A stretch of 64,000 bases of DNA, taken from Minisyncoccota bacterium (GTDB lineage Bacteria; Patescibacteriota; Minisyncoccia; Phycocordibacterales; UBA9973). This document shows positions 1 through 64,000 of this stretch, one piece after another. Positions within the stretch are counted from its first letter, which is position 1. Every line of letters starts with the position of its first letter. The DNA lies in the NCBI GenBank assembly GCA_041675085.1, contig JBAYUN010000001.1, forward strand, positions 170,364 through 234,363. Direction: 5' to 3'. Made by a program: the position numbers and the translations under genes. The notes beneath the pieces are model-generated. The model did no database searches. It was not told where the DNA came from and saw only the letters and a list, made by a program, of their open reading frames with translations.

Positions 1-693
1 GAGTTCTGTTATCTCAGGATCCGGCATAAATTCTTTCTTGCGAACTCTATCATAAGCAATCTTGCGAGCTAGTCTCTCGGCTTCACGGACTGTGATTTTC
101 TTGTAAACAATTTCTTTAAATAATACGAGTTGTTCTTCGGGATGATCAGCGAGCATTAGTATCGGACGAGTATGACCTTCACTTATTTTACCTTCGGAAA
201 GAGCATTCAATACTTCTTCAGGTAAAGATAATATTCTCAAAGAGTTAGATACATACTCACGACTGCGACCCATTTTCTTTGCGACTTCAGCATGAGTGAA
301 TTTAAATTCACTAACTAAACGAAAAAAGGCTCGCGCGCGGTCAACAGCATTCAAATCTTCACGTTGCAAGTTCTCAAGGATAGCGAGTTCGAGCTTCATC
401 AAAGAACTATCACCTACGCGGATGATTACAGGCACTTGTAAGACTTGAGCAATCTTAGAAGCACGCAGACGTCTCTCTCCAGCAATGAGTTCGTATTCAG
501 TGACGAGTCCACCATCTGCTTTTTCTTTCTCCACACGAGATACAGTCAGAGGTTGAAGGACGCCATATTGTTTTATAGAGTCAGCTAATTCTAAAAGTCT
601 AGCTTCGTCGAATTCACGACGGGGTTGATAAGGGTTCGGTTTGATTTTATCAGTTTCGATCCAGAAAATTGAATTGGAATATAAATTAGACAT
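1..693 (-). CDS. parB: ParB-like chromosome partitioning protein (C-terminus runs off window start)
   Basis: Reverse-strand translation from ATG (rc of 691-693) reads MSNLYSNSIFWIETDKIKPNPYQPRREF...GERRLRA...; ParB box motifs recognisable; not in ORF track because it is open at the window edge. Confidence 0.75.
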   Translation of the reverse strand, partial: MSNLYSNSIFWIETDKIKPNPYQPRREFDEARLLELADSIKQYGVLQPLTVSRVEKEKADGGLVTEYELIAGERRLRASKIAQVLQVPVIIRVGDSSLMKLELAILENLQREDLNAVDRARAFFRLVSEFKFTHAEVAKKMGRSREYVSNSLRILSLPEEVLNALSEGKISEGHTRPILMLADHPEEQLVLFKEIVYKKITVREAERLARKIAYDRVRKKEFMPDPEITEL

Positions 694-798
694 AGATTGA
701 TTTTAGCATAAATATTTTATTTTTTATAATATGGCAATCTGTGAATAAAAAGTGTAAAAGTTGAATAAAAAATTAAAAAATAGTATTATAAACTCATT

Positions 799-880
799 GC
801 CCGGGTGGCGGAATTGGTAGACGCGCACGACTCAAAATCGTGTATCGTAAGGTGTGAGAGTTCGATTCTCTCCCCGGGCA
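799..880 (+). tRNA. tRNA-Leu (anticodon CAA)
   Basis: 82-nt cloverleaf: acceptor gcccggg/cccgggc, D-arm ggcggaattggtagacgc, anticodon loop cTCAAaa, long variable arm, T-arm gagagttcgattctctc. Confidence 0.85.
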
Positions 881-888
881 CAAATAAT

Positions 889-2217
889 ATGAAAAAAAAT
901 AACACATATAGTTCGATAGATTTCGAGGTAAATGGAGGTACTAAATTGTCTGGTAGTATTACAACTAATTTTTCTAAAAATGGTTCTGTGGGATTGCTAT
1001 GTGCTTCACTTTTGAACCGTGGCAATACTACACTCCACGGTATCGCTCGCATCGAAGAGGTTTATAGAGTTATAGAAATCCTAGAGAGCATAGGAGTCAA
1101 AGTAAAATGGATCAAACAAAATTCTGTAAGAATAACTCCTCCAGAAGTTTTTGATCTTAAAAATATCAACATAGAATCTGCTATCAAAACCCGTTCAGTT
1201 ATCATGTTGATAGGTCCAGTGATTCATTATTTAAAATCTTTCTCTCTACCTCACGCTTCTGGTTGCAATCTCGGTAAACGCACCATATCGGCTCATACAT
1301 ATGCATTAGAAGAAGTCGGTATCAAAATCAAAACTACAAACAATAGCTATGATGTAAGTGCAAAGAAATTAAAACCCGCTGACCTTGTCATGTATGAAGC
1401 TGGAGATACTGCTTGTGAGAATATCCTAACTGCTTGTGCTTTGATAGACGGAGTAAGTACTATCAGATTCGCTAGCGCCAACTACATGGTCCAAGAAATA
1501 TGTTTCTTCTTGGAAACTTTGGGAGTTAAAGTCGATGGTATTGGTTCGTCTACTTTAGTGGTACATGGTATCAAAGAAATAAATAAAGATATCGAATACA
1601 CAAACAGTGAAGACCCTATCGAATCTATGATGTTTATCTCTGCGGCTATTGTCACAGATTCAAAGCTCACCATCACTCGTGCTCCGATAGATTTCTTGTC
1701 TTTAGAATTAGAAAAATTAAAAAAGATGGGGCTCAAGTACAAAATCACTAAACAATATTTTTCATACAATGGACGCACTAAACTCGTTGATTTAGAAATA
1801 CTACCTTCTAAATTAATAGCCCTAGAAGACAAGATTCATGCAAATCCATACCCAGGCATAAATATGGACAATCTTCCCTTCTTTGCGCCGATAGCAGTCA
1901 AAGCCAAAGGGGCTACCATGATCCATGATTGGGTCTATGAGAACCGTGCAATATACTTTACCGAACTCAATCGCCTCGGTGCCAACGTCACATTAGCTGA
2001 TCCTCATCGTGTATATATCCAAGGAGGTACAGTCTTAAAACCTGCTCAAGTCGTCTGTCCGCCGGCATTACGCCCTTCTATGGTGATACTTATCGCTATG
2101 CTTGGAGCTAAAGGTGTCTCTATGCTTCGCAACGTTTATATGATCAATCGTGGCTATGAAGAAATAGCAGAAAGATTGAACTCAATAGGAGCTGATATAA
2201 AAATCATCAAGAATTAA
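889..2217 (+). CDS. murA: UDP-N-acetylglucosamine 1-carboxyvinyltransferase
   Basis: Track ORF 805..2217 trimmed to in-frame ATG at 889 because upstream part overlaps tRNA-Leu; MKKNNTYSSIDFEVNGGTKLSGSITTNFSKNGSVGLL... matches MurA N-terminus; about 443 aa. Confidence 0.8.
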   Translation: MKKNNTYSSIDFEVNGGTKLSGSITTNFSKNGSVGLLCASLLNRGNTTLHGIARIEEVYRVIEILESIGVKVKWIKQNSVRITPPEVFDLKNINIESAIKTRSVIMLIGPVIHYLKSFSLPHASGCNLGKRTISAHTYALEEVGIKIKTTNNSYDVSAKKLKPADLVMYEAGDTACENILTACALIDGVSTIRFASANYMVQEICFFLETLGVKVDGIGSSTLVVHGIKEINKDIEYTNSEDPIESMMFISAAIVTDSKLTITRAPIDFLSLELEKLKKMGLKYKITKQYFSYNGRTKLVDLEILPSKLIALEDKIHANPYPGINMDNLPFFAPIAVKAKGATMIHDWVYENRAIYFTELNRLGANVTLADPHRVYIQGGTVLKPAQVVCPPALRPSMVILIAMLGAKGVSMLRNVYMINRGYEEIAERLNSIGADIKIIKN

Positions 2218-2234
2218 TTTTAGAAATTCTACAA

Positions 2235-3101
2235 ATGAAAGAAAAAGTTATTGTAATACTAGGACCAACGGCTATTGGGAAAAGTTCTTTAGCTGTTAAA
2301 ATCGCTCATCTTTATAATGGCGAAGTTATTTCGGCTGATTCACGGCAAGTTTATAAATATCTAGATATTGGTACGGGGAAAATAAGCCCAAAAGAGATGA
2401 ACGGTATTCCCCATTATGGATTAGATTTAGTAAGTCCAAAGAAAACTTATAGTGTAGTTTTATATCAAAAATACGCTCTAAAGAAAATCAAAGATATACT
2501 CAAACGAGGCAAGACTCCTATCATCTGCGGAGGGACAGGATTCTATATTGATGCTGTTACTCAAAACCTCATCTTGCCTACCGTACCTGCGAATCTAATA
2601 TTAAGAAAAGAATTAAATAAAAATAGCACCGAAGAGAATTATAAAATCTTAGTATCTTTAGATAAAGAGCGAGCTAATAATATTGACGCCAAGAACAACG
2701 TACGACTTATCCGAGCGATAGAGATAGCCAAAGTCTTAGGTAAAGTCCCCTCCTTGGCGGTCGAACCGCCAAGTGAAAGTAAATATGAATTTATTAAAAT
2801 AGGTCTGACTCTACCTCAAGAAGATTTATATAAAAACATAGAAAAGCGAGTAAAGATAATGTTTAAGTCTGGACTACTAAGTGAGATAGAAACATTAAAA
2901 AAAATGAAGATAAGTACAGATAAACTCCGCGAATTTGGCTTTGAATATTTCAATCCTACTTTAGAATCTGTAACTTCAGGATCAAAAAAATACGCCAAAC
3001 GTCAGGTGACTTGGTTTAAAAGAGACAAAGAGATAAATTGGTTTGAACCCAAAAATTTAAAAGAAATTAAAAAATTAATAAATCAAAAACTAAAGTCTTA
3101 A
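2235..3101 (+). CDS. miaA: tRNA dimethylallyltransferase
   Basis: P-loop ILGPTAIGKSSLA followed by ISADSRQVYK..LDIGTGK, typical MiaA. Confidence 0.85.
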   Translation: MKEKVIVILGPTAIGKSSLAVKIAHLYNGEVISADSRQVYKYLDIGTGKISPKEMNGIPHYGLDLVSPKKTYSVVLYQKYALKKIKDILKRGKTPIICGGTGFYIDAVTQNLILPTVPANLILRKELNKNSTEENYKILVSLDKERANNIDAKNNVRLIRAIEIAKVLGKVPSLAVEPPSESKYEFIKIGLTLPQEDLYKNIEKRVKIMFKSGLLSEIETLKKMKISTDKLREFGFEYFNPTLESVTSGSKKYAKRQVTWFKRDKEINWFEPKNLKEIKKLINQKLKS

Positions 3102-3115
3102 CTCATTCTCATTTT

Positions 3116-3715
3116 TTATTTATTTTTTGCTTTTTTATTTTTAATTAATTCTACGAATATCGGAACGATAGACAACAAGACAACAACTATCACTACGACG
3201 TGCATATAATCTTTAATACCAGGGAAAACATGGCCAAAGAAATATCCTACCAAGGTTACAGTAGTAGACCAGAGTAAAGAACCAAAGAAACTATATTTCA
3301 AAAACAATAAATAATTCATACGCGCGACTCCAGCTCCAATAGGAGTAAAAGTTCTTACAATAGGCACAAAACGAGATAATACAATGGCCACACGCCCATA
3401 TTTTTCAAAAAAGACTCGAGCTTGCTCGATATTTTTTTCTTTTAAAACTAATCGAAAAAAACTATACTTTCGGAGGTTTGGTAAATATACACCTATCTCA
3501 TACCCTACTACTGCCCCAAAAAAAGTACTAATAAATATCAGAGCAATGACTACATAAATATCCAAAAATCCTGACGCTGCAAAAAGCCCTACAGTAAAGA
3601 GCAAAGAATCTCCAGGCAAAGCAAAGAATATTCCTGATTCTAGAAATACAACTGTAAAAATCCCTACATAACCGTAAGTCTCTAGCAGATAATTTATATT
3701 AAATAATTCAAGCAT
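3116..3715 (-). CDS. DedA/SNARE-associated family membrane protein
   Basis: Polytopic membrane protein with LPGDSLLFTVGLFAASG motif characteristic of DedA. Confidence 0.7.
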   Translation of the reverse strand: MLELFNINYLLETYGYVGIFTVVFLESGIFFALPGDSLLFTVGLFAASGFLDIYVVIALIFISTFFGAVVGYEIGVYLPNLRKYSFFRLVLKEKNIEQARVFFEKYGRVAIVLSRFVPIVRTFTPIGAGVARMNYLLFLKYSFFGSLLWSTTVTLVGYFFGHVFPGIKDYMHVVVIVVVLLSIVPIFVELIKNKKAKNK

Positions 3716-3717
3716 TG

Positions 3718-4386
3718 TTAAATTTTAAAAGGATTAAAATCTGTCTTTTCGTCATAATAATCCTCACTCTCAGTACGCTTGAGAAAAGCTACAACTTTAT
3801 AAGTGACTGGAGTAAACAATACCTCAATCAAAGTTTTAAAAATATAATTTGAAATTATTAGAGTCAAAAGAAGTGATGAAGGCAAAATACCAACGAAAGC
3901 TATAAGTATAAATAAACTACTATCGACTAATTCTCCGACTACTGTCGAACCGATAGTTCTCGCCCAGAGCTTTTTACCACCTGACCAGATTTTCATTTTA
4001 GCGAGCACAAAAGCATTTGAAAAAGAACCGAGAGTATAAGCCACTAGACTAGCGAGTACAATACGAGGAGTGAGTCCCAAGATCTTGTCGTAAGCTTCTT
4101 GATTGCCCCAGTCTGAAGCCGCAGGTAGAGCTCCCACGATTATAAATACCAAAGACATAAGTAAAGCCATAAAGAACCCAAGCCAGATAACTTGTTTGGA
4201 TTTCTTGTATCCATAAACTTCAGTCAAAATATCACCAAAAATATAAGAAAGAGGGAAAAGTAAAGTCCCAGCATCAAAAGTAAAAATCCCAAAATCTACT
4301 ATCTTTGTCGAAGCGACGTTGGATATCAAAAGCACCGACACAAAGAATACAGAAATAATTCCTAAATATTTATAATTTTTATCCAT
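3718..4386 (-). CDS. YhhQ/queuosine-precursor transporter family membrane protein
   Basis: About 220 aa multi-TM, FPLSYIFGDILTEVYGY region resembles YhhQ/DUF165 family. Confidence 0.55.
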   Translation of the reverse strand: MDKNYKYLGIISVFFVSVLLISNVASTKIVDFGIFTFDAGTLLFPLSYIFGDILTEVYGYKKSKQVIWLGFFMALLMSLVFIIVGALPAASDWGNQEAYDKILGLTPRIVLASLVAYTLGSFSNAFVLAKMKIWSGGKKLWARTIGSTVVGELVDSSLFILIAFVGILPSSLLLTLIISNYIFKTLIEVLFTPVTYKVVAFLKRTESEDYYDEKTDFNPFKI

Positions 4387-4397
4387 ATAAAATAGTT

Positions 4398-4970
4398 TTA
4401 TCTTCTACCTAATAAATAATCTGATAACTCACCTATCCCTATTTTTTCTTTTGAAGAATATGGAAAAACTCTATGACCGTAAAGCATATCTTCTATTTTC
4501 TTGAGCTGGTTTTTGTATTGGGAATTTTTAATTTTATCTACTTTGTTAGCTACTACGACTATCTCCCTACCTGCTTCTTCAAGAGATCGTATCATGCCGA
4601 GGTCGTCTTTGGTCGGACCTATCTCGCCATCAATAATAACCACAACGATAGGGTCATGATGTGAATCAAAAAGATACCAATACAAGAGCTTGTTGATACT
4701 TTTCCATTTTTCAAAAGAAGTCTTAGCGAAACCGTATCCAGGCAAATCAATAAAATACACAGAATTATTGATTTTAAAAATATTTAATTCTTGAGTTCTA
4801 CCTGGAGTACTACTAGTGCGAGCGAGATTTTTAACTCCAGTAAAAGAATTAATCAAGCTTGATTTACCAGCATTTGATCTCCCAATAAAAGCCACCTGAG
4901 GCACTCCGTCGTCTAGCATATCGTTGCTACCTTTGACTCCTCTTAAAAATACAGCTGATTTAATCTTCAT
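4398..4970 (-). CDS. engB: ribosome biogenesis GTPase EngB/YsxC
   Basis: G1 motif GRSNAGKSSLINSFTG, DLPGYGFAK, VVANKVDK. Confidence 0.8.
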   Translation of the reverse strand: MKIKSAVFLRGVKGSNDMLDDGVPQVAFIGRSNAGKSSLINSFTGVKNLARTSSTPGRTQELNIFKINNSVYFIDLPGYGFAKTSFEKWKSINKLLYWYLFDSHHDPIVVVIIDGEIGPTKDDLGMIRSLEEAGREIVVVANKVDKIKNSQYKNQLKKIEDMLYGHRVFPYSSKEKIGIGELSDYLLGRR

Positions 4971-4995
4971 ATAAATATCATAACAAAAAAGCGAC

Positions 4996-5020
4996 CTTTT
5001 GTCGCTTTTTTAAAAAATCT
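4996..5020. terminator. Rho-independent terminator hairpin
   Basis: aaaaagcgacc-tttt-ggtcgcttttt between engB start side and mscL stop. Confidence 0.5.
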
Positions 5021-5033
5021 TAATTGTTCCAGA

Positions 5034-5414
5034 TTATTTATTTTTTAATAAATCACGAATCTCTTGCAACAATTCTGTTTCTGTTGGACCCGTTGGCGCA
5101 TCGGCTGGTTTTTCTTTTTTCATTTTATTAATCAAAATATTCATAGGCTTAACAACAAAAAAGAATATTGCACCAGCAACCATAACAAAAGAAATTATTA
5201 CATTAATAAAATTTCCATATTTAAAAGTACTACCATTGATAGTAAAATTAAGACTGCTAAAGTCTGGCAATTTTGCAATTGCAGAAATTAAAGGAGTTAA
5301 TAAATCCGCGACCAAAGATGAAACTACCGCACCAAAAGCTGTACCAATAACAACACCCACAGCTAAATCTACAACATTACCTCTTAATAAGAATTGTTTA
5401 AAATCGTTCAACAT
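5034..5414 (-). CDS. mscL: large-conductance mechanosensitive channel
   Basis: MLNDFKQFLLRGNVVDLAVGVVIGTAFGAVVSSLV typical MscL N-terminus, 126 aa. Confidence 0.85.
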   Translation of the reverse strand: MLNDFKQFLLRGNVVDLAVGVVIGTAFGAVVSSLVADLLTPLISAIAKLPDFSSLNFTINGSTFKYGNFINVIISFVMVAGAIFFFVVKPMNILINKMKKEKPADAPTGPTETELLQEIRDLLKNK

Positions 5415-5540
5415 AAAGTTTTAAATTATTTATAATAAATACATTATACACTTTTTTATAAATAAAAAAAGCCCATATCACTTATAAAGTAATACGGGCT
5501 TCGGGGTCAAAACAAAAATTTAAAGAACTTTTTTTAAAAT

Positions 5541-5562
5541 CAGGTCCACCGGCGTGGACCTG
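5541..5562. terminator. GC-rich perfect palindrome, likely terminator of gene 5679..6413
   Basis: caggtccac-cggc-gtggacctg (9-bp stem) followed on minus strand by AUUUUAAAAAAA. Confidence 0.4.
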
Positions 5563-5678
5563 AACTCTTGTAAAAAGAGCGAAAAAAGAGCGATGGGTGC
5601 TTATGTATAAAATATATACTAAATGAAATTTAAAGTCAAGCTTTAGACTCAAAACCATTAATTTGACAAAAAGTATCT

Positions 5679-6413
5679 TTATTTAATTTTTAGATTGACT
5701 ACTTTATTTTCTACAACTTCATAACTAAAATCTCTTTTTTCTTGCACGTGTCCATCTTCATATACCAGAGACCCAGAGTTAATAGCTAAATCCAAATCCA
5801 TAGAGACTACGTAAAATTTCCCACCCAATACAGGAGATACAGGAGAAAGTTCATTGATATTTTTCCACAAGATTTCTTCGACTGCCTCTCTCTCGTCTAA
5901 ATCACTACATGAGTAATCACGCAAAGTAGTAGAATAATCCACCTTTGTTAAATCTTCATAAGAGTAAGATCCATCAGGATTTTCTTTCATAGCTCCAAAA
6001 CCAATACTTGCATCCCCTTCACCAAAGATAATTCTCAATTGAGATTTCTCTGTCCTACCCTCACCTTCACGAGTCCAGACTGAATCTATGGTTCTACTCA
6101 TAGAATACCTATCTACAGGGGTCACAGAACCTTCAAAACTACCCAAAGACGCGTCTTTCTCAGCTGGCAAGATCTTTAGGTATCCTGTCACAGTTTGATT
6201 TGTATTGTCCAAATTCATTCTTAGGGTAAATTTATCATAAAATCCACTTTCTTGTTTTTCTCCAAATTTTGCAAAACAAAGTGATATAGGTTCTACTACA
6301 GAGACTTCTTCTAAAGGCTCATCTGCTAAAGGAATATTTCCTTTATTTTGAAATACAAAAATAGCAACCAAAATTAACAATAAAGCGATAAGCAAATAAA
6401 ATATTTTTTTCAT
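5679..6413 (-). CDS. hypothetical secreted/lipoprotein-like protein
   Basis: N-terminal signal anchor MKKIFYLLIALLLILVAIFVF; no recognised domain. Confidence 0.5.
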   Translation of the reverse strand: MKKIFYLLIALLLILVAIFVFQNKGNIPLADEPLEEVSVVEPISLCFAKFGEKQESGFYDKFTLRMNLDNTNQTVTGYLKILPAEKDASLGSFEGSVTPVDRYSMSRTIDSVWTREGEGRTEKSQLRIIFGEGDASIGFGAMKENPDGSYSYEDLTKVDYSTTLRDYSCSDLDEREAVEEILWKNINELSPVSPVLGGKFYVVSMDLDLAINSGSLVYEDGHVQEKRDFSYEVVENKVVNLKIK

Positions 6414-6441
6414 ACTACTATTATAGTATAATTAGACCCAT

Positions 6442-6930
6442 ATGAAAACAAACAAAGGTTTTATGACAATAATCATAAGTATTATCGTCCTGACTAGTAT
6501 CGGAGGATTTCTATATTATCAAAATACGCAAAAAATAAATTCTACTGATGAGACAAATCTAGATTCAAACTCCACAATATTAATAGAGACTCAAAACTCA
6601 AATCTTGCACCGAAAGAGATTTTTATTAGAAGAATCACAGAGACAAATAATGCTAAAAATTTTGAAGAAGCTTTAGAAGTTATAAAAAAGTACGATACTA
6701 AAATCCAGATAGTGGAAAACAATTATGAAAATGCAAGCCCAGAAAAGAAACAAGCTCTATACACAATACTCCAAGGATTATTCCCTTCGATTGGAGATTT
6801 AAAAAATATTACTGAAGTTATCGAGAACGACAAAGCCAAAGTCACAGCCGAAACAAAAGACGGCGAAATAACTGCAGACTTTATCAAAGAAGAAGGTAAT
6901 TGGAAAATTTCTGACTTGTACGGATTTTAG
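6442..6930 (+). CDS. hypothetical membrane-anchored protein
   Basis: N-terminal TM, 162 aa, no recognised domain. Confidence 0.45.
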   Translation: MKTNKGFMTIIISIIVLTSIGGFLYYQNTQKINSTDETNLDSNSTILIETQNSNLAPKEIFIRRITETNNAKNFEEALEVIKKYDTKIQIVENNYENASPEKKQALYTILQGLFPSIGDLKNITEVIENDKAKVTAETKDGEITADFIKEEGNWKISDLYGF

Positions 6931-6952
6931 AATTTTTCAAAATTCATAAATA

Positions 6953-6992
6953 AAAAAGAGGTTTCGATTATAATTAATCGAAACCTCTTTTG
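6953..6992. terminator. bidirectional Rho-independent terminator
   Basis: aaaagaggtttcgatt-ataatt-aatcgaaacctctttt flanked by T/A runs. Confidence 0.55.
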
Positions 6993-6995
6993 TTT

Positions 6996-7475
6996 TTAGA
7001 TATATTCCTTGCCATTCCAAACAGCAAACCTATATCCTTTAGTGTCCAAGAACTCTTCAAATAAACTAATAGACTTATCCCCAACACCTCTAAAACCTTC
7101 AAATTTTTTACGTTGCCACAATAAAGCTTCTTTTAGTTTTAAGTTTTTATTATTAAAAAAAAGTTCCATTCTGTTACAGAACTGATTGACAGCTTTATAA
7201 CTATCTTTGTTAACATTTTTTACAGTCAACCTGAATTCATCGACAATATCAAGAAATTCTACTAAGCCTGCTCGCTCTAGCATAGAATTAAAATCTGCAG
7301 TTTTTTTCTTAGAAAGTTTTTTATAAAAATTAAAAGTTACCTTTATATGATTAGGTAAATTTGAGTTTGTAAAATATTCTTTCTTTATATCAGCTTTCTC
7401 ATCTAATATAGAAAGTAATTCATCTTTGCTAATACTCACCACGGTAGGCTTTCCTGCTTTCTTACTAACTTCCAT
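6996..7475 (-). CDS. hypothetical protein with helix-hairpin-helix-like C-terminus
   Basis: FEGFRGVGDKSISLFEEFLDTKGY resembles HhH (RpoA-CTD/PolX-like) motif; weak. Confidence 0.35.
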   Translation of the reverse strand: MEVSKKAGKPTVVSISKDELLSILDEKADIKKEYFTNSNLPNHIKVTFNFYKKLSKKKTADFNSMLERAGLVEFLDIVDEFRLTVKNVNKDSYKAVNQFCNRMELFFNNKNLKLKEALLWQRKKFEGFRGVGDKSISLFEEFLDTKGYRFAVWNGKEYI

Positions 7476-7655
7476 TATTTATTCTTTTTTAAAATGTGAC
7501 GAACAATTTATATCATCCACACCATAACACACATACTTATAAAAGTAAAATATGCTTGGATCTTAAGTGGCGAAAACAATACACAAATTTGACTTATAAT
7601 TTAATTATGGTATCATATAAAAGATATTTATTTTGTACCTCAAAACACACAAAAA

Positions 7656-8150
7656 ATGGGAGCAAGCCTAAAATTCAACAAAGACCAAGTGTCAATCGTA
7701 TTTAGCAATGGAAAAGAATCTATTTTCTTTGAAAGCAAAGAAGAAGCTTTAAATGCTTTAATCGATTGTCACCAAAAATCAAAAATCACAGAGCAAGAAT
7801 TGAACGCGATGGCAACAGAAATAATAAACAGTAGTTTAAAATCGGTACTATTAGAAGAAATGAAAAAAGCTCTTGATCAGATGACAATCATAGTTTCAGC
7901 AAAAAGAAACAAGTCTAATGATGTTTTTGCTAGTTTATGCGGTTGTCGAGGTGCAACGGGAGCCCCTCATGCTTATATATATGACGAAGAGGGAAACCAC
8001 ATAGCACCAACTCCATTTTATTCAAAAATGCAGGGATATGCACACTGTGAAGAGTTATTACAAGATGGCATTATCTCAGAAAAAGAATACATTTCTTTAA
8101 AAAGTGAAATAGATTTACTTAAAATTCCTGAATCACTTCAGGACAATTAA
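7656..8150 (+). CDS. hypothetical protein with SHOCT-like C-terminal motif
   Basis: C-terminus GIISEKEYISLKSEIDLLK resembles SHOCT short C-terminal domain. Confidence 0.4.
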   Translation: MGASLKFNKDQVSIVFSNGKESIFFESKEEALNALIDCHQKSKITEQELNAMATEIINSSLKSVLLEEMKKALDQMTIIVSAKRNKSNDVFASLCGCRGATGAPHAYIYDEEGNHIAPTPFYSKMQGYAHCEELLQDGIISEKEYISLKSEIDLLKIPESLQDN

Positions 8151-8164
8151 AACAAATAGCTTGA

Positions 8165-8200
8165 GTTGGAAATTCTACCGACTCAAGCTATTTTATTTAA
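8165..8200. terminator. bidirectional terminator hairpin
   Basis: atagcttgagttgg-aaattctac-cgactcaagctat then tttattt. Confidence 0.5.
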
Positions 8201-8219
8201 TGTGTTTATAAGATCGAAA

Positions 8220-8813
8220 TCACCTACCAGAAAACAATATTATATTCTTCATCAAAAATGCACCAAGCATAGCCAACAAAAGTAAAGTCAGATAAACAGA
8301 CAATATTTCCAAATAAGAGTACGGCACTGTTTTTAACATACCTAAAATAATAGTAGTCACCCAAGAAGTCATAGATATAGCTCCGCTAATCATGACAAAA
8401 CTAGATCTGTCTCTAAAAGTTTTAGATTTTGTAAATTCTATCTCTTGATGCTTTTTCAAATGAGGCAAATGAATAGTATGGAAAATAATACCATTGATAA
8501 AGATAATAACCACAATACTAACTTTTACTAGAAATTTTTGAGAATTAGCATAAAAAACAGGATCAGTATAAAAAAGCAAAATTCCAGATATAATCAATAC
8601 CAATAATCCAGTCCAAACAACACTACCTCCAAGTCTCATAAAACGCAGCTCTTCTTTATTAATAATTCCATCTTTCACTGTAGCAAAAAACATAATATCA
8701 CTCATAAAAGCTCCACCTGCACCTAAAATTGCCCCAAAAACATGCAAAATTAAATAGATAGTTTTGATATCCAAAAATTCGGGTAACATAAATTTATTAT
8801 AACATAAAATCAA
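8220..8813 (-). CDS. hypothetical polytopic membrane protein
   Basis: Several hydrophobic helices; overlaps dinB stop by 4 nt (ATGA). Confidence 0.5.
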   Translation of the reverse strand: MILCYNKFMLPEFLDIKTIYLILHVFGAILGAGGAFMSDIMFFATVKDGIINKEELRFMRLGGSVVWTGLLVLIISGILLFYTDPVFYANSQKFLVKVSIVVIIFINGIIFHTIHLPHLKKHQEIEFTKSKTFRDRSSFVMISGAISMTSWVTTIILGMLKTVPYSYLEILSVYLTLLLLAMLGAFLMKNIILFSGR

Positions 8814-10042
8814 AGCAATTCTAAAATGACGAACCCTTGACTATTTTCATTAGACCTCTTCCCTCCTAGTGAAGCTGCTCTTTTAATTATATTATTCCCG
8901 AACTTCTTCCTGATCTTGTCGGCGGTTGTCTCTATTGCTAGATTTTTAATTGTTTTCTCTTGTTTGCCAAATAGGTCGAGCGGGGCTTGTTCTTCGCGAA
9001 TTAAATTATGGAGCATGACTCCCGTAGAACGAATTCTCCCCTTTTTAGATACAAGTTTGGGGAGTTCAGTCTCAATCTCCCCCAAGATTTCTCCCGGATC
9101 ACTAGTATATTGTGCCAATTTTACTTCACCAAAATAATATTTGAATTCAGTATTTTTTACAAAGAATGAAACTTTATTGGAAAGAAGACGGAGAGCTCTC
9201 GCCTCTCTGCATGCATACTCAACATTCTCCGATATCTCCCTTTGTATTATTTTTATCTCCGAAGAAGGAGGACGAAAGGTCGCAGTAGATTGAATACTTT
9301 TTTGGTCGCGGGGATCCGTATGACTTTCAACTTTCAATATCGACTCTCCGCCAAGCTCTTTTTTTAAAACCAAAAGCGGTGCAAAGAAATCCCTTTCAAT
9401 TTTATTTTCTGAAAAATTCACAAAGTCATAAGCTGTTTGCATCCCTAACTGTCGTAGCTTAGGGACAGTCCTCCCGCCAATACCCCAAATATCGTCTATA
9501 GGAGTCGCCTTGAGCGCTCGAGCCTCGTCTTCTTTAGAAAGTAACATTACGAGCCCATTAGGCTTCTCGAGTTTAGAAGCGAGCTTAGAGAGGGCTTTGG
9601 TCCTACCGAGTCCTAGAGAATAGCTGACATTGAGTTTGGTTTGTATTTCTTTTTTTAACTCTATTAATAAGTCTCTCTCATTTTTAAAATATCCGACTTC
9701 CCAAGGTTGCACCAAAGCAAAACATTCATCGATACTGTACTCCTCGATTTCAGAAAAGTATGAGGAAAGTATCTCAAAGAGCCTTTTAGCAATATCCCGA
9801 TACAAGTCAAAATGGTGATCCAAGATTACGACTTCTGGGAAAAGTTTTTTAATCTTAAAAACCGGCATACCGCGAGTGATCCCTAGAGCTTTCGCTTCCA
9901 TACTCATAGCTACAGCAATACCTCTATCGGCGCCTACGATGACCGGCTTACCTCGGAGTTCGGGACGAGCCGTAAGTTCACAACTAACAAAGAAAGAATC
10001 TCCATCTATGTGCAGATATAGATTGTCTGATTGATTTTTCAC
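8810..10042 (-). CDS. dinB: DNA polymerase IV (Y-family)
   Basis: LHIDGDSFFVSCE...GKPVIVG catalytic N-terminus; 410 aa. Confidence 0.85.
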   Translation of the reverse strand: MKNQSDNLYLHIDGDSFFVSCELTARPELRGKPVIVGADRGIAVAMSMEAKALGITRGMPVFKIKKLFPEVVILDHHFDLYRDIAKRLFEILSSYFSEIEEYSIDECFALVQPWEVGYFKNERDLLIELKKEIQTKLNVSYSLGLGRTKALSKLASKLEKPNGLVMLLSKEDEARALKATPIDDIWGIGGRTVPKLRQLGMQTAYDFVNFSENKIERDFFAPLLVLKKELGGESILKVESHTDPRDQKSIQSTATFRPPSSEIKIIQREISENVEYACREARALRLLSNKVSFFVKNTEFKYYFGEVKLAQYTSDPGEILGEIETELPKLVSKKGRIRSTGVMLHNLIREEQAPLDLFGKQEKTIKNLAIETTADKIRKKFGNNIIKRAASLGGKRSNENSQGFVILELL

Positions 10043-10180
10043 CTAGTTATTCTACATCAAACGACTCAAATATGCTTGGTTGCAAAATAGGTTAAATACT
10101 TCATAGTAAATCGAATTAGCTTTATTATGGAGCATGTAAAAATAAAAAAGGTAACCTATAGAATAAGTTACCTTTTAGTT

Positions 10181-10375
10181 TTAAATATTTTTTTGAAAAT
10201 GCTTATAATTGTGAATTAAGCCTTTTCTTTTTGCTTCACGAATAGACATAGGTCTACCGCTCGGATAATTATGTTGAGAAACAACCCTTGCGTCAGGGTC
10301 TCTAATAAAAGCTATAGCATCCTCGAACATTTCATAAAATGTTACTCCAAATAAAAATATAATTAATTGTTTCAT
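10181..10375 (-). CDS. small hypothetical protein (64 aa)
   Basis: ORF preceded by promoter-bearing repeat copy 1; hydrophobic N-terminus. Confidence 0.3.
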   Translation of the reverse strand: MKQLIIFLFGVTFYEMFEDAIAFIRDPDARVVSQHNYPSGRPMSIREAKRKGLIHNYKHFQKNI

Positions 10376-10460
10376 GATTAAATATTAAATTGTTAAAAAA
10401 TATTTATTAAGTTCTCTTAATCTCCACTCCTCAAAAGACGGACAAAGAAGAAACTAAGAG

Positions 10461-10546
10461 AACCTAACAAAATTTAACAATTAAATACAGTATCAAAGAA
10501 CTCTACTATTTCAAGTAGAATAACATATTTTAGTATTTTGTCAACT
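10461..10546. repeat. direct repeat copy 1 (promoter/5'UTR module), weaker similarity extends to about 10395
   Basis: About 92% identical over about 85 nt to 13183..13267; contains on minus strand TTGACA-16nt-TATTCT and hairpin tctact-atttca-agtaga. Confidence 0.7.
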
Positions 10547-10648
10547 ATAGAAATGTTCGAATTAGCATTTAAGTGAAATAACAAAAGGCTGAACGTTTTC
10601 ACGAACAGCCTTAATAAATTCTATACTATTTTAACTACTATATAGTTA

Positions 10649-11110
10649 TTACTTTTTACCATTACGAGGTTCGAGTAGTATGTTTGGCGCATCCACCTCG
10701 CCAGTATATACTTTTGTATTACTTTTAGGGTTTTTTGAGAAAAGTTCTAACGTAAATATAGCAGATCCACGTGGCCCTAAAGTTACCATAATTCTAAAAC
10801 CAGTCCAATTATTTTTTTTATCTACATTAATAATATCAATTAAAAAATTAAATAACTTTTCAGTCTTTGTTTGACGAATAATAACTTCGATAGCATAATA
10901 TAATGGCCCTTGACCTAAGTATTCATTGAAACAAAAATAAACATGGTCAGGATTTAATCTATCATGGTCTACAGTGATAAGGAAATCATCTTCAGAGTAA
11001 GTATCTGGAAAATTAAATTGAACCAGAAACATATACCGGGCTTTACCGAATCCTCCAAGTTGTGACGGTCTATAAGGTTCAGCAGGATAAACCTTGGATA
11101 AGTTTTGCAT
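10649..11110 (-). CDS. hypothetical protein (153 aa)
   Basis: No recognisable domain; preceded by repeated element copy A. Confidence 0.45.
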   Translation of the reverse strand: MQNLSKVYPAEPYRPSQLGGFGKARYMFLVQFNFPDTYSEDDFLITVDHDRLNPDHVYFCFNEYLGQGPLYYAIEVIIRQTKTEKLFNFLIDIINVDKKNNWTGFRIMVTLGPRGSAIFTLELFSKNPKSNTKVYTGEVDAPNILLEPRNGKK

Positions 11111-11227
11111 TTTTTATATTTTTTAATTTAAAAAATATGTCTAAGGACAATATCAAATAATCTATACTATATTTTTAGAAAAATAGCAAGTTATTTAACA
11201 GAATAATTCTCACAGAGAGAACAATCA

Positions 11228-11320
11228 AGTTCACAACATTCACAAAGCATGCCCCGCACTAAGCTTTGCTTTAGTGCTAGGGTTCACGAGCGGGCTTGAT
11301 GTTTGGATTTCAGAACTTTT
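11228..11320. repeat. repeated intergenic element, copy A
   Basis: gttcacaacattcacaaagcatgccccgcactaagctttgctttagtgctagggttcacgagcgggcttgatgtttggatttcagaactttt; near-identical to copy B. Confidence 0.7.
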
Positions 11321-11363
11321 AAAGAATCCTGAATTAGTTTTAATTAGTATTAAATCAATTAAA

Positions 11364-12020
11364 TTATTTCCTATTAATCACAATTTCTGAGACTTCCATA
11401 TTTTTAGGTAAATCCAAAATCTGTTTTAATAAAACAGCCAAATCCTCAGGTTTCATCCATTCATCTCCTTTCTCTGTATTGTCTATACCCGTTGCTTTTT
11501 CAAAAAGTTTTGTTTTAAATCCTCCTGGACAAAAACTAATTATCCTATTTGGCTTGCCTTTGAATTCTTCTTGTAAATTTTTAGTGAATCCCCTAACAGC
11601 CCATTTTGAAGCTCCGTAAACAGCTTGATCTACATAAGCTTTCAATCCTATAGTAGATGCTACATTTACAATATCAGTTTTGTCTTCAATAATTTTTTTA
11701 TATAAATTTGATATTAATAATATTTGAGATTTAACATTAGTAGACATTAAACGTTTTATTTCATCTTCAGTAATTTCTCCTAATTTCTGCACAGACAAAA
11801 CACCCGCGCAATTGATTATTGATTCAATAGGTTCATTCATTTTAAGAATCTCATCCGATGCTTTTTTAATTTCTTCTCCTTCACGCAAAGAAACACAAAT
11901 ATTAATATCAGCGTACTCTGATTCTCTTCTAGAAATATTTACAACTTTTTTACCTGCTTCTTTGTATAATTTTGCGACTTGTTTTCCAAGCCCATCACTT
12001 GCTCCTGTTATTATTATCAT
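11364..12020 (-). CDS. short-chain dehydrogenase/reductase (SDR) family oxidoreductase
   Basis: Start set to MIIITGASDGLGKQ (TGxxxGxG Rossmann motif); track ORF extends 11 codons further upstream; YGASK catalytic motif. Confidence 0.75.
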   Translation of the reverse strand: MIIITGASDGLGKQVAKLYKEAGKKVVNISRRESEYADINICVSLREGEEIKKASDEILKMNEPIESIINCAGVLSVQKLGEITEDEIKRLMSTNVKSQILLISNLYKKIIEDKTDIVNVASTIGLKAYVDQAVYGASKWAVRGFTKNLQEEFKGKPNRIISFCPGGFKTKLFEKATGIDNTEKGDEWMKPEDLAVLLKQILDLPKNMEVSEIVINRK

Positions 12021-12063
12021 ATGAGTATTATACCAAAAATACCTTAAATACAAATTTTTTAAA

Positions 12064-12183
12064 GTTCACAACATTCACAAAGCATGCCCCGCACTAAGCT
12101 TGCTTTAGTGCTAGGGTTCACGAGCGGGCTTGATGTTTTGACCCAGTCATTTGAAAGTAACTGGTTAAAATTTCAGAACTATT
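12064..12183. repeat. repeated intergenic element, copy B (with about 31-nt hairpin insertion)
   Basis: Same 76-nt core as copy A, then inserted cagtcatttgaaagtaactgg hairpin, then shared tail tttcagaact. Confidence 0.7.
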
Positions 12184-12199
12184 AATTAGCAGTGACAGC

Positions 12200-12586
12200 C
12201 TAAATACCTTTTTTTATATATAAAGACAATAAATAAATAGGACCAGAGAAAGATAAAACTGCAGACAAAAATAATGAATTAATTCCCAAAACTACTAATA
12301 ATGGGCCTAAAATCATTGTTCCATTAAATAAAATTGTATAACCACTTTTACCAACATCATGAAGCCTACGAACGCTCAAAGCAATAATAGGAGTGATAAC
12401 TAATAAAAAGTAAATTGTACTTAAAATACCACGGCCAGGTATTATTTCAATACCTATAAAACTATCAATTAAACCAAGAATAAAAGTAATGATAAAATTA
12501 AAAAGAATAAAATACCAAAATTCAGGACGACTAGCCTTTCCACTAAAAACTGCATAATTCTTTAAACCGTTAAAATAATGTTCCAT
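12200..12586 (-). CDS. DUF805-family inner membrane protein
   Basis: GKASRPEFWYFILFN... and RRLHDVGKSG motifs typical of DUF805 (YhaH-like). Confidence 0.6.
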   Translation of the reverse strand: MEHYFNGLKNYAVFSGKASRPEFWYFILFNFIITFILGLIDSFIGIEIIPGRGILSTIYFLLVITPIIALSVRRLHDVGKSGYTILFNGTMILGPLLVVLGINSLFLSAVLSFSGPIYLLSLYIKKGI

Positions 12587-12666
12587 AAAATTAAAATAAA
12601 TATTAATACTATAAATTATATATCACAGTAAAAACTAAAACAAACTAAAATATTCTTAATAAATGT

Positions 12667-12707
12667 GCGAGCTTGAGGTTTGGATTTCAGAACTTTTGAG
12701 GAATCAG
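12667..12707. repeat. partial copy C of the repeated intergenic element (3' portion only)
   Basis: gcgagcttgaggtttggatttcagaacttttgaggaatc vs gcgggcttgatgtttggatttcagaacttttaaagaatc. Confidence 0.45.
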
Positions 12708-12804
12708 TTATTATTAAAATTTGTCTGAATGATTTTAGAACTAACTAAAAATAAAAAATCACCTACTAAATTTCGGTGATTTACTCTCTAAAAGAGTTTT
12801 GGAT

Positions 12805-13116
12805 TTAACTTACAAAAGTTGCCCAAAACTGCATTTGTGTTAAAAGTTCCTTCTTTTGTATTTCTACAGAATACAACCCTGGGATCATGCCATGTTTTTT
12901 AAAAAGTGTAAGAAAAGTAATTTTAAAAGTCTCTTCGTCAATTACTTTTACCTCTTTAATAAAAATTTCCTTATTCTCTGTATCTTCAAGTGAAGAATTA
13001 CCCATATTTTCAAAATTTATAATTTCGATACTAATAGGTATATTTTTAGCAAAAGATTCAACAAAACTATCTATAGTTTTGTTAGTTTTCTTAAAATTAA
13101 TAACTAAATTATTCAT
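12805..13116 (-). CDS. hypothetical protein (103 aa)
   Basis: ORF immediately downstream of promoter-bearing repeat copy 2. Confidence 0.4.
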   Translation of the reverse strand: MNNLVINFKKTNKTIDSFVESFAKNIPISIEIINFENMGNSSLEDTENKEIFIKEVKVIDEETFKITFLTLFKKHGMIPGLYSVEIQKKELLTQMQFWATFVS

Positions 13117-13182
13117 GAAAATGATTTTAATTGTTTTAAAAATATTATTGATTCACCTCTAACTCCGTAAAGAAATAGGGGT

Positions 13183-13267
13183 GAACCAACAACATTTAAC
13201 AATTAAATACAATATAAAAGAACTCTACTATTTCAAGTAGTATAACATATTTTAGCATTTTGTCAAC
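13183..13267. repeat. direct repeat copy 2 (promoter/5'UTR module), weaker similarity extends to about 13128
   Basis: On minus strand TTGACA-16nt-TATACT; abuts 3' end of tRNA-Trp. Confidence 0.7.
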
Positions 13268-13269
13268 TG

Positions 13270-13340
13270 CGGGCGATGAGAGAATCGAACTCCCGCCAAA
13301 GGTTTTGGAGACCTTCGTTCTACCACTAAACTAATCGCCC
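13270..13340 (-). tRNA. tRNA-Trp (anticodon CCA)
   Basis: rc reads gggcgat..aaggt-cTCCAaa-acctt..gggagttcgattctctc-atcgccc. Confidence 0.85.
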
Positions 13341-13509
13341 AAACACTCTCAAAGTATTTTTACCATAGGTAAAATCTTGGAGAGTTAAAACGCTAAATAA
13401 TAATATAAGCGTTTTGTAGAAAATACCGAAGTATCTCCTAAAAAGAACTAAACGGTAAGGTGAACCCTACCGTTTAGTTATTATAACAAATAATTTTAAA
13501 AACAAAAAA

Positions 13510-13665
13510 TTATTTTTTGATTTCTTTAAAGACTACAACTTTGCGGAGCTTTCTACTATACTTTTTAAGCTCAAGTTTCTTTACAGTCGTCTTCTTGTTC
13601 TTTCTTGTATAATAAATCTCCTTTGTGTCCTTATTTTGGATTTTTATCAATCTATCTTGTGACAT
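13510..13665 (-). CDS. rpmG: 50S ribosomal protein L33
   Basis: 51-aa ORF below track cut-off: MSQDRLIKIQNKDTKEIYYTRKNKKTTVKKLELKKYSRKLRKVVVFKEIKK; matches the L33 pattern. Confidence 0.75.
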   Translation of the reverse strand: MSQDRLIKIQNKDTKEIYYTRKNKKTTVKKLELKKYSRKLRKVVVFKEIKK

Positions 13666-13709
13666 TTGATTATAATAATATAAAAAGCTTTAAAAAGCAA
13701 CTATAAATC

Positions 13710-14846
13710 CTATTTGACAACCCTTGGCAAAAGAGGGCTCAATTTGGTGACTATTTCGTAGTTGATGGTACCTATAGTCTCGCCTATTTCTTCTGCAGAT
13801 ATAGCTTCTTTGCCCTGCGATCCGATAAATACAGCCTCATCCTCAACTTTGACATCTTTTACATAGTTCACGTCGACGACAGTCATATTCATAGAAATAC
13901 GTCCCAAGATTTTGCATCTCTCTCCACGTATCAAGACTTCCCCTTTATTAGACATACGCCTATCAAGTCCGTCTGCGTACCCTATAGGCAAGATAGCTAC
14001 CTTCGTCTCTTTGTGAGTCATAAAAGTAAGTCCGTAGCCTATAGTCGAGCCAGCCGGTAGAGTCTTGATCAGAGCGATTTTAGTTTTGAAAGATAATACA
14101 GGTTTGAGAACCATTTTCTTTTTATAAAGATACTCGATATGAGTCGAAGGCCAGAGACCGTAGGCTCCGATACCAATACGTACTATTTTATTTAAACCTA
14201 AATTCTTCTCGTAAACTAGTAGCCCTGAAGTCGCTGAGATATGAGTATCTAGATTTTTGTAGCCGTAAGTTTTCGCTAGATCAACAGCTTTTTTAAAAAG
14301 ATTAATCTGCTTTTTAGCATGAGTAAAATTATTGGTATCTTCTATATTTGCAAAGTGAGCATAAATCCCAATGACTTTAATATATTTGGTTTTCTTTAAT
14401 ATTTCAAAAAGTTTGGGTAAATCACTGTAAAGAAATCCCTCACGACCCAAATGAGCATCTATCGGTATGTGGACTTCTATTTTATTTTTTAATTTTGTAG
14501 TTATTAGGTCTAGCTCTTTTAATTGCTCAAAAGAAAATAAAGAAAGTATCGCATTAAGTTTAATAGCCTTACTCAAATCAGCTCGAGCAACGTATCCAAA
14601 AAGAAAGGTCTTTTTCTTGCTAACTTTACGAAGCTTGGATAATTCTTCGATACTATTCACAAAAAAATAATCTACGTAGGTTGCGGCAATTTTAGCAATC
14701 TCATTCTGCCCATGCCCATAAGCATTCCCTTTTATAGCAACAGCTATCTTAGTACCCTTTTTTACGATACGTTTAAATTGCTTGATATTGTGTATCAAAT
14801 TTTGACTCGAGATTTCTATATAAGAAGTAGGTAAATTTTTTGGCAT
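13710..14846 (-). CDS. alr: alanine racemase
   Basis: PLP-lysine motif AVIKGNAYGHG, 378 aa, adjacent to ddl. Confidence 0.85.
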   Translation of the reverse strand: MPKNLPTSYIEISSQNLIHNIKQFKRIVKKGTKIAVAIKGNAYGHGQNEIAKIAATYVDYFFVNSIEELSKLRKVSKKKTFLFGYVARADLSKAIKLNAILSLFSFEQLKELDLITTKLKNKIEVHIPIDAHLGREGFLYSDLPKLFEILKKTKYIKVIGIYAHFANIEDTNNFTHAKKQINLFKKAVDLAKTYGYKNLDTHISATSGLLVYEKNLGLNKIVRIGIGAYGLWPSTHIEYLYKKKMVLKPVLSFKTKIALIKTLPAGSTIGYGLTFMTHKETKVAILPIGYADGLDRRMSNKGEVLIRGERCKILGRISMNMTVVDVNYVKDVKVEDEAVFIGSQGKEAISAEEIGETIGTINYEIVTKLSPLLPRVVK

Positions 14847-14853
14847 TTATAAA

Positions 14854-15831
14854 TTAGGATACACTATTTTGTAATTGATTATCTCTTTCAAATCTCTCTA
14901 TGGCGAGCAAGACAAGCTTGTCTATTAATTCTGTTTTATTTATACCTTTCAATTCAAAAAGTTTAGGATACATACTAATATCAGTAAAACCAGGTAAAGT
15001 ATTTATTTCATTTACATATATCTCTCCTTTTTTAGTCAAAAACATATCAACTCTCGACAAACCTTCACAACATAAAGTTTGAAAAACTTTGATAGCAGTA
15101 TCTTGTAATTTTTTGATATCTGATTTAGATAAATTTTTAGCTGGAATTTCGGTGATAGCTCCGTCGGATTCTATATATTTTGCATCATAAGAATAGAACG
15201 AACTTGTATTCATTATGACTTCTCCTATTGGTGACGCGACTGGACGCTCATTACCTAAAACTGCGCATTCTAATTCTCGCCCGAGAATCATCTCTTCGAT
15301 TAATATTTTAGAATCATATTTAAAAGCTTCTGATAAAGCAGCCGTAAAATCTTTTTTAGATTGGACCTTAGACACTCCCACAGAAGAACCTAAATTTGCT
15401 GGCTTTACAAACATAGGCAAGCCTAAAACAGATTTAGCTTTTTCAAAAGTTAATTTTTGATTATATTTTAAAACTATACTTTTAGCGTTTTTGATCCCTG
15501 CTTCATTAAGTAGTCTCTTCATCACGTCTTTATCCATACCCACAGCACTACCTAAAACCGAAGGACCTACAAAAGGAATATCTAACATTTTCAAAACTCC
15601 CTGCAAAGATCCATCTTCGCCATATGGCCCGTGAATTATAGGAAAAGCTACGTCTAATTTCATAAGTTTATTAAAAGGAATCTTGCCGTCTTTACCTATT
15701 TTAATAGGTGCAACTTCGTATTTATCTTTAGATAAAGCATTGATTATGTTTTTGGCTGAATTTATAGAGACTTCATGCTCTGCGGATTTGCCTCCAAAGA
15801 TAACTCCAATTTTTATTTTTTTAGTAGTCAT
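14854..15831 (-). CDS. ddl: D-alanine--D-alanine ligase
   Basis: ATP-grasp; HGPYGEDGSLQG and EINTLPG motifs. Confidence 0.85.
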   Translation of the reverse strand: MTTKKIKIGVIFGGKSAEHEVSINSAKNIINALSKDKYEVAPIKIGKDGKIPFNKLMKLDVAFPIIHGPYGEDGSLQGVLKMLDIPFVGPSVLGSAVGMDKDVMKRLLNEAGIKNAKSIVLKYNQKLTFEKAKSVLGLPMFVKPANLGSSVGVSKVQSKKDFTAALSEAFKYDSKILIEEMILGRELECAVLGNERPVASPIGEVIMNTSSFYSYDAKYIESDGAITEIPAKNLSKSDIKKLQDTAIKVFQTLCCEGLSRVDMFLTKKGEIYVNEINTLPGFTDISMYPKLFELKGINKTELIDKLVLLAIERFERDNQLQNSVS

Positions 15832-15845
15832 ATAAGATATTATAA

Positions 15846-16577
15846 CTAAATTTTAATAATTACACTTTCTAAATCTTTCGGTACATTTGTGAGATTCTGA
15901 TATCCATTTTTAGTTATCAATATCATATCCTCGATACGCACTCCACCAAATCCTTCAAAATAAACTCCCGGCTCGATAGTCATGACGCAACCTGCAGGCA
16001 ATACGTCTTTAGAATGCGGTTTTAAGTTAGGCCATTCGTGAATCACCGTCCCGACTCCGTGCCCGAGTCCATGAGGAAAAGCATCCATGCCGAATTTCTT
16101 ATCTAGGTAGCTTCGAGCTTCTTTATCTATGACTCGAGCTCTCTTTTCACCTTTAGATATTTTTAGCATTGCTCGGTCCATAGCGTTTAATACTCCAAGA
16201 TAAACTTTCTTTTGCTCTTCTGTAGGTTCTCCGTAAAAATACGTACGAGTCATATCTGAGCAATAGTCGAGTATTGTAGTCCCAAAATCAAACATAATAG
16301 TATCACCTTTTTTTAATTTAGTTTTACCTGGTTCATGATGAATATTTGCAGTATTTTTCCCAAAGGCGACTATCGGCGAGAAAGATAGAACTGGTGCTTT
16401 GTGTTTTACAAAACTTTTCTTGATAAAATCTTGGACGAATATTTCTGTAATACCTAATTTTAGAATCTTTAAAGTATCAGATAAAACTTGCTCGCTTATT
16501 CTTTGAGCTTTGATAATATTATCTAATTCAGCTTTACTTTTCGGAGCTCTCTTTTCGTGGATTAATTTTGTAGTCAT
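15846..16577 (-). CDS. M24-family metallopeptidase (methionine/Xaa-Pro aminopeptidase-like)
   Basis: HGLGHGVGTVIHEWP and EPGVY pita-bread fold motifs; 243 aa. Confidence 0.7.
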   Translation of the reverse strand: MTTKLIHEKRAPKSKAELDNIIKAQRISEQVLSDTLKILKLGITEIFVQDFIKKSFVKHKAPVLSFSPIVAFGKNTANIHHEPGKTKLKKGDTIMFDFGTTILDYCSDMTRTYFYGEPTEEQKKVYLGVLNAMDRAMLKISKGEKRARVIDKEARSYLDKKFGMDAFPHGLGHGVGTVIHEWPNLKPHSKDVLPAGCVMTIEPGVYFEGFGGVRIEDMILITKNGYQNLTNVPKDLESVIIKI

Positions 16578-16628
16578 ATTTTTATTATAACACCTTGTTT
16601 AAAAACCATAAAATGCTAATATTTACGT

Positions 16629-17531
16629 ATGAAAAAAGTACAAGAAATCCAATCAATAATAAATGCAAAAAAGTCAGACGAAGCTGACGTTGTATTAGTC
16701 TCTGCAGCTTATGACAAGACAGCATCAAGTCATAAAGGTACAGTCAATGGACCAAAAAGTGTAATCAAAAATCTAGCTACGCAAATAGAATTCTTTGACC
16801 GCGAATACAAATTAAGTCCAACAGAATATATCAAAACTTCTCACATAGACCTCGGTAATCTAAACACCCTAAAACCAGAAGCCGTCTATCAAAAAATTCA
16901 CAAAGTTACAGACAAGCTCGTAAATGAAGCCAAATTTGTTTTTATTTTAGGTGGAGAGCATTCTGTACCTCTGGGCTTATATAAATCTTTAACCTCAAAA
17001 TACAATCCGAAAGATGTGACTATCCTACAAATTGATGCTCATTTAGATTTACGTAATGATGACTCAGATTATAGTACCAATCCTACTCATCTCGCTCATT
17101 CGACTATAATGCGTAGAGCCCATGAACTCGGATACAATATCTTAAACGTCGGAGCGCGCAGTTTCTCAAATGATGAATATGCATACGTAAATCAAAATAA
17201 AAATATTAAAATTTTTGAATTCGGATATCCAAATAAAATACCAAAAATCGAAGATATTTTAAAATCTATTAAAACTAAATACTTATATATCACTATCGAT
17301 GTAGACGGATTTGATCCTTCTGTGATGCCAGGGACTGGGACTCCTGTACCAGGAGGATTATCTTGGGATTATGGTATGGAGCTATTAGACAAAGCTATAT
17401 CTAAATTTGAATTAATAGGAGCGGATATAGTAGAAGTAAGTCCACAAAAAGAAACAGTCATAACCGAATATTCTTCTGCTCAATTAATATACTCAATAAT
17501 TACTAAGAAGTTTAGAACTAGGTTTAAATAA
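16629..17531 (+). CDS. arginase/agmatinase/formiminoglutamase-family ureohydrolase
   Basis: GGEHSV, DAHLDLR, ITIDVDGFDP, GTGTPVPGGLS metal-binding signatures. Confidence 0.75.
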   Translation: MKKVQEIQSIINAKKSDEADVVLVSAAYDKTASSHKGTVNGPKSVIKNLATQIEFFDREYKLSPTEYIKTSHIDLGNLNTLKPEAVYQKIHKVTDKLVNEAKFVFILGGEHSVPLGLYKSLTSKYNPKDVTILQIDAHLDLRNDDSDYSTNPTHLAHSTIMRRAHELGYNILNVGARSFSNDEYAYVNQNKNIKIFEFGYPNKIPKIEDILKSIKTKYLYITIDVDGFDPSVMPGTGTPVPGGLSWDYGMELLDKAISKFELIGADIVEVSPQKETVITEYSSAQLIYSIITKKFRTRFK

Positions 17532-17542
17532 AAATAATAAAA

Positions 17543-17577
17543 AGCCAAGTGAAATAAATTCAACTTGGCTTTTTTAT
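17543..17577. terminator. bidirectional terminator
   Basis: aagccaagtgaaataaattcaacttggctttttt. Confidence 0.55.
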
Positions 17578-17933
17578 TTTTTTTGTTTTTTATGGTTTTA
17601 ACAACATATTAACCCCCATAAAAGGTGCAAAACAACATATTGCAAATGCACATTTTAGGGTTAAATAAATTGACAGAATTAATCCGATCAAATCGGATAT
17701 TACAGGAAAATCAAATACTTTTTTAAACTCCCGATAAGTATTTAAGGGATTTAAAAAAAGGAAACAATCTTCCCAAACACCACAAAGACTCAGATTTCTT
17801 TTCATGATATAATAAATTTTAAAAAAAATTAAAAAATTTGTCCCTGAAAAAACTCTCAACGAACATTATCAATATTATTGTAGCATAATATATACCTATT
17901 TGTCAAGTTTTGTAGTAGCTTATTTTTCTTGCC

Positions 17934-19019
17934 CTATATCCCATCTTCTTTTAGTTTTTCTATATATTCTCTAGATTTTTTAGAGATTTTATTTGGCATT
18001 TTTATATTTAATTGAATCAAGATATCTCCTCTTTTACCTTTGTTCGGTACACCTTTGCCTTTCACTCTCAAGATTTCATTTATACCAACACCTTCAGGTA
18101 TAGTCACTTCGACTTTACCGTCGAGAGTCTCGAGTTCGTATTTCATACCGAGTAATGCATCCGAGAGTTTAATGTTTAAGTCTGTAGTGAGATCAAATCC
18201 TTCTCTTTTAAAAATAGGATGCCTAGAGACATTAATCTTGATATACAGATCTCCAGTAGTACCTTTTGATACAGCTTCACCCATGCCTGTCATACGGATC
18301 ATTTCGCCGTCGCGAATACCTGCGGGTACATTGATAGTGATTTCTTCTTCTTTGCGGAGGACTCCTTTACCGTGACATTTCTCACAAACTTCTTTTGGAA
18401 CTTGTCCAGATCCAGTACAAGTCTCACACATTTTTGTAGTAGAAATAGTTCCGAGTATTGTACGTTTTGCTTCGTGGATTTTACCTTGACCGTTACAAGT
18501 TTTACAAGTCTCCATCTTGGTCCCAGCTTTTGCTCCGGTCGCTTTACAAGTCTCACAACTAGAAGTCTTAGTGATCAAGACTTTGCGAGTAATGCCGAAT
18601 ACCGCCTCAGAGAAACTGATATTCATCTCAGTAGAGATATCTCGTCCGCGACGAGTTTGAGTGCGTCCTCCGCCTCCACCAAAGAAATCAGAAAAGATAT
18701 CATTCAAGTCGAATTCCATTCCACCATTTTGACCAAAGCCAGAAAAGTCGAAACCTTCAAAGCCGCCAAAACCGCCACCTTGAGGACCGTACCCTGCTCC
18801 GCCCATATTTGCATAGTTTGAGCCGAATTGATCGTATTTAGCGCGTTTTTGGTCATCAGAAAGAGTCTGGTAAGCTTCATTTACCTCTTTGAATTTCTTT
18901 TCATCTCCCTCTTTTTTGTCAGGATGATATTTATGAGCTAGTTTATAAAAAGCCTTTTTGATTTCGTCTTTTGAGGCACTTTTATTAACCCCTAATGTTT
19001 CATAATAATCTTTATTCAT
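17934..19019 (-). CDS. dnaJ: chaperone DnaJ
   Basis: J-domain [11 protein letters not shown]...HPDK, G/F-rich region, four CxxCxGxG zinc-finger repeats; start moved to MNKDYY (track ORF 13 codons longer). Confidence 0.85.
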
Positions 19020-19060
19020 AAAGGATATAATAGCAAATTTATTCAGTTTTTTCAACAAAC

Positions 19061-20563
19061 CTAAATCATAGGCTCAGCCTCGGTTTCTTTTGTTTCTTTT
19101 TGATTTGAGAGATTTTGTTTTTCTTCTTCTCTTTCTTTTCTGTCTCCTTCTTCTGTACGTCCGGCACCTTTTATCGCAGCTTTTTCTTCAGCACTACGAA
19201 TGATAGTAGACTCTTCTTCTTGGATCAATCTCTGAGCGTCACCTTTTGAGATAGCGTATTTACGACGTGAAGCGGCTAGTATCTCATCTCGATACGAAGT
19301 ATGAGTAGGAGGTAGTATACGTAAAGTCTCTGCTGAGAAAGGGTCATAACTCTCTCCGTCGATAGTCATCTTGATATAGAATTCTCCTACAGCAAGGTTA
19401 ATCATATCTTTGACTCCGAAAAGAGGATCGAATTCAGGTTTTAAACGAGTCGCGTCTTCTCCTCCTACACGGAAAGAAATAATAGATCCGACGTTACCTA
19501 GGATAGATTGATAAATCTTTGGTTGGATCTGACCTACGTATTGGTGAGCCATGGTGAGGTTCAATCCGTATTTACGAGCCTCTGATAGAATATTTTCAAA
19601 AGTTTGAGTCACGACGTTTTGGAACTCGTCGACATAAATATAAAAATCTTTACGATCTTTCTCTAGGATATGGGCGCGCTCCATACCGGCTTGCTTGATC
19701 TTGGTCAAGAACATAGATCCAAAGAAAGAAGAATTCTCTTCACCGATTTTACCCTTAGAAAGATTTATCAAAATAATTTTCTGCTCGTTCATCAAAGTAC
19801 TAATATCTATTTTATTTTCTTTTTGACCGAAAATATTGCGGAGCAGTGGGTCAGACAAGAATTGCCCGAGTTTATTCACGAGAGGGATGATCGCGTCAGT
19901 ATCAAATTTCTCAGACCAATCCGCGAATTCGATAGCGAAGAATCTTTTAACCATATCGTCTTGGATGTATTCCACGACTTTCTGACGATAATTTCTATCA
20001 GTAAGCATAGATATCATTCCACGCATCGTCGCATACGGATAGTCTAGAAGCGCCAAACAAGTAAAACGAAAAACGTGCTCCAAACGAGGAGTCCAGTTGG
20101 CACCGAATTGCTTTTGGAAAACTTCAATCAAACCTTGAGTTAATTGAAATTTGAACATAGGGTCGACGTTCGCCAGAGGATTGAAAGAAGCTGGGAAATT
20201 CACGTCAGACGGATCAATAATACAAACGTCTTCAATACGTTCTTTTGGAATATAATCTAGCATTGAGTCTATCACATCTCCGTGAGGATCGATAAGACAA
20301 AGCCCGTGCCCATAAGTGATATCTTGACGCAAGAAAAGCTCGAGGAGTTTAGTCTTACCTACTCCAGACTTCCCTATGATATACAAGTGACGACGACGGT
20401 CGACTCTCTTAAAACCAAAAATGAATTTCTTCTCTTCCAGAGATGCAACGTAATTAGTCCGCCCAATAAAAGAAACCTCCTCAGGTTTTACCTTTCCATA
20501 GACTGGAAGCTCTGGTGGTGGTGGACCGTATTTAATTATTTGAACTCGATTTGGTTTCACCAT
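19061..20563 (-). CDS. TrwB/TraD/VirD4-like (type IV coupling protein family) P-loop ATPase, 500 aa
   Basis: Walker [11 protein letters not shown] followed by CLIDPHGD (compare TrwB GATGTGKS...VIVDPNGD), Walker [10 protein letters not shown], then [13 protein letters not shown] block as in T4CP C-terminal half. Confidence 0.55.
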
Positions 20564-20707
20564 TATTATTTTGAATTTTTATAATTAAAGTATATCATAT
20601 AAAGATACTTGTCCCGTTAAATATAACAATATAATTGTATCATATTTAATAGTAAATGCGGGCAGAGTAAGATAGTCGAATATTTTATTATTTTATTTTT
20701 AACTGGG

Positions 20708-21406
20708 ATGAAGCTACATAGATTTATCGGGGAATTTGATTTATCTGGTGAAAACACAGAAATCACAAATCTTGAAAATATCAAGCAAATAAAGGGTGTT
20801 TTAAGGCTCGACGTCGGAGACTTTTTGATACTTTGCGACGGCAAAGGCACAGAAGCTAAAGTAGAAATAACAGAAATAGAAAAAACTCATATCACTACTA
20901 AAATAGTAGAAAAAACAAAAAAGGAAAATAACTCTAAAAAAGTAAGTCTATACCTAGCAATTCTTAAAAAAGAAAATTTTGAATTAGCTATACAAAAAGT
21001 CGTCGAAATCGGGGTGACTGAAATCATACCGATAATTACCGAACGAACTGTCAAAACCGGACTCAACACAGAGAGATTAAATAAAATCATCCGTGAAGCG
21101 AGTGAACAATCGGGTAGAACTATTTTGCCTATTCTGTACCCTACTTTAAAATTTATAGACGCAATACAAGACGGAAAGAAAAATGAAGGAAAGATATTTT
21201 TTGATTTTACTGAAGACAAAAATAACACGAAGAATACAAATTCAAAAAGTATTAGTATATTTATAGGTCCTGAAGGAGGGTTCACTGAAAAAGAAAATCA
21301 CATAGCTCTCGAAAATGGTTACAAAATAGAATCATTAGGAGAAAATACACTAAGAGCCGAAACCGCAGCTATCGTCGCTACTTATAAAGTAGTAAATAAT
21401 TTATGA
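20708..21406 (+). CDS. rsmE: 16S rRNA (uracil1498-N3)-methyltransferase
   Basis: MKLHRFIGEFDL...; C-terminal IGPEGGFTEKE and LGENTLRAETAAI motifs of RsmE. Confidence 0.8.
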   Translation: MKLHRFIGEFDLSGENTEITNLENIKQIKGVLRLDVGDFLILCDGKGTEAKVEITEIEKTHITTKIVEKTKKENNSKKVSLYLAILKKENFELAIQKVVEIGVTEIIPIITERTVKTGLNTERLNKIIREASEQSGRTILPILYPTLKFIDAIQDGKKNEGKIFFDFTEDKNNTKNTNSKSISIFIGPEGGFTEKENHIALENGYKIESLGENTLRAETAAIVATYKVVNNL

Positions 21407-21409
21407 AAA

Positions 21410-21703
21410 TTATTTACTTTTAGACTCAAGTTTTTCTACACGTGTAGTAAGATTATCAATTCTTCTTTCATAAGAAATACCATCGCCATTTAAAACAGTA
21501 ATACTATTTTTGAATTCTTTGTGTTGTTCGTTGTTATTTTTTATTTCTTTTAAAATTACATCTAAAACACCTTCAACTCTTTCGAAAGATTTAGCTACAG
21601 AACGCATATTGCTTTCAGAATTATTTTCAAAATTCTTTAAAGTTTCTAAAAATAATTTTTCAGTTACGTGTTTTTCAGTTGTTTTTGGAGTTATTTTCTT
21701 CAT
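21410..21703 (-). CDS. hypothetical coiled-coil protein (97 aa)
   Basis: Lys/Glu-rich, heptad-like; no domain recognised. Confidence 0.35.
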   Translation of the reverse strand: MKKITPKTTEKHVTEKLFLETLKNFENNSESNMRSVAKSFERVEGVLDVILKEIKNNNEQHKEFKNSITVLNGDGISYERRIDNLTTRVEKLESKSK

Positions 21704-21743
21704 ATATCAATTATAACAAAACCTAAAAGCTATGCAATATATC

Positions 21744-23450
21744 CTAATACACCTCACTCTGATAACATTTCTCACAATAAACTATCTCTGGTCTCTCTGG
21801 AGCATAACTTGTTTCAAATTCATTATTGCACCCTTCTTTCATGCAAGATCGATGCCAGAGTTTAAATGGATTTCTAAAAAATAGCCTTTCATTCAACCTG
21901 CAATAGAAACAACTTCTCGGTAAAGGTAAATTCATTATTTTATAAAATTTAAATTCGTCCGAAATAACTTTAAAATTTCTTTTACAGTCTATACACTCAA
22001 AAACATTATCAATAAAACTTTCATCTACATTTTCCAAAGAAATAGGGACACCTGTCGACTCAATGGTTTGCTTGCCTGTAGTTTTTTGAATATTGTATTG
22101 AAATTTATAATTTTTATCTAAAATTTCTTTTTCATTTAAAGGGAAAAAATAATTAGCTATAGTTTCATTATATCCAAAATAAGATAATTCAATAGGAAAA
22201 AATTCACCGTATCTATATACGTTTCCTTTTTTATCTACATAAGGCATCTCATTCATATGATTCTTTATCTTCTCCACCATCTCAAAATATTCTTCTTTTT
22301 TATACTGCTTGTTAAAAATACAATAACTTTTATTCTTTAAACCAACACAACCAAATACATACTTACAATTATGGCAATGCATATTGTATTCCAAAAATTG
22401 TGATTTAACTGAAAATAAACCAAATTTATTATTACTGGAATGATCTAGTACTATACCTTCATAACCAAGCTCATGCTCTCCAGAAGTTGTAATATCATAA
22501 CAATCTAAATTTTTACCTCCCTGTTGAATATATTTACAATTTTCTATCTTATCACCAATAAAACAATTTTGAGAATTTTTAGAATTACTTAATAGATCTC
22601 CTGTAACATTTAATGATTGAATTATATGAGCATATTTTCTTGGATATTTTAAAATAAATTCTTTAAATTCTTTCTTTGCTCTTTGCCTACCTTCATAAGT
22701 ATTAAGTTCATAAGTAGACAAAATTTTTTCATATTCTTCTTTAGTGTACTTTTTATTTTTAAAGCAATACTTCTCTCCTCGTAAACCTATACACATAAAA
22801 CAATCTGAACAATTACGACAATCATACAAAAAATCGGAATCTATACAAGATACACAAAAATATGAGCTTTTTAATTTATAACTATGTGAGCAATCTAAAC
22901 AATCATACATCCATTCTGAAGATTCTAAAATACAAGTACAATCTGTCATATTTTTACCGGCTAAAACCATATATCCATAAGAAACATTTTCTATATGCCA
23001 AGAACAAAAAGTCATATAACAGTTTTTAGAAAACCAAGTATCACCAGTATATTCACATTTAATGCTAGCTATGTTGTTATCGTTAACTAAAGCTATGTGA
23101 GGAATTTTATAAATTAATTTATTTAACTGAGAAAAGAAGTTTTCAGAAAAATTATAATCTTTTCCAGATTCAATTCCGTCCCATTTATCACTCCACCAAC
23201 ATTTATTACAATAAATAATTATATTAGATTCAGGAGAATACATTGATACTACGTTCATGTCACAAGAATCACATTTACGATTATATAAAGAAAAATCATT
23301 CCTCCAAGAAGCTCTTCTTTGGAACCTACATTCCGGACAAAAAGTTGGTGGTGGGACTTTTACCTTTTCATAGAAGGAAAAGTCATCACTTTCTATCGTA
23401 AAGTCATTTTGGCAATTCTGGCAGGTTTTCTTTTCGGATTTATATTCCAT
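21744..23450 (-). CDS. cysteine-rich multi-zinc-ribbon protein (568 aa), function unknown
   Basis: More than 50 Cys; N- and C-terminal modules of the form CxxC..F.I...F.FY.K....P..C..CR...R; internal repeats C..C.GL.G.KYC.FNK.Y.KEEY. Confidence 0.55.
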   Translation of the reverse strand: MEYKSEKKTCQNCQNDFTIESDDFSFYEKVKVPPPTFCPECRFQRRASWRNDFSLYNRKCDSCDMNVVSMYSPESNIIIYCNKCWWSDKWDGIESGKDYNFSENFFSQLNKLIYKIPHIALVNDNNIASIKCEYTGDTWFSKNCYMTFCSWHIENVSYGYMVLAGKNMTDCTCILESSEWMYDCLDCSHSYKLKSSYFCVSCIDSDFLYDCRNCSDCFMCIGLRGEKYCFKNKKYTKEEYEKILSTYELNTYEGRQRAKKEFKEFILKYPRKYAHIIQSLNVTGDLLSNSKNSQNCFIGDKIENCKYIQQGGKNLDCYDITTSGEHELGYEGIVLDHSSNNKFGLFSVKSQFLEYNMHCHNCKYVFGCVGLKNKSYCIFNKQYKKEEYFEMVEKIKNHMNEMPYVDKKGNVYRYGEFFPIELSYFGYNETIANYFFPLNEKEILDKNYKFQYNIQKTTGKQTIESTGVPISLENVDESFIDNVFECIDCKRNFKVISDEFKFYKIMNLPLPRSCFYCRLNERLFFRNPFKLWHRSCMKEGCNNEFETSYAPERPEIVYCEKCYQSEVY

Positions 23451-23454
23451 AATT

Positions 23455-25872
23455 CTACTCTCTATCTTCTAATAATCTACGCAAAACTTCTTCGGGAATT
23501 TCTTGTATGTTGCCTTCTGTTAATGGTGGTGGTGTGCCTGTTTTCTCTTTTACTGGTTCAGATTTTATTTCTTGCCCGCCTGCAACATTATGCATAGGAT
23601 TTCGGGCAAGTTTAATCTCTTCTTTTTTCTCTTCTCTTATTTCTTGCCTTGTTTCTATTTTTATTTCTTCTTTTATTTCTGACTTGATTGGTTCTGTTTT
23701 AATTTCAGGTTTTACTTGAGATTCTGTTTTGATTTGAGTATTTACGGGTGGATTTATTTTATTCCCGCCTGCAGAAGCTACTACTTCAGCATTTCGGGCA
23801 GGTTCTATTTTATCCCCGCCTGTAGCATTTCGGGCAGGGGTCACGATAATATCATCTACTTTTTCAGAAATCATATTCCTAAAACTATTCATTAAATCAG
23901 AACTCGCAGAGCGGTCTTTTGAATTTGTTGGATTTTCAATTTTGGCAACTTTTAAATCACTCAAAGAAATACCTTTGTTTATATCGTCATTATTTTTATC
24001 AGGAATGTTTAATCTAGGTTCGGGGATTTTTTCTTTAACTTCTTCTATATCCTTATTATGCAAGGCTATATCCAAGATTTCTTTTAGTCCTAAATTCAAA
24101 CCACTGATTTTAGGTTTTTCGGGTCTGATATGAATAGGGTTCTTTGGTATAACTTTCTCGACAATATTATTTACAAAATTTTTCTTCACAGGTGTAAAAT
24201 TATTTTTAGGAAAATCTGATTTATTTTGAGAATTAAAATTATTGTTTACAACAGGCTCAGATCTATTTTCTTTTTTTACATTAGAATTACTGTCTCCTCC
24301 AGCAAACTCTATACCTAAATCTGCAAGAGGTTTGAAAAATCTAGTCTCATCTTTTTTTAACTGATCAGGAGATACACGAATAGGTTTTATCTCGCCTGCT
24401 TTTATTTTTACAATACAGTCTTTACAGTACACAGCTCGTCCTGGTTCAGGCTTGAAAGGTACAGTAGTCATAGTGCCACAATTCGAACAAACAGTTTCAA
24501 ATTTCTCCCCGTTCGGATTGATAGCTTTGTTATTTTCGCGCGCATTACCGATATCACCGAGCGCCATACCACTCCAATCATTAATCTCTTTTTCGATGTC
24601 CTCTTTGGTACGACAATATAGCTCACGTGAGGATTCGACTACTCTTCTTTCAATATCAAGATTACCACCTTTGACCAAAGGCGCGATAGTCTTTGAAGAA
24701 AAAGGACGAGAAGTAATACCATCTATCATGAGTTTGAGATAAATCTTGTAGTTAGGTAAGTTCACGATATCCTCCGGAGTGAATTCAGGAGCAAATTCTT
24801 TTTCTAAGAAATCCGCATCGTCGGCTCCCACACGAAACACAATCATAGTCCCAACGTTACCGAAAATAGAGTCACGCATAGCACTAGACTCTTTGGTAAC
24901 CAATTGAGCTGTATATTGGTGAGCTACAGTTAGGTTCAAGCGGTATTTACGAGCCTCAGATAGAATCGAGGCAAAAGAGTCGGTGACGAAGTTTTGGAAC
25001 TCGTCGACATATAGATAAAAATCTTTACGTTCTTCTTCAGGAATACGCACACGCTCCATGGCAGCAAGCTGAATCTTGGTAATAATCATACCTCCGAGGA
25101 GCTTAGAGTTGTCTTCTCCAATACGTCCTTTGGATACGTTTACTAAGAAAATCTTGCCTTCATTCATCATGTCAAAAATATTGATAGTACTTTTTGACTG
25201 ACCAACAATATTACGAATAACAGAAGTCGAAAGGAATTGACCAACTTTGTTTTGAATCGGAGCGATAGCTTCATTACGGAATTTATCTTGCCAAGCTTCA
25301 TACTCATGAATCCAAAAAGCTTTGATCACAGGATCTTTCAAATTATTAATTATCTTTTGACGATAGTCTTTGTCTACCAACATACGAGGAATACCAAGGA
25401 GAGTAGTACCAGGAGTATCTAGCAAAGCTAGAATACAATTATTCAAAATATATTCCATACGAGCAGACCAAGCATTCGCCCAGATTTTCGTGAAAATACC
25501 CATAAGCCCCGACGCTACTAAGTGCTTGTATTTGGAATCTACAAGTTCAAGAACATTAAAACCAATATGATACTCAGTATCCGCCGGATTGAAATAAACT
25601 ACGTCTTTAAGTCTATGTTCTGGAATAGCTTGCAAAACTCCTTCGACGAGCTCACCGTGAGGGTCGACTACACACACACCTTCACCATTTAGAATATTCT
25701 GCATGATCATGTTGGACATGAGCACAGATTTACCAGTACCGGATTTTCCAAGAATATAAATATGCTGACGACGGTCGCGACGCTTGATACCAAAAAGAGT
25801 ATTCTTGTCTCTAAACGTAGAATACCCGATATAGGTCAAATCTTTATTTGGTGGCAATTGAGGCAAATCCAT
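23455..25872 (-). CDS. TrwB/VirD4-like P-loop ATPase with central zinc ribbon and long repetitive K/E/P-rich C-terminal tail (805 aa)
   Basis: YILGKSGTGKSVL...VCVVDPHGE, Walker B LYVDEFQNF, ARKYRLNLTVAHQ; zinc ribbon CSNCG...VPFKPEPGRAVYCKDC; tail with ARN-containing repeats. Confidence 0.55.
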   Translation of the reverse strand: MDLPQLPPNKDLTYIGYSTFRDKNTLFGIKRRDRRQHIYILGKSGTGKSVLMSNMIMQNILNGEGVCVVDPHGELVEGVLQAIPEHRLKDVVYFNPADTEYHIGFNVLELVDSKYKHLVASGLMGIFTKIWANAWSARMEYILNNCILALLDTPGTTLLGIPRMLVDKDYRQKIINNLKDPVIKAFWIHEYEAWQDKFRNEAIAPIQNKVGQFLSTSVIRNIVGQSKSTINIFDMMNEGKIFLVNVSKGRIGEDNSKLLGGMIITKIQLAAMERVRIPEEERKDFYLYVDEFQNFVTDSFASILSEARKYRLNLTVAHQYTAQLVTKESSAMRDSIFGNVGTMIVFRVGADDADFLEKEFAPEFTPEDIVNLPNYKIYLKLMIDGITSRPFSSKTIAPLVKGGNLDIERRVVESSRELYCRTKEDIEKEINDWSGMALGDIGNARENNKAINPNGEKFETVCSNCGTMTTVPFKPEPGRAVYCKDCIVKIKAGEIKPIRVSPDQLKKDETRFFKPLADLGIEFAGGDSNSNVKKENRSEPVVNNNFNSQNKSDFPKNNFTPVKKNFVNNIVEKVIPKNPIHIRPEKPKISGLNLGLKEILDIALHNKDIEEVKEKIPEPRLNIPDKNNDDINKGISLSDLKVAKIENPTNSKDRSASSDLMNSFRNMISEKVDDIIVTPARNATGGDKIEPARNAEVVASAGGNKINPPVNTQIKTESQVKPEIKTEPIKSEIKEEIKIETRQEIREEKKEEIKLARNPMHNVAGGQEIKSEPVKEKTGTPPPLTEGNIQEIPEEVLRRLLEDRE

Positions 25873-25944
25873 ACTCTCAATTATAGCAAAAAACCCATTG
25901 CATTTCTACAAGGGTTTTTTGTTAATTACTTTTCTAAAAATTTT

Positions 25945-25973
25945 GCCCTGTCAATCGCGACTGACGGGGTGAA
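25945..25973. repeat. GC-rich palindromic REP-like element, copy 1
   Basis: gccctgtcaatcgcgactgacggggtgaa just 3' of dnaK stop. Confidence 0.5.
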
Positions 25974-25979
25974 GACGAA

Positions 25980-27881
25980 TTATTTTTGTTCTCCTTCTGA
26001 TTCTGGAGTTGATTCTCCGTCTTTAACTTCAGTCGGTTGTTCTTCGACTGTACTACTTTCTTCTTTTGGAGCTTCAGGATTAGCTTTATTCATAGCTTCC
26101 CCAATCTTAGACATTTCACTAGATAATTCTTCTGTAGCTTTCTTGATACTTTCCATATCTGTACCATCTTTCACAGAACGTAGATTTGCAACTTTAGCAT
26201 CTACTTCTGTTTTTAACTCTGCTGGAATTTTACCTTCCGCGTCTTTTAGAGATTTCTCAGCTGTATAAATAATCATCTCGGCAGTATTTTTCACATCTAC
26301 TAATTCTTTTTTCTTTTTATCTTCTTCAGCATTAAGTTCTGCATCTGCTTGCATTTTCTTAATATCTTCATCTTTAAGTCCTGAACTTGCTTCGATACGA
26401 ATAGATTGAGTTTTACCTGAAGCTTTCTCCATAGCTTTCACATTTAGAATACCGTTTGCATCCACATCAAAAGTAACTTCAACTTGAGGAATACCACGAG
26501 GGCTTGGTGGGACTCCATCTAGGATAAATCTACCTAAAGATTTATTGTCACTTGCCATAGGGCGTTCACCTTGAACTATATGAATCTCGACTGAAGTTTG
26601 GTTGTCTGCAGCAGTAGAGAAAATCTGAGATTTAGAAGCCGGGATAGTAGTATTTCTCTCAACGAGTTTTGTGGCGACTCCTCCTAAAGTCTCGATACCG
26701 AGAGATAGAGGGATAACGTCGAGCAATAATACATCACGCACATCTCCAGCCAATACTCCAGCTTGAACCGCAGCTCCGAGAGCTACAACTTCGTCAGGAT
26801 TAATAGATAAGTTTGGAGATTTTCCAAAAACTTTCTTTACTTCTTCTACTATCTTTGGCATACGAGTCTGACCTCCAACCATTATGATTTCGTGAATATC
26901 ATTCATTGTAAATCCTGAAGCAGCTAAAGCCTTTTTAGTGATTTCTATAGAACGAGTTATATATTCGTCAGCAATAGATTCTAATTGAGCGCGAGACATT
27001 TTAAGTAGTAAGTGTTGAGGTCCTTCGGCTGTTGAGGTAATGAAAGGAATATTGATTTCTGTTTCTACGGCTGTAGAGAGTTCAATTTTTGCTTTTTCTG
27101 CAGCTTCATCTAGTCTTTGAAGAGCGAGCTTGTCATTGCGTACATCAACTCCAGAAGTCTTTTTAAATTCTTCTGCGATCCAAGATATAATCTTGTGATC
27201 TATATCACGTCCTCCTAAATGAGAATCTCCATCAGTAGACTTTACTTCGATAACATCGTCCCCAATCTCCAAAACAGATACGTCGAAAGTTCCTCCTCCA
27301 AAGTCATAAACTACAACTTTTTCATTTTTCTTTTTATTGAATCCATAAGCGAGGGCCGCAGCTGTCGGTTCATTGATAATTCTCTTTACATCTAGTCCAG
27401 CGATAACTCCAGCATCTTTAGTAGCTTTTCTTTGAGCATCATTGAAATAAGCAGGGACAGTGATCACAGCTTCGGTTATTTTCTCTCCAGTTTTTGCTTC
27501 GACGTCTGCTTTGATTTTAGATAAAATCATAGCAGAGACTTCCTCAGGGCGCATCCATTTATCTCCGATCATAACCTCGACTCCACCGTCAGTTCCTTTT
27601 TGAATCTTGAAAGACATATTTTTTAAATCTTTCTGAACTTCTGGATCTTCAAAATTGTGACCCATAAATCTCTTGATACCGTAGATAGTATTTTCTGGAT
27701 TTGTTACGGCTTGACGTTTTGCTAGAAGTCCTACAAGTCTATCTCCATTTTTTGCAATAGAAACAATAGACGGAGTAGTTCGAGCTCCTTCGATATTTTC
27801 TACAATCTTTGGATTTCCTCCTTCAATTATAGCGACTGCACTATTTGTTGTACCTAAATCTATACCTATTATTTTTGACAT
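25980..27881 (-). CDS. dnaK: chaperone DnaK (Hsp70)
   Basis: [18 protein letters not shown], 633 aa. Confidence 0.95.
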
Positions 27882-28020
27882 ATTTTTTATTTTAATTAAT
27901 TTATAATAATTTAAATTTATAATTTTTATAAAAAAAATTTTTCTAGAGCCTTATCTTTTATGACTTAACGACGAAAAATTTCTTTTTGTAAAAATTTAAA
28001 ATAATCTATATTTTACTTGT

Positions 28021-28036
28021 TTTTCGCGACCGCGAA
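28021..28036. promoter_or_regulatory. palindrome TTTCGCG-ACC-GCGAAA overlapping -35 region of a TTGTATAAT promoter
   Basis: tttcgcgaccgcgaaa followed 7 nt later by ttgtataat (extended -10) upstream of the PaaX-like gene; divergent from dnaK. Confidence 0.35.
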
Positions 28037-28121
28037 ATACTTGTATAATCTAGTATATATGATAAGATATATCTATGTCAACCCCACTTCGCTTAAGCTT
28101 CGCGGGGCAAAGCAAAAATAT

Positions 28122-28637
28122 ATGCAAAATCAAGACCATTCCAAAAAAATCCTTAAAAAACTAGCAGAAAAGAGAGCTATTTCTATAGAGTCATTAAAAG
28201 ACAAAGAAGACAAGAAAGAGAAATATGCCCTCTCTAGAAGCCTTAAAAACCTCGTAAACAGCGGTTTTGCTCGTATTCATGACTCAGGCAACCAAGACTA
28301 CATAAGCCTCACCAAAGAAGGCAAAAAGAAAGTGCACAGCCTTAACCTCGAGAACGAAAATACCCTAGTGAATACATCTTGGGACGGCTATTGGAGAATG
28401 GTACTTTTAGATCTACCAGAAACCAGAAAAAACGAACGTGAATCTCTACGCTATTTATTAAAAAAAGCAGGGTTTGTATGTCTGAAGAATTCAGTCTGGA
28501 TTTCTCCCCTACCATACGAATATTTATTTGAAAATATTAAAAAAGATTTAGGCTTAACTACTGAGATGATAATCCTAACCACAAACAAAATAGACGCAGA
28601 AACTCAAAAAACTATTTTTGAGAATTTTAAGAATTAA
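28122..28637 (+). CDS. PaaX-family-like transcriptional regulator (short form)
   Basis: Start moved to MQNQDHSKK because track N-terminus overlaps the promoter; wHTH YALSRSLKNLVNSGFARI..ISLTKEGKK then WDGYWRMVLLDLPE...GFVCLKNSVWISP (compare E. coli PaaX WDGKWLLLL...GFGALAPSLMASP). Confidence 0.55.
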   Translation: MQNQDHSKKILKKLAEKRAISIESLKDKEDKKEKYALSRSLKNLVNSGFARIHDSGNQDYISLTKEGKKKVHSLNLENENTLVNTSWDGYWRMVLLDLPETRKNERESLRYLLKKAGFVCLKNSVWISPLPYEYLFENIKKDLGLTTEMIILTTNKIDAETQKTIFENFKN

Positions 28638-28643
28638 TAAACC

Positions 28644-29267
28644 TTATTCCTTAAATTCAAAAACATTCACTCTCGCTGGACGGAGGACTCGGTCACCTAT
28701 TTTATAACCTTTTTGAATAACTTGCGCTATAGTATGATTTTTATCTTTTTCAGTAGTTTCTACCATCTCTAATGATTCATGAATATTCGGATCAAAATTC
28801 TCACCCTCTTGGCCTATCTCTTTGACTCCATATTCTTCAAAAACAGTATTCATTTGAGAGTGAATATACTCTACTCCTTTACGCCAATTCATGTCTACTT
28901 TCTCCCATGCCTCCTTGTTCGCAAAAGCCATATTGAAACTATCCATCACGCTTAAAAAGCGAGAAAGTATCCTCTCGCGCATAGATTCAGAGAACATAGT
29001 CTTTCTATCTTCTTCTTGTTTTTTGTAATTCGCAAAATCAGCTCTCTCTTTTTGCCAACCGTTTAGGTATTCGGTGCGTTCTTTGCGAGCTTGTTTTAAA
29101 TCAAGTCTTAATTTCTTTAATGTTTTATGCAGATCTGCCTCACCGTCATCATTGAATTCAAATTCAACTATTTCTTCGTCTTCTTTTGTATCTGTATTAT
29201 CTGGAATAGTTTTATCGTCGCCTAAATCTAAATCTTCTAATTTTATTTTTTTATCTTCTTCATTCAT
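28644..29267 (-). CDS. grpE: nucleotide exchange factor GrpE
   Basis: FANYKKQEEDRK, coiled-coil N-terminus, C-terminal beta domain GDRVLRPARV. Confidence 0.85.
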   Translation of the reverse strand: MNEEDKKIKLEDLDLGDDKTIPDNTDTKEDEEIVEFEFNDDGEADLHKTLKKLRLDLKQARKERTEYLNGWQKERADFANYKKQEEDRKTMFSESMRERILSRFLSVMDSFNMAFANKEAWEKVDMNWRKGVEYIHSQMNTVFEEYGVKEIGQEGENFDPNIHESLEMVETTEKDKNHTIAQVIQKGYKIGDRVLRPARVNVFEFKE

Positions 29268-29331
29268 ATAGGCATTCTATCACAAAAACACCCAACAAAA
29301 AAGACCTCTTTGAGGGAGATCTTTTTTTGGA

Positions 29332-29742
29332 TTAACGTTTAGACCATTGTGGTGCCTTACGAGCTTTCTTCAATCCGAATTTTCTTCTTTCTTTTGCTCT
29401 TGGGTCTCTCTTTAGATAACCTGGAAGTTTTAATTCTGTACGAATTTCAGGTTCAACTAAAAGTAATACACGAGCGAGTCCGTGGCGTACTGCTTCAGCT
29501 TGAGAATGAGTACCTCCTCCAGTCACACGAGCTTCGATAGACCATTTCATAGGTTTATCACTAGCTTCTAAAACAGTTAGAGGTTCTACTATCAATCTTC
29601 TCTCTTCTTCTGTCTTAAAGTAATCTTTCGCATTATCACCGTTTACGATAAAAGCAGATTTAGTCGCAGGAGTTAAACGCACTCTTGCAGTTGCTGTTTT
29701 TCTTCTACCGACGCTTTCAAAATATTGTTCTTTTTTCTCCAT
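29332..29742 (-). CDS. rpsI: 30S ribosomal protein S9
   Basis: YFESVGRRKTATARVRL and C-terminal KERRKFGLKKARKAPQWSKR. Confidence 0.9.
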   Translation of the reverse strand: MEKKEQYFESVGRRKTATARVRLTPATKSAFIVNGDNAKDYFKTEEERRLIVEPLTVLEASDKPMKWSIEARVTGGGTHSQAEAVRHGLARVLLLVEPEIRTELKLPGYLKRDPRAKERRKFGLKKARKAPQWSKR

Positions 29743-29755
29743 ATAACTTTATTAA

Positions 29756-30127
29756 TTAATCTTCAACTTGTAAATTCTTCATCATTGTTCTTCTAATCTT
29801 ATTATCTGGAAGCATTTTAAAAACAGCAAGACTTACTAATTCTTTCATGCCTTTTGTCGCTTTTGTATAAGTACCGGTTAGGATACGAAGACCACCTGGA
29901 TAACCTGAATATCTAGTATGATATAATTCCTCCAATTTTTTATTAGTTATTTTGATTTTAGAAGCATTCACAACATCCACAGGTGAACCTGAGTATTTAT
30001 GTCTTTGGAAAGATGCTTTGTCCTTGCCAAGCAATACAGCAGCAATTTCAGTTGCAACCCTTCCTAGTGTTTTACCACTCGCATCAATTATTTTTTTGTC
30101 TTCTGTTGTTTTTACTTCTTTTTTCAT
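29756..30127 (-). CDS. rplM: 50S ribosomal protein L13
   Basis: IDASGKTLGRVATEIAAVLLGK typical L13. Confidence 0.9.
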   Translation of the reverse strand: MKKEVKTTEDKKIIDASGKTLGRVATEIAAVLLGKDKASFQRHKYSGSPVDVVNASKIKITNKKLEELYHTRYSGYPGGLRILTGTYTKATKGMKELVSLAVFKMLPDNKIRRTMMKNLQVED

Positions 30128-30149
30128 TTTAGTAATAAATTATTTTTAA

Positions 30150-30503
30150 TTATACAAATTCGATATAAGCCATCTCTGCACTATCTGACTTTCTCGCTCC
30201 TAATTTCAAAACTCTTGTGTAACCTCCTTTTCTGTCTGTGTAATTTGGTGCAATCTTGTCAAAAAGTTTTTTAGTTTCAGCTTTTCTGTTTGCGATCTTA
30301 GACATAACTAGTCTACGCTTTGATAAAGTATCTATCTTAGCGTGAGTTACTAATTTTTCCATAAACGGTCTCAACTCTTTAGCTTTTGCCAAGGTGGTTT
30401 TGATCTTGCCTTTTATTATCAAATTACGAGCAAGAGATTGCATAAGCGCATTTCTTTGGTTTTTATCTCTGCCGAATTTTCTTTTGGTATTGTGGTGTCT
30501 CAT
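30150..30503 (-). CDS. rplQ: 50S ribosomal protein L17
   Basis: MRHHNTKRKFGRDKNQRNALMQSLARNL. Confidence 0.9.
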   Translation of the reverse strand: MRHHNTKRKFGRDKNQRNALMQSLARNLIIKGKIKTTLAKAKELRPFMEKLVTHAKIDTLSKRRLVMSKIANRKAETKKLFDKIAPNYTDRKGGYTRVLKLGARKSDSAEMAYIEFV

Positions 30504-30515
30504 AAAATTTTATTA

Positions 30516-31511
30516 TTATTCTTTCAAATTAAGACCGAACTTGGTCAAAACTTTTTTAATCTCGGTAATTCCTTTCTCGCCGATGCCTTCAACTTCTAAT
30601 AAATCTTCTCTTTTCTTACGAGCAAGACCTCCTAGAGTTCTGATATTTGCACCGTTTAATGCGTTCAAAGTTCTAGTAGATAAGTCCAAGCCATCGATTC
30701 TAGTCTTTAGTACATCAGTGAAGTCATCTCCTTTTTCATCTTCTTCTACAACTTTCTCTTCTTCTTTTTCTTCCTTCTTTGCAGTTTTCTTCTTAGCTTC
30801 CATAATCTCTTCAACTTCTTCTTCTTTGAAATCAACGATAGCCTTAAGTTGATTGATCATGATTACTATAGATTGAGAAAGAGCTTCACGAGGAGTCATA
30901 GTACCGTCAGTCTCGATAGAGATTCTTAGTCTGTTGTGGTTTGTATTGTCTCCTACGCGCATATTTTCTACTTCGTATGAAACTCTACGGATTGGAGTAA
31001 ATATTGCATCTACAGCAATTGTACCGATTTCTACTTTTTCTTTTTGCATCATTTCTTTTGAAATGAAACCTAGACCTTTTTCGATTTTAAGTTCGATGTC
31101 TAGATTGATTTTACCAGTAACGGTAGCAATGTATAATTCAGGATTAAGTATTTCTACTTGTCCACTTGTAGTTATAGATGAAGCAGTTACTTCTTGAGGG
31201 CCTTTTACAGAAAGATTAACAGTTTGAGGTTCGTCTGTATTCATCTTGAAACGAAGTTTCTTTAGGTTCAAAATAAGAACAATGATATCTTCTTTGATAC
31301 CTTCTACTGTTTGAAATTCATGACTAACACCGTCGATCTTTATAGATACAACACTAGCGCCAGGTAATGATGAAAGAATAATTCTTCTAAGAGAATTACC
31401 GAGCGTATGTCCATAACCAGGATATAAACCATCTATTTCAAAAACTCCTTTGTTCCCTTCTTCTAAAACAGCTTTTGGTTTTGAAGGCATAATTATTTTA
31501 TATTCAGGCAT
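30516..31511 (-). CDS. rpoA: DNA-directed RNA polymerase subunit alpha
   Basis: NTD [66 protein letters not shown]. Confidence 0.9.
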   Translation of the reverse strand: [331 protein letters not shown]

Positions 31512-31550
31512 ATTTTATAAAAAATTTAAATAATAATAAATTAAAAAAAA

Positions 31551-32153
31551 TTAACGACTATAGAATTCAAGCACGGCATTTAAATCAAGGAAAGTTTCTG
31601 TATTCTTCGGTTTAGAGACGATTTTTCCTTCCATTGTATTTTTATCAAAAGAAACCCAAGCTGGTGCAGTATAATCTTTAAGTCTAGCTTCTAAGTCAGC
31701 AAAAATCTTTTTTCCTTTTGAACCTTCACGAACTTTAATAACATCTCCAACTTTGATTTCATAAGAAGGCACAGTAACTTTGTGATTGTTTACGATAAAG
31801 TGACCATGAGATACCATTTGGCGAGTCGCACGGCGAGATCCACCTAACCCCATTCTGTAGATAATATTGTCTAAACGAGTCTCAAGTACTTCGTAGAATT
31901 TTTCTGCAGTTCCAGCACCTTTGATTTGTGAAGCTTTCTTAACATAGTTTGAAAGTTGCTTTTCTGAAATACCATAAGAGAATCTGATTTTTTGCTTTTC
32001 GATTAATTGAGTACCGTATTCAGAAAGAGCCTTTGGACGCTTTGTGTTTGGTCCAAAAGTAGCAGTAGTAGCAGAAAACTTTGAAGTTTGACATTTATCA
32101 TAAACTCCTGCTCCTAATCTTTTACAAATTTTAAACTTTGGTTTTGTTAACAT
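31551..32153 (-). CDS. rpsD: 30S ribosomal protein S4
   Basis: LDNIIYRMGLGGSRRATRQMVSHGHFIVNNHKVTVPSYEIKVGD. Confidence 0.9.
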   Translation of the reverse strand: MLTKPKFKICKRLGAGVYDKCQTSKFSATTATFGPNTKRPKALSEYGTQLIEKQKIRFSYGISEKQLSNYVKKASQIKGAGTAEKFYEVLETRLDNIIYRMGLGGSRRATRQMVSHGHFIVNNHKVTVPSYEIKVGDVIKVREGSKGKKIFADLEARLKDYTAPAWVSFDKNTMEGKIVSKPKNTETFLDLNAVLEFYSR

Positions 32154-32185
32154 AATTTTACTTTATAAATTTACTTAATAACTAA

Positions 32186-32617
32186 TTAAACTCTTCTAGG
32201 TTTCTTTGGTTTCGGACCATTGTGTGGTACTGGTGTAGCATCTTTAACTGAATTGATTTCTATGCCATAAGCCATAAAAGCTCTAACTGCTGGTTCACGT
32301 CCTGAACCAACTCCACGGATAACAACATCAGCTTCTTTCACTCCGATATTAGCAGCCTTACCTCCTACGATATCTCCTACTTTACCTGCTGCGAAAGGAG
32401 TACCTTTCTTAGCACCTCTAAAACCAAGACTTCCAGCAGAAGACCAAAATAACGCATTACCAGATTTATCAGCAAAAACAACTTTTGTATTGTTAAAAGT
32501 TGCTTCCACATTCAAAATACCTGAAGTTATTTTTTTCTTTGGTGCTTTCATTGTAGATGGAGCTTTTACTTCTCCTTCTACTTTTTCTTCTTCTTTTGTT
32601 TCGTTTGTTTTTGCCAT
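32186..32617 (-). CDS. rpsK: 30S ribosomal protein S11
   Basis: ATFNNTKVVFADKSGNALFWSSAGSLGFRGAKKGTPFAA. Confidence 0.9.
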   Translation of the reverse strand: MAKTNETKEEEKVEGEVKAPSTMKAPKKKITSGILNVEATFNNTKVVFADKSGNALFWSSAGSLGFRGAKKGTPFAAGKVGDIVGGKAANIGVKEADVVIRGVGSGREPAVRAFMAYGIEINSVKDATPVPHNGPKPKKPRRV

Positions 32618-32628
32618 ATTAGTTAAAA

Positions 32629-33009
32629 TTATGTTTTACTTTCTTTTCTCTTACCTGATGCCATAGTGTTTCTTACGTTGCCACGGACTGTTCTTGAATT
32701 TGTCTTTGTTCTTTGTCCTCTGACTGGTAGTCTCTTGATGTGACGGATACCTCTATGACTTTTAATATCTTTTAATCTTTTGATGTTTGAAGATATTTCT
32801 CTTTTTAGATTTCCTTCTATAGTGATACTTTCAACAATAGTACGGATTTGGTTTTCTTCATCTGGAGTTAAATCTTTAGATTTCTTGCCGTAATCAATGT
32901 TAACTTGATCTAATATTTTTCTTGCTTTAGAAATACCTATACCGTAAAGGCAAGTTAGTCCTATTTCAAGTCTTTTTTCATTTGGTACTGTGATTCCTAG
33001 AATTCTCAT
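32629..33009 (-). CDS. rpsM: 30S ribosomal protein S13
   Basis: MRILGITVPNEKRLEIGLTCLYGIG. Confidence 0.9.
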   Translation of the reverse strand: MRILGITVPNEKRLEIGLTCLYGIGISKARKILDQVNIDYGKKSKDLTPDEENQIRTIVESITIEGNLKREISSNIKRLKDIKSHRGIRHIKRLPVRGQRTKTNSRTVRGNVRNTMASGKRKESKT

Positions 33010-33013
33010 ATAA

Positions 33014-33124
33014 TTATTGTTTTTGCTTATGCTTAGGATTAATACAAATCACCAATAAATGGCGGTTACGTTTAACCATCTTACAATTATCACAAATTTT
33101 CTTTACTGATGCTTTTATTTTCAT
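33014..33124 (-). CDS. rpmJ: 50S ribosomal protein L36
   Basis: 36-aa ORF below track cut-off: [36 protein letters not shown]; canonical position between infA and rpsM. Confidence 0.8.
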
Positions 33125-33241
33125 AAATTTACTATTACTTATATATATTACAAAACAAAACAAATAAGGGATAAGCCTTATTTTTTAAATACTTTTACCT
33201 ATTTAAAACTATAAGTCCTATTATATACTATTTAAAAAAAA

Positions 33242-33463
33242 TTACAACCTTTTTATAATTCTTCCTTTACCACCATAAGGATCTAGCAGAACTTCCACCT
33301 GATCTCCTATTAAAACTTTAATTCTATGCAGTCTCATTTTTCCGCCAAGATATGCTAGAATTTCGTCACCTTCATCTATCTTTACACGAAATAAAGTAGA
33401 AGGTAAAGCTTCGGTTATAAATCCTCTTTTTGTTAGAGGTTTGTCATTTTTTATATCACTCAT
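33242..33463 (-). CDS. infA: translation initiation factor IF-1
   Basis: 73 aa S1-like OB fold, ...RLHRIKVLIGDQVEVLLDPYGGKGRIIKRL. Confidence 0.9.
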   Translation of the reverse strand: MSDIKNDKPLTKRGFITEALPSTLFRVKIDEGDEILAYLGGKMRLHRIKVLIGDQVEVLLDPYGGKGRIIKRL

Positions 33464-33514
33464 TGCAACTAGAATATCATACTAAAATAAATAAATTTAG
33501 TCAAATAATTTGAC

Positions 33515-34819
33515 TTATAACTCTTTAGGATAATTAATTTCTACTTTTATTGCATCGACTTTGTCTGGAATATCGCTCTCCCAGATAGGCTTGATAACTA
33601 GATCAGCTGAATCTATATTTTTATAAGCAGATAGTATGTTATTGAAATCTTTCTTCTTTTTACCTTTTAAATCAGAAAGAATTTTATTTTTTTCAACCAA
33701 AGAAACCACACTAACAGGTCCGACTAATTTGAAAGTAATACTCTTAGTGTCTACAAAAGAGATCTCTTTATCAGAGAGGGAAAAACTCAAATCTTCAAGA
33801 TTTTGAATATAAATATTTCTATCTTTTTCTGCTGGGAATTTAATATTCATAATCTCATTTATAAGATTAGTCTCTTTAAACAAGAAACCGTACAGAGTAC
33901 CTTTGACTGAAAAAGGGACTGTGCCTACTTCAGTACTAGCTTCTTCCAGGTTTGAAGCAAATTTAAAAAATGTAGCATCTTTAAATAAGATATATCCTTC
34001 AGGTAGTTGCTCTCTAGCTTTTTGTAATAGTGTAGTCTGAAGATTTGCCTCCAATTCTTTTCTAGCCAAATCTTGATCCTCTAGATTTACTATTTTCTTC
34101 AAACCTTTGAATCCCCCTGAAATTACAGAAGTTGATCTACCGTAAAATTTGCTAGCTTTTGAAGTATTTTTGAAAGCAGATACTACAAAATCTGTAAGTT
34201 CATCATTATAAGCTTCCCCACTTTCAAGTGCAGTCACACCCACTTCCACTGAACCAGGGATACCCAAATCAGACATTCCAGGGATGGATACTTTTGCATC
34301 AGTTTTATAAATTTTACCTTTTGAGGATTCGAGTCTAGTGTTAATATCGAGAGATTGAGGAGATGACGAATATGCATTATATAGTATGACTTTACCTTTA
34401 GCTTTTTCTTCTACGGCTTCTTCCCCGCCTCCTTGTATATTTTTCTTATCTTCGGCTTCTAGTATCATTAATTGATATGATAACCCTGTCTCATTTACAC
34501 TCAAATCTTTCTTGGCGATTATAGTCTCACTTAAGGTAGTACTGATAATTTTTGGATTTATTGATACATGTGCCCGTGCAAAAAAAGAAGAAAAAGTGAA
34601 AAATAAAAATACAATACAAACAATAGCCAAAATCCATAGACCATAGCTATTTGATTCTTTTGGCTCTCTTACCCTAATCCTAGTAACAACAACCTCTTCT
34701 TCTTTTTCAACTTCTGCAACAACTCTCTTCTTGGGTTTTATTTGTACGTCTTTTTGAATTAAGGTTTCTTTCTTTTGTTTTTTAACTGCTACCATATCCT
34801 GAAAGAAATTTTTGGGCAT
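33515..34819 (-). CDS. hypothetical bitopic membrane protein (434 aa)
   Basis: Single TM near residue 60 (LWILAIVCIVFLFF), large extracytoplasmic domain, no recognised motif. Confidence 0.45.
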   Translation of the reverse strand: MPKNFFQDMVAVKKQKKETLIQKDVQIKPKKRVVAEVEKEEEVVVTRIRVREPKESNSYGLWILAIVCIVFLFFTFSSFFARAHVSINPKIISTTLSETIIAKKDLSVNETGLSYQLMILEAEDKKNIQGGGEEAVEEKAKGKVILYNAYSSSPQSLDINTRLESSKGKIYKTDAKVSIPGMSDLGIPGSVEVGVTALESGEAYNDELTDFVVSAFKNTSKASKFYGRSTSVISGGFKGLKKIVNLEDQDLARKELEANLQTTLLQKAREQLPEGYILFKDATFFKFASNLEEASTEVGTVPFSVKGTLYGFLFKETNLINEIMNIKFPAEKDRNIYIQNLEDLSFSLSDKEISFVDTKSITFKLVGPVSVVSLVEKNKILSDLKGKKKKDFNNILSAYKNIDSADLVIKPIWESDIPDKVDAIKVEINYPKEL

Positions 34820-34828
34820 AATTTTATT

Positions 34829-36007
34829 TTATCTAAGAAAATGATTAATGTAAATTGACTCTATCACCAACAATGAATCTCTCATGGTTTTTTCATTTTC
34901 GAAAGATGCTATACCATGCAAAGCTTCAGTCCCGAGAAATATAATACGGAATTTGGACTCGGTCAGAGTGTATTGATTTAATTGTTCTTCTTTTATTATT
35001 TCAGAAAAGAATGGGGCTAGATTTTGGTCAACTGTAATAAAGATAGTAGCTGGGATAGAGATATCGTGAGATAGATTGTTCAAAGATTCTTGAAAAACTT
35101 TAAGCCAATCGTTTTTAAGAACTTTGATAGAATCATTCAATTTTCTGTTGGCGGATTCGGAGATGTGATTATCTTTATAAGCTTGCAAGAAAGAATTAGC
35201 TTCATCTAGGTGAATATCTAAATCTTTTGCTAATCCCCTTGTTATAAAATTGCATCCCACTGGAAAAGAAACAGAGTCTTTGACCACATTCTTTTTTATC
35301 ATTGAAATATCAGTGACTTCACCTCCAATATTGATCAACAAGAACTTGTCTTGATTGATAAACATATCACGTGCTACCACAAAAGAAGCCATTAAAAATG
35401 AGGAGAATTTAATACTATCTGTATGAAAATGCTGCCCAACTATCTCTTCTACCTTTTTTACAAAATCTTCTTCACTAAATGATATAAAGATAGACATATC
35501 CAGACTCTGAGCTTTTTTATCATTAGGATTATCCACTTCATAACCGTTTAAATTCACACTCATAGTCTTCATCTCTATCGGCAAAATCTTGGTTGTAGAC
35601 TCTCCGTGCTTCGACAAATAATCTTCCATCAATAGACTTATCTCTTTTTGAGTCAAAGTATCGGCTAACTTAGCATTGAAAACAAAAGGAGAATTCTTTT
35701 CGAGTTTGATTTCGCGAGTTTCTGAATGAAACCAAGGCGACGACAATACGCAAAAGACCCTCTCAGGCTTGCCTAGACCTTGTTTGCACATTTTTGCTAC
35801 AACTACCTTTAAAGACCTTAGAGTTAGATTCAAAAAATTCTCAACATTTAATTCTTTTTCGAGTAATACAGTCTCACGAGTTGCATAAATAATCCGAGGA
35901 GTACCTGATTCTTGCATCCATACTAGAGCTCCACCTACAGAAGAAGAACCAATATCAAAAACTAGAACAAGTTCGTCTTTCTTTTTTGTTTTTGAAAAAA
36001 ATCCCAT
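34829..36007 (-). CDS. actin-like ASKHA ATPase (PilM/FtsA-like)
   Basis: N-terminal phosphate-1 LVLVFDIGSSSVGGALV and phosphate-2 LLINIGGEVTDISMI motifs. Confidence 0.4.
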   Translation of the reverse strand: MGFFSKTKKKDELVLVFDIGSSSVGGALVWMQESGTPRIIYATRETVLLEKELNVENFLNLTLRSLKVVVAKMCKQGLGKPERVFCVLSSPWFHSETREIKLEKNSPFVFNAKLADTLTQKEISLLMEDYLSKHGESTTKILPIEMKTMSVNLNGYEVDNPNDKKAQSLDMSIFISFSEEDFVKKVEEIVGQHFHTDSIKFSSFLMASFVVARDMFINQDKFLLINIGGEVTDISMIKKNVVKDSVSFPVGCNFITRGLAKDLDIHLDEANSFLQAYKDNHISESANRKLNDSIKVLKNDWLKVFQESLNNLSHDISIPATIFITVDQNLAPFFSEIIKEEQLNQYTLTESKFRIIFLGTEALHGIASFENEKTMRDSLLVIESIYINHFLR

Positions 36008-36055
36008 AGAGATATTATAACCTTTATGAAATTTTTCTCAAAATAAAAATAAATT

Positions 36056-37813
36056 TTATTCCAAGATTGCTTTGATACGGCGAATACCTGAAGCCACAGC
36101 TTCTTCTTTTTGAATTTTGAATTTGCCTATTTCTTTTGTATTTTGTACATGGGGACCACCACAGAATTCTTTTGATACTGGATTGCCACTTTCGTCTTCT
36201 ATAAAATACAGAGACACAACGTCAGGATACTTTGCTCCGAATTCCATCTCGGCACCTATCTCTTCTGCCTCTTTTAGAGGCATTTCACGACGTATAACAT
36301 TAAGCCCAAGATTGATTTTCTCATTTACAAAATCTTCGACTTTCTTTTTTTCTTCATCGGTAAGCTTGTGATCACAAAGGAAATCGATACGTAAACGCTC
36401 TTCGGTAATATTACTACCTCTTTGTTTAATATTTTTATCTACGATTTGTTGCAACCCTGCTAAAAGCAAATGATGTGCGGTATGAAGACGAATAGTCTTT
36501 TCGTTATGATTAGCCAAACCACCTTTAAACATGCCTGCAGAAGCAGTAGCAGAAAGCTTTTGATGCTCTTCCATTTTCTTTTTGAAGTCTTCAATATCAA
36601 TCTTTACACCTTTCTCGCGAGCCAATTCTTCTGTAAGCTCTATCGGGAAACCATAAGTAGTAAATAAAGTAAAAGCGTCACGTCCTTTTTCGAATTCTTT
36701 CAAGCCATTCTCTAATGTTTCTCTAAATTTACTTTCTTCTTTATCTATTTCTTTTTGAATAATTTCTTGATTAGAAGACAGTTCAGGATAAAATTCTTTG
36801 TATTTTTCTATTACAACCTGAGCTATATAAAACAAAGAACCATGTTTAAAATTCAACATATCTCCGTATCGCACAGCTCTACGAAGTAGTCTACGCAAAA
36901 TATATCCCCTTTGATTATTAGAAGGTATTACTCCGTCCCCAATCATAAAAACACTAGTACGAATATGATCAGCTATTATTCTCTTTAATCTTAAATTCTC
37001 TGTACCATTATCTTTATCTGTAAAACTCTCAATTTTATTAAAAATCTCTATAAATAAATCTGAGTCGTAAGCGGTCTTTTTGCCTTGCATTACTGCAGTC
37101 ATTCTTTCTAATCCTGCACCTGTATCTACGTTTTTCTGAGCGAGCTTACCGACAACTTTACCGTCTTTTTTCTCGTATTCCATAAAGACATCATTCCATA
37201 TCTCGATTACTTTCTCGTCTTTAATAGCCTGTAAAAATTCTTCCTGATTTAAATCTCCCACATTACCCTCCATATCATAAAACATTTCAGAACAAGGGCC
37301 ACATGGACCGTTGTCTCCCGGACTCCACCAATTGTCCTCTCCAGGTAAAGCATATATTCTATTTTCTGGAATTCCTAAACTCATCCAAATATCTTTAGAC
37401 TCTTGGTCATAAGATGCATTCTCATCCCCTTGGAAAATAGTAAAATAAAGTCTATTCACATCGAGACCTAAACCTTCTTCTTTGGAGGTTAAAAATTCAT
37501 AAGACCATTTAATAGCTTCATCTTTAAAATAATCACCCAAAGACCAATTGCCCATCATTTCAAAAAATGAAAAGTGGCGATTGTCTCCGATATCATCCAA
37601 GTCTCCAGTACGGACACATTTCTGAACATCAGCAATCCTGTTACCCATAGGGTGAGCTTGCCCGAGTAGATACGGTACGAGTGGTTGCATACCTGCAGTA
37701 TTAAAAAGTACGGAAGGATCATTCTCGGGTACGAGCGAAGCCGAAGGAATTATTTTATGCCCTCTACTTTCAAAAAATTTTAAAAATCTATTTCGTATTT
37801 CTTCTGATTTCAT
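36056..37813 (-). CDS. alaS: alanine--tRNA ligase, compact 585-aa form
   Basis: Class II catalytic core (FNTAGMQPL...GNRIADVQKCVRTGD...GGPCGPCSE) fused to editing-type HTAHHLL...CGGPH zinc motif; lacks long C-terminal region. Confidence 0.85.
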   Translation of the reverse strand: MKSEEIRNRFLKFFESRGHKIIPSASLVPENDPSVLFNTAGMQPLVPYLLGQAHPMGNRIADVQKCVRTGDLDDIGDNRHFSFFEMMGNWSLGDYFKDEAIKWSYEFLTSKEEGLGLDVNRLYFTIFQGDENASYDQESKDIWMSLGIPENRIYALPGEDNWWSPGDNGPCGPCSEMFYDMEGNVGDLNQEEFLQAIKDEKVIEIWNDVFMEYEKKDGKVVGKLAQKNVDTGAGLERMTAVMQGKKTAYDSDLFIEIFNKIESFTDKDNGTENLRLKRIIADHIRTSVFMIGDGVIPSNNQRGYILRRLLRRAVRYGDMLNFKHGSLFYIAQVVIEKYKEFYPELSSNQEIIQKEIDKEESKFRETLENGLKEFEKGRDAFTLFTTYGFPIELTEELAREKGVKIDIEDFKKKMEEHQKLSATASAGMFKGGLANHNEKTIRLHTAHHLLLAGLQQIVDKNIKQRGSNITEERLRIDFLCDHKLTDEEKKKVEDFVNEKINLGLNVIRREMPLKEAEEIGAEMEFGAKYPDVVSLYFIEDESGNPVSKEFCGGPHVQNTKEIGKFKIQKEEAVASGIRRIKAILE

Positions 37814-37840
37814 ATCTTTAGTCGTGTTAATATATTTAAA

Positions 37841-38302
37841 TTAATTCTCTCCGTCGCCTATCATTTTCTTTAGAGGCTTTTCAAAAATTCCCATAAGCAC
37901 AAAAATCACTAATACAAGCAAAGTCGCCACAATAGCCAAACTATAAAAACCAAATCCAGCGGCCATACCAATACCTGCAGTCACCCAGAGTCCTGAAGCT
38001 GTAGTCAGTCCACTAATATAAGAACCTTTGAGCATAATAGATCCTGCTCCTAAGAAACCTATACCAACGATAATTTGTGAAGCCATACGTGATGCATCAA
38101 AACCCGCAACATTACCATATTTCAACACCAAGGCTTCAGATATAAGGATAAATAATGCTGAACCGAGAGAAACCAAGGCATGAGTCTTCATACCAGCTTC
38201 TTTGTGAACTATAAGCCTCTCGAGACCTATCAGAGCACCCAAAAACACAGCTAATAATAACTTTAAAAGCATTTCACTATTTTGTGCAAAAAATTGTTCC
38301 AT
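37841..38302 (-). CDS. MgtC/SapB-family membrane protein
   Basis: LLKLLLAVFLGALIGLERL...KEAGMKTHALV signature. Confidence 0.75.
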   Translation of the reverse strand: MEQFFAQNSEMLLKLLLAVFLGALIGLERLIVHKEAGMKTHALVSLGSALFILISEALVLKYGNVAGFDASRMASQIIVGIGFLGAGSIMLKGSYISGLTTASGLWVTAGIGMAAGFGFYSLAIVATLLVLVIFVLMGIFEKPLKKMIGDGEN

Positions 38303-38353
38303 TTATTTATTATAGCTTAAAATCAGAAAAAATACAGAAACAACAAAATCAAA

Positions 38354-39535
38354 TTAAACAACTACTCCTCCACCCAAAACTAGCTCAGAATCATAAAAAA
38401 CTACAGACTGACCAGAAGCTACTTTTACAGGTTTTTCAAATACAACTTCAAGCTGATTTTTATTTTTTTTATCATTAATAATTTTACAATTTAAAAATTC
38501 TCCATGATAGCGAATCTGGGCTGTGTAATTTTTATTTTCTTCTGGAGTCTTAGATATCCAGTTTATATTATTTAGTAAAATTTTGTTTTCTGTATTATCT
38601 TCTCCTGTATTTCTTTTTATAGAATAATCTTTATCAGTAGATACAACTAAAATATTTTTCTTAATATCTTTATCTACTACATAATATCTAGCATCGTTTG
38701 CTGTCTTTTTCGTAATATTAAATCCATGACGCTCACCTAAAGTATAAAATACAGCTCCATCATGAGTACCTATCACCTCACCCATAGTATTTAAAACATT
38801 TCCATTTTTAGCTTTAATATAATGTTTTAAAAAATCTTTCAAGTCCACCTGACCCAAGAAACAAATACCCTGACTATCCTTCTTTGCGGCTACAGGGAGT
38901 TTGAATTTTTTAGCCAAAACTCTGACTTGTTTCTTGGTTAAATTACCAATAGGAAATAGAATATTTTTTAACTGTTCTTGTTTTAAAGTCCACAAGAAAT
39001 AGCTTTGATCTTTTGTTGGATCAATACTTTTCCTTAAATAAAAATAGTTTTGGGAATGGTCTGGTTGAGCCGATACTTTTTTAAAATTATGAATCGGCGA
39101 CCCGAGGACCTTTCCAAAACTTTTTTTATTTATGTTCTGAACATAGTGCCCAGTCGCTACATAGTCCGCACCCATCTCTCGTGCTTTATTTAAAAACGCA
39201 CCAAACTTTACTTCGCGATTACACATAACATCAGGATTAGGAGTCCGTCCTGCCTTATACTCATTTATCATATAATCAGCCACTCCCTTTTTGTAAACAT
39301 CTTCAAAGTCAAAAGTAAGAAAAGGAATATCCAAATATGCCGCTACTCGCATAGCGTCGCGACGTTCTTCTTCTTCGTTGCATTCTATAAAATCTGGATG
39401 CCAGGTCTTAATAAAAACTCCTACCACTTCATAACCCTCTTCTTTCAAAAGGGCAGCAGAAACAGAGCTATCAACTCCACCTGACATACCAACGAAAACA
39501 GTCTTATTAAGTTTTTTAGACTTCTTTGTAGTCAT
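38354..39535 (-). CDS. mnmA: tRNA-specific 2-thiouridylase
   Basis: PP-loop VGMSGGVDSSVSA, 393 aa. Confidence 0.85.
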   Translation of the reverse strand: MTTKKSKKLNKTVFVGMSGGVDSSVSAALLKEEGYEVVGVFIKTWHPDFIECNEEEERRDAMRVAAYLDIPFLTFDFEDVYKKGVADYMINEYKAGRTPNPDVMCNREVKFGAFLNKAREMGADYVATGHYVQNINKKSFGKVLGSPIHNFKKVSAQPDHSQNYFYLRKSIDPTKDQSYFLWTLKQEQLKNILFPIGNLTKKQVRVLAKKFKLPVAAKKDSQGICFLGQVDLKDFLKHYIKAKNGNVLNTMGEVIGTHDGAVFYTLGERHGFNITKKTANDARYYVVDKDIKKNILVVSTDKDYSIKRNTGEDNTENKILLNNINWISKTPEENKNYTAQIRYHGEFLNCKIINDKKNKNQLEVVFEKPVKVASGQSVVFYDSELVLGGGVVV

Positions 39536-39549
39536 AGACTATTTATACA

Positions 39550-40488
39550 CTATTTTAAATATTTTTCTATATTATCTCTGTGTTCTTTGAAAGTTCTAGC
39601 AAAATAAGTATCTCCTTTTTTATCATGAATATAATAAAGATAAGGTGAAATTTTTGGATTCATAGCTGCAAGAATCGCTTTCAATCCTGGATTAGAGATA
39701 GGATCATCTGGCAAACCACGCTCTTCGTAAGTAATAGGAGCTACGTCGACTTGTAAAGGCATATTTATCTCTAATCTTTTCCACAAAATCCCAGAGATTG
39801 TCTCTCTATCATTGTCTCCACTAGCTTCACCTTCTATTAGTGAGGCCATAATTAAAATTTCTTTTATTCTCTCGTCTTTATTAGGAAGATTATCAAAAAT
39901 AGAGAAAATCTTTTCAGTTCTTTTGGCGAAATTATTATTCATCATTTTAATCACAACTTCTTCATTATCAGAGCTCAAGAAAAAATACGTGTCTGGAAAA
40001 AAATATCCTTCTTTATCGCGAGACTGATTGATAAAATTGTCTTTATTAAAATTATGCAACTTTACCGCAAAAGTTTCAGCAATTTCAGAGATACTGTAAC
40101 CCTCAGGAATAGTAACTCTAATAGGACTAATACCCTTTTCACCTTTGGCTATTCTATTAGCTAATTCTAAGACAGATAACTTTTCTTTAAATAAATAATC
40201 TCCACTAGAAATATTTTTCTCTCCTCCGAAAATTATAATAAAAGATTCAAAGAAAACTCTAGACTCAATAAAACCTTCATTTTTTAATTTTAAAGATACC
40301 GATCTAACACTAGAACCTTTTTCTATAACAAAAATCTGATCTGTCTTAAAAGAAGCTGGTGCTTGAAATAAGAAAAAATAAAAATAAGAAAACAATAAAA
40401 CTAAAAATACAAACACAGAAATAATAAAATATTTAATTTTATTATTTCTTGTACTTGTATTATTTTCTAAGTTTGGGAAATTCTCCAT
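39550..40488 (-). CDS. mltG: endolytic murein transglycosylase (YceG-like)
   Basis: N-terminal TM, YceG-like domain, C-terminal ISPYLYYIHDKKGDTYFARTFKEH. Confidence 0.7.
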   Translation of the reverse strand: MENFPNLENNTSTRNNKIKYFIISVFVFLVLLFSYFYFFLFQAPASFKTDQIFVIEKGSSVRSVSLKLKNEGFIESRVFFESFIIIFGGEKNISSGDYLFKEKLSVLELANRIAKGEKGISPIRVTIPEGYSISEIAETFAVKLHNFNKDNFINQSRDKEGYFFPDTYFFLSSDNEEVVIKMMNNNFAKRTEKIFSIFDNLPNKDERIKEILIMASLIEGEASGDNDRETISGILWKRLEINMPLQVDVAPITYEERGLPDDPISNPGLKAILAAMNPKISPYLYYIHDKKGDTYFARTFKEHRDNIEKYLK

Positions 40489-40491
40489 AAA

Positions 40492-41778
40492 TTATGTAGG
40501 TAGATTTGTAGGTGGAGAAGCTTCTTTACTTTCAACACGTTCCAAAGTAGGAATTTTCAAGATTTGACCAGGGAAATGCCACAGGGTCGCTATCTCTTCT
40601 ACATTTAATACAAAAGTCGGTTGAGGCTTGTATGCCTTAAAAAACATAGGTGAAATAGGCCAAGGTAAATGCTCCGTATCAAAAAGCTCTTGTCTTAATT
40701 GACCATGATAAAAAGACCGTCCTCGGTATTCACCCAGCATCCTATTTGATAGCTCCATGACCTGCTCTTGGTTTAAAACAGTTATCAATCCACCATACGC
40801 ATCAGCTTGAGTGCCATTTACACGAGTAAAGCTATTCAAAGCAGGATTCGCATATTGTCTAAAAACCAATCTTAAATTACGTCTATTATTAGCATCAAAA
40901 TTTTCTTTTTTAGCAACATAGCAAGTACGCAAACCAACATCAAAACCTATCTTCTGCATCTTTGTACTAATACCTTTCACTTCAGCTTCCACAGCAAAAG
41001 GTGGTCTGACTTTTGTGAGAGTTTCTCCTTCTATAACATTCATGCGTGCATATTTTTCAAAAAGTCTTTCTAATTCTTGTTTAGATTCTTCAACCCAGTC
41101 ATGCTTCTTACCATCTGGTCCAGTAAAAGTATTCTTAGAAGGCCTTATTACCATTTGAAACCACATTTGCTCTCCTTTACCCATAGAAGCAAAAAGTTCA
41201 ATCAAAGGAGAAAGTGGATCAATTTTTAAAGTCTCTTCATCTTGTTCATCAAGTCCAAAATCGGCATAAGTTTTAATAGGATAAGCGTCAGGTTTTTCTA
41301 ATTTCCATTCACAACCATATAAATTCCACTGACTATCTGGAGTTATCTCGTCTACACCAAAAGTATAATCATCAACAACTCTAACTTGAGATTGAGGATA
41401 CTGTGCATACATTTGAGTTTCGATCAATCCTTTAATACGGCTCGGTGTACGAATATAAAAACGTACCTGCCCTTCAATAGATACAATTTCCAAAGAATAC
41501 CAAAACCATACTGCTCCTTGCCAGTATTCCTCACGTCCACCTTTCATACTCCAATGATAAAGAGCATTAGTAAAAAATAATTCCATAGCACGAGGACTAC
41601 GTAAAACCTCACGAGGTGGAATAACTTCCAATAATACATAATCAATACCAGAAATAAAACTCTGCTGGATATAATGCATCCACATAGCCCAAGCCATGCG
41701 ACCCAAAAAATATGTCAGGAATAAAATCCAAACAATATCTGGTATCCAATTAAAAATTTTAATCACAGCATCAAACAT
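40492..41778 (-). CDS. hypothetical membrane-anchored protein (428 aa)
   Basis: N-terminal TM, Trp-rich soluble domain; no recognised family. Confidence 0.45.
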   Translation of the reverse strand: MFDAVIKIFNWIPDIVWILFLTYFLGRMAWAMWMHYIQQSFISGIDYVLLEVIPPREVLRSPRAMELFFTNALYHWSMKGGREEYWQGAVWFWYSLEIVSIEGQVRFYIRTPSRIKGLIETQMYAQYPQSQVRVVDDYTFGVDEITPDSQWNLYGCEWKLEKPDAYPIKTYADFGLDEQDEETLKIDPLSPLIELFASMGKGEQMWFQMVIRPSKNTFTGPDGKKHDWVEESKQELERLFEKYARMNVIEGETLTKVRPPFAVEAEVKGISTKMQKIGFDVGLRTCYVAKKENFDANNRRNLRLVFRQYANPALNSFTRVNGTQADAYGGLITVLNQEQVMELSNRMLGEYRGRSFYHGQLRQELFDTEHLPWPISPMFFKAYKPQPTFVLNVEEIATLWHFPGQILKIPTLERVESKEASPPTNLPT

Positions 41779-41845
41779 AGTATTATTTTATCTTAAATAG
41801 ATAATAAAGTAAAAGAACCTCACTGTTTAGTGAGGTTCTTTTACT

Positions 41846-42880
41846 TTAAACTACGTTATAGAGTCCGTCTTTATTCTTTTTGAAATATTTTGAGTTAGCA
41901 AGATTTACTAAAATTGTATTTTTCTTAAAGTATCTCTCTTTCATAACTTTCTCAACAACATCTTCTTTAGTCATTGGACCTTCTTTTTTGATGATATCTT
42001 TTATCACATCACGAGCGATACCAGTCTTGTATCCCCACTCAGAAAGTGCATAAAGTCCACGTCCCACAAGCACAAATCTACTATCTTTGATAAGCTCATT
42101 GTGAGTCGTTGCGTAATGAGATTTTCTGCCGAAAGTTTTAGAGATAGAATCAGTTACTTCCTTGAAGTGCATTGGAGATCCATGTTTCCTCATAACAAGA
42201 AAAGCATAATCTTTCACTCCTCTAGTGTGTACGTTTTGAGAATTTGATTTACCCCAATCTCCTAGTGGATTCTTGGAAACTGTTTTTGATACAGCGAGCC
42301 ATCTCTTTGCCATTTCATCATTTTTGTAATGATCAGCTACGTCTTTCATTTGGTCGAAAAATCTCTTGATCATTTCTGTTTCAGGGATAAGGTCTTCGTC
42401 TTTTAGTGAAGCATAAAGTTTTTTCAAAGACTCATGAACCTTGTCTGCCATTTCGTCATCCACACTCCAGCGAGTTTTGAAATGATCATCTTCTTTGTGT
42501 TTTTTAAAAACATCTCCTAAAACTAGATAAAAATGAATATGATTTTGAACCGATTTATCTTTAGAGATATGATTCAAGAAATCGTGCTCAGATACTATCG
42601 AACCTAGAGAGTGAATAAGAGTTTTAATTTCTTCAAATAGAGCTTGTTCTGCTTTGAAGGCAGGAGATTTTTTGATTAAATTAATACTATTTTCTTTGAT
42701 TTGTCTAACTCTTTCTCTTGTTATGTTGTATTTTTTACCTATTTCTTCGAGAGTTTTGCGTTCTAGGTCGTTTGGATTTAATCCGAAACGGTTCATAATA
42801 ACATCACTTGCACGTTCTGGTAAGTGAGAGATTATTCTTTTTGTAACTTGTTTTGGCTTAAATGATATTGTGGATGACAT
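41846..42880 (-). CDS. sigma-70 region 4-like HTH plus C-terminal HARE-HTH-like domain protein
   Basis: N-terminus VIMNRFGL...KTLEEIGKKYNITRERVRQIKENSINLIKK (region 4.2-like); C-terminus AFLVMRKHGSPMHFKEVTDSI...DSRFVLVGRGLYALSEWGY (HARE-HTH-like). Confidence 0.5.
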   Translation of the reverse strand: MSSTISFKPKQVTKRIISHLPERASDVIMNRFGLNPNDLERKTLEEIGKKYNITRERVRQIKENSINLIKKSPAFKAEQALFEEIKTLIHSLGSIVSEHDFLNHISKDKSVQNHIHFYLVLGDVFKKHKEDDHFKTRWSVDDEMADKVHESLKKLYASLKDEDLIPETEMIKRFFDQMKDVADHYKNDEMAKRWLAVSKTVSKNPLGDWGKSNSQNVHTRGVKDYAFLVMRKHGSPMHFKEVTDSISKTFGRKSHYATTHNELIKDSRFVLVGRGLYALSEWGYKTGIARDVIKDIIKKEGPMTKEDVVEKVMKERYFKKNTILVNLANSKYFKKNKDGLYNVV

Positions 42881-42960
42881 AATTTTATTTGTTAATTATT
42901 TCTTAATATTAGTATACATTAGATTTAAATTCTGTCAAACTAACTGGTATGTTTTTAAAT

Positions 42961-44772
42961 CTATTTATTTCTATTAGCTTTGATTCTATCCATTTCAGTC
43001 AAAAACTTCTTGCGGAGTCTTACAGACTTTGGAGTAATTTCTAGATATTCATCATTACTCATAACTTCAAGTCCTCTTTCGATACTTAATGTGAAAGCTG
43101 GTTTCAAAACGATCATATCATCAGTACCTGAAGCACGCATGTTTGTAAGTTGTTTACCTTTTACTGGGTTGACTGCCATGTCTTCACCCTTTAAAACGTT
43201 ACCTATAACCATACCTTCATATACCTCTGTACCGTGATCTATATATAATATACCACGTTCTTGTAAATTTGCAAGTGCAAAAGCCACAGCCTTACCAGCA
43301 ATCATAGAAGACATAGATCCATACTCTCTTTTCTTGATTTCTCCAGCATAGTCTTTAAAGCCAATAACACGAGAAGACATGATTCCCTCTCCTTTTGTAT
43401 CTATAATAAATTCTCCTCTATATCCCAATAGTCCACGAGTTGGTATTTCAAAAACAATACGAGCTACGCCATCTTTGTCTTGCATGTCTTTCATAATACC
43501 TTTTCTTTTTCCAATCTTTTCGATAACACCTCCAGAAGACTCTGTCGGTACGTCTATTACCAATTCTTCGTAAGGTTCAGATTTGTGACCAGTTTCATCT
43601 GTCTTGACGATAACCTCTGGTTGAGATACTTGCATTTCAAATCCTTCACGGCGCATGTTTTCGAGTAAAACTGCTACATGCAATTCTCCACGTCCATAAA
43701 CTTTAAAGAAACTCGGACCTGATTTTACTTCACCTTGATCCGGAGAAAAATCTACACGCAATCCTACGTTGATTTCCAATTCTTTTTCCAATCTTTCTTT
43801 GATTTGTCTTGAAGTTACGAATTTACCTTCTTTACCTGCAAAAGGAGAATCGTTCACCAAAAAGTTAAGTGACAAAGTCGGCTCGTCGATAGCTATGTGA
43901 GGAAGCGCTTCTACACTCTCATCAGCACACAAAGTCTCTCCGATATAAATATCAGGAATACCAGCTAGCAATACAATGTCTCCAGATTCTGCCATGCTTA
44001 CGTCTTTACGAGCAATACCTTCGAAAGTAAATAATTTAGTGATTTTACCTACACGTGTACCATTTTCTCCTTTGACAAATATTTGCCCAGCAGAAGAAAG
44101 TTTACCTTTATAGATACGAGCTACAGCCATTCTACCCAAGAAGTTATCATATCCAAGGTTGAAAACTTGTGCTTGCATTTTTTCATCTCCATCTACAGAA
44201 GCTACTGGAACTGTCTCTAAGATCAATTCCAAAAGCGGTGAAAGGTCGGTTGACTCATCACCAATATTTTTAAATGCTTTACCGTCACGTCCGATAGCAT
44301 AGATAGTTTTGAAATCTGCTTGGTCTTCATTAGCACCGAGTTCAAAGAAAAGTTCTAAAACTTCGTCATGAACGCGAGCGATATCAGCTGCTGGTTTATC
44401 TATTTTATTAATAACAACGATAGGCTTTAATCCAAGCTCTAGAGATTTCTTTAATACGAAACGAGTTTGAGGCATAGGGCCTTCTACAGCATCCACCAAG
44501 AGCAATACAGAATCGATAGCACGCAACACACGTTCTACTTCAGAACCGAAGTCGGCGTGACCTGGAGTATCTACGATATTTATCTTTGTACCTTTATAAG
44601 TGATAGAAGTATTTTTTGAATAAATAGTAATACCACGCTCTTTTTCTATTGCATTCGAGTCCATAGAAAGACCTTCGTCTTGAAGTCCTCCGTTTTGCTT
44701 CATTAAAGCATCTGTTAAAGTTGTCTTACCATGGTCCACGTGAGCGATAATCGCAATATTCCTAATATCCAT
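42961..44772 (-). CDS. typA: translational GTPase TypA/BipA
   Basis: IRNIAIIAHVDHGKTTL, 603 aa EF-G-like domains. Confidence 0.9.
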   Translation of the reverse strand: MDIRNIAIIAHVDHGKTTLTDALMKQNGGLQDEGLSMDSNAIEKERGITIYSKNTSITYKGTKINIVDTPGHADFGSEVERVLRAIDSVLLLVDAVEGPMPQTRFVLKKSLELGLKPIVVINKIDKPAADIARVHDEVLELFFELGANEDQADFKTIYAIGRDGKAFKNIGDESTDLSPLLELILETVPVASVDGDEKMQAQVFNLGYDNFLGRMAVARIYKGKLSSAGQIFVKGENGTRVGKITKLFTFEGIARKDVSMAESGDIVLLAGIPDIYIGETLCADESVEALPHIAIDEPTLSLNFLVNDSPFAGKEGKFVTSRQIKERLEKELEINVGLRVDFSPDQGEVKSGPSFFKVYGRGELHVAVLLENMRREGFEMQVSQPEVIVKTDETGHKSEPYEELVIDVPTESSGGVIEKIGKRKGIMKDMQDKDGVARIVFEIPTRGLLGYRGEFIIDTKGEGIMSSRVIGFKDYAGEIKKREYGSMSSMIAGKAVAFALANLQERGILYIDHGTEVYEGMVIGNVLKGEDMAVNPVKGKQLTNMRASGTDDMIVLKPAFTLSIERGLEVMSNDEYLEITPKSVRLRKKFLTEMDRIKANRNK

Positions 44773-44893
44773 AAAATAATATTTCTAAGTTAATTATAAG
44801 TTAATAATTTAATAAGTTTGTATTAAATAAAAAAAGCCCAAAGGCTTAAAATTCAACATATTTATAATAGCACACTTTTTGAAAATAACAAAC

Positions 44894-44920
44894 CATGTCA
44901 GTCGCGACTAACGTGGTAAA
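44894..44920. repeat. REP-like palindrome, copy 3 (degenerate)
   Basis: catgtcagtcgcgactaacgtggtaaa. Confidence 0.45.
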
Positions 44921-44924
44921 TAAA

Positions 44925-44955
44925 TAGCCTGGTAAGCAAAGCTTACCAGGCTATT
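44925..44955. terminator. terminator hairpin for gene 44981..45649
   Basis: atagcctggtaagc-aaa-gcttaccaggctat, 14-bp perfect stem. Confidence 0.55.
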
Positions 44956-44980
44956 TGAAGGATTAATTTTAATCTTCGTT

Positions 44981-45649
44981 TTAAATTTCAAACAACAATC
45001 TTACATCAATAGGATCCTGGATTGAAATTTTTTTCACAATAAGTGAAGCAAGATTATTTTGAGAATTTAATATATTCCAATAATAATCAAAAACTTCTTC
45101 TATACTTTTTTGTAAAGGAACCAAGTATGGTTCACCTTTAAACGCAGGCAAAGGATTACCACTACCACTGTAAGTATTAAGGCAATAACCATATCCATCT
45201 ATGTCTTTTAAATTCCAAAAAGCAAACAATGGTTTTTTACCATGATCACTTTTTCTAATTATAGCTAGTTGATTTTTTAAAGTGCTATTTTCAGAAATAA
45301 TAGTGAGCCCAGCAATTCTGGGCGTATAATTTGGAGCATCTGGTTTATAAGACCATTCGTTTTTAAAATCAATAATTAGATTTTTCCCAAGTAAAGTTTT
45401 TGTATGAGTCCCGTTGCTAACAGCAAAGATATTCTCTATTGAAGGCATTGCATATGTTTCTTGTCGCATAGCCTCATAGACTACCTCATCTGCATTCGTC
45501 TTCATCATCCAAAAAATTTGAACAACAAATTTATTTATAACTCCAATTATTATACCATCTCCTGGATAAGGATTCTGACCTAGTTTGATTGCATTTGTCG
45601 CGGCTGTTTCCGCAGCTTGTAATTTTTGAAAATTTATATCATTTGTCAT
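44981..45649 (-). CDS. hypothetical protein (222 aa)
   Basis: No recognised domain. Confidence 0.45.
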   Translation of the reverse strand: MTNDINFQKLQAAETAATNAIKLGQNPYPGDGIIIGVINKFVVQIFWMMKTNADEVVYEAMRQETYAMPSIENIFAVSNGTHTKTLLGKNLIIDFKNEWSYKPDAPNYTPRIAGLTIISENSTLKNQLAIIRKSDHGKKPLFAFWNLKDIDGYGYCLNTYSGSGNPLPAFKGEPYLVPLQKSIEEVFDYYWNILNSQNNLASLIVKKISIQDPIDVRLLFEI

Positions 45650-45795
45650 GATGAAAAATTTAGTATGTTAAAGAAATATATTCAGATATACAGTACCACA
45701 TTTTACCAAAAAAAGCAAAGCTTCACAAACTTAAATACTAAAGTAACTGAAAAGATGCAAAAAAAATAAAAATATGTTATTTTATATATTGTAAA

Positions 45796-45857
45796 TGCGT
45801 CGGTGGTAGAGCTTGCCCCGTCAGTCGCGACTGACAGGGTGAATCAATTACAACAGA
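45796..45857 (+). other. duplicated 5' half of tRNA-Tyr (acceptor/D-arm and anticodon-stem 5' strand) with REP-like palindrome replacing the D-loop
   Basis: gcgtcggtggtagag + cttgccccgtcagtcgcgactgacagggtgaa + tcaattacaacagac; the same two 15-mers occur in intact tRNA-Tyr 22 nt downstream, separated there by tgg. Confidence 0.5.
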
Positions 45858-45879
45858 CATGTTTAGTCAAATTTAATAC

Positions 45880-45962
45880 GCGTCGGTGGTAGAGTGGTCA
45901 ATTACAACAGACTGTAAATCTGTCGCCTTCGGGCTACGAAGGTTCGAATCCTTCCCGGCGCA
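45880..45962 (+). tRNA. tRNA-Tyr (anticodon GTA)
   Basis: gcgtcgg..acaga-cTGTAaa-tctgt, long variable arm cgccttcgggcta, T-arm gaaggttcgaatccttc, acceptor ccggcgc. Confidence 0.85.
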
Positions 45963-45968
45963 CAACAA

Positions 45969-45990
45969 AATCCCGAAAGGGATTTTTTGC
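45969..45990 (+). terminator. terminator hairpin after tRNA-Tyr
   Basis: aaaatcccgaaagggatttttt. Confidence 0.55.
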
Positions 45991-46173
45991 GTCGGAGCGA
46001 GCCAACTGCTTGGCTCGTGAGAAGGATTCGAAAAGCTTTTCTGTATTTTTAAAAATCTTTGATTTTAAAAAATTAGAAAAGGTATACTGCTCCTGTAAGG
46101 AGAGAAATTCCTTCCCTGTATAATTACTTTTTTTCAACTTGCTGTTTAAATATAAAATAATATAATAAATCAT

Positions 46174-46947
46174 ATGAAAAACTATTATGAGATATTGGGT
46201 GTATCTAAAGACGCCTCGCAAGAAGATATTAAAAAAGCTTACTATGCATTAGCGCATAAATTCCACCCTGACAAAAATAATAGTGATAGCAGAATATTTA
46301 AAAATATAAACGAAGCATACGAGACCCTCTCTAACAAAGAAACAAAAGAAAAATATGATACAACGGTAAATCAGTCAAATAATGACGAAGAGATAATCCA
46401 CACGAACAACTTTGCATCGCTAAAGATTATAGTACTAATAATATTAATATTATTTTTTATTGGGAATTGGTTTAGTAGTCAAAATGATGAAACAAAAAAA
46501 GAAGAAAACAAAGATGCAATTAATTCAGAAACCCTGACAGTTAATGATTTTAAATTTATTAATTTAGGCAAAGATTCAATTACTCAAGATGGTTTAAAAT
46601 TTTCATCAGAAATTGTTGAAAATTTTGGAAATACTATTAACGATAATTTTTGGGGATATGAATATTTAAACAAAAAAACAGAAGGAAATTTTGTTAAATA
46701 TCAATTGAAAATTGAAAATACAGGTTCTTATGAATCAAATATTTTATTAAACATAAATAGTGTAAATGATGAGAAAAATAGAGTATTCAAAACTGAAACA
46801 ATAACAACAACTTGTGGAGAAAAATCAAGCATAAACAATTTGATAGTTAATTTAAAACCAGCAATACCATGTACTATTAACATACTTTTTGAGACATCAA
46901 AAGAATCTGAAGGATTTTTTCTAAATCTTTCATATAGAAAAAATTAA
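46174..46947 (+). CDS. J-domain (DnaJ-like) membrane-anchored protein
   Basis: MKNYYEILGVSKDASQEDIKKAYYALAHKFHPDKN then TM (IIVLIILILFFIGNWF) and a 160-aa extracytoplasmic domain. Confidence 0.7.
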   Translation: MKNYYEILGVSKDASQEDIKKAYYALAHKFHPDKNNSDSRIFKNINEAYETLSNKETKEKYDTTVNQSNNDEEIIHTNNFASLKIIVLIILILFFIGNWFSSQNDETKKEENKDAINSETLTVNDFKFINLGKDSITQDGLKFSSEIVENFGNTINDNFWGYEYLNKKTEGNFVKYQLKIENTGSYESNILLNINSVNDEKNRVFKTETITTTCGEKSSINNLIVNLKPAIPCTINILFETSKESEGFFLNLSYRKN

Positions 46948-46950
46948 TAA

Positions 46951-46988
46951 TTAAAAAATCCCTTATTATTTAATAAGGGATTTTTTAA
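46951..46988. terminator. bidirectional terminator
   Basis: aaaaatccctta-ttatttaa-taagggatttttt. Confidence 0.55.
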
Positions 46989-46989
46989 T

Positions 46990-49680
46990 TTAAACTTTTA
47001 TTTTACTTTTGATCTTAAGATTACTTTTAACCTTACCCTTTTTGATAGTTATGACTAGTTCATTGTTTTTCTCAGTGACTAATATAGTATCTCCTTTTTT
47101 TGCTCCATTTGAAATAATAAAACTAGCGACAGGATTCAAGATTTTAGTTTGAATAAGTCTGTTGAGTGGTCTCGCTCCATAATGCGGATCATACCCTTCT
47201 TTGGCCAAGTAGCTTAAAGCTTCTTCGGTAATATCAAGATTAATACCTTTAACATGAAGTCTTTCTCTCACAACACCAACGCGGATATTGACGATATCTT
47301 TTATAGCTTCTGGAGAGAGTATATCAAACAATACAATCTCATCAATACGATTCAAGAATTCTGGGCGAAAATGGTCTTTGAGAGACCCCATAACTTTTTC
47401 TTTTACTTCTTCATAATTTTGTTTTTCAGAATTATTTGAAAATCCAATAGATTCCATTTTCTCAATAAATTGAGAACCAATATTAGAAGTCATGATGATA
47501 ATAGTATTTTTAAAATTCACTACTCTACCCTTACCATCAGTCATGCGACCTTCGTCTAGCACAGATAACAACATATTGAAAACTTCAGGATGAGCCTTTT
47601 CTATTTCATCAAACAAGACTATCGCATACGGACGATGGCGGACCGCTTCGGTGAGTTGCCCTGCTTCATCGTGACCTACGTATCCTGGAGGTGAACCAAT
47701 AAGCTTAGAGACACTATGACGTTCCATGTATTCCGACATATCAACGCGTATGATAGCCTTCTCATCATTGAACATAAATTCACCAAGGGCTTTAGTGAGT
47801 TCAGTCTTACCTACTCCAGTCGGACCTAAGAAAATAAATGAACCAATAGGTTTATTTGGGTCACTTATACCAGCACGAGAACGACGTATCACATCAGAAA
47901 CACGCACCAAAGCATTATCTTGACCCATAACTCTAGAGCGGAGTTGGTCCTCCATTTTTTCCAATTTATCTCTCTCTTCTTCTAACATTTTAGAAACAGG
48001 AATACCTGTCCAGCGGGCGACAACTTCGGCTATATCCTCTTCGGTTATTTCTTCTTTCAAGATTCGGCGAGTCTTTTGCAATTTCTTTAGACGGATTAGT
48101 TTATTGTCCAATTCTTTTTTCAGAGTTGGTATCTTGCCGTAGCGAATCTCCGCCGCTAGAGATAGGTCTGAACTCATCTCAGCATTTTCCGCATCAACAC
48201 GAAGAGATTCTAAATCTTTTTTAATTGAGCGAATCTCTACTACTATGTTTCTTTCATTTTGCCACTTGAGTTCTAACTCTTTAGTTTTCTCGTAGAGATT
48301 ACCTATTTCAAGATCGATAACTTTAATTCTATTTTTTATTTCTTTGATTTTTTCTTTATCTATCTCAGATAGAGTGACTTCTTTTTTTAGAGCTTCTTTT
48401 TCTATTTCAAAACGCATGATTTTACGATGCGCATCTTCTAAAATTGGAGGTTTATTTTCCAAAGAAATTTTCAAAGAAGAAGAAGCCTCGTCGATAAGAT
48501 CGACAGCTTTGTCTGGTAGAAATCTATTGGTAATATATCGAGAAGATAAATTTACAGCCGAGATAATAGAGTCATCAGTAATACGAACACCATGGAAAAG
48601 CTCATACTTTTCTTTCAAACCTCGTAGTATAGCAATAGCGTCTTCAATACTAGGCTCATCAATATATACAGGTTGAAAACGTCTCGCTAGAGCTGGATCC
48701 TTTTCTATATGTTTTTGATATTCTTTCAAAGTTGTAGCACCTATCGCACGCAATTCTCCACGAGCGAGCGCCGGTTTCAACATATTAGAAGCGTCTAGAG
48801 TTCCTTCAGAACCACCAGCGCCTACGATAGTATGAATCTCATCAATAAAGAGGATTATTTTCCCGTCAGCTTTCTCTATCTCTTTCATGATCCCCTTTAA
48901 TCTCTCTTCAAATTCTCCTCTGTATTTTGTACCTGCGATAAGAGAACCTAGATCTAGAGATACTAATTCTTTATCTTTTAATGACTCAGGAACGTTGCCT
49001 TTTACGATACGCACAGCCAATCCTTCTACCACAGCAGTCTTACCAGTCCCCGCTTCACCTATCAATATCGGATTGTTTTTAGTACGACGAGACAAGATCT
49101 GCATAATACGCATAATCTCATTATCACGACCTATCACAGGATCGAGTTTGTCTTCACGAGCAAGCTTGGTCAGGTTGCGAGTGTATTTTAAAATCATTTT
49201 AAAAGGCTTGCCTGGTGAGACATCAGTAATATTTTGAGTACGTAATTCGTTTACAACTTTTATCACATCATCTTTGATGATTCTAAATTTTGATAAAGTC
49301 TCCCTAGCCTCTCCCGCAACATCAAGCATAGCTAAAAATAAATGCTCCGTCGAAACGAAATCATCTTTCATGAATTCTGCAACTTTTACAGAATATTCTA
49401 TAACTTGCGCCAAATCAGGATTCAAATAAATCTGATAAGCTGGCGATAAAGTTTGTTGCCCTTCAGGATTTTCAATAGCATCTAACACAGAATCAGATAA
49501 CAGTATTGTATCTACTTCTAATTTATCGAGTATAGAATTCACCATACTTTCTTCTTGTAAAATCAAAGCAGTTAAAAGATGCAAAGACGATACATGATTT
49601 TGACCGCGTTCGATAGCGAGCTCATGAGCCTTCTTGATTGCATCTTTTGCTTTGGTTGTAAATTTATTTAATGGTGGCAT
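46990..49680 (-). CDS. clpB: ClpB-type AAA+ disaggregase (Hsp100)
   Basis: Two AAA+ modules (GEAGTGKT; GPTGVGKTE), long middle coiled-coil, 896 aa. Confidence 0.85.
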
Positions 49681-49705
49681 ATGAGTTTAAAGTTAAATTA
49701 TAAAT

Positions 49706-50071
49706 TTATGATGTTGGATTTTCTGGCACTGTAGGGTCTTCTGTTGGTGTTTCTTCGCTCGGTACCTCTACTGGAGGTGGTGGCACTACGACTGGCGTTT
49801 CTTTTACTTCGTTTAGTTTATCTATTAATGGTTTTAAAGCTTTTAAATCGGCAAGTAATTTCTGTTCGTCTTCATTTAGATTACCTGTAGTTTCTACTTC
49901 GACGATTCTCTCTACGGTTTTTTGAACAACTTGAGTTATCGGGTTTTTAATACGGTCTGGAGTTTCGGCTAAAAGAGAATATGTAGTAATACTAGTCGCA
50001 ATAGACACAATAAAACATACCAATATTATAAGTAATATAAATTGCCCTTTGTTTAAATCTTTTATATCCAT
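49706..50071 (-). CDS. hypothetical membrane-anchored Pro-rich protein
   Basis: TM then coiled-coil then VVVPPPPVEVPSEETPTEDPTVPENP tail. Confidence 0.4.
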   Translation of the reverse strand: MDIKDLNKGQFILLIILVCFIVSIATSITTYSLLAETPDRIKNPITQVVQKTVERIVEVETTGNLNEDEQKLLADLKALKPLIDKLNEVKETPVVVPPPPVEVPSEETPTEDPTVPENPTS

Positions 50072-50135
50072 ACATCATTTATAGCACAAAACGAGATAAA
50101 AATTAAGTAAATTTTTCAAACCACAACTTAATAAA

Positions 50136-50172
50136 AAATCTCTAAATATTTATTTTAGAGATTTTTTTTCAA
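50136..50172. terminator. bidirectional terminator
   Basis: aaaaaatctctaaatatttattttagagatttttttt. Confidence 0.5.
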
Positions 50173-50175
50173 ATT

Positions 50176-50571
50176 TTAATTTTTATCTTTTTCTTGCCTG
50201 CCAGTGTCTTTATCGAATTTCATCGTTTCCTCTTCTGAATGAATACCAGTCATATCTCTCAATAAAGTTAATTGTTGTAAAATAGCTTGATAAGATAAAT
50301 CCAAAGATTCATTAGACTTACTTTGAAGATTATCATAAGTCCCTCGATATTCAACAGTTTGATCTAAAGCTGGCAAGTGATTCGAATCAACTACCCCTTC
50401 ATCTGCAATATTTTTATATCCATGAGGTACTTTTTGCAATTTTTCAATTTGGTCAATCATACTACTCAAATTAGCTATTTTAGATCTCATTGTTTCAATA
50501 CCAATCTCAAGACCTCCTTCTTTTACGCTAATTCTTTCTTCTTTCTTAATTTGCATATTTTCCATATTCAT
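50176..50571 (-). CDS. hypothetical protein (131 aa)
   Basis: No recognised domain. Confidence 0.4.
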   Translation of the reverse strand: MNMENMQIKKEERISVKEGGLEIGIETMRSKIANLSSMIDQIEKLQKVPHGYKNIADEGVVDSNHLPALDQTVEYRGTYDNLQSKSNESLDLSYQAILQQLTLLRDMTGIHSEEETMKFDKDTGRQEKDKN

Positions 50572-50676
50572 AAAATGATTATACTACTTTAAAGAAATTT
50601 TTGTCTAGTATTGACATTTTATTAAAGATATAGTAATGTACTAAAAAGGTAACGTTACTTCCTTATAATTTGTAAC

Positions 50677-50728
50677 TATGGGGTGAATTGAACAACATCC
50701 TGAACGCTAAATTGAAACAAATATTCTC
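50677..50728. repeat. 52-bp direct repeat, left copy, flanking cassette gene
   Basis: tatggggtgaattgaacaacatcctgaacgctaaattgaaacaaatattctc. Confidence 0.65.
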
Positions 50729-50757
50729 GGCAATCCTCCGTGTTTGGATAAAATTCT

Positions 50758-51174
50758 TTGAAAATGAAAAATTGGTTCAAATCCAGTAAGACGGTAAAAA
50801 ATCCCGCTCAAGCTGGTGACACGGCACTTGCCTTCTATTATGAAGAAATTGCCAAAAAATTAGGTAACAACAAACAAGGGGCGCCTCATTTTGAGTATGA
50901 GATCCATACGCAAGAACGGGCACCGCTTGATAGTTCTACCGCACAGTTTGCAGTAACGTTATGGGGAGTATCACAAGGATTCAAAATTATAGAATCCAAA
51001 AACGAACCCTCTCTGAAGAAAGCACTACAAAAAGTCGGATTCTCTCATGATGAAATAGTACTCTATTCGCACTGTATCGTAGAATCAGGCACGTTCGCTA
51101 GTGGATATCAGAAAAACGATGTGTATCGTCTGCATTATCAGGATTACAGCGAAATCGTGACAGGTTACTTCTAA
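50758..51174 (+). CDS. hypothetical protein (138 aa) with locally elevated GC
   Basis: ORF sits exactly between the two direct repeats; GC visibly higher than surroundings. Confidence 0.5.
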   Translation: MKMKNWFKSSKTVKNPAQAGDTALAFYYEEIAKKLGNNKQGAPHFEYEIHTQERAPLDSSTAQFAVTLWGVSQGFKIIESKNEPSLKKALQKVGFSHDEIVLYSHCIVESGTFASGYQKNDVYRLHYQDYSEIVTGYF

Positions 51175-51190
51175 ACCTTTAATTATGAAG

Positions 51191-51241
51191 TATGGGTGAA
51201 TTGAATAACATCCTTAACGCTAAATTGAAACAAATATTCTC
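51191..51241. repeat. direct repeat, right copy
   Basis: tatgggtgaattgaataacatccttaacgctaaattgaaacaaatattctc (about 94% identical to left copy). Confidence 0.65.
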
Positions 51242-51307
51242 AGTTGCTTGTTCTGTCAATAAGCTAGTCCTGTATAGTGTTGGGACAATAAATACACACT
51301 TTAGAAT

Positions 51308-51796
51308 ATGAATACTAGCACCAGATTACTATGTATTGCCTCAATACTAACAATTATCTATTTTGTGGTCTTGTATGACCTTTTACAGGTTCCATACGAT
51401 AGAGACATAAATTATCTTGATCAAATTTCTGTAAAGCACTTCGAAACAGAAAAAAATATAGGCATAGTAAAAACAAAATTTTTTGGAGATATTAAAACCG
51501 TTAAGGGAAAATACTCGTTTATGGTAAGTTCCATAGTAACTAGACCAGAAGATGGGAGTATGTGGATACTCCATTCTCTGAAATGGTTTGAAATACTATT
51601 AACCGTGGGATTAATTTGTCTGTTATTACTTGAAAGAAAAGGAGAAGATTTCACGCCTGCTTTTCTAATTTTATGTTTAACAATAACTTTTATTTCATGC
51701 TTATCTTCATCATCATTAAAACCAGATTTTGGTTTTAATGAAATTCTTTTGCTAATATTATTATTAATAAATTTTACTATTAGTAGAAAAAAATAA
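51308..51796 (+). CDS. hypothetical polytopic membrane protein
   Basis: Multiple hydrophobic helices. Confidence 0.4.
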   Translation: MNTSTRLLCIASILTIIYFVVLYDLLQVPYDRDINYLDQISVKHFETEKNIGIVKTKFFGDIKTVKGKYSFMVSSIVTRPEDGSMWILHSLKWFEILLTVGLICLLLLERKGEDFTPAFLILCLTITFISCLSSSSLKPDFGFNEILLLILLLINFTISRKK

Positions 51797-51871
51797 ATCT
51801 TTAAAGCATAGTTTGTGAAAACAAGCTGTGCTTTTTTATTTAACTTTAATTTTGATTACAAGTTTATTATA

Positions 51872-52288
51872 TTATTTTTGAATCATCATTTTCCTGACCA
51901 CTCTTTCCACTTCATAAGGATTTTTAATTGAATCAAAATGTATTTCAAATAAATCTGAGCCCGGAGTATCAAACTTGATAGAACCAACACCTAAAATTTT
52001 CTGAATAAAAGTTTGAGTTACTTCTATATTTTGAATTTTTTCATATTCTGCAAATTTTCTAGAAGTGGATAAGAAATTATATTCGCGAGCTATACCAGTG
52101 TGTAATAGATAATAACTATGAACTTTACGAAAGACTTCTGTTCCTATAATTAAAAGTATTCCAAAAATCAAAAATTGCCAGTAAAAAAATATCCCAGCAA
52201 CAACAGCCAATAGTCCAAAAAAATAAAAATCAAGATATAAAAAACGATGCGGATAAAATTTTTCTAAAACATCTGGTTGGTTATTCAT
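51872..52288 (-). CDS. bacterial PH-domain (bPH_2/DUF304-like) membrane protein
   Basis: Two N-terminal TMs followed by about 80-aa domain, YdbS/YdbT-like arrangement. Confidence 0.5.
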   Translation of the reverse strand: MNNQPDVLEKFYPHRFLYLDFYFFGLLAVVAGIFFYWQFLIFGILLIIGTEVFRKVHSYYLLHTGIAREYNFLSTSRKFAEYEKIQNIEVTQTFIQKILGVGSIKFDTPGSDLFEIHFDSIKNPYEVERVVRKMMIQK

Positions 52289-52291
52289 ATC

Positions 52292-53557
52292 TTATATATA
52301 CCATTTTTTAGTTTTTTTTAAAATCTCAGACATAGATGTGATGACGTAATTCAAACCTTCTTTTGTTGTATCTCTACCGAGAGAAAAACGCAAACTATGG
52401 ATAATCTTGCCTCCGTCTACATGAATAGCTTCTAATACATGAGAATTCTTTTGGTCTCCCGACTTACAAGCACTCTTTTCAGAAATATGAATACCTCGAG
52501 TAGATAATTCTATCAACAATAAATCGCTAGGAATTTGCGGTATGGTAAAGTTTACGTTATTGGGCAGGCGCATAACACTGTCGCCGTTTAAGATTATGTT
52601 TATCTCATATTTCTTAAAAAGATTTTGCATTTTTGCGATGAAGTAATCCCGCAAAGTGACAAGTCTTTTGTTTTCTTTGATTTTCATCTTTTCTGTTAAG
52701 ATCAGAGCTTGCTCTAGTCCTACCACTAGAGGGAGATTTTCTGTACCAGGGCGTATTTGAAATTCTTGATCGCCACCATGATTTACAGGAGACAACTCTA
52801 CACCTCGTTTTTTAAATAAAACTCCTACACCTTTCGGTCCATAAATCTTGCCTGCATTAAATGACAACAAATCTACACCCAAACGCAACACATTAATATC
52901 TAAATAATTTATTGCTTGTGTAGCGTCGGTATGAAAGACTGGATAAAGCTCATGATTATTATTTTTCTTATAGTGACGAATAACTTTAGCTATTTCTCTA
53001 ATCGGCTGAATAGTACCTATTTCATTGTTTGCATACATTACAGAGACAAGTACTGTATTTTCTTTTATTAGCTTTTTTAATTTAGAAGGATCTACTATCC
53101 CATCCTGTTCTACAGGCAGATAGTCCAATTCTATTTTTTTTTCACTCTCCAAAAACTTACATACTTCTAGAATAGACGCATGTTCGATATTACTAATAAT
53201 CACATGAGGAGTTTTAAATTTTTTGGAAGCTAGAGAGACAGTCCCTAAGACTGCAAGATTGTTAGATTCAGTAGCTCCACTAGTAAAAACTATTTCGTCC
53301 ATATGAGCACCCAAAATCGCCCCCACAGAATTCCGAGCCTGAGTCAAGACTTTCATAGACTCAACACCGAGGTTATGAATAGCACTAGGGTTTGCAAAAT
53401 ACTTCTTGAAAGCTTGGTTCATTTTTGACAAAACAACACCATCTAAAAAAGTAGCTGAGGCATTATCTAAATATACTAGCTTTTTTGACTTTGTTTTATT
53501 TAGCTCCTTTTTATTTTTGCTTTTGTTTTGATTTGTATTTTTGTTTGATTTAACCAT
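52292..53557 (-). CDS. cysteine desulfurase (class V aminotransferase, IscS/NifS-like)
   Basis: Lys-rich N-terminal extension then VYLDNASAT...; PLP fold; SxHK-like region NAGKIYGPKGVG. Confidence 0.8.
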   Translation of the reverse strand: MVKSNKNTNQNKSKNKKELNKTKSKKLVYLDNASATFLDGVVLSKMNQAFKKYFANPSAIHNLGVESMKVLTQARNSVGAILGAHMDEIVFTSGATESNNLAVLGTVSLASKKFKTPHVIISNIEHASILEVCKFLESEKKIELDYLPVEQDGIVDPSKLKKLIKENTVLVSVMYANNEIGTIQPIREIAKVIRHYKKNNNHELYPVFHTDATQAINYLDINVLRLGVDLLSFNAGKIYGPKGVGVLFKKRGVELSPVNHGGDQEFQIRPGTENLPLVVGLEQALILTEKMKIKENKRLVTLRDYFIAKMQNLFKKYEINIILNGDSVMRLPNNVNFTIPQIPSDLLLIELSTRGIHISEKSACKSGDQKNSHVLEAIHVDGGKIIHSLRFSLGRDTTKEGLNYVITSMSEILKKTKKWYI

Positions 53558-53581
53558 GAAAATAGTATATATTGAAATTGT

Positions 53582-54037
53582 ATGAATATAAAGCTCGAAA
53601 TTGCTTTTTTTGTTTTTACCCTAATTGCAATCTTTGCAAATTTTTTTTGGATTAAGAAAACAGAAAAAAGATTGAAGAGATTTTTTATGGGCAAAAAAGC
53701 AAAAGACCTTGAAGAAACCTTAATTCATCTAGAAGCAGAACTAGCAGTTTTACAAAAAGCGAAAGAGCAAACAGAGAAAGATTTGATAGTTGTAAACCAA
53801 AAACTTAAAAAGAGTATTAGAGGTTTAGAGACTATCCGATTCAATCCTTTCCCTGACCAAGGTGGCACTCAGAGTTTTGCTATTGGTTTACAAAATGAAG
53901 AAGGAGATGGTGTTGTAATTTCTAGTCTATACAGCAGAGAAAGAATGAGTGTTTTTGCAAAGCCTATCAAAAAAGGTGTATCTGAATATGAATTAACGGA
54001 AGAAGAAAAAGAAGTTGTTTTGAGAGCTAAAGTTTAA
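53582..54037 (+). CDS. hypothetical membrane-anchored coiled-coil protein (possibly DUF4446-like)
   Basis: TM, coiled-coil, then FNPFPDQGGTQSFAIGLQNEEGDGVVISSLYSRE. Confidence 0.35.
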   Translation: MNIKLEIAFFVFTLIAIFANFFWIKKTEKRLKRFFMGKKAKDLEETLIHLEAELAVLQKAKEQTEKDLIVVNQKLKKSIRGLETIRFNPFPDQGGTQSFAIGLQNEEGDGVVISSLYSRERMSVFAKPIKKGVSEYELTEEEKEVVLRAKV

Positions 54038-54043
54038 TTAAAT

Positions 54044-55558
54044 ATGAAAAAAGAAAAAGAAATAATCTCATACGATCCTGAAATAATACGCCCACCTGTG
54101 GTAGTTATTATGGGGCACGTCGACCACGGCAAGTCGACTCTTTTAGACTACCTCAGGAATACAAATATAGTAGATGGTGAAGCGGGAGGTATTACTCAAC
54201 ACATATCTGCTTATGAAGTAACTCATAAAGACGAAAAAAATATTGAAAAGAAGATAACTTTCTTAGACACTCCCGGACATGCTGCGTTTTCTAAAATGCG
54301 TGCACGTGGAGCAAATATAGCGGACATAGCTATCCTTATCGTTTCCGCTGAAGACGGAGTTAAAACTCAAACTATAGAAGCTTGGAAAACCATAGAGGAA
54401 ACTAAAATCCCAGTCATAGTCGCTATTAACAAAATAGACAAACCTCAGGCAAATCTAGAAAAAACCAAAACTGAATTATCAGAAAACGGTATTTATCTAG
54501 AAGACTACGGAGGCACAATACCCTATGCTGCTATCTCAGCTAAAACAGGAGAAGGTGTACCGGATTTATTGTCTTTGATAAACATCGTAGCCGAATTGGA
54601 AGAATTAAAAGCAGACGATGAAAAACTCGCTACTGGTTTTATAATTGAAGCAAACTTGGATCAAAAACGTGGAATAGAAGCTACCATGATAATAAAAGAT
54701 GGTACTCTACGTAAAGGTATGTGGGTGGCATCTAATGATAGTGCTTGTCCTGTAAGAATATTCTTAGATTTTAGAGGCAAAGCTATAGACGAAGCTACTT
54801 TCTCATCCCCTGTGAAGCTTGTAGGATTTGATAAAATGCCAAAAGTAGGTAGTAGATTCTATTCTTTTTCAAAGAAAGAGGACGCCCTTAAACATAAAGA
54901 AGGAGACAAGAATACTTTAGTCCCAGACAAAAAAGATAGAGATTTACCAACCAATAAAAAGATAATCCCTATCATAATCAAAACCGATACTTCAGGCTCA
55001 ATAGAAGCACTAGAAAAAGAAATCGAGAAAATCGAAAACGATAGTGCTATGTTTAAAATCATCCAAAAAGGTGAAGGTATTATCGGAGAGAACGATATCA
55101 AAAACGCTATGGGAACCGAAAACGGTATAGTTTTAGGATTCAATGTAAAGGTAGACAACAATGCTCTAAACCTAGCCGAGAGAATGGGAGTTACTGTACT
55201 TACTTTTGATATAATCTACAAAATGACTGAATGGCTCGAACTTGAAATGGAAAAAAGAAGACCACGAGTCGAGACAACTGAAATCACAGGTAGAGCTAAG
55301 ATCTTGAAAGCTTTTAGTAGAACCAAAGAAAGACAAATCTTAGGCGGTAAAGTACTCGAAGGAAATATCTTGTTAGGTACAGTTAGAATAATGAGAAGAG
55401 ATAATGAGATAGGAAAAGGAAAATTAGTAAACTTAGAAAAAGGAAAAAACAAAACTAGCTCTGTCGAAGAAGGAGCTGAGTTTGGCATGATGATAGAATC
55501 AAAATTAGAAATAGTTGCAGGTGATGTAATAGAAACTTTTTCTATTGTACAAAAATAA
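54044..55558 (+). CDS. infB: translation initiation factor IF-2 (short form lacking N-terminal extension)
   Basis: G-domain [25 protein letters not shown]. Confidence 0.9.
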
Positions 55559-55562
55559 ATTT

Positions 55563-55886
55563 ATGACAGACAGACAAGAAAAAATCGGTGCATTATTAAA
55601 AGAATTAGTAGCCAACTTTTTATTAAGAGAGAATAACAATTCTTCTCTTATTACTGTTACAAGTACTACTGTTTCTTCAGACTTTAAAAAAGCTACTATA
55701 TTTATCACTGTGCTACCTAACGAAAAAGAACACACTGCTCTAGAATTCGCCAAAAGGAAAAGAGGTGAAATGCGAGACTTTATCAAAAAGAATATGGAGA
55801 CCAAAGTTATTCCTTTTATAGACATAGAAATAGACAAAGGCGAGAAAAACAGACAAAGAATTGACGAATTGCTCCGAGAAAAGTAA
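55563..55886 (+). CDS. rbfA: ribosome-binding factor A
   Basis: Immediately after infB; start taken at MTDRQEKIGALLKE (track ORF starts 6 codons earlier). Confidence 0.75.
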   Translation: MTDRQEKIGALLKELVANFLLRENNNSSLITVTSTTVSSDFKKATIFITVLPNEKEHTALEFAKRKRGEMRDFIKKNMETKVIPFIDIEIDKGEKNRQRIDELLREK

Positions 55887-55901
55887 GATTAGTATTTGTA
55901 A

Positions 55902-55973
55902 GGCCTAGTCGCCAAGTGGTAAGGCAAAGATCTGCAAAATCTTTATACGCCGGTTCGATTCCGGCCTAGGCCT
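55902..55973 (+). tRNA. tRNA-Cys (anticodon GCA)
   Basis: ggcctag..aagat-cTGCAaa-atctt..gccggttcgattccggc-ctaggcc. Confidence 0.85.
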
Positions 55974-56040
55974 CATATAGATTGTATTTTTATAAAAAAA
56001 TAGTTAGAATAAGATTTATATAAATATATATTTATAAATT

Positions 56041-56109
56041 GCCCGGATGGATGAAAAGTAAACTGCTTTACTTTTCATCCGAGTAAAACGAGGAGGCCGA
56101 CATCCGGGT
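56041..56109 (+). pseudogene. tRNA-Leu-derived structured element (tRNA-like remnant or small RNA)
   Basis: First 10 nt plus 7 upstream nt identical to tRNA-Leu(TAA) start (taaattgcccggatgg); 8-bp outer stem gcccggat/atccgggt enclosing a perfect 14-bp hairpin (56049..56080) and a 21-nt strand containing aggagg. Confidence 0.35.
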
Positions 56110-56157
56110 AATGGTTTTGTTTACAAAATAAAAAATATGTAATATATTTTTTAAATT

Positions 56158-56239
56158 GCCCGGATGGCGGAACTGGTATACGCGCACGACTTAAAATCGT
56201 GTCTCGCAAGGGATGTGGGTTCGACCCCCACTCCGGGCA
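56158..56239 (+). tRNA. tRNA-Leu (anticodon TAA)
   Basis: gcccgga..cacga-cTTAAaa-tcgtg, long variable arm, gtgggttcgacccccac, tccgggc. Confidence 0.85.
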
Positions 56240-56268
56240 CACAGCAAAATTATAATTTTTGCTAAAAA

Positions 56269-56341
56269 GCGTCCTTAGCTCAGCTGGTAGAGCAGATCCC
56301 TCTTAAGGATAAGGTCGAAGGTTCGATCCCTTCAGGACGCA
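56269..56341 (+). tRNA. tRNA-Lys (anticodon CTT)
   Basis: gcgtcct-ta-gctcagctggtagagc-a-gatcc-cTCTTaa-ggata..gaaggttcgatcccttc-aggacgc. Confidence 0.85.
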
Positions 56342-56365
56342 CAAAGTGCAAATATTGCACTTAAG

Positions 56366-56465
56366 AATGAAAGTTGTTTTTAAAAAACATTGCGCAGGCT
56401 GACGAGCCGAGCATAGCAAATTTTTAGCAAAAAATTATGTGCGTTTTTTAAAAACAACTTTCATT
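56366..56465. repeat. perfect 23-bp inverted repeat with 54-nt GC-rich spacer
   Basis: aatgaaagttgtttttaaaaaac ... gttttttaaaaacaactttcatt; spacer attgcgcaggctgacgagccgagcatagc... Confidence 0.6.
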
Positions 56466-56475
56466 ATAATAAAAT

Positions 56476-56559
56476 TGGGCAAGTGGCGGAATTGGTATAC
56501 GCGTTAGTCTTAGGAACTAATGCCGCAAGGCTTGAGGGTTCGAGTCCCTCCTTGCCCAC
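56476..56559 (+). tRNA. tRNA-Leu (anticodon TAG)
   Basis: tgggcaa..ttagt-cTTAGga-actaa, long variable arm, gagggttcgagtccctc, ttgccca. Confidence 0.85.
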
Positions 56560-56624
56560 ACAGATAAAACATAAAAGCACCTTTATTTAAGGTGTTTTTA
56601 TGTTTATGTAACCTATACATATTA

Positions 56625-56650
56625 CCCCTAGGTCGCGACTCAGGGCTTGA
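56625..56650. repeat. REP-like palindrome, copy 4 (shortened)
   Basis: cccctaggtcgcgactcagggcttga. Confidence 0.4.
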
Positions 56651-56681
56651 CATTTACTCTTGAGTATGCTATACTATAGGT

Positions 56682-57461
56682 ATGAAAAATGTAAACAACA
56701 ATTTAATATTTGCCTTAGGAATCTTAGCTGTTGTGGCTTTCAATATTCTATTCTTATCCCCTACTACTACAAATGCTTATGTAACTCAAGGAGCTTATAA
56801 CACAACTGGAGCATACACTTATTGTGACGGATGTGGAGGAGTTAATAGTAATGCAAACAATAACAGCAACTCTACAATAGCAACTCCAGTCTTGTATTCA
56901 CTATCCCCTACAAACACTACAGTCAATGCAAATACAAAAACTGTGACTATCTTGGGTACAGGCTTCCGCCCAGACTCTATAGCTAGATGGGGCAGCTTCG
57001 ATCGCCCTACTTCATACGTAAACTCAAGAAAACTTATCATGGAGCTAAACGAAGGAGACTTAAAGGCAAAAGGTCAATACTTGGTAACAGTAGTAAACCC
57101 TAGTCCAGACGGTGGAAAGTTCTCAAACTCAAAAGTTTTCACTGTAAATAATACTACAACAGGAGCAGTAGCAGGAGCGAGCACAAAAAACACAACAAAG
57201 AAAGTATCTACAAGTAATACAACAGTAAAGACAGTCGGAGTAGAACTTGATACAGATTCCTCTTTAAACGGCTCTACAGGCTCAATAGACGGTGACAATG
57301 ATAATCTATCAGCAAATGCATCAAGTAGTAATTTCAACTTCATGCCGAGCACTATATTAGGATGGTTAGTACTATTTATCCTAATCTATCTATCAATACT
57401 ATTATTTAGAAAACTTTGGGTCACAGAAGACGACAAAAACAAGCCCTTAAAGCACGCATAA
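56682..57461 (+). CDS. surface protein with IPT/TIG-like domain and C-terminal TM anchor
   Basis: Signal peptide; PVLYSLSPTNTTVNANTKTVTILGTGF...LVTVVNPSPDGGKFS; Thr/Asn-rich linker; C-terminal TM ILGWLVLFILIYLSILLF. Confidence 0.5.
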   Translation: MKNVNNNLIFALGILAVVAFNILFLSPTTTNAYVTQGAYNTTGAYTYCDGCGGVNSNANNNSNSTIATPVLYSLSPTNTTVNANTKTVTILGTGFRPDSIARWGSFDRPTSYVNSRKLIMELNEGDLKAKGQYLVTVVNPSPDGGKFSNSKVFTVNNTTTGAVAGASTKNTTKKVSTSNTTVKTVGVELDTDSSLNGSTGSIDGDNDNLSANASSSNFNFMPSTILGWLVLFILIYLSILLFRKLWVTEDDKNKPLKHA

Positions 57462-57563
57462 AAATTATAAATATATACAAAAAAGTCAGCCTTAAAAGGT
57501 TGACTTTTTTGTTGTTTTATGCTATAGTTTATATGTAATTTGCTCGTTGAAAAATAAGATTTT

Positions 57564-57632
57564 TTGTTAATAAATAGTTTCGACGGAATGATTCTACTCC
57601 TCCCCTATTCTTTCAAAACTATTTATTAACAA
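57564..57632. promoter_or_regulatory. perfect 17-bp inverted repeat (35-nt spacer) ending 16 nt before the ATG of gene 57649
   Basis: ttgttaataaatagttt ... aaactatttattaacaa. Confidence 0.45.
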
Positions 57633-57648
57633 TCAAAATTTTTAAATA

Positions 57649-58575
57649 ATGGAAATATTAATTATTTTAGGATTAATTATTGGAATAGCCTTAGTGCTAT
57701 TTATAAATTTCACTACAGTCGAATCAGGTAACTATAAATTTATAGTTATTGGAGAGACCTACAGTAAAACACTTGATCCTTATACTAGCTTTAGTTTCTT
57801 TGGGTGGTATTGGATTGGTATCAGTTTTTTGTATAAAGTTCATAACTTTCCAATCAACAAATACAAGGTAAATCCAGACCGAAAACCAGATGAGGCGAAA
57901 AGTTGGGTTGTCCATGAAGATGGTGTCATAGTAGACACATTACGCAAAGTGGTAACTCTTCCTATTTTAATGGAAGATGTTGAACTTAAAGACAGAACAA
58001 AGATAAATCTATTACTTAACGTGATACTAGAGTATCGAAATCCTTATATTTTTGTATTTGACCTCAAAGGAAACCCTAGGCCGATTATCAGTATAATTGC
58101 CTCTAAGATAACAAACGAAGTCAACAAGGTAGCAAACTTAACAGCTTTTATTGATTTAGATACAAGCGAGAGCGCAGATTTTTTTAAAGGCTTACTAGAC
58201 GAAAATCCTGCGAACGATGACAATTTGAGCGATTTTAACACATTGCTTTTAAATAAAACTGGCTCAATTGCTAATAGCTTCAATATTAGCGAATTCAATG
58301 CCGACAGAGCTATCTTAGACGCAGCAAACAAAAAAGCGATAGCTGTACTGAATGCTGAAGCTCTAGGTATAGATGCAGAAGCTAATGCCAACTACAAAAG
58401 GCAAGACGCAGTTGCGGAGATTGATTCTTTGATTGAAAGATTAGAGAAAACTGGAGCAAACCCATCAGAAATACTAAAAGCAGTGTCAGATTTAAAACGT
58501 AGCCAAGCCATTGAAAAAACCAAAACTACGACTCTTGTACTAGGTGGAAGTACTGGCACAAATATCAGTACTTAA
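57649..58575 (+). CDS. SPFH/band-7-like membrane protein
   Basis: N-terminal TM, SPFH-like core, C-terminal Ala-rich coiled coil AIAVLNAEALGIDAEANANYKRQDAVAEI. Confidence 0.45.
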   Translation: MEILIILGLIIGIALVLFINFTTVESGNYKFIVIGETYSKTLDPYTSFSFFGWYWIGISFLYKVHNFPINKYKVNPDRKPDEAKSWVVHEDGVIVDTLRKVVTLPILMEDVELKDRTKINLLLNVILEYRNPYIFVFDLKGNPRPIISIIASKITNEVNKVANLTAFIDLDTSESADFFKGLLDENPANDDNLSDFNTLLLNKTGSIANSFNISEFNADRAILDAANKKAIAVLNAEALGIDAEANANYKRQDAVAEIDSLIERLEKTGANPSEILKAVSDLKRSQAIEKTKTTTLVLGGSTGTNIST

Positions 58576-58601
58576 ATTTTTTAATTTTAAAAATTTCAAA
58601 A

Positions 58602-59207
58602 ATGAATGTGTTATATTGGATTATTGGAATTCTAGCTTCTTTTTTTTTGATTTTGATTTATTTCAAATTCATGAAAAATAGAAAAAACCCAAACCTAAAC
58701 ATAAACCTCATCCCAATCCTATACATAGTGGGTTTGGCTGGAGTAGTTTGGTTTATCGCCTCATATTTCTATCCAAATTTTTGGGCCAGATACTATGGAT
58801 CGGATTTATTCTGGCCTAGCATTGTAGCCATGGGAATATGTTTGTTTTTTTCGAGTCACTCATATACAGAAGCAAAAATTGCATTTGTTATAATTATTGG
58901 GTTGATTTTGTATCAATTTGGTGACTACCCTTTTTTAAGAGGAAAACCAAAAAAACCTGAAACTGTCTGGGTTTGGCATGTTAAAATTCCAAAAGTGGAT
59001 AGTGTTCTGATTTACGAAGGTAAACCAACGGGTAGAAAAATTTTTTTACCGAACGATGGTTGGACGCGTATATCTCCAGAATGCGGACTGTCAGTTTCTT
59101 GCAAATCAAAAAACTGGAGCACATCAGAAAATCTGGTTGGTTGCAGCGGAGGAGAGGCAAGTCTGCCTCCTTTTAATGAATGGGTAAAAATATCCATCAT
59201 AGAATAA
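58602..59207 (+). CDS. hypothetical 4-TM membrane protein with Cys-containing C-terminal domain
   Basis: Hydropathy only. Confidence 0.4.
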   Translation: MNVLYWIIGILASFFLILIYFKFMKNRKNPNLNINLIPILYIVGLAGVVWFIASYFYPNFWARYYGSDLFWPSIVAMGICLFFSSHSYTEAKIAFVIIIGLILYQFGDYPFLRGKPKKPETVWVWHVKIPKVDSVLIYEGKPTGRKIFLPNDGWTRISPECGLSVSCKSKNWSTSENLVGCSGGEASLPPFNEWVKISIIE

Positions 59208-59214
59208 AATCAAA

Positions 59215-59250
59215 AAGGCAAAGAATTTTTAATTCTTTGCCTTTTTTTAT
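59215..59250. terminator. bidirectional terminator between convergent gene sets
   Basis: aaaggcaaagaatt-ttta-attctttgccttttttt. Confidence 0.5.
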
Positions 59251-59267
59251 TTTCTTTATTTTAACTT

Positions 59268-59981
59268 TTATATCGAGTTATTTTCTCCTAATACAGATTG
59301 ACTAGAATTTGTATTAGAAGTTGAACCATTATTGGGTGGCAAACTAGGGTCAGTATTTGTACTAGGAGTACTATTTACAGAAGGATTTATTATAGGATCA
59401 AAACCAGAAGTAGTATTGGTATTTGTCGTATTAGGAGGAGGTATAAAAGGATCTGAAGTCTCAATAGGATCTAGATTGTCGTCAATGGGTGTAACTCCTA
59501 TCGGATCAACCTCTACAGGATCAAATTGAGTGCCTGTACCAGTTGTTGTACCTGTAGTAGTTCCAGTACCTGTTCCCGCTCCTGAACCCGTCCCTGTATT
59601 TGTCCCCGTACCAGGAGGATTGAAAGGAATCGTAGGATTGTAATCATTTAGTTGTACAGTCCCCGCTTCTGGATCAATCCCCGTGATATTTAAAGTATTT
59701 AAAACTAAGTTTAGAATACCCCAAACACCCATCATAACAGTCAAACCAATAACTCCATAAAGCATATGATTCTTGCCATTAGTGCGCTCTGTTTCATTAT
59801 CAGCATTTGTTAAGAAAACAAAAACTCCATAAAGAAAATAAGCTATACCAATAGCAAAAAGCAATCGAATCAAAGGATTCACTATCACAGAATTAAAATT
59901 ACCTAAAAAGGAATTAAAATCTGCGTATGCTATATTGGGTAAAAATATTGAAAATAAATCCATAATTTTTATTGTGGACAA
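59268..59981 (-). CDS. TrbC/VirB2-like pilin paralog 6 with Gly/Thr/Pro-rich C-terminal tail
   Basis: Shared two-helix core AYFLYGVFVFL...ERTNGKNHMLYGVIGLTVMMGVWGILN; tail GTGTNTGTGSGAGTGTGTTTG. Confidence 0.45.
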   Translation of the reverse strand: MSTIKIMDLFSIFLPNIAYADFNSFLGNFNSVIVNPLIRLLFAIGIAYFLYGVFVFLTNADNETERTNGKNHMLYGVIGLTVMMGVWGILNLVLNTLNITGIDPEAGTVQLNDYNPTIPFNPPGTGTNTGTGSGAGTGTGTTTGTTTGTGTQFDPVEVDPIGVTPIDDNLDPIETSDPFIPPPNTTNTNTTSGFDPIINPSVNSTPSTNTDPSLPPNNGSTSNTNSSQSVLGENNSI

Positions 59982-60388
59982 TCTACACCAGGAGATTCAA
60001 TACAAGGAATAGAGATTTCAGTATCAGCAACATCTAATCCAACGAAGTTTTTGATGAAGTTAACCAATCCCCAAACAGATACGATAACCATCAACGCAAT
60101 AAGACCGTTGATCATAGCACCCCTTCCTTCAGTCTTTGCATCTTCATCACGAGCAATAGCATAGTGAATAACACCCCAGATAAAGTAGATAACTGCAAGA
60201 GTTATTAATACTGGAATAACATTATTTAAAATTGTAGCAATTCTACAAAGTAGAACGTTGAAAGCGTTCGGGTCTGGAATAGCGAAACAACCAGTTGCTT
60301 GCGCAGAAGCTAGTTGAGGAGCAAGAAAAGTAGCGAACATAAACACAGAACTAACAATCAAACCTAAACTCATTAATTTTTTCTTCAT
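59969..60388 (-). CDS. TrbC/VirB2-like pilin paralog 5
   Basis: Signal peptide ...LASAQA; core AVIYFIWGVIHYAIARDEDAKTEGRGAMINGLIALMVIVSVWGLVNF. Confidence 0.5.
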   Translation of the reverse strand: MKKKLMSLGLIVSSVFMFATFLAPQLASAQATGCFAIPDPNAFNVLLCRIATILNNVIPVLITLAVIYFIWGVIHYAIARDEDAKTEGRGAMINGLIALMVIVSVWGLVNFIKNFVGLDVADTEISIPCIESPGVDCPQ

Positions 60389-60530
60389 ATTTATATTTTT
60401 ATTTATTATTCTGTATTTTGTAATACAGAAAGTTATTTTTAATAATTTATAATTTCTATTTGATTCGACCTTTTTATATTCCTAAAGATTAGGTTAATTA
60501 AATTATATCATACCTATATGTGAAATAAAG

Positions 60531-60920
60531 CTAATTTGTGAATACCTGTGGAATAATACTTATATTTAATCCAAAAGTTCCCCCGAGAATAGCTACCAAC
60601 CCCCAAACAGATACCATCACAGTCAGAGCAATAATCCCCCAAACCATGAATTGCTTGCCCTTTTCACGTTTACCTTCGTCGGCTTCGTTTAGGACGTATT
60701 GCATGACTCCATACAGAAATAGTACGAGAGCTAAAGCAAAAATAAAAGGTACTACAGCCGTATTAATAATACAGATCACATAGTCTACTAGATTATTAAA
60801 TTTAGGGTTTGCAGACAGATTACAACCACCTCCTGTACCTTGCGCATTAGCTAAATAGGGACTGAAAACAATCAGTGTAAAGAAGAGTACAAGGAATAAA
60901 TTTTTAAAAATATTTTTCAT
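60531..60920 (-). CDS. TrbC/VirB2-like pilin paralog 4
   Basis: Signal peptide ...LANAQG; YVICIINTAVVPFIFALALVLFLYGVMQYVLNEADEGKREKGKQFMVWGIIALTVMVSVWGLV (compare VirB2 VNNICTFILGPFGQSLAVLGIVAIGISWMFG). Confidence 0.5.
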   Translation of the reverse strand: MKNIFKNLFLVLFFTLIVFSPYLANAQGTGGGCNLSANPKFNNLVDYVICIINTAVVPFIFALALVLFLYGVMQYVLNEADEGKREKGKQFMVWGIIALTVMVSVWGLVAILGGTFGLNISIIPQVFTN

Positions 60921-60923
60921 AAA

Positions 60924-61454
60924 TTAATTTGGTGTTACTGAGGGTATTATCCTAGTATTGATACCAAAGGTCCCGCCAAGGAGATTTACCAACCCCCAAA
61001 CAGATACCATCACAGTCAGAGCAATAATCCCCCAAACCATGAATTGCTTTCCCTTTTCACGTTTACCTTCGTCGGCTTCGTTTAGGACGTATTGCATGAC
61101 TCCGTACACAAACATGACTAATGCTAGAGAGAATATCAAAGGAACTACTGACAGGTTTAAAATACAACTCGTATAGCTTATAACATCTTGGATTTTAGGA
61201 TTAGTAGCTAAAGAACAACCTACACCACCTCCTCCAGACCCAGACCCACTGCCTCCACCAGCACCTCCTCCTCCATTACCACTCCCGTTATCTCCTCCAT
61301 AATCACAACCTTGTGCTAACCACTGAGCACTACCTACTTCTAAATCAGCACATTGAGCTTGTGCAATATTTGGAGTTGTAGTTAGAAAGACTGAAAAAGA
61401 AAGGACGAACAACATTAACAAAGGTAACAAATTTTTTTTAAATATATTCTTCAT
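60924..61454 (-). CDS. TrbC/VirB2-like pilin paralog 3 with Gly-rich insert
   Basis: Core about 120 nt near-identical to paralog 4; N-domain GGDNGSGNGGGGAGGGSGSGSGGGGVGC with 4 Cys. Confidence 0.5.
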   Translation of the reverse strand: MKNIFKKNLLPLLMLFVLSFSVFLTTTPNIAQAQCADLEVGSAQWLAQGCDYGGDNGSGNGGGGAGGGSGSGSGGGGVGCSLATNPKIQDVISYTSCILNLSVVPLIFSLALVMFVYGVMQYVLNEADEGKREKGKQFMVWGIIALTVMVSVWGLVNLLGGTFGINTRIIPSVTPN

Positions 61455-61466
61455 AAATTTTAATTT

Positions 61467-61868
61467 TTATAATGATAAAACTGTCTCTGATATTAATTGT
61501 GCAATAGCCCAAGAACCCAAGAGTATAGCAGCTCCGATAACGGTATAAAGTAAAGCGTCCTTGGCTTCTTTGATCTTATCAGGCTTGCCTATAGCAGTCA
61601 CAAAAAGGAAACCAGAATATATAATAGCTATAGCTACTAGAGGGATACCTATTTTGATAATACCTTCGAGAATAGTCTTTACAAAATCTTGTACATTATT
61701 TGCCTTAATAGGATTATCAATAGTAACAGCAGCTGTAGGAGTATTAGGTCCAGATCCAGTTGATTGAGCTAAAGAAATAACAGGAGAGAAAACAATCAAA
61801 CCAAAAACCAAAACTAATAATATGCTTGCTAGATAATTCTTTTTAAAATTCATATTAATATTATACAT
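61467..61868 (-). CDS. TrbC/VirB2-like pilin paralog 2
   Basis: Signal peptide ...ISLAQS; IGIPLVAIAIIYSGFLFVTAIGKPDKIKEAKDALLYTVIGAAILLGSWAI. Confidence 0.5.
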   Translation of the reverse strand: MYNINMNFKKNYLASILLVLVFGLIVFSPVISLAQSTGSGPNTPTAAVTIDNPIKANNVQDFVKTILEGIIKIGIPLVAIAIIYSGFLFVTAIGKPDKIKEAKDALLYTVIGAAILLGSWAIAQLISETVLSL

Positions 61869-61871
61869 TAT

Positions 61872-62318
61872 TTAAAATCCAATCCAAGCACCATCATAAC
61901 CCAACACAGATAAAATAGTACTAATTATCAACCAACAAGCGGCTATGATGATAAGCCCCTTGGCTGTATTCCAAAATATACTTTTTGCTTTTTCTCTTTG
62001 GGAAGACTGACCTCCAGAAAAAAGAAGCAAGAATCCCGCATACGCGAAAGCAATAGCTGCCAGGGGTAAAGCAAGCACAGTAAGAATAAAATTGATAATT
62101 TTATTTATCATAAATAAAAAATAATTGAAATCGCAAGGATTAATAATTGCCCCATCTTTATCTTTGTCATTACCACAAGGAACTAACCCACCCAAAGAAC
62201 GACTAGTTGATGAAGTAGATTCGTCTTTTAGAGTACTTTGAGCAAATGCTAAAAATGGATTCATTAATAAAAATCCTACTACATACAAAGACACAAAAGT
62301 TTTTAAAAAAGTTTTCAT
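61872..62318 (-). CDS. TrbC/VirB2-like pilin paralog 1
   Basis: Signal peptide ...LAFAQS; Cys pair PCGNDKDKDGAIINPCDF; core LALPLAAIAFAYAGFLLLFSGGQSSQREKAKSIFWNTAKGLIIIAACWLI. Confidence 0.5.
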   Translation of the reverse strand: MKTFLKTFVSLYVVGFLLMNPFLAFAQSTLKDESTSSTSRSLGGLVPCGNDKDKDGAIINPCDFNYFLFMINKIINFILTVLALPLAAIAFAYAGFLLLFSGGQSSQREKAKSIFWNTAKGLIIIAACWLIISTILSVLGYDGAWIGF

Positions 62319-62325
62319 ATTTCTA

Positions 62326-63624
62326 TTATCTTGTATTAAATATTAAAGTATTAAGGCGATTATTGGCTGAAAATATAGCGTCTTGAGGCTTCTTTGCATT
62401 AGACAAGACTTCTTCTACCATAGCTCTAAAGACATTAGACGAATCAGAAGGTGAAGGATCTAACCAACTACGAGCAAACAAACTTGAAGAATAAAATACT
62501 GGGAAATAAGAATCTTTTCGAGCTTCTGCTAATAGATCACGACGTGCTGGAGGTACAAATTGAGAATTACTATACTCTTTTGCAAAATCACCAGAAGATA
62601 ATGCAGTCACAGCTGCTAGAGAGGCCGATAAATTTTTAGTAAATGATGATACTGCTATACCTGTCACTCTCGCAGAAGTGACTTTGTTATTAGTATTTCT
62701 TATTTGAGGTATGGTCGTTACTTGAAAATCTTGATTTGGATTTTTGTCTAACAAAGTTTTAAGGTCACTAGCAAAACCAAAATAGAAAACTAAATCTTCT
62801 TTGCTAAAAGCATCAATAGACATAGGCAAAGAACGGTTCCAAGAATAATTTGGTTTTAACGGGTTAGAGAAACTAGTATAAAAATCCAAGGACGAAGCTG
62901 TATTAGTATTGCTCTCGAGAGAGTTATCTAAACTTGACCTCAGTAATCCATTCTGCTCCCCTGTTATGGTACTTCCTGTTTGCATAAATAATGTAGCTAA
63001 AATATCTTTGGCATACGAAACATTGGCATATTGACCTAAAGCAAAAGCACTTTGAGTTATTTGTTGTGAGTCATCTTTCTTGGTGAAAGTATTTGAAAAA
63101 TCGTAAAATTCATCCCAATAAACAGGAGGATAGACTACATTATTTGAATCCAGCATAGACCTATTGTAATACATAACCATTGGATCGATAGAAATAGGAA
63201 AAGCTAATACACCCTTAACATTTAAGAAAACTTCACCAGCACCAACAAAAGTATTTTTGAAATTTATCAAAGGATAACTAGTATAGGGTATTGGATAAAT
63301 TTTATTCTGATATTTAAAAGCAAGATTATCAGGCAAAAAGAATAAATCTGGACCCTTACCTACAGCCATAGCTTCTAGTAATTCTTGATCAAAATTTTGA
63401 GGAATGATACTAACGTATTTTACATTGTAACTCTTGCCTTGATTAAATTTAATTAGTAAAGGATTTACAACGCTCGATGGCGCTGTACCCCACATAGTCA
63501 CAGTCCCAGTAGGACCGGTATTAACAGCTTTATTTTCAAGGTCGATAAATCCAGCAAAAACGAAAACACCCAAGACCCCTCCGAAACCCAACAAAGCTAT
63601 AATCACAAGTTTAAAATTATTCAT
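62326..63624 (-). CDS. extracellular solute-binding-protein-like (SBP_bac_1 fold) membrane-anchored protein
   Basis: Signal anchor; GTVTMWGTAPSS...NVKYVSIIPQNF..GKGPDLFFLPDN...LAFPISIDPMVMYYNRSML..PPVYWDEF parallels the MBP-type SBP N-lobe. Confidence 0.5.
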   Translation of the reverse strand: MNNFKLVIIALLGFGGVLGVFVFAGFIDLENKAVNTGPTGTVTMWGTAPSSVVNPLLIKFNQGKSYNVKYVSIIPQNFDQELLEAMAVGKGPDLFFLPDNLAFKYQNKIYPIPYTSYPLINFKNTFVGAGEVFLNVKGVLAFPISIDPMVMYYNRSMLDSNNVVYPPVYWDEFYDFSNTFTKKDDSQQITQSAFALGQYANVSYAKDILATLFMQTGSTITGEQNGLLRSSLDNSLESNTNTASSLDFYTSFSNPLKPNYSWNRSLPMSIDAFSKEDLVFYFGFASDLKTLLDKNPNQDFQVTTIPQIRNTNNKVTSARVTGIAVSSFTKNLSASLAAVTALSSGDFAKEYSNSQFVPPARRDLLAEARKDSYFPVFYSSSLFARSWLDPSPSDSSNVFRAMVEEVLSNAKKPQDAIFSANNRLNTLIFNTR

Positions 63625-63625
63625 A

Positions 63626-64000
63626 TTATTTATTTTCTTTTATATCTTTAATAAAAATCATACCATAGTGATGATTTCCTGCTAAAATATCTCGCTCCCA
63701 CACAAGTCCTTTTTGCTCAAGCATTTTATGAGCATCATCTCTTTTGATAACTCTATGTTTATGCTTACCAAGTACAAGCGAGTCCATTTGTGGATCTATC
63801 AATAATAATTTTCCTCCAGGTTTTAAAATACGATAAGCCTCTTCTAAAAAATTATGCTTGTCTTCAATTTGAAAAAGTATATTAGAAGCTATAACCCTAT
63901 CGGCAATATTAGCACCCAGCTTGGTGCCATGTTTCTTTTCTATATCTCCATGAAAGCATTCTAGATTTGATAGATACGCGTCTTTAGCTTTATGACGAAT
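63626..64000 (-). CDS. class I SAM-dependent methyltransferase (N-terminus beyond window end)
   Basis: rc translation ...ILKPGGKLLLIDPQMDSLVLGKHKHRVIKRDDAHKMLEQKGLVWERDILAGNHHYGMIFIKDIKENK*. Confidence 0.55.
   Translation of the reverse strand: MRHKAKDAYLSNLECFHGDIEKKHGTKLGANIADRVIASNILFQIEDKHNFLEEAYRILKPGGKLLLIDPQMDSLVLGKHKHRVIKRDDAHKMLEQKGLVWERDILAGNHHYGMIFIKDIKENK

Follow-up and report, generated by a model that had tools for sequence, protein, structure and literature searches.

A probable stack of small gene cassettes at the 3' end of tRNA-Trp in a Paceibacteria (CPR) lineage, with a large serine recombinase as the candidate enzyme

Gene content of the tRNA-Trp locus

The window (the whole 64-kb stretch of DNA analysed here) carries a tRNA-Trp(CCA) gene at 13269..13340 (ARAGORN; Rfam 69.8 bits; junction table), and the segment past its 3' end is probably a stack of five small gene cassettes in the same orientation. 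The tRNA gene and all features described below lie on the minus strand. A cassette consisted of a head, one gene (sometimes two in relatives), often a terminator, and a tail element of ~64 nt, designated E. Cassette size was 0.6–2 kb, mostly with one gene. Three types of head were recurrent, namely repeat A, Br, and an element of ~165–180 nt seen only in relatives (L003); other heads were unique.

The five minus-strand open reading frames listed in the preliminary description were recovered as described, and its DUF805 and short-chain dehydrogenase/reductase (SDR) assignments were confirmed by Pfam. The gene of cassette 1, ORF103 (12805..13116), had no family match, and seven distant homologues were found among 1.84 billion representative proteins. 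A terminator-like hairpin with a T-run follows it at 12752..12783; it was read from the sequence and is present in the fold, and the consensus terminator scan did not report it. Cassette 2 encodes a DUF805 membrane protein (12200..12586; Pfam PF05656, E=3e-20) and cassette 3 an SDR (11364..12020; Pfam adh_short, E=4e-36). The SDR gene has an extended −10 element of its own (tggTATAAT), ending 6 nt ahead of the ATG. ORF153 of cassette 4 (10649..11110) had three protein matches in 5.8 billion; the terminator-like hairpin past this gene (10583..10612), also unreported by the consensus terminator scan, is conserved in genomes L003 and L069. ORF64 of cassette 5 (10181..10375) is an orphan, its sole database match being itself. 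Past the intrinsic-terminator-like hairpin that comes after ORF64 (10146..10176), no further feature of the array is recognisable.

Repeat A, a promoter-and-leader head

Cassettes 1 and 5 begin with two copies of repeat A, at 13188–13268 and 10466–10546, respectively. The copies are 81 nt long and 94% identical (initially given as about 85 bp and 92%), and the weaker similarity noted around them runs on through the 5'UTR, past the start codons, and over the initial ~8 codons. The 64-kb window contained exactly two copies, compared to none in 100 shuffles. Since tRNA-Trp(CCA) occupies 13269–13340, the right copy begins at the first base past the tRNA, in agreement with the abutment described earlier. 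By nhmmer, the right copy was delimited at 13209..13267 (E=3.7e-16) and the left one at 10487..10545 (E=2.3e-17). In the right copy, the −35 element TTGACA (13266..13261) is followed by an extended −10 element, TGtTATACT, ending at 13239, and then by the conserved CTACTTGAAATAGTAGAGTTCTTT; in the left copy, TTGACA is located at 10544..10539 and the −10 element TATTCT ends at 10517. The near-consensus sigma-70 promoters proposed for both copies were recovered on the minus strand, and both are TG-extended. TTGACA-16-TATACT (11/12 matches) ranked first of the six best in the region and TTGACA-16-TATTCT (10/12) joint second; promoter-like matches are frequent in this AT-rich region (26 observed vs. 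18.4 expected). The small hairpin tctact/agtaga is also present in the repeats as reported.

The promoter is followed by ~25 conserved nt and then by a long leader hairpin. In cassette 1 it lies between the head and the start codon of ORF103 (13125..13204; MFE −34.6 kcal/mol, z=−6.8), and its counterpart ahead of ORF64 lies at 10386..10486 (MFE −39.8 kcal/mol, z=−5.7; consensus fold). Comparison of the ORF103 leader with three relatives revealed eight pairs altered on both sides with pairing preserved; the structure of the leader hairpin is conserved and its sequence is not.

Eight mutually unrelated genes in three genomes have repeat A ahead of them. Within 1.19 Mb of related sequence, all eight copies were inside arrays, seven of them directly after GCCCGCA, and not at many unrelated promoters genome-wide. 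The earlier suggestion of a family of duplicated expression modules was essentially right for repeat A, as a cassette head preceding eight different genes. The idea that the two repeats bound an islet in the manner of att sites did not hold: they are the 5' heads of two of the five cassettes. Repeat A is probably a portable module, whose predicted strong TG-extended sigma-70 promoter would give each cassette its own expression signal, and it is a candidate strong portable promoter/leader for CPR organisms. Like Correia and ERIC elements, it is a short module bringing a promoter and a 5'UTR hairpin to unrelated genes, and ~60 conserved nt with a promoter followed by a long inverted repeat would suit a small dispersed mobile repeat with an outward promoter (MITE or Correia-like) that landed here twice by chance. 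We consider such an origin extremely improbable. Repeat A, in contrast to Correia and ERIC elements, is not dispersed and occurred only at cassette junctions of tRNA-Trp arrays; both copies in the 64 kb and all those in the 1.19 Mb follow this rule. Terminal inverted repeats or target duplications were not found around its conserved core, and viral contigs gave no matches. When repeat A, the leader, E, and Br were searched against Rfam 15, the tRNA alone passed, the other matches being chance-level hairpin hits.

E tails and Br heads at the cassette junctions

E ends in GCCCGC(A/T), the same bases as the end of tRNA-Trp. Three copies were counted in the window, nine in L003, two each in L068 and L069, and one in L021. 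The counted copies end in GCCCGC[A/T/G], with a new head immediately next; one copy in the window reads GCTCGCA. The tail of cassette 1 (12666..12723; nhmmer E=3.4e-13; junction table) ends in ...AAGTTCTGAAATCCAAACCTCAAGCTCGCA, and the next cassette begins immediately. Cassette 2 has the variant tail E' (12124..12188; nhmmer E=0.006; alignments), ending in CATCAAGCCCGCT. E' is E with a hairpin insert of ~30 nt, and the same variant ends the Nudix cassette of L003. Cassette 3 starts with Br (12062..12123; alignments, junction table), which is composed of CGTGAAC, a 35-nt hairpin insert, and TTTGTGAATGTTGTGAACTT, and it is closed by E (11290..11353; nhmmer E=2.8e-15), with the same end as E'. 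The head of cassette 4 is also Br in its long form with the 35-nt insert (11227..11289; repeat alignments), and a short form of Br directly follows tRNA-Trp in L021. The tail of cassette 4 is truncated to a remnant of the distal box of E, aaatgctaattcgaac (10555..10570; alignment with L003, where homology stops). The other ~40 nt of E are absent; a full E is present at the same position in L069.

Except for this deleted tail, every junction holds E or a copy of the tRNA 3' end. The recombination-type boundaries of the array are E and the 3' end of the tRNA, with GCCCGCA in common. Each gene had been thought to have its own repeated upstream module; the repetition was confirmed (11227–11353, 12062–12188, and partially 12666–12723), but these repeats are not promoters and represent a second repeat family, the cassette junctions. 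E resembles the T-arm/acceptor 3' half of the tRNA. RNAalifold found no consensus pairs in 14 copies of E, as expected for a duplex protein-binding site. E was nearly identical across genomes whose Alr proteins share only 60–90% identity, which points to selection on E itself.

The insertion site and cassette shuffling in relatives

The gene order ddl-alr-rpmG-tRNA-Trp is kept in about 45 relatives (MAGs). None of them carried the five window genes adjoining tRNA-Trp, and the only homologue of these genes found near tRNA-Trp in relatives was ORF153, ~8 kb downstream in L003. Unoccupied sites also exist: Vut1 begins 2–3 nt past tRNA-Trp in L004 and L019, and miaA follows it in L015 and L029. 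The segment is accessory DNA tied to tRNA-Trp, as had been proposed, and in no relative were the same five genes found in an identical context. In this Paceibacteria (CPR) lineage, the tRNA-Trp 3' end is a hotspot where gene content varies. All junctions sit at the tRNA-Trp 3' end GCCCGCA, and thus at one specific site, the 3' end of a conserved gene. The repeated element of the window is E, merely resembling the tRNA 3' half, whereas internal junctions of L003 hold exact 16-nt copies of the tRNA-Trp 3' end. The window has 5.8 kb more between the tRNA and Vut1 (dinB to a GTPase gene), free of E motifs.

In the closest relative, at least eight different E-ended cassettes precede a gene for a large serine recombinase (LSR). 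The ORF153 cassette had different neighbours in all three carrier genomes. On its right, A-ORF64 was found in the window, the LSR in L003, and Br-137aa-S51 peptidase in L069; on its left, the SDR in the window and Nudix in L003. Shuffling is junction-precise, and homology in the alignments of the ORF153 cassette stops at the junction. For the 191-aa cassette gene of L003, a homologue occurs in the first cassette of L013. The strain of the window has a second, independent assembly (L002), which breaks within the repeat.

Large serine recombinases at the site

No LSR was detected in the 64-kb window by tblastn and the gene table, no recombinase was listed in the gene table within about 10 kb on either side of the segment, and the 529-kb contig of the window was not among the best 120 LSR hits. 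The preliminary statement that no integrase is present is correct for the window but not for relatives, in which an LSR occupies exactly the same site. In L070, L073, and L074, the tRNA-Trp 3' end adjoins a full LSR (Resolvase, Recombinase, and Zn ribbon), and in L020 it adjoins an LSR remnant; the LSR gene of L003 is frameshifted. In at least five loci the LSR gene physically overlaps the att site, and the C-termini of most family members are antisense translations of tRNA-Trp. The LSR DNA of L073 and L003 is 97.3% identical up to ...TGCGG, past which the L073 sequence enters the tRNA and the L003 sequence enters E, so that similarity breaks within CCGCA. Since the LSR gene ends inside the att site, its C-terminus would be rewritten by integration. 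From these data we infer that an LSR is the acting enzyme.

The gene tables around the window array, L070, L073, and L074 contained no tyrosine recombinase. This bears on the possibility that tRNA-targeting islands accreted in tandem by means of an unseen tyrosine integrase, with E and the 16-nt copies as displaced tRNA 3' fragments (Islander-type) and the LSR as a mere neighbour. The exact 16-nt copies in L003 and the likeness of E to a tRNA 3' half would fit, and tandem islands at tRNA genes are well known (PMC4383910). Islands at tRNA genes (Islander; CIME-type) also share with the array the tRNA 3'-end target, the 3'-end direct repeats, tandem stacking, and non-autonomous units. However, they have tyrosine integrases, a size of kb to tens of kb, and true displaced tRNA fragments, whereas the array has a conserved non-tRNA element as its repeat and a serine recombinase as the linked enzyme, the gene of which overlaps the site in five or more loci. 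E is too diverged for a displaced functional 3' half and, given its near-identity, is probably under selection, and no tyrosine integrase was found at any locus examined. We regard this scenario as quite unlikely.

In a classical integron-type array without integrase (CALIN), a tyrosine integron integrase would have captured cassettes at folded single-stranded attC sites. Small same-strand cassettes, mostly single-gene and mostly orphan, with content varying between close relatives are common to both, as is a conserved element closing each cassette on the 3' side, with the crossover at the outermost 3' edge of the element and unrelated sequence beyond. Such an origin is nonetheless very improbable here. 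No hairpin corresponding to a folded attC was predicted for E (14 copies, 0 consensus pairs), and no RYYYAAC/GTTRRRY cores were seen in E sequences read by eye. The cassettes have their own predicted promoters, including the extended −10 element of the SDR gene, instead of a common Pc promoter. The platform is a tRNA gene and not attI, a tyrosine IntI is absent from the gene tables of the window region, L070, L073, and L074, and the enzyme encoded at the site in relatives is a serine recombinase.

Geometry of the proposed half-sites

The motif AGTTC is located at −24..−20 in the tRNA and at −29..−25 in E, 5 bp further from the junction. In serine integrases, attB has its outer (zinc-ribbon-domain) motif 5 bp nearer to the crossover than attP does (PMC3783163). 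The layout of the left arms of E and the tRNA fits this 5-bp attP/attB shift; the right arms are heterogeneous. The P arms of L070 attR and L071 attP (GTGTTCC...AGCCCGC) have GTTC at −28..−25 and AGCCCGC at the end, which is the layout of E; in the tRNA, GTTC is at −23..−20. The E|Br junction (AAGTTC...56 bp...GAACTT) looks like a complete attP. The shift of the outer motif and the ~56-bp E|Br with AAGTTC/GAACTT ends are reminiscent of the attP/attB sites of serine integrases (Listeria A118-type LI integrase, Bxb1, phiC31). In contrast to those canonical sites, the half-site roles suggested here are read from sequence layout, and there are many different right arms; no right half-site common to heads A and Br and the unique ones was evident.

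Local duplication and homologous recombination alone, with no dedicated recombinase, could also be considered. Repeat A would then be a duplicated promoter/5'UTR and E a shared 3' signal (transcript-end, processing, or tRNA-mimic), between which strains swap genes. The lack of a recombinase in the window is in line with this, and A and E, 85–100% identical between cassettes, could support homologous exchange; E is located in the 3'UTR, after or replacing the terminator, and the assembly break in L002 also falls within the repeat. Against this, E stops at the exact end bases of tRNA-Trp with every junction right after, and LSR DNA that is nearly identical between two genomes adjoins the tRNA in the first and E in the second, with the break inside five bases. 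Moreover, E has the layout of bona fide P arms of the LSR family, including the offset of 5 bp from the tRNA, and lacks a conserved RNA fold. Overall, we judge recombination between repeats alone to be an unlikely explanation.

Proposed mechanism and comparison with SCC elements

We propose that the cassettes would be moved in trans by an LSR of the family inserting at the tRNA-Trp 3' end. The end of the tRNA, ...GAGTTCGATTCTCTCATCGCCCG(CA), would be the attB-type left half-site (B arm) and E the attP-type left half-site, with strand exchange inside GCCCGCA. Repeated insertion beside the tRNA would stack cassettes, like SCC elements at rlmH. On balance, the window array was probably built by an LSR and has since decayed in part; the window contains no recombinase. 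Cassette 4 has lost most of its E tail, both Br arms are split by the 35-nt insert, and one E reads GCTCGCA. Because the recombinase is absent and decay is visible, the array could be a fossil, or an LSR encoded elsewhere may serve it.

Canonical serine integrases recombine attP with attB only. The site would turn into attL after the first insertion, and stacking therefore needs relaxed pairing rules or another enzyme; the many different right arms are likewise unexplained by the canonical rule. Ccr enzymes are promiscuous, and relaxed pairing rules have been reported for them. In SCC/SCCmec composite islands (10.1101/336396, PMC11470126), LSRs target the 3' end of one conserved gene, where the inserted elements stack in tandem, the units are delimited by directly repeated att-derived sequences and carry accessory and defence cargo, and PsiSCC units without recombinase are served in trans. 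Insertion at the 3' end of a conserved gene, a tandem stack, att-derived direct repeats, and recombinase-less units are likenesses that the sequence of the tRNA-Trp array shows. The differences are the target (a tRNA gene vs. rlmH), the size of the units (0.6–2 kb and mostly one gene vs. 3–60 kb), the portable promoter/leader head shared by many units, the CPR host, and the overlap of the LSR gene's own 3' end with the att site.

The genomes of CPR bacteria are very small, and the ways in which these organisms acquire and trade accessory genes are poorly understood. An integron-like or SCC-like LSR system would be undescribed for these CPR/Paceibacteria organisms. Tentatively, CPR/Paceibacteria could carry an integron-like gene-capture platform with an LSR instead of a tyrosine integrase, in which single-gene cassettes, each with a head and an attP-type tail, are stacked and shuffled at tRNA-Trp and supply accessory genes, the C-terminus of the LSR being rewritten on integration. 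If so, the array would represent a compact gene-capture mechanism for a large uncultivated bacterial diversity, with cassettes that have their own expression module and are moved probably by a serine recombinase. The principle of the cassette array, familiar from integrons (tyrosine recombinase, folded attC) and SCC (large units), would be extended to one-gene serine-integrase units. The tRNA-based target of the LSR family is compact and well defined, and its natural attP variants are numerous, which could interest serine-integrase engineers. E was carried by about six genomes, and a scan of JGI metagenomes yielded a single contig.

Organization of the tRNA-Trp locus

The window belongs to a 529-kb metagenome contig (ENA ERZ27247358) listed at NCBI as Candidatus Paceibacterota, a lineage of the CPR. 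It has a GC content of ~33%, and its minus strand carries, in order, alr, rpmG, a terminator, tRNA-Trp (13340..13269), ORF103, DUF805, SDR, ORF153, ORF64, and dinB. The direct repeat reported in the preliminary description was recovered as an 81-nt pair with 94% identity (10466–10546 and 13188–13268), designated repeat A. As had been described, the right copy adjoins tRNA-Trp, both copies contain near-consensus promoters, and weaker similarity continues beyond the repeat. The right copy starts at the first base past the tRNA, and the weaker similarity reaches the start codons. The promoters are TG-extended and rank first and joint second among the six best matches of the region. Repeat A occurs twice in the 64 kb and was absent from shuffled sequence. 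Hairpins of ~30 bp were predicted in both 5'UTRs (z = −6.8 and −5.7). Between the inner genes there is a second, GC-richer repeat, with two full copies and one partial copy, confined to this part of the window.

Relatives were sampled as 65 loci from species-representative genomes, with Alr as the anchor. The arrangement ddl-alr-rpmG-tRNA-Trp was kept in ~45 Paceibacteria/Nomurabacteria MAGs, none of which had the five genes beside tRNA-Trp, in agreement with the earlier proposal of a tRNA-associated accessory segment. Their only homologue in these loci was that of ORF153, ~8 kb downstream in the closest relative, L003 (Alr 90% identical). Empty sites were of two kinds: the Vut1 gene begins 2–3 nt past tRNA-Trp (L004 and L019), or miaA comes after it (L015 and L029). 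In the window, tRNA-Trp and Vut1 are 8.9 kb apart. The first ~3.1 kb is a five-cassette array, which takes in essentially all of the 2.9-kb interval flagged initially (10395–13340).

Cassette structure and the E element

In L003, tRNA-Trp is followed by an 8.5-kb array of at least eight units of one or two genes. Every unit ends in a conserved element, E (...AAGTTCTGAAATCCAAACATCAAGCCCGCA), which is ~64 nt long when a second conserved box ~35 nt upstream is counted. The last bases of E, GCCCGCA, are also those of tRNA-Trp plus CA. Directly after GCCCGCA the next unit begins, with one of four kinds of head: repeat A, the Br head (CGTGAAC..TTTGTGAATGTTGTGAACTT), a 165–180-nt element whose own end is an exact 16-nt copy of the tRNA 3' end, or unique sequence.

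The window follows the same grammar. Its cassettes read tRNA|A-ORF103-E, unique head-DUF805-E' (E' is E with a hairpin insert), Br-SDR-E, Br-ORF153 with E deleted, and A-ORF64; the GC-rich repeat of the window is therefore the E|Br junction. The idea that the two copies of repeat A bound the segment was not borne out, as unit boundaries are formed by E and repeat A is a cassette head.

Outside the window and L003, E was found in L068, L069, and L021 and in weaker form in L011, L013, and L028, at cassette junctions every time. In the regular-expression scan for P-arm-like sites, a loose pattern gave many chance matches in GC-rich outgroup loci, so only matches with the full E-like layout were counted. 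The E pattern matched a single contig (L068) in the JGI metagenomes, and neither the E nor the A pattern matched viral contigs. Folding of E similar to attC was rejected, with no consensus structure found. This argues against a folded integron-type attC and against a terminator role, and would fit a duplex protein-binding site.

The 35-nt hairpin insert of both window Br heads (11227–11258 and 12062–12093, plus strand) creates AAGTTCACAACATTCACAAAGCATGCCCCGCA on the opposite strand, where it forms an inverted E-like arm turned towards the true E. The same strain was also assembled independently (L002, Logan SRR6484325 contig). That contig starts at window position ~11256, with the break falling within the Br/E junction repeat that lies upstream of ORF153; this is consistent with a repeat-induced break in the assembly or with strain heterogeneity. 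The 165–180-nt element, absent from the window, was present in L003 (11578–11757, 14511–14689, and 16865–17044) and in L036, L028, L041, L068, L038, and L033, and in several lineages it lies directly behind tRNA-Trp. Its parts are a terminator hairpin, GGGCGATAGCA, hairpins, a T-arm copy in antisense (GGAGGAATCGAAAG), and, last, the exact tRNA 3'-end copy. Pairing between its two ends could resemble the acceptor stem of tRNA-Trp, and the element may therefore represent a tRNA-like RNA or a mini-cassette. Rfam gave no match for it. L013 (11569–12650) has two copies of a ~30-nt head (ACAACAAGCACAGGACAG.TTAATGCTG), one after tRNA-Trp and the other after an E-like site 1.08 kb downstream; the cassette that they bracket carries a relative of one of the L003 cassette genes.

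Rfam searches of the window region and the L003 array at gathering and permissive thresholds passed only the tRNA, the remainder being chance hairpin matches. A DUF805-type riboswitch, considered for the GC-rich repeat that lies upstream of the DUF805 gene and around it, had no Rfam support and was discarded, as the repeat proved to be a cassette junction. The extended −10 (tggTATAAT) of the SDR gene (window 12021–12053) ends 6 nt before the ATG; therefore, the SDR transcript is probably leaderless or nearly so. No Shine-Dalgarno sequence was visible at any of the five cassette genes.

Repeat A and exchange of cassettes

Repeat A heads eight unrelated genes (two in the window, five in L003, and one in L069), as expected of the duplicated expression modules suggested initially. 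All eight copies lie in arrays within 1.19 Mb of related sequence, so it is not a promoter spread over unrelated genes genome-wide, and seven of them are directly 3' of GCCCGCA. Conservation covers about 60 nt: TTGACA, 16 nt, TG plus a TAtTCT-type −10 hexamer, and then CTAyTTGAAATAGTAGrGTTCTTTGATATTG. Conservation of the spacer equals that of the hexamers, a pattern suggestive of either recent spread or some further constraint. By inspection, nothing convincing was seen of a symmetric right half-site in this head. Past the core, three sequence types of leader can be told apart, each with a long hairpin. In the right window copy, compared to others of its leader type, pairing is kept through eight two-sided changes; all eight are in one sequence, so block replacement of an inverted repeat would look like stepwise compensation. 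Our reading is that repeat A serves as a portable expression head.

Only three homologues of ORF153 exist among 5.8 billion proteins, in the window, L003, and L069. The cassette is alike in all three (Br head, gene, terminator, E tail), and similarity around it ends at the junction. On its right, the window has A-ORF64, L003 a recombinase gene, and L069 a Br-headed cassette with a 137-aa protein and an S51 peptidase. On its left, the window has SDR and L003 has Nudix; in L069 the contig begins inside the cassette. Cassettes thus appear to move as units. A homologue of the 191-aa cassette gene of L003 occupies the first cassette of L013; the remaining cassette genes are unique or nearly so. ORF103 had seven distant homologues only, and database searches with ORF64 returned nothing except itself. 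PADLOC, PHROGs, and NCBIfam assigned no defence or phage function to the cassette proteins, giving only generic DUF805 and SDR matches.

Large serine recombinase

The preliminary description saw no integrase. This holds for the window, which has no large serine recombinase (LSR), but not for the relatives L070, L073, and L074, which have one at the tRNA-Trp site. The L003 array has at its distal end a frameshifted LSR gene (L003 19847–21022) that converges on the array and takes its last codons from the reverse strand of E. Among its homologues, P0033 is intact and shares 96% identity with the L003 LSR. Homologues of full length (573 aa, with Resolvase and Recombinase domains) are encoded by genes ending inside the reverse strand of tRNA-Trp, as in L073. 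In L070/L042 the gene (L070 10001–11722) belongs to an island of 8 kb that lies between two GCCCGCA repeats and includes SIR2 and DUF87 genes. In L074 it adjoins tRNA-Trp, and alr and ddl follow farther on, as they do in the window; a remnant persists in L020.

The family has at least 676 homologues, and C-termini were compared for the best 120 (P0004–P0123). Most of these 120 end in ...AGDxGIEPPPxVLETxVLPLN, the antisense translation of tRNA-Trp, and a minority, for example L071, in ...EWNT..KWN..., the antisense translation of intact attP. Since the gene ends inside its own att site, the last ~10–20 residues differ between the integrated and unintegrated states, and the former ending marks the integrated one. 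The L073 and L003 genes are 97.3% identical up to ...TGCGG and then continue into tRNA (L073) or E (L003). This switch points to E and the tRNA 3' end as alternative partners at one crossover point, predicted to fall within GCCCGCA.

The L070 island (1950–11730) contains SIR2_2, DUF87/HerA-like, and trypsin-like protease genes, with TGCGGGC repeats at the flanks; its SIR2_2 and DUF87/HerA-like genes may be an anti-phage system. In the L070 lineage, tRNA-Trp is inverted relative to rpmG.

Half-site geometry and model of assembly

The P arms of L070 attR (GTGTTCCATTCTAATCTTTTAAAGCCCGCA) and L071 attP (GTGTTCCATTCCAGGTTTTCACAGCCCGCC) share with E GTTC at −28..−25 and AGCCCGC at the end. In the tRNA-Trp arm, GTTC is at −23..−20. 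In serine integrases, the zinc-ribbon-domain motif is 5 bp nearer the centre in attB than in attP (PMC3783163). By this rule, E would be laid out as an attP-type arm and the tRNA as an attB-type arm. In the short-form E|Br junction, ~56 bp separate AAGTTC and GAACTT, a span that matches an attP in length.

In the model that we favour, an LSR supplied in trans would insert non-autonomous mini-cassettes next to tRNA-Trp and so build an SCC-like or integron-like array. The model has weak points besides the missing LSR in the window. The hybrid site left by the first insertion should not serve canonical serine integrases. The right arms of cassette junctions are heterogeneous, and the window array is damaged, with one E deleted, both Br arms split by the 35-nt insert, and one E mutated. 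The main rival explanation is homologous exchange between functional 3' and 5' signals; a tyrosine integrase not seen so far is a further possibility. The comparative evidence for the system comes from ~6 genomes.

Literature searches on CPR with integrons or cassettes, and on Patescibacteria with serine recombinase and tRNA, did not turn up any account of arrays like these. Among known systems, the closest are SCC composite islands, integron/CALIN arrays, and tandem tRNA-gene islands (PMC4383910). The present arrays differ from all three in combining a serine recombinase, a tRNA target, one-gene units, and a shared promoter/leader head.

Other features of the window

Between tRNA-Trp and Vut1 there are also dinB, six unknown ORFs, MscL, and a GTPase gene (4398–10042). 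Relatives do not have these genes at this position, and the genes show neither E motifs nor a junction scar; they may be older insertions or a rearrangement. No recombination scar was found before Vut1, on the far side of the insertion. On the alr/ddl side, ~6 kb past the tRNA, a 500-aa protein with weak TraG/VirD4 coupling-protein matches is encoded at ~19061–20563 (minus strand), and a similar gene adjoins the LSR in L071. Direct repeats at 59710–61220 (296 nt, 77% identity, 393 nt spacing), accompanied by a 43-nt motif present four times, are probably tandem paralogous genes.

Follow-up and report, generated by a model that had tools for sequence, protein, structure and literature searches.

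Three copies (A, B and C) of an intergenic repeat in the window, i.e., the whole 64,000-nt stretch of DNA analysed here, mark the module boundaries of a hypervariable gene array that begins at the 3′ end of a tRNA-Trp gene. With moderate confidence (a probability of about 0.55), the 34-35-nt core common to the three copies, TTTAAAAGTTCTGAAATCCAAACATCAAGCCCGC, can be regarded as an att-type recombination site, such cores bounding serially captured cassettes. Read on the minus strand, a module consists of a promoter leader, one or more cargo genes, often a terminator, a semi-conserved "pre-core" and the near-invariant core ending in GCCCGC, and the next module begins at the base right after the core.

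Anatomy of the repeat and of the array

A preliminary description of this DNA had pointed to two near-identical copies of an element and a partial third, all of which were recovered here: copy A at 11227-11328, copy B at 12062-12184 and the partial copy C at 12667-12705. Copies A (11227-11307) and B (12062-12141) align over 40 nt at 100% and 42 nt at 98% identity with a 1-nt indel in between, while copy C (12667-12705) shares 90% identity with copy A (11290-11328) over 39 nt. The A/B repeat is beyond chance, with two of its 20-21-nt sub-patterns occurring twice each versus 0.00-0.01 occurrences expected from shuffles. The recommended search for further copies, using blastn-short and nhmmer, found none beyond A-C in the 64-kb window. 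The internal hairpin reported for copies A and B, GCACTAA/TTAGTGC, is indeed present (11247-11281 and 12082-12115, respectively), as is an extra insertion in copy B at 12141-12169, after which the repeat resumes; however, this 29-nt insertion forms an imperfect hairpin rather than the perfect one described.

The 153-aa, SDR and DUF805 genes do have a copy upstream of them, as described; equally, the SDR, DUF805 and 103-aa genes each have one just downstream, and every gene near the copies is on the minus strand. Each copy straddles the boundary between two modules. Common to all three is the core, which closes the module of the upstream gene on its 3′ side, whereas copies A and B alone also share the promoter leader of the next gene with its 35-nt GC hairpin. 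Copies A and B resemble a single 80-nt element because the same core precedes the same T-type leader in both, and copy C looks partial because its next module, carrying DUF805, has a different leader. The repeat is real, and with the pre-core its conserved unit reaches about 35 nt past the limits given for it.

All of the features listed in this and the next paragraph are on the minus strand. The array is anchored at tRNA-Trp (CCA) (13269-13340, called by ARAGORN and Rfam), the 3′ end of which (13269-13282, ending ...CTCATCGCCCGC) is the proposed attB-type arm. Abutting this end is the first copy of the P-type promoter leader (13185-13268; TTGACA-16-TATACT with TG), which is the best promoter match of the region and the predicted promoter of the 103-aa gene; in relatives, this leader is multi-copy and stands directly 3′ of cores. 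The 103-aa cargo gene (12805-13116) belongs to no Pfam family, and between it and copy C a terminator-like hairpin with a T-run can be read from the sequence at 12747-12779, which is absent from the list of the terminator scan because its loop is longer than 8 nt. The pre-core and core of copy C occupy 12667-12741 (core 12667-12700; nhmmer E=1e-13 and multi-unit alignment), the core ending in GCTCGC, not GCCCGC, with the module boundary at 12666/12667. The DUF805 cargo gene (12200-12586, 128 aa; Pfam PF05656) is followed by the core of copy B (12124-12184), the left part (12170-12184) and right part (12124-12140) of which are split by the 29-nt insertion, and by the module boundary at 12123/12124. 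The same split version occurs in L005, one of the related loci, at 9781-9863 with 86% identity to copy B.

The T-type leader of copy B (12064-12123; tcGTGAAC / tttGTGAAT / gttGTGAAC) carries a 34-nt GC hairpin insertion (12082-12115); after it come a promoter of the extended -10 type and the SDR gene that this promoter would serve (11364-12020, 218 aa; Pfam adh_short). Copy A follows with a pre-core and the only canonical core in the window (11290-11363; core 11290-11323, ending in GCCCGC; nhmmer E=5e-16 and multi-unit alignment), the module boundary at 11289/11290 and a T-type leader (11229-11289) into which a 35-nt GC hairpin is inserted (11247-11281). A second promoter/5′UTR module (11111-11228), whose promoter TTGCTA-17-TATAGA was read by eye, lies upstream of the 153-aa gene and is homologous to leaders of relatives, with 11247-11094 matching L005 5422-5580 and L010 7277-7399. 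Beyond the 153-aa cargo gene (10649-11110, no Pfam family) come a hairpin with a T-run at 10576-10612, again read from the sequence, a pre-core-like motif without a core, GCTAATTCGAAC (about 10547-10575), and a second P-type leader (10462-10546) that is 96% identical to the first over 47 nt and is the predicted promoter of a 64-aa ORF at 10181-10375.

Conservation of the core and variation of the cargo

Related loci were retrieved by using the core as the search pattern, after the GC-hairpin pattern had given none, and yielded 31 core copies across 11 assemblies of related Paceibacteria. These copies are clustered (up to eight per locus, in L005), co-oriented with the genes and located 3′ of unrelated cargo genes, often with a terminator before and a promoter after them; 26 of the 28 evaluable copies have a stop codon on the same strand no more than 251 nt upstream. 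Among 24 units, the mean pairwise identity is 88% in the core versus 53% in the 36 columns upstream, i.e., the pre-core, which itself resembles a second, imperfect direct copy of the left part of the core. Two core polymorphisms (A/C and C/T) recur within and between genomes, suggesting that functional units are exchanged. The core was not found in IMG/VR, phage or plasmid records.

The cargo among core arrays comprises SDR, DUF805, NUDIX, dCMP deaminase, DUF2784, DUF695 and peptidase S51 genes as well as unknowns, and the divergence of cargo genes amounts to 12-25% in DNA or protein sequence. Homologues of the 153-aa gene in L005 and L007 are each followed by a core, and the neighbours differ: the gene stands after SDR in the window, after NUDIX in L005, and before a 137-aa gene and the S51 gene in L007. 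The SDR gene resides within core arrays in the window, L012, L021 and L022, and beside rpoBC without a core in L025. The SDR gene, its 3′ flank and the core are homologous to those of the window in L012 (84%) and L022 (88%), with different leaders. For L021 (97%), homology stops about 25 nt past the stop codon of SDR, and the core that comes next stands after a peptidase S51 gene. This locus was considered as a clean indel of the DUF805 cassette and rejected, given that only the pre-core, core and SDR parts are common to it and the window; its upstream gene is unrelated, and there is therefore no simple empty site. Direct traces of recombination, such as a circular cassette or an empty site, were not observed.

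The tRNA-Trp end and the LSR junctions

In the window, L005, L010 and L014, the arrays start immediately 3′ of tRNA-Trp at a syntenic Ddl-Alr-L33 locus. The 3′ end of tRNA-Trp finishes in GCCCGC, as does the core; the sequence type changes exactly after this hexamer, and a given right-hand module can stand behind the tRNA end as well as behind a core. One core (L012 7767) ends in the tRNA-type CTCATCGCCCGC. Genes for large serine recombinases (LSRs) of about 570 aa overlap tRNA-Trp antisense in L016, L019, L020 and L026, where the junction runs from ...CATCGCCCGC into AGTGAAGG, and a site of the unintegrated type in L017 runs from ...CACAGCCCGC into CATGAAGG. L005 has this LSR end attached, at the identical nucleotide, to a core (from ...CAAGTCCGC into AGCGAAGG), and the entire 8.3-kb array lies between the tRNA and the LSR, which is here split into two ORFs by a frameshift. 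In L022, an LSR element of about 8.3 kb stands behind the tRNA end and terminates in a core, and more core-bounded modules come after it, making two relatives in which an LSR element directly adjoins a core array. No LSR gene was seen in the window or in the 8-kb views of L009, L010, L012, L014 and L015, and tblastn detected no recombinase gene in the 64-kb window.

The hexamer GCCCGC is found where the tRNA meets a leader (window 13269-13274), where the tRNA meets the LSR (L016, L019 and L026), where the P arm meets the LSR (L017), at the P-B′ junction (L019 position 1988) and at core ends, and homology breaks right after it at every such junction type. An nGTTC motif precedes GCCCGC by 17 nt in the core, as in the P arms of L017 and L019, and by 12 nt in tRNA-Trp, a 5-bp displacement that concerns, in the core, a motif of only 4-5 nt and that is reminiscent of the serine integrases, in which the motif for the zinc-ribbon domain is shifted 5 bp between attP and attB half-sites (PMC3783163). 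Two other origins of the core were tried and rejected. As a copy of the 3′ half of tRNA-Trp, the core gives a local alignment with p of about 0.05, which is not significant, and tRNA-Cys scores equally; the likeness to tRNA-Trp is confined to the terminal CATC(AA)GCCCGCA. As the P arm of the attP of this LSR family, it would be expected to resemble the P arms of L017 and L019, which are homologous to each other and not to the core, nGTTC at the equal distance being the sole match.

Leaders and the GC hairpin

The right-hand sequences after cores fall into at least five unrelated types. Start codons are found 34 nt to more than 300 nt past the preceding core, across several unrelated leader types, and in the P-type junctions the -35 box starts 2 nt past the core or past the tRNA end. 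In L005, four cores have a canonical terminator before them and three of these four also have a P-type promoter directly behind, which places those cores in spacer that is presumably not transcribed. Leaders are swapped independently of cores, and the left edge of gene-level homology is often near the start codon, not at the previous core; ordinary homologous recombination must therefore contribute. Compared with the LSR-side arm, the T-type leader shows 14 identities in 30 positions (p of about 0.07-0.09, not significant), and the P-type, type iii and D3 leaders match the LSR-side (P′) arm at chance level.

The GC hairpin is absent from the homologous leaders in L005, L010 and L021, the last of which is nevertheless 97% identical across the adjoining SDR region. 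The pattern CCCCGCACTAAGCN{3,9}TTAGTGCTAGGG gave 0 matches in GTDB species representatives, JGI metagenomes and IMG/VR, indicating that the hairpin is lineage-specific. The earlier suggestion of a leader applies to one half of copies A and B, which is the promoter module of the downstream gene, and not to the core.

Alternative explanations

A structured cis-regulatory RNA, acting as a 5′ leader or as a 3′ UTR/terminator element, had been put forward in the preliminary description, and the 7-bp GC-rich hairpin in copies A and B as well as the co-orientation of all copies with the genes would suit it. However, the Rfam covariance search and the folding of the copies that it had called for returned neither a match nor a conserved structure. 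With Rfam 15, tRNAs alone reached the gathering threshold in the window, and at E<=10 the region 11100-12820 gave only a chance snoRNA match; single-sequence RNA folds of copies A-C on both strands have z-scores of only -0.6 to -1.6, and the RNAalifold consensus of 24 homologous units contains 0 pairs. The hairpin itself is missing from orthologous leaders, including that of the 97%-identical L021. The terminator idea fares no better, as the terminator scan found no hairpin with a T-run overlapping copies A-C and the canonical terminators of L005 lie upstream of the core. Folded as single-stranded DNA in a test for attC-like hairpins, the copies reach z-scores of -1.9 to +0.5, no better than shuffles. 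The core is conserved in sequence, not in structure, and an RNA element is very improbable. Of the two observations that the preliminary description had named as counting against it, the lack of conserved structure was found, whereas random orientation was not, the orientation being strongly non-random. This uniform orientation, together with the fixed position after stop codons, also argues against its other proposal, a MITE-like or REP-like selfish repeat spreading by transposition. Such a repeat could account for the multiple intergenic copies, for the small nested hairpin insertions (12141-12169 and 11247-11281) and for the breaks at the copies in the short-read assembly of the same strain, but terminal inverted repeats, target-site duplications and a transposase are lacking, and the three copies in the window fall within 1.5 kb with none in the other 62 kb. 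Transposition is accordingly hard to credit, although the suspicion of a repeat related to mobile DNA did point in the right direction.

Two further explanations are unlikely. In one, the core would be the conserved DNA target of a binding protein, with a regulatory or architectural function (operator, activator site, UP-like element or insulator) just upstream of promoters, and the arrays are co-regulated accessory genes shuffled by homologous recombination. The position of the core between a terminator and the next promoter, the 2-nt spacing to the -35 box in P-type junctions, the retention of sequence without structure and the exchange of leaders independently of cores are all consistent with this, as is the pre-core, because binding sites often come in such pairs of imperfect direct copies. 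However, a binding site serving the next promoter is difficult to reconcile with a distance to the start codon that varies from 34 to more than 300 nt over unrelated leader types, and the core is linked to the 3′ flank of the upstream gene, not to the downstream promoter (SDR with core in the window, L012 and L022). Left unexplained are, in L005, the presence of a core instead of the tRNA end precisely at the junction with the LSR and, in L022, the core that ends the LSR element. In the other explanation, the cores are inert scars, i.e., old attR-type junctions of past tRNA-Trp integrations that hitch-hike and are rearranged only by RecA-dependent recombination. It draws on the fact that only one of the three cores in the window is canonical (B is split and C has GCTCGC), on a window in which no recombinase was seen, on the frameshifted LSR of L005 and on the heterogeneous right-hand arms. 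Yet scars should decay neutrally, whereas the core retains 88% identity next to a pre-core at 53% and cargo that differs by 12-25%, and the A/C and C/T polymorphisms within and between genomes suggest the exchange of functional units.

Proposed mechanism

In the favoured reading, that of recombination sites bounding captured cassettes, the core would be a DNA recombination site, not an RNA, and would represent an attP/attR-type arm matched to the 3′ end of tRNA-Trp as the attB-type arm. Strand exchange would take place within the common GCCCGC, where the LSR family integrates in related genomes. Arrays would grow and be shuffled by two routes. In one, a core would undergo site-specific recombination with the tRNA end or with another core through a recombinase that an LSR element provides; in the other, the repeated cores and leaders would recombine by homology. 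The anatomy, conservation, clustering and orientation, the variable cargo and the identical nucleotide at which the tRNA and a core join the LSR are all observed, while the action of the LSR on cores and the continued activity of recombination are inferred. In the window, the splitting of core B and the GCTCGC of core C, in which the presumed crossover dinucleotide is changed, imply that the local array may be largely fossil.

Relation to known systems

The arrays share several properties with integron arrays and with CALINs (attC clusters without integrase): the cassettes are co-oriented and mostly single-gene with unrelated cargo, a recombination-site-like repeat ends each cassette with the boundary at its 3′ edge, a fixed primary site is located at one end of the array, the cassette content varies among relatives, and arrays may occur without a nearby recombinase. 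The presence of at least two co-oriented sites, each after a cassette ORF, by which attC arrays and CALINs are recognised, is seen here with three sites in the window and up to eight in L005. However, the R′′/R′ boxes of attC (RYYYAAC...GTTRRRY) were absent on inspection of copies A-C on both strands and of the 24 aligned units, the candidate heptamers GTTCTGA, TCCAAAC and GTTGTGA not fitting the R-box consensus. In addition, attC folds as a single-stranded hairpin whose structure is kept, whereas the core keeps its sequence and shows no fold; the cassettes here bring their own promoters and often terminators, and a tRNA 3′ end takes the role of primary site. The recombinase of integrons is the tyrosine recombinase IntI, while the only recombinase seen at these loci is the LSR, and no member of the Phage_integrase family (IntI type) was present among the called genes within about 10 kb of the examined loci.

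LSR att sites of the A118, Bxb1 and phiC31 type resemble the present ones in having a short sequence (here GCCCGC) common to all site types, in L005 and L022 an adjacent LSR gene (Resolvase, Recombinase and zinc ribbon domains), and perhaps a distal motif (here nGTTC) shifted 5 bp, tRNA arm versus core and P arms, like attB versus attP (PMC3783163). All four arm combinations were seen, i.e., tRNA with leader, tRNA with LSR, core with LSR and core with leader. Canonical LSR sites, in contrast, consist of two specific half-sites flanking the crossover and occur once per element, whereas the core is reiterated up to eight times per locus, its right-hand sequences, of at least five unrelated types, are too diverse for a second specific half-site, and most units carry no recombinase gene. 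A third parallel is offered by islands at tRNA genes, such as the tycheposons of Prochlorococcus, which arise by the tandem accretion of integrative elements and their remnants. Like the arrays described here, tycheposon-type islands are tRNA-anchored and hypervariable and contain small successive units, att-like repeats and diverse cargo, with a recombinase in some units only. In the present arrays, by contrast, most units are 0.5-1.5 kb long and hold one gene, and what separates them is no copy of the tRNA end but a conserved 35-nt sequence of its own that has only about 11-13 nt in common with it; moreover, these arrays belong to a CPR bacterium whose genome measures about 0.5 Mb.

Implications

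A bolder and still tentative proposal, which is possible but on balance doubtful, is that CPR bacteria (Paceibacteria) carry a serine-recombinase-based analogue of the integron, in which the tRNA-Trp 3′ end would be the primary capture site for cassettes with a 35-nt core resembling an attP arm, and an LSR, provided in cis or in trans by elements that sit at the same GCCCGC, would insert, excise and reorder promoter-bearing single-gene cassettes while tolerating a variable second half-site. No prior description of such arrays in CPR was found in the literature. As a simple probe, the 23-nt core sequence AGTTCTGAAATCCAAACNTCAAG can be used to pull such arrays and the genes that they carry out of metagenomes. 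If the proposal is true, this would be the first integron-type cassette system independent of a tyrosine recombinase acting on folded attC sites, and an LSR that tolerates a variable half-site would be of interest to genome engineers. Should the cores prove to be inert scars, the locus is nevertheless a record of a recurrent tRNA-Trp integration hot-spot of a large LSR family. The genomes of CPR bacteria are tiny and streamlined, and little is understood of the ways in which accessory genes reach them; an LSR-linked cassette array anchored at a tRNA gene would, if the proposal is true, be a dedicated gene-capture locus in the CPR radiation.

Anatomy of the repeat

The preliminary description had reported a three-copy intergenic repeat, and sequence alignment confirmed that it exists, with copy A at 11227-11307, copy B at 12062-12141 and copy C at 12667-12705. 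Copies A and B share one block of 40 nt at 100% identity and another of 42 nt at 98%, separated by a 1-nt indel; a 29-nt insertion (12141-12169) follows in copy B before the repeat resumes, and copy C is 90% identical to the opposite end of copy A (11290-11328). Two repeat sub-patterns occur twice each, versus about 0.00-0.01 expected from shuffles, and neither blastn-short nor an nhmmer profile found a further copy in the 64-kb window (G+C 34%), which is part of a 529-kb MAG contig of Candidatus Paceibacterota (CPR); relatives were covered as 4-20-kb views.

In gene orientation, each copy opens with a conserved core, TTTAAAAGTTCTGAAATCCAAAC(A/C)TCAAGCCCGC. Past the core, copies A and B read TCGTGAAC, then a 35-nt GC hairpin, then TTTGTGAATGTTGTGAAC, i.e., a T-type leader that continues into the promoter of the next gene, and the corresponding sequence of copy C is unrelated to this leader. 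Since the core belongs to the module of the upstream gene and the leader to that of the downstream gene, the 92-nt element first described is a genuine repeat but not a single unit, being a composite that straddles a module boundary. The T-type leader (11229-11289, 12064-12123) is made up of three tandem 9-nt units (tcGTGAAC, tttGTGAAT, gttGTGAAC; two units at the related locus L007) right after the core, which could be iterated protein-binding sites.

All genes of the repeat region lie on the minus strand. Read in that direction, tRNA-Trp (13340-13269) is followed by an 85-nt P-type promoter leader (13185-13268; TTGACA-16-TATACT, the region's top promoter match), a 103-aa ORF, copy C, the DUF805 gene, copy B with its resumed part, the SDR gene, copy A (to 11328), the 153-aa ORF, a terminator-like hairpin, a second P-type leader (10546-10462), a 64-aa ORF, a terminator and DinB. 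The two P-type leaders, 96% identical over 47 nt (TTGACA-16-TATACT/TATTCT with TG), bracket the entire four-gene block, and this leader is also multi-copy in L005, L010 and L007, ahead of unrelated genes. Integration or recombination of circular modules via leader homology would be expected to leave this pattern. The two final modules, those of the 153-aa and 64-aa genes, close with a pre-core-like motif, GCTAATTCGA(AC/TT)..., at ~10547-10575 and ~10105-10128, with no core behind it; pre-core flanks of L005 and L010 show homology to the terminator at 10146-10176. Some 6 kb away from the array, a 500-aa protein (19061-20563, minus strand) gives weak to faint Pfam matches to VirD4/TraG-type coupling proteins.

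RNA structure and hairpin insertions

The proposal that the repeat is a structured RNA with an internal hairpin found no backing. No Rfam match was obtained, whether at gathering thresholds or with E<=10, the minimum-free-energy folds of the copies lie 0.6-1.6 SD from shuffled controls, single-stranded DNA folds do not outperform shuffles, and an alignment of 24 homologous units from nine assemblies contains 0 consensus base pairs. The GC hairpin is an insertion in the T-type leader: the leaders of L005, L010 and L021 lack it, and over the adjoining SDR region L021 and the window are 97% identical. The insertion that splits the core of copy B is missing from L021 and found in L005 (9781-9863), and the GC-hairpin pattern gave 0 matches in three public collections. 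A structured RNA is therefore very improbable, and a MITE-like repeat is just as remote.

GC-rich hairpins of 23-35 nt are inserted repeatedly, at varied positions in AT-rich leaders and even within a core (window 11247-11281, 12082-12115 and 12141-12169; ~6470 in L012; ~7290 in L009), and they are missing from closely related copies. Tiny mobile palindromes and template-switch events are both possible origins.

Core-bounded arrays in related genomes

Two homologues of the 153-aa protein were found, whose contigs gave L005, a locus where Ddl-Alr-L33-tRNA-Trp synteny is followed by nine co-oriented small genes with eight core copies. Searching with a 23-nt core pattern added five more CPR MAGs and one JGI metagenome contig, and SDR homologues added L021 and L022; the pattern found nothing in IMG/VR, and the core had no match in phage or plasmid records. 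In total, 31 cores occur in 11 assemblies, clustered at 2-8 per locus, and 26 of the 28 evaluable ones lie <=251 nt downstream of a same-strand stop codon. Mean identity is 88% in the core versus 53% in the 36 columns upstream (the pre-core). In L005, canonical terminators separate four genes from their cores and P-type promoters begin directly after three of those cores; cores placed in this way are therefore located in non-transcribed spacer.

The cargo is mixed (SDR, DUF805, NUDIX, dCMP-type deaminase, DUF2784, DUF695, peptidase S51 and many unknowns), and its order varies. The 153-aa gene sits behind SDR in the window, behind NUDIX in L005, and before a 137-aa gene and S51 in L007. The SDR gene, its 3' flank and the core are homologous among the window, L012 and L022 (84-88%); in L021 (97%), homology ends ~25 nt past the stop codon of SDR and the next core comes after an S51 gene, and in L025 the SDR gene adjoins rpoBC without a core. 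The P-type leader heads five or more unrelated genes, and the leader of the SDR gene is T-type in three genomes and of another type in L012. Because the leaders are modular too, homologous recombination among repeated leaders and cores must, judging from this arrangement, contribute to the mosaic.

Some relatives also carry a GC-rich unit of ~165 nt without an ORF, D3, which is absent from the window and is always inserted right after GCCCGC of the tRNA-Trp end or of a core (L005 2302-2483, 5235-5414 and 7589-7769; L010 ~4821-4986; L009 6435-6556; L015 ~11880-12068, minus strand). Its last 16-19 nt copy the tRNA-Trp 3' end. After a terminator hairpin, the unit begins with GGGCGAT, the tRNA-Trp 5' acceptor strand; base pairing between this heptamer and the terminal ATCGCCC closes a multibranch fold (MFE -58.3 kcal/mol, z = -5.8). 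One D3 hairpin covaries across genomes and no Rfam family was found for the unit, a candidate new structured RNA or ORF-less cassette.

The tRNA-Trp anchor and recombinase junctions

In the window, L005, L010 and L014, the array starts at the base right after the tRNA-Trp 3' end, in a conserved Ddl-Alr-L33 neighbourhood. GCCCGC ends both tRNA-Trp and core, the same right-hand modules stand behind either, and one core has a tRNA-type ending, CTCATCGCCCGC (L012, 7767). The last core of L005 abuts the 3' end of an opposite-strand large serine recombinase (LSR) gene and forms the last ten codons of its ORF. In most members of this LSR family (>230), the ORF enters an antisense tRNA, giving tails such as AGDERIELPP...LPLN.

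The sequence type switches after GCCCGC. In L016, whose LSR is 96% identical to that of L005, tRNA-Trp ...CATCGCCCGC switches to AGTGAAGGATTTATC, and L019, L020 and L026 show the same type of junction at the L33-tRNA-Trp locus. The unintegrated-type site of L017 reads ...TTCACAGCCCGC then CATGAAGG, the element's far end in L019 reads ...TTGATAGCCCGC then CTTCGC, and the L005 core ...CAAGTCCGC is followed by AGCGAAGGATTTATC. Compared with the tRNA-LSR junctions, the core in L005 therefore stands exactly where they have the tRNA end. L022 has a different LSR after its tRNA end, with a core ~8.3 kb further on and then more core-bounded modules. All four arm combinations are seen, i.e., tRNA-leader, tRNA-LSR, core-LSR and core-leader.

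The motif nGTTC precedes GCCCGC by 17 nt in the core, as it does in the P arms (attP-type half-sites) of L017 and L019, versus 12 nt in tRNA-Trp. In serine integrases, the distal recognition motif of attB lies 5 bp further inward than that of attP (PMC3783163). The core spacing is suggestive of this geometry, over a motif of 4-5 nt.

The LSR ORFs (P0004-P0123; L016, L017, L019, L026) extend across the crossover of their own attachment site, and the C-terminal tail therefore varies with the integration state. Integrated tails are encoded by the antisense tRNA (...AGDERIELPP..LPLN, GIEP, RIEL); a minority of LSRs have a conserved alternative tail, ..EWNTIE..KWN.VF.., which probably represents the unintegrated attP state. 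VirD4-like and ArdC-like genes are present in L017 too, and a gene resembling the 500-aa one of the window adjoins the L017 LSR.

Interpretation

The most economical reading is that the cores are att-type sites and the arrays are cassettes gathered at an LSR integration hot-spot, to which we assign a probability of roughly 0.55; all statements on recombination mechanism derive from junction anatomy. The core would be a P-type arm, as in attP and attR, pairing with the tRNA-Trp end as the B-type arm, with strand exchange within GCCCGC, and serial capture or accretion of cassettes would build the array. The right-hand partners of the cores are diverse, none significantly like the LSR-side arm, and the core has no homology to the family's P arms past nGTTC. 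No recombinase is visible in the 64-kb window, and no direct trace of recombination was found there or in the 4-20-kb relative views. That the core is instead a regulatory or architectural DNA site is unlikely, and that the cores are inert scars is slightly less likely still.

Functionally, the locus resembles an integron/CALIN array. However, with neither R boxes nor a folded site it falls outside what defines attC, and no IntI appeared among the genes called within ~10 kb. It is also like tRNA-anchored tandem islands. With LSR att sites it has a common crossover sequence in common; at L005 and L022 an LSR also stands at the array, and the motif geometry is suggestive of the attB/attP shift, but the locus departs from the rule of two specific half-sites. 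The searchable literature yielded no account of arrays like these in CPR.

In the window, only copy A retains a canonical core; that of copy B is split and copy C reads GCTCGC, altering the presumed crossover dinucleotide, and the window array may therefore be a fossil. A Logan short-read assembly of SRR6484325, from the same strain (L002, L004), breaks off within copy A and within copy B. Because repeats of this length fragment assemblies, MAGs probably under-represent arrays of this kind.

Follow-up and report, generated by a model that had tools for sequence, protein, structure and literature searches.

Two soluble ATPases predicted to be encoded between dnaK and dnaJ, designated A805 and A500, were best explained as paralogues of the type IV coupling protein (T4CP) ATPase that were inherited vertically and rank with housekeeping genes, not as a mobile insert, and a probability of roughly 45% was assigned to this explanation as a whole. 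The window was the entire 64-kb stretch of DNA analyzed, which belongs to the core chromosome of an ultra-small Paceibacteria bacterium known from a “Candidatus Paceibacterota” MAG; its features are listed in Table 1. As judged from sequence, the predicted role of the ATPases is most likely that of a membrane-docked translocation or substrate-recruitment motor. The explanation is favored by their placement in the T4CP family, their behavior as core genes, their linkage to genes encoding Cys-rich proteins such as Cys568, the zinc-ribbon type shared with those proteins, and a pilin array in the window. Counting against it are the distant locations of Cys568 orthologues, the lack of virB4 in 74 kb, the modest similarity between ribbons, the low-confidence model of the Cys568 center, and a 22-bit match for the putative membrane partner (TMp), as well as a report that a t4cp homologue was non-essential in Southlakia, where T4SS genes were essential.

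Table 1. Positions of the features discussed, numbered from the first nucleotide of the 64-kb window
Feature	Coordinates	Strand	Evidence or remark
dnaJ	17934..19019	-	DnaJ, DnaJ_CXXCXGXG, and DnaJ_C domains; flanking gene
A500, paralogous soluble ATPase without zinc ribbon, 500 aa	19061..20563	-	Pfam, homology to A805
rsmE, 16S rRNA m3U1498 methyltransferase	20708..21406	+	PF04452 (Methyltrans_RNA) 2e-41, TIGR00046 157.7 bits
97-aa helical ORF	21410..21703	-	Lineage-specific
Cys568, 568-aa Cys-rich protein	21744..23450	-	37 Cys, double-zinc-ribbon modules
A805, soluble VirD4/TrwB-type P-loop ATPase, 805 aa	23455..25872	-	Pfam, TIGR04272
Intrinsic-terminator hairpin with U-run, 3' of dnaK	25887..25921	-	Fold -28.8 kcal/mol, z -3.5
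dnaK	25980..27881	-	HSP70 2e-243; flanking gene
grpE	28644..29267	-	
TMp, separately encoded membrane half of coupling protein	40492..41778	-	
sigHTH, Sigma70_r4 + HARE-HTH domain protein, conserved upstream neighbor of TMp	41846..42880	-	Pfam
Six tandem VirB2-like T4SS pilin genes	59268..62318	-	PF18895

A805 scored above the Pfam cutoffs for TrwB_AAD_bind, T4SS-DNA_transf, and TraG-D_C, with 48.3 bits for PF10412 (cutoff, 20.5; profile positions 10 to 311 of 387), 42.3 for PF02534 (cutoff, 20.1), 36.8 for PF01935, 30.2 for PF12696, and 47.5 for PF23477, and A500 also passed coupling-protein models (PF10412, 30.0 bits; PF02534, 25.8 bits). Scores of the ATPase half against VirB4 models were far below the cutoffs (TIGR00929, 14.7 bits against 643; CD1110, 31 bits against 325). 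Walker A and Walker B were intact in both proteins, which have in common the motifs GKSG(T/V)GK(S/T), DPHG(E/D), YVDEFQN, and EARKY.LNLT.AHQY. These motifs and the resemblance to TrwB/VirD4 had been recognized in an earlier, sequence-only reading of this DNA, and the HMM searches, in which T4CP models outscored HerA models, support assignment of A805 and A500 to the TrwB/VirD4/TraD coupling-protein class. That reading had also described the two ATPases as much diverged from each other, which did not hold: they align with 43% identity over 438 aa (E = 7e-127) and by this similarity are clear paralogues. Thousands of Paceibacteria proteins matched A805 with about 68% identity, and homologues with 27 to 33% identity were found within plasmid T4SS clusters, including a cluster of PrgI, VirB4-like, T4CP, relaxase-like, and NlpC-P60 genes.

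The ATPase core of A805 comprised aa 1 to 440, with Walker A starting at aa 42, and was followed by a CxxC-x17-CxxC zinc ribbon at aa 456 to 489 (nt 24406 to 24507) and a 316-aa tail. The ribbon, also picked out in the earlier reading, exceeded the cutoffs of zf_Tbcl_2 (47.5 bits against 27) and TIGR04272 (52.4 against 36) and was present in 66 of 82 A805-type relatives and in none of the 17 A500-type proteins. The tail, which had been called long and repetitive, was indeed of low complexity (rich in K, E, N, I, and P) and weakly repetitive, with the conserved short islands FFKPLADLGIEF and EVPEDVL.KILE. No transmembrane (TM) segment was found in A805 or A500 (maximum 19-residue hydropathy, 1.13 and 0.92, respectively); the N-terminal anchor that T4CPs carry in the same polypeptide is encoded here by a separate gene, that for TMp.

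TMp, which like the pilin array had been overlooked in the sequence-only reading, combines a hydrophobic helix at its N terminus with a domain whose fold is that of the VirB4/TraC/TrwK N-terminal domain. It is homologous to the N-terminal half of membrane-anchored T4CPs, with only 22 bits in the single directed comparison made, to an Embleya plasmid protein. In the window, its gene lies about 15 kb from the ATPase genes; the order sigHTH-TMp-ATPase was found in 45 of 80 loci, the usual operon being secD-secF-sigHTH-TMp-ATPase. The pilin array, about 33 kb from the ATPase module, was identified with PF18895 (26.5 to 33.4 bits; cutoff, 26.6) and, for two genes, PF04956, and precomputed annotation agreed. 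The window had been described as containing no relaxase, integrase, or VirB4/B6/B8-B11; a search of the window and of the adjoining 10 kb past its 64-kb end (74 kb in total) indeed turned up no relaxase, integrase, or VirB4, but T4SS genes are not absent from the window, as the six VirB2-like pilin genes demonstrate. These pilins were the only genes present of the mating-pair-formation and relaxase types with which T4CPs are co-encoded, and classical conjugation is unlikely, as had been proposed, given that no relaxase, integrase, or VirB4 was detected.

Cys568 contains 37 cysteines (6.5%), not the more than 50 once counted. Duplicated double-zinc-ribbon modules occupy both ends (aa 1 to 95 and 478 to 568), and the center, in which a C-rich motif recurs with NKxY.KEEY after it, is variable and probably forms a beta-solenoid, as predicted in a low-confidence model. 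Paralogues retain the terminal zinc modules, including invariant basic and aromatic residues (CR.QRR..WRN), and differ in the center. The family, which comprised at least 4,456 clusters at 50% identity, had no matching model in the copies of Pfam and NCBIfam searched; matches of Cys568 to zinc-ribbon models were all below threshold (zf_Tbcl, 15.5 bits; zf_Tbcl_2, 13.6 and 14.3 bits), and alignment to the A805 ribbon with hhalign gave 83% and 66% (E = 9e-6 and 5e-5), a modest similarity.

The positions of dnaK and dnaJ agreed with the earlier reading, and the ORFs of 805, 568, 97, and 500 aa were confirmed, like dnaK and dnaJ, on the minus strand and rsmE on the plus strand. The window also contains clpB and a second J-domain gene. 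The description of a five-gene insert was too broad. The gene rsmE is an old neighbor of dnaJ, as in the B. subtilis dnaK operon; it occupied the equivalent place in three related loci (L008, L016, and L088) and is a housekeeping neighbor outside the module. The 97-aa ORF had no tblastn homologue among 99 related loci and only below-threshold coiled-coil matches (Pfam/NCBIfam), a second Cys-rich paralogue takes its place in the closest relative, and the ORF probably lies outside the conserved module. The order dnaK-A805...A500-dnaJ was kept in at least 10 related species, so the interruption is not a unique insertion. Identities to the closest relative were 98.8% for A500, 97.4% for A805, 92% for RsmE, 78% for Cys568, and 77% for DnaJ, and at greater distance the ATPases remained 80 to 85% identical, comparable to DnaK.

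The leading alternative, itself doubtful, is an FtsK/HerA-like nucleic-acid motor: the ATPases would have been exapted to work in the cytoplasm in the handling of chromosomes, in repair, or in uptake and would not serve secretion, and the zinc-ribbon proteins would be accessory factors that bind DNA or RNA. Solubility, core-gene conservation, the lack of adjacent T4SS genes, and the basic and aromatic residues of the zinc-ribbon modules are compatible with such a motor, exaptation has been raised as a possibility for VirD4-type homologues of Patescibacteria in a published survey (PMC12102498), and DUF87/HerA models match as well. The DUF87 scores (A805, 36.8 bits, above the cutoff of 23.2; A500, 22.2 bits, below it) were, however, lower than the T4CP scores, and a membrane partner with a VirB4 N-terminal fold is conserved in an operon with the ATPase, beside secDF. 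It is unlikely that the ATPase pair alone is the functional unit and that the Cys-rich genes are unrelated neighbors, a fast-expanding tandem family in permissive intergenic slots. The best Cys568 orthologues elsewhere lie between scpAB/vanY and mraY-ftsW-murG, far from ATPases, and therefore adjacency here could reflect where tandem arrays of the family grow; further paralogues lie between grpE and a PaaX-like gene, and L008, L013, and L016 hold dnaK-A805...A500-dnaJ without a Cys gene. Against this, Cys paralogues were located within 10 kb of an ATPase in 13 of 25 Paceibacteria-type loci compared to 0 of 55 more distant loci, and Cys568 and A805 share a related zinc-ribbon type. The co-occurrence across genomes on which the earlier reading had staked its proposal was thus found, in two settings, one linked to dnaK (L006, L009 to L012, L014, and L015) and an independent one in which Cys paralogues are found repeatedly between TMp and the ATPases (L028, L029, L031, and L032).

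It is very unlikely that the module is an unfoldase or translocase under heat-shock control or a client system of DnaK/DnaJ. Such a tie to proteostasis would account for the place in the dnaK operon, as at least 11 genomes carry the module between grpE/dnaK and dnaJ, A500 ends 41 bp upstream of dnaJ with no hairpin in between (the two are probably co-transcribed), and clpB and the second J-domain gene are in the window. Co-transcription of dnaK and A805 is nevertheless unlikely because of the conserved terminator 3' of dnaK: GC hairpins with T-runs occur there in six relatives as well (L006, L008 to L011, and L013). Between dnaK and the A805 gene, downstream of the hairpin and just 5' of the A805 start, is a TGcTATAAT box (TGnTATAAT; 25880 to 25888) within a promoter-like site (25908..25880). 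No CIRCE inverted repeat was found upstream of dnaK or grpE with up to 3 mismatches allowed. In most Patescibacteria the ATPase follows secDF-TMp, away from dnaK, and grpE-dnaK-dnaJ is contiguous (L034 and L052); the nearest relative (L088) lacks dnaK upstream. The proposed co-transcription in a heat-shock context was not upheld, given the terminator, the opposite strand of rsmE, and the prevailing secDF location. That the module is the remnant of an integrated conjugative or defense element is extremely improbable: relatives occur on plasmids and 7 IMG/VR contigs, and PADLOC mad8 matched at 59 bits, but no integrase, relaxase, or flanking repeats were found, base composition equals that of the flanks, and purifying selection is extreme and synteny vertical.

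Within the preferred reading, that of inherited coupling-protein paralogues, the comparisons show that the ancestral protein was a membrane-anchored ATPase of ~820 aa, which in Patescibacteria was split into TMp (a TM helix and the VirB4-like domain) and a soluble ATPase with a C-terminal zinc ribbon and disordered tail. The ATPase was duplicated in a subset of Paceibacteria, with Cys-family members between or beside the two copies, and in the Nomurabacteria-like clade of the window the trio moved into the dnaK..dnaJ interval, with TMp left at 40.5 to 41.8 kb. A805 and A500 would assemble into homo- or hetero-oligomeric hexamers, ring-shaped and docked at the membrane through TMp; partners would be recruited by the A805 zinc ribbon and by motifs in its tail; and the Cys-rich proteins, with their related zinc ribbons, conserved ends, and variable middle, may be adaptors or cargo. 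More speculatively, the motor could feed the pilus-bearing T4SS of the phylum or drive transfer of nucleic acid or protein to or from the host. A bolder version, rather improbable as a whole, is a previously undescribed Paceibacteria macromolecule-transfer device in which a split and duplicated motor (TMp, A500, and A805), with a diversified family of double-zinc-ribbon/beta-solenoid proteins as nucleic-acid-binding adaptors or cargo, would carry host-derived RNA/DNA or effector proteins through the membrane, whether or not the pilus-bearing T4SS takes part. If true, this would connect with the reliance of the phylum on nucleic acids from the host, for which the uptake mechanism was left explicitly unresolved in the report describing it (bioRxiv 10.64898/2026.06.21.733656).

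Patescibacteria account for much of bacterial diversity and live at the expense of host cells; their T4SS was essential in the one species tested, and the VirD4-like ATPases, ~2 in a genome, have yet to be assigned a role. The ATPases described here are conserved like DnaK and correspond to the soluble portion of a coupling protein that has been split; TMp, the membrane portion, folds like VirB4. No literature description was found of the Cys-rich zinc-ribbon family accompanying them in Paceibacteria. Together, the ATPases, TMp, and the zinc-ribbon family are defined partners that make the role of VirD4-like ATPases testable.

A survey of VirD4-type T4CPs in Patescibacteria counted 5,713 homologues in 2,918 genomes (about 2 in each), of which just 148 were close to virB4 (Quinonero-Coronel et al. 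2025, PMC12102498). A805 and A500 are most likely the same proteins. In the passages of that report that were consulted, no mention was found of the missing TM domain, a membrane partner resembling the VirB4 N-terminal domain, or the zinc ribbon, nor of a location in the dnaK operon, the A805/A500 pair, or the family of Cys-rich proteins. Conjugative elements of monoderms and archaea encode membrane-anchored T4CPs (for example, an 812-aa protein of an Embleya plasmid and TraG-like proteins of Sulfolobus and haloarchaeal plasmids); these and phrog_5156 have a core 27 to 33% identical to the ATPase over ~90% of its length and an N-terminal half homologous to TMp. Those T4CPs are single polypeptides encoded on mobile elements beside VirB4, PrgI, and relaxase-like genes, whereas A805/TMp is divided between two chromosomal genes, is strongly conserved, and includes a zinc ribbon. 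TrwB, on which the structural view of T4CPs is modeled, is anchored by two TM helices at its N terminus and lacks both a VirB4-like N-terminal domain and a zinc ribbon. The R388 protein (PDB 1e9r) was the only solved structure that a sequence search matched, in the region around Walker A (E = 5e-7); the TrwB_AAD_bind alignment covered aa 30 to 349 of A805, with low similarity to TrwB outside the P-loop. VirB4/TrwK of the R388 T4SS inner-membrane complex had no sequence-level match, and the two halves are separate genes here. In the Legionella DotL-DotM-DotN complex, a VirD4-like ATPase works with a separate membrane partner, a small zinc-binding subunit, and adaptors on a C-terminal extension, an arrangement to which A805, TMp, and the zinc-ribbon proteins may be likened by analogy only.

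All seven genes that the sequence-only reading had named in and around the dnaK-dnaJ interval were present at the coordinates tabulated here. Both ATPase-encoding genes, for an 805-aa protein (A805) and its 500-aa paralogue (A500), contained the described motifs GKSG(T/V)GK(S/T), DPHG(E/D), YVDEFQN, and EARKY.LNLT.AHQY. The zinc ribbon attributed to A805 was confirmed as CxxC-x17-CxxC at aa 456 to 489, with scores over the cutoffs of zf_Tbcl_2 (47.5 bits) and TIGR04272 (52.4 bits). The A805 tail was long, as claimed (316 aa), and rich in K, E, N, I, and P, its repetitiveness amounting just to weak 12- and 24-nt repeats. The two ATPases had been called much diverged from each other; they are plain paralogues (43% identity over 438 aa, E = 7e-127). 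The ribbon was found in 66 of 82 A805-type proteins versus 0 of 17 A500-type paralogues; of the two window ATPases, A805 bears the ribbon and a motif-bearing tail. Walker A and B were intact in all but one of the 17 A500-type proteins; among A805-type relatives, Walker B was matched in all and the strict Walker A pattern missed several.

Coordinates of features in the window (locus positions in nucleotides)
Feature	Position	Strand	Description
PaaX_M (Cas2-like) + winged-helix protein	28017-28637	+	between grpE and dnaK, opposite strand
grpE	28644-29267	-	
dnaK	25980-27881	-	
A805	23455-25872	-	ATPase with zinc ribbon
Cys568	21744-23450	-	568-aa Cys-rich protein
97-aa ORF	21410-21703	-	
rsmE	20708-21406	+	
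A500	19061-20563	-	ATPase, A805 paralogue
dnaJ	17934-19019	-	
sigHTH	41846-42880	-	Sigma70_r4 + HARE-HTH; window homologue, precedes TMp
TMp	40492-41778	-	membrane-half protein; window homologue, sharing 30% identity with a reference (E = 6e-63)
J-domain-only protein	46174-46947	+	257 aa; divergent from adjoining clpB
clpB	46990-49680	-	
VirB2-like pilin array	59268-62318	-	six tandem genes, 129-237 aa, all matching T4SS_pilin PF18895
ORF without Pfam match	5679-6413		200-430 aa
ORF without Pfam match	33515-34819		200-430 aa
ORF without Pfam match	56682-57461		200-430 aa
ORF without Pfam match	57649-58575		200-430 aa
ORF without Pfam match	58602-59207		200-430 aa

The proposed likeness of the ATPases to TrwB/TraD/VirD4 was right, based on Pfam matches, a sequence match to the solved structure of TrwB, and plasmid relatives from type IV secretion system (T4SS) clusters. 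A805 scored over the Pfam cutoffs for TrwB_AAD_bind (48.3 bits), T4SS-DNA_transf (42.3), TraG-D_C (30.2), and DUF87 (36.8), and A500 over those for the first three; matches to the NCBIfam models for VirB4, TraD, and CedD were all far under cutoff. TrwB was the only solved structure reached by sequence search with the ATPases. Plasmid relatives detected by tblastn were 27 to 39% identical over approximately 90% of the ATPase core. These included an 812-aa type IV coupling protein (T4CP) on an Embleya plasmid, in a cluster with PrgI, a VirB4-like ATPase, a replication-relaxation protein, and NlpC/P60, as well as TraG-like proteins on Sulfolobus and haloarchaeal plasmids. The nearest relative found outside Patescibacteria was a stand-alone soluble homologue (395 aa, 39% identical to A805) at positions 5986 to 7173 of locus L097, from an alphaproteobacterial Sulfitobacter plasmid (NZ_CP081110.1), with neighboring recombinase and transposase genes. 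A role in defense was rejected, as PADLOC matched only generic ATPase models (mad8, HerA) and gave no match for the Cys-rich protein (Cys568) or for the membrane-half protein (TMp).

Neither A805 nor A500 contains a hydrophobic segment, and Walker A begins approximately 40 residues from the N terminus. Neighbor clustering of 80 species-level genome loci holding A805 relatives revealed a protein of approximately 460 aa with N-terminal transmembrane helices, encoded directly upstream of the ATPase on the same strand in 59 loci (gap of ≤100 bp in 48 of these). A Sigma70_r4 plus HARE-HTH protein (sigHTH) was encoded further upstream in 45 loci, preceded by secD/secF in 33 to 34. In the window, TMp is followed by mltG, mnmA, and alaS, and the ATPase slot is empty; the halves lie 15 kb apart. 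TMp had no match in the Pfam and NCBIfam copies searched (the Pfam copy lacking PF26449), and its homologues carry PF26449 in the database's precomputed annotation. Its likeness to known proteins appeared only at the fold level, with no match to PDB by sequence. VirB4 was the sole P-loop ATPase among the top structural matches, so the predicted fold of this membrane half probably resembles the VirB4 N-terminal domain, although the structure-search tools did not report the aligned target residues.

TMp is also tied to the ATPase by two independent fusions. On the PHROG 5156 profile (824 positions), TMp aligned to positions 25 to 187 (E = 6e-9), A805 to 386 to 805 (E = 3.5e-64), and A500 to 393 to 817. 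In a directed test, a TMp HMM matched the Embleya T4CP (22 bits, P = 3.6e-9) in two collinear stretches of its N-terminal extension, just ahead of the ATPase domain. Judged from these profile alignments, TMp and the ATPase of Patescibacteria are a split coupling protein, the ATPase half of which is duplicated in a subset of Paceibacteria.

The sequence-only reading had found no relaxase, integrase, or VirB4 in the window, and this stood: none was detected in Pfam scans of approximately 50 window ORFs (the 51 of ≥150 aa minus a few, plus several shorter ones) or, by precomputed Pfam annotation, among genes called in the 10 kb past the 64-kb end. The window does contain T4SS components: the six-gene array corresponds to the array of VirB2-like pilins reported from the Patescibacteria T4SS. 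Each of its pilins has a signal peptide and two transmembrane helices, and two also match TrbC/VirB2. An SBP_bac_8 gene flanks the array, with no virB4 within 10 kb; three of the tabulated ORFs without Pfam matches are membrane or surface-like and adjoin it on the opposite strand.

Cys568 contains 37 cysteines, not the more than 50 reported earlier. At least 6,835 homologues were found, all annotated as hypothetical and none with a Pfam match, and a profile search gave at least 4,456 representatives at 50% identity. The best 150 of these were 433 to 612 aa, most with full-profile coverage, and showed neither extra domains nor domain fusions of the Rosetta-stone type. The terminal modules of Cys568 (aa 1 to 95 and 478 to 568) duplicate one another (hhalign 98.9%, E = 2e-17) and contain two four-Cys zinc ribbons apiece, along with invariant CR.QRR..WRN-type basic/aromatic residues. 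In both modules, the second ribbon is similar to that of A805 (hhalign 83% and 66%); Pfam matches to zf_Tbcl and zf_Tbcl_2 were subthreshold. A C-rich motif followed by NKxY.KEEY is visible twice in the center. The center varied across a set of 35 paralogues (median identity 40%), in which terminal ribbons 1, 3, and 4 were retained. Literature on DUF8128 and on CxxC-x17-CxxC yielded nothing relevant to these proteins.

Members of this zinc-ribbon family were recurrently adjacent to the ATPases. A lack of co-occurrence across genomes would have counted against the sequence-only reading; instead, of 25 Paceibacteria-type loci, 13 had paralogues ≤10 kb from the ATPase, versus 0 of 55 more distant loci, and they did so in both TMp-linked and dnaK-linked contexts; the functional linkage is considered real but unproven. 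Six copies lie in tandem upstream of the ATPase in L020 (positions 10 to 9750), six are scattered across the grpE-dnaK-dnaJ region of L006, and four surround the ATPase in L032; paralogues in tandem arrays share just 28 to 49% identity. The nearest Cys568 orthologues elsewhere lie between scpAB/vanY and mraY-ftsW-murG.

An interruption of dnaK-dnaJ absent from all relatives would mark a unique insertion; it was shared by ten species near the window (L006 and L008 to L016), with the order grpE-(Cys)-PaaX-like-dnaK-A805-(0 to 2 Cys or rsmE)-A500-dnaJ. In distant lineages, grpE-dnaK-dnaJ is contiguous (L034, L052) and the ATPase follows secDF-sigHTH-TMp. Several Paceibacteria have an expanded ATPase/Cys set in that slot: TMp-A500-Cys with A805 inverted (L028), TMp...A500-Cys-A805 (L031), TMp-Cys-A805-Cys-Cys-Cys (L032), TMp-Cys-Cys...A500-A805 (L029), and TMp-x-A500-A805 (L022, L023). 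From these gene orders, the interruption is a conserved, clade-specific relocation rather than a one-off insertion. Insertion by a mobile element was rejected, given native base composition, vertical synteny, and the lack of flanking repeats, integrase, or relaxase. A805 and Cys568 are 100% identical to proteins encoded on a 529-kb contig of a Candidatus Paceibacterota MAG. G+C content stayed between 25 and 41% along the window, the ATPase region showing no break in composition, and the window is ordinary core chromosome, also encoding ribosomal proteins, rpoA, alaS, mnmA, mltG, typA, clpB, infB, ddl, alr, dinB, and seven tRNAs.

The ATPases are under strong purifying selection. A805-type identity was approximately 68% across Paceibacteria and 50 to 56% in Uhr-, Falkow-, Buchanan-, Moranii-, and Doudnabacteria. 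Identities to L088, the nearest relative, were 97.4% for the core of A805 and 98.8% for A500, versus 92% for rsmE, 78% for Cys568, and 77% for dnaJ. In farther relatives, ATPase identities (80 to 85%) were on a par with those of dnaK (77 to 88%), and the ATPases were more conserved than dnaJ and grpE. By these identities, A805 and A500 behave as core genes. Upstream of A805 in the nearest relative (L088, 2 to 2449; L089, 3 to 3200), whose ATPase is 97% identical, there lies in place of dnaK a gene for a secreted protein of >1,000 aa that carries PYVV..D..N.Y.ATVMKYNG repeats, from which a very recent rearrangement of the dnaK junction follows. The 97-aa ORF had no homologue in any related locus. 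A second Cys-rich paralogue occupies its position in L088, and an origin as a degraded Cys paralogue was rejected, no similarity being found.

Cotranscription of A805 with dnaK, previously suggested, is unlikely, and A500 and dnaJ probably form one transcription unit. The dnaK stop codon is followed by a strong hairpin and a U-run (z = -3.5), with GC hairpins and T-runs at the equivalent position in six relatives, and a TGcTATAAT box lies just ahead of the A805 start. The gap between A805 and Cys568 is 4 bp; that between A500 and dnaJ is 41 bp and contains no hairpin. rsmE is on the strand opposite to the ATPase genes. Control by CIRCE/HrcA was rejected, as no CIRCE element was found. Consensus promoter/terminator scanning showed no enrichment over shuffles; targeted folding of intergenic regions was more informative. 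The PaaX_M protein, whose position between grpE and dnaK is kept in at least eight related species, is a candidate for local control of the chaperone genes. grpE, dnaK, dnaJ, clpB, and the extra J-protein all lie within 30 kb.

ATPase rings may dock on TMp at the membrane, and partners would be recruited by the A805 ribbon and tail; foremost among the candidates, as adaptors or cargo, are the Cys-rich proteins. More speculatively, the motor might pass substrates to the pilus-bearing T4SS or transport proteins or nucleic acids between the cell and its host, in either direction. Uptake of host RNA has been shown in the phylum, its mechanism being unresolved (2026 preprint, bioRxiv 10.64898/2026.06.21.733656). 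According to Quinonero-Coronel et al. 2025 (PMC12102498), 5,713 VirD4-type homologues occur in 2,918 genomes, just 148 of them near virB4, and the Southlakia homologue is nonessential, with exaptation raised as a possibility. The Southlakia study reported no recognizable coupling protein inside its T4SS cluster. Typical coupling proteins carry an N-terminal membrane domain, which is absent from A805 and A500. Overall, the ATPases belong to a known protein class; their architecture is new, as are the candidate partners, and their function is putative.
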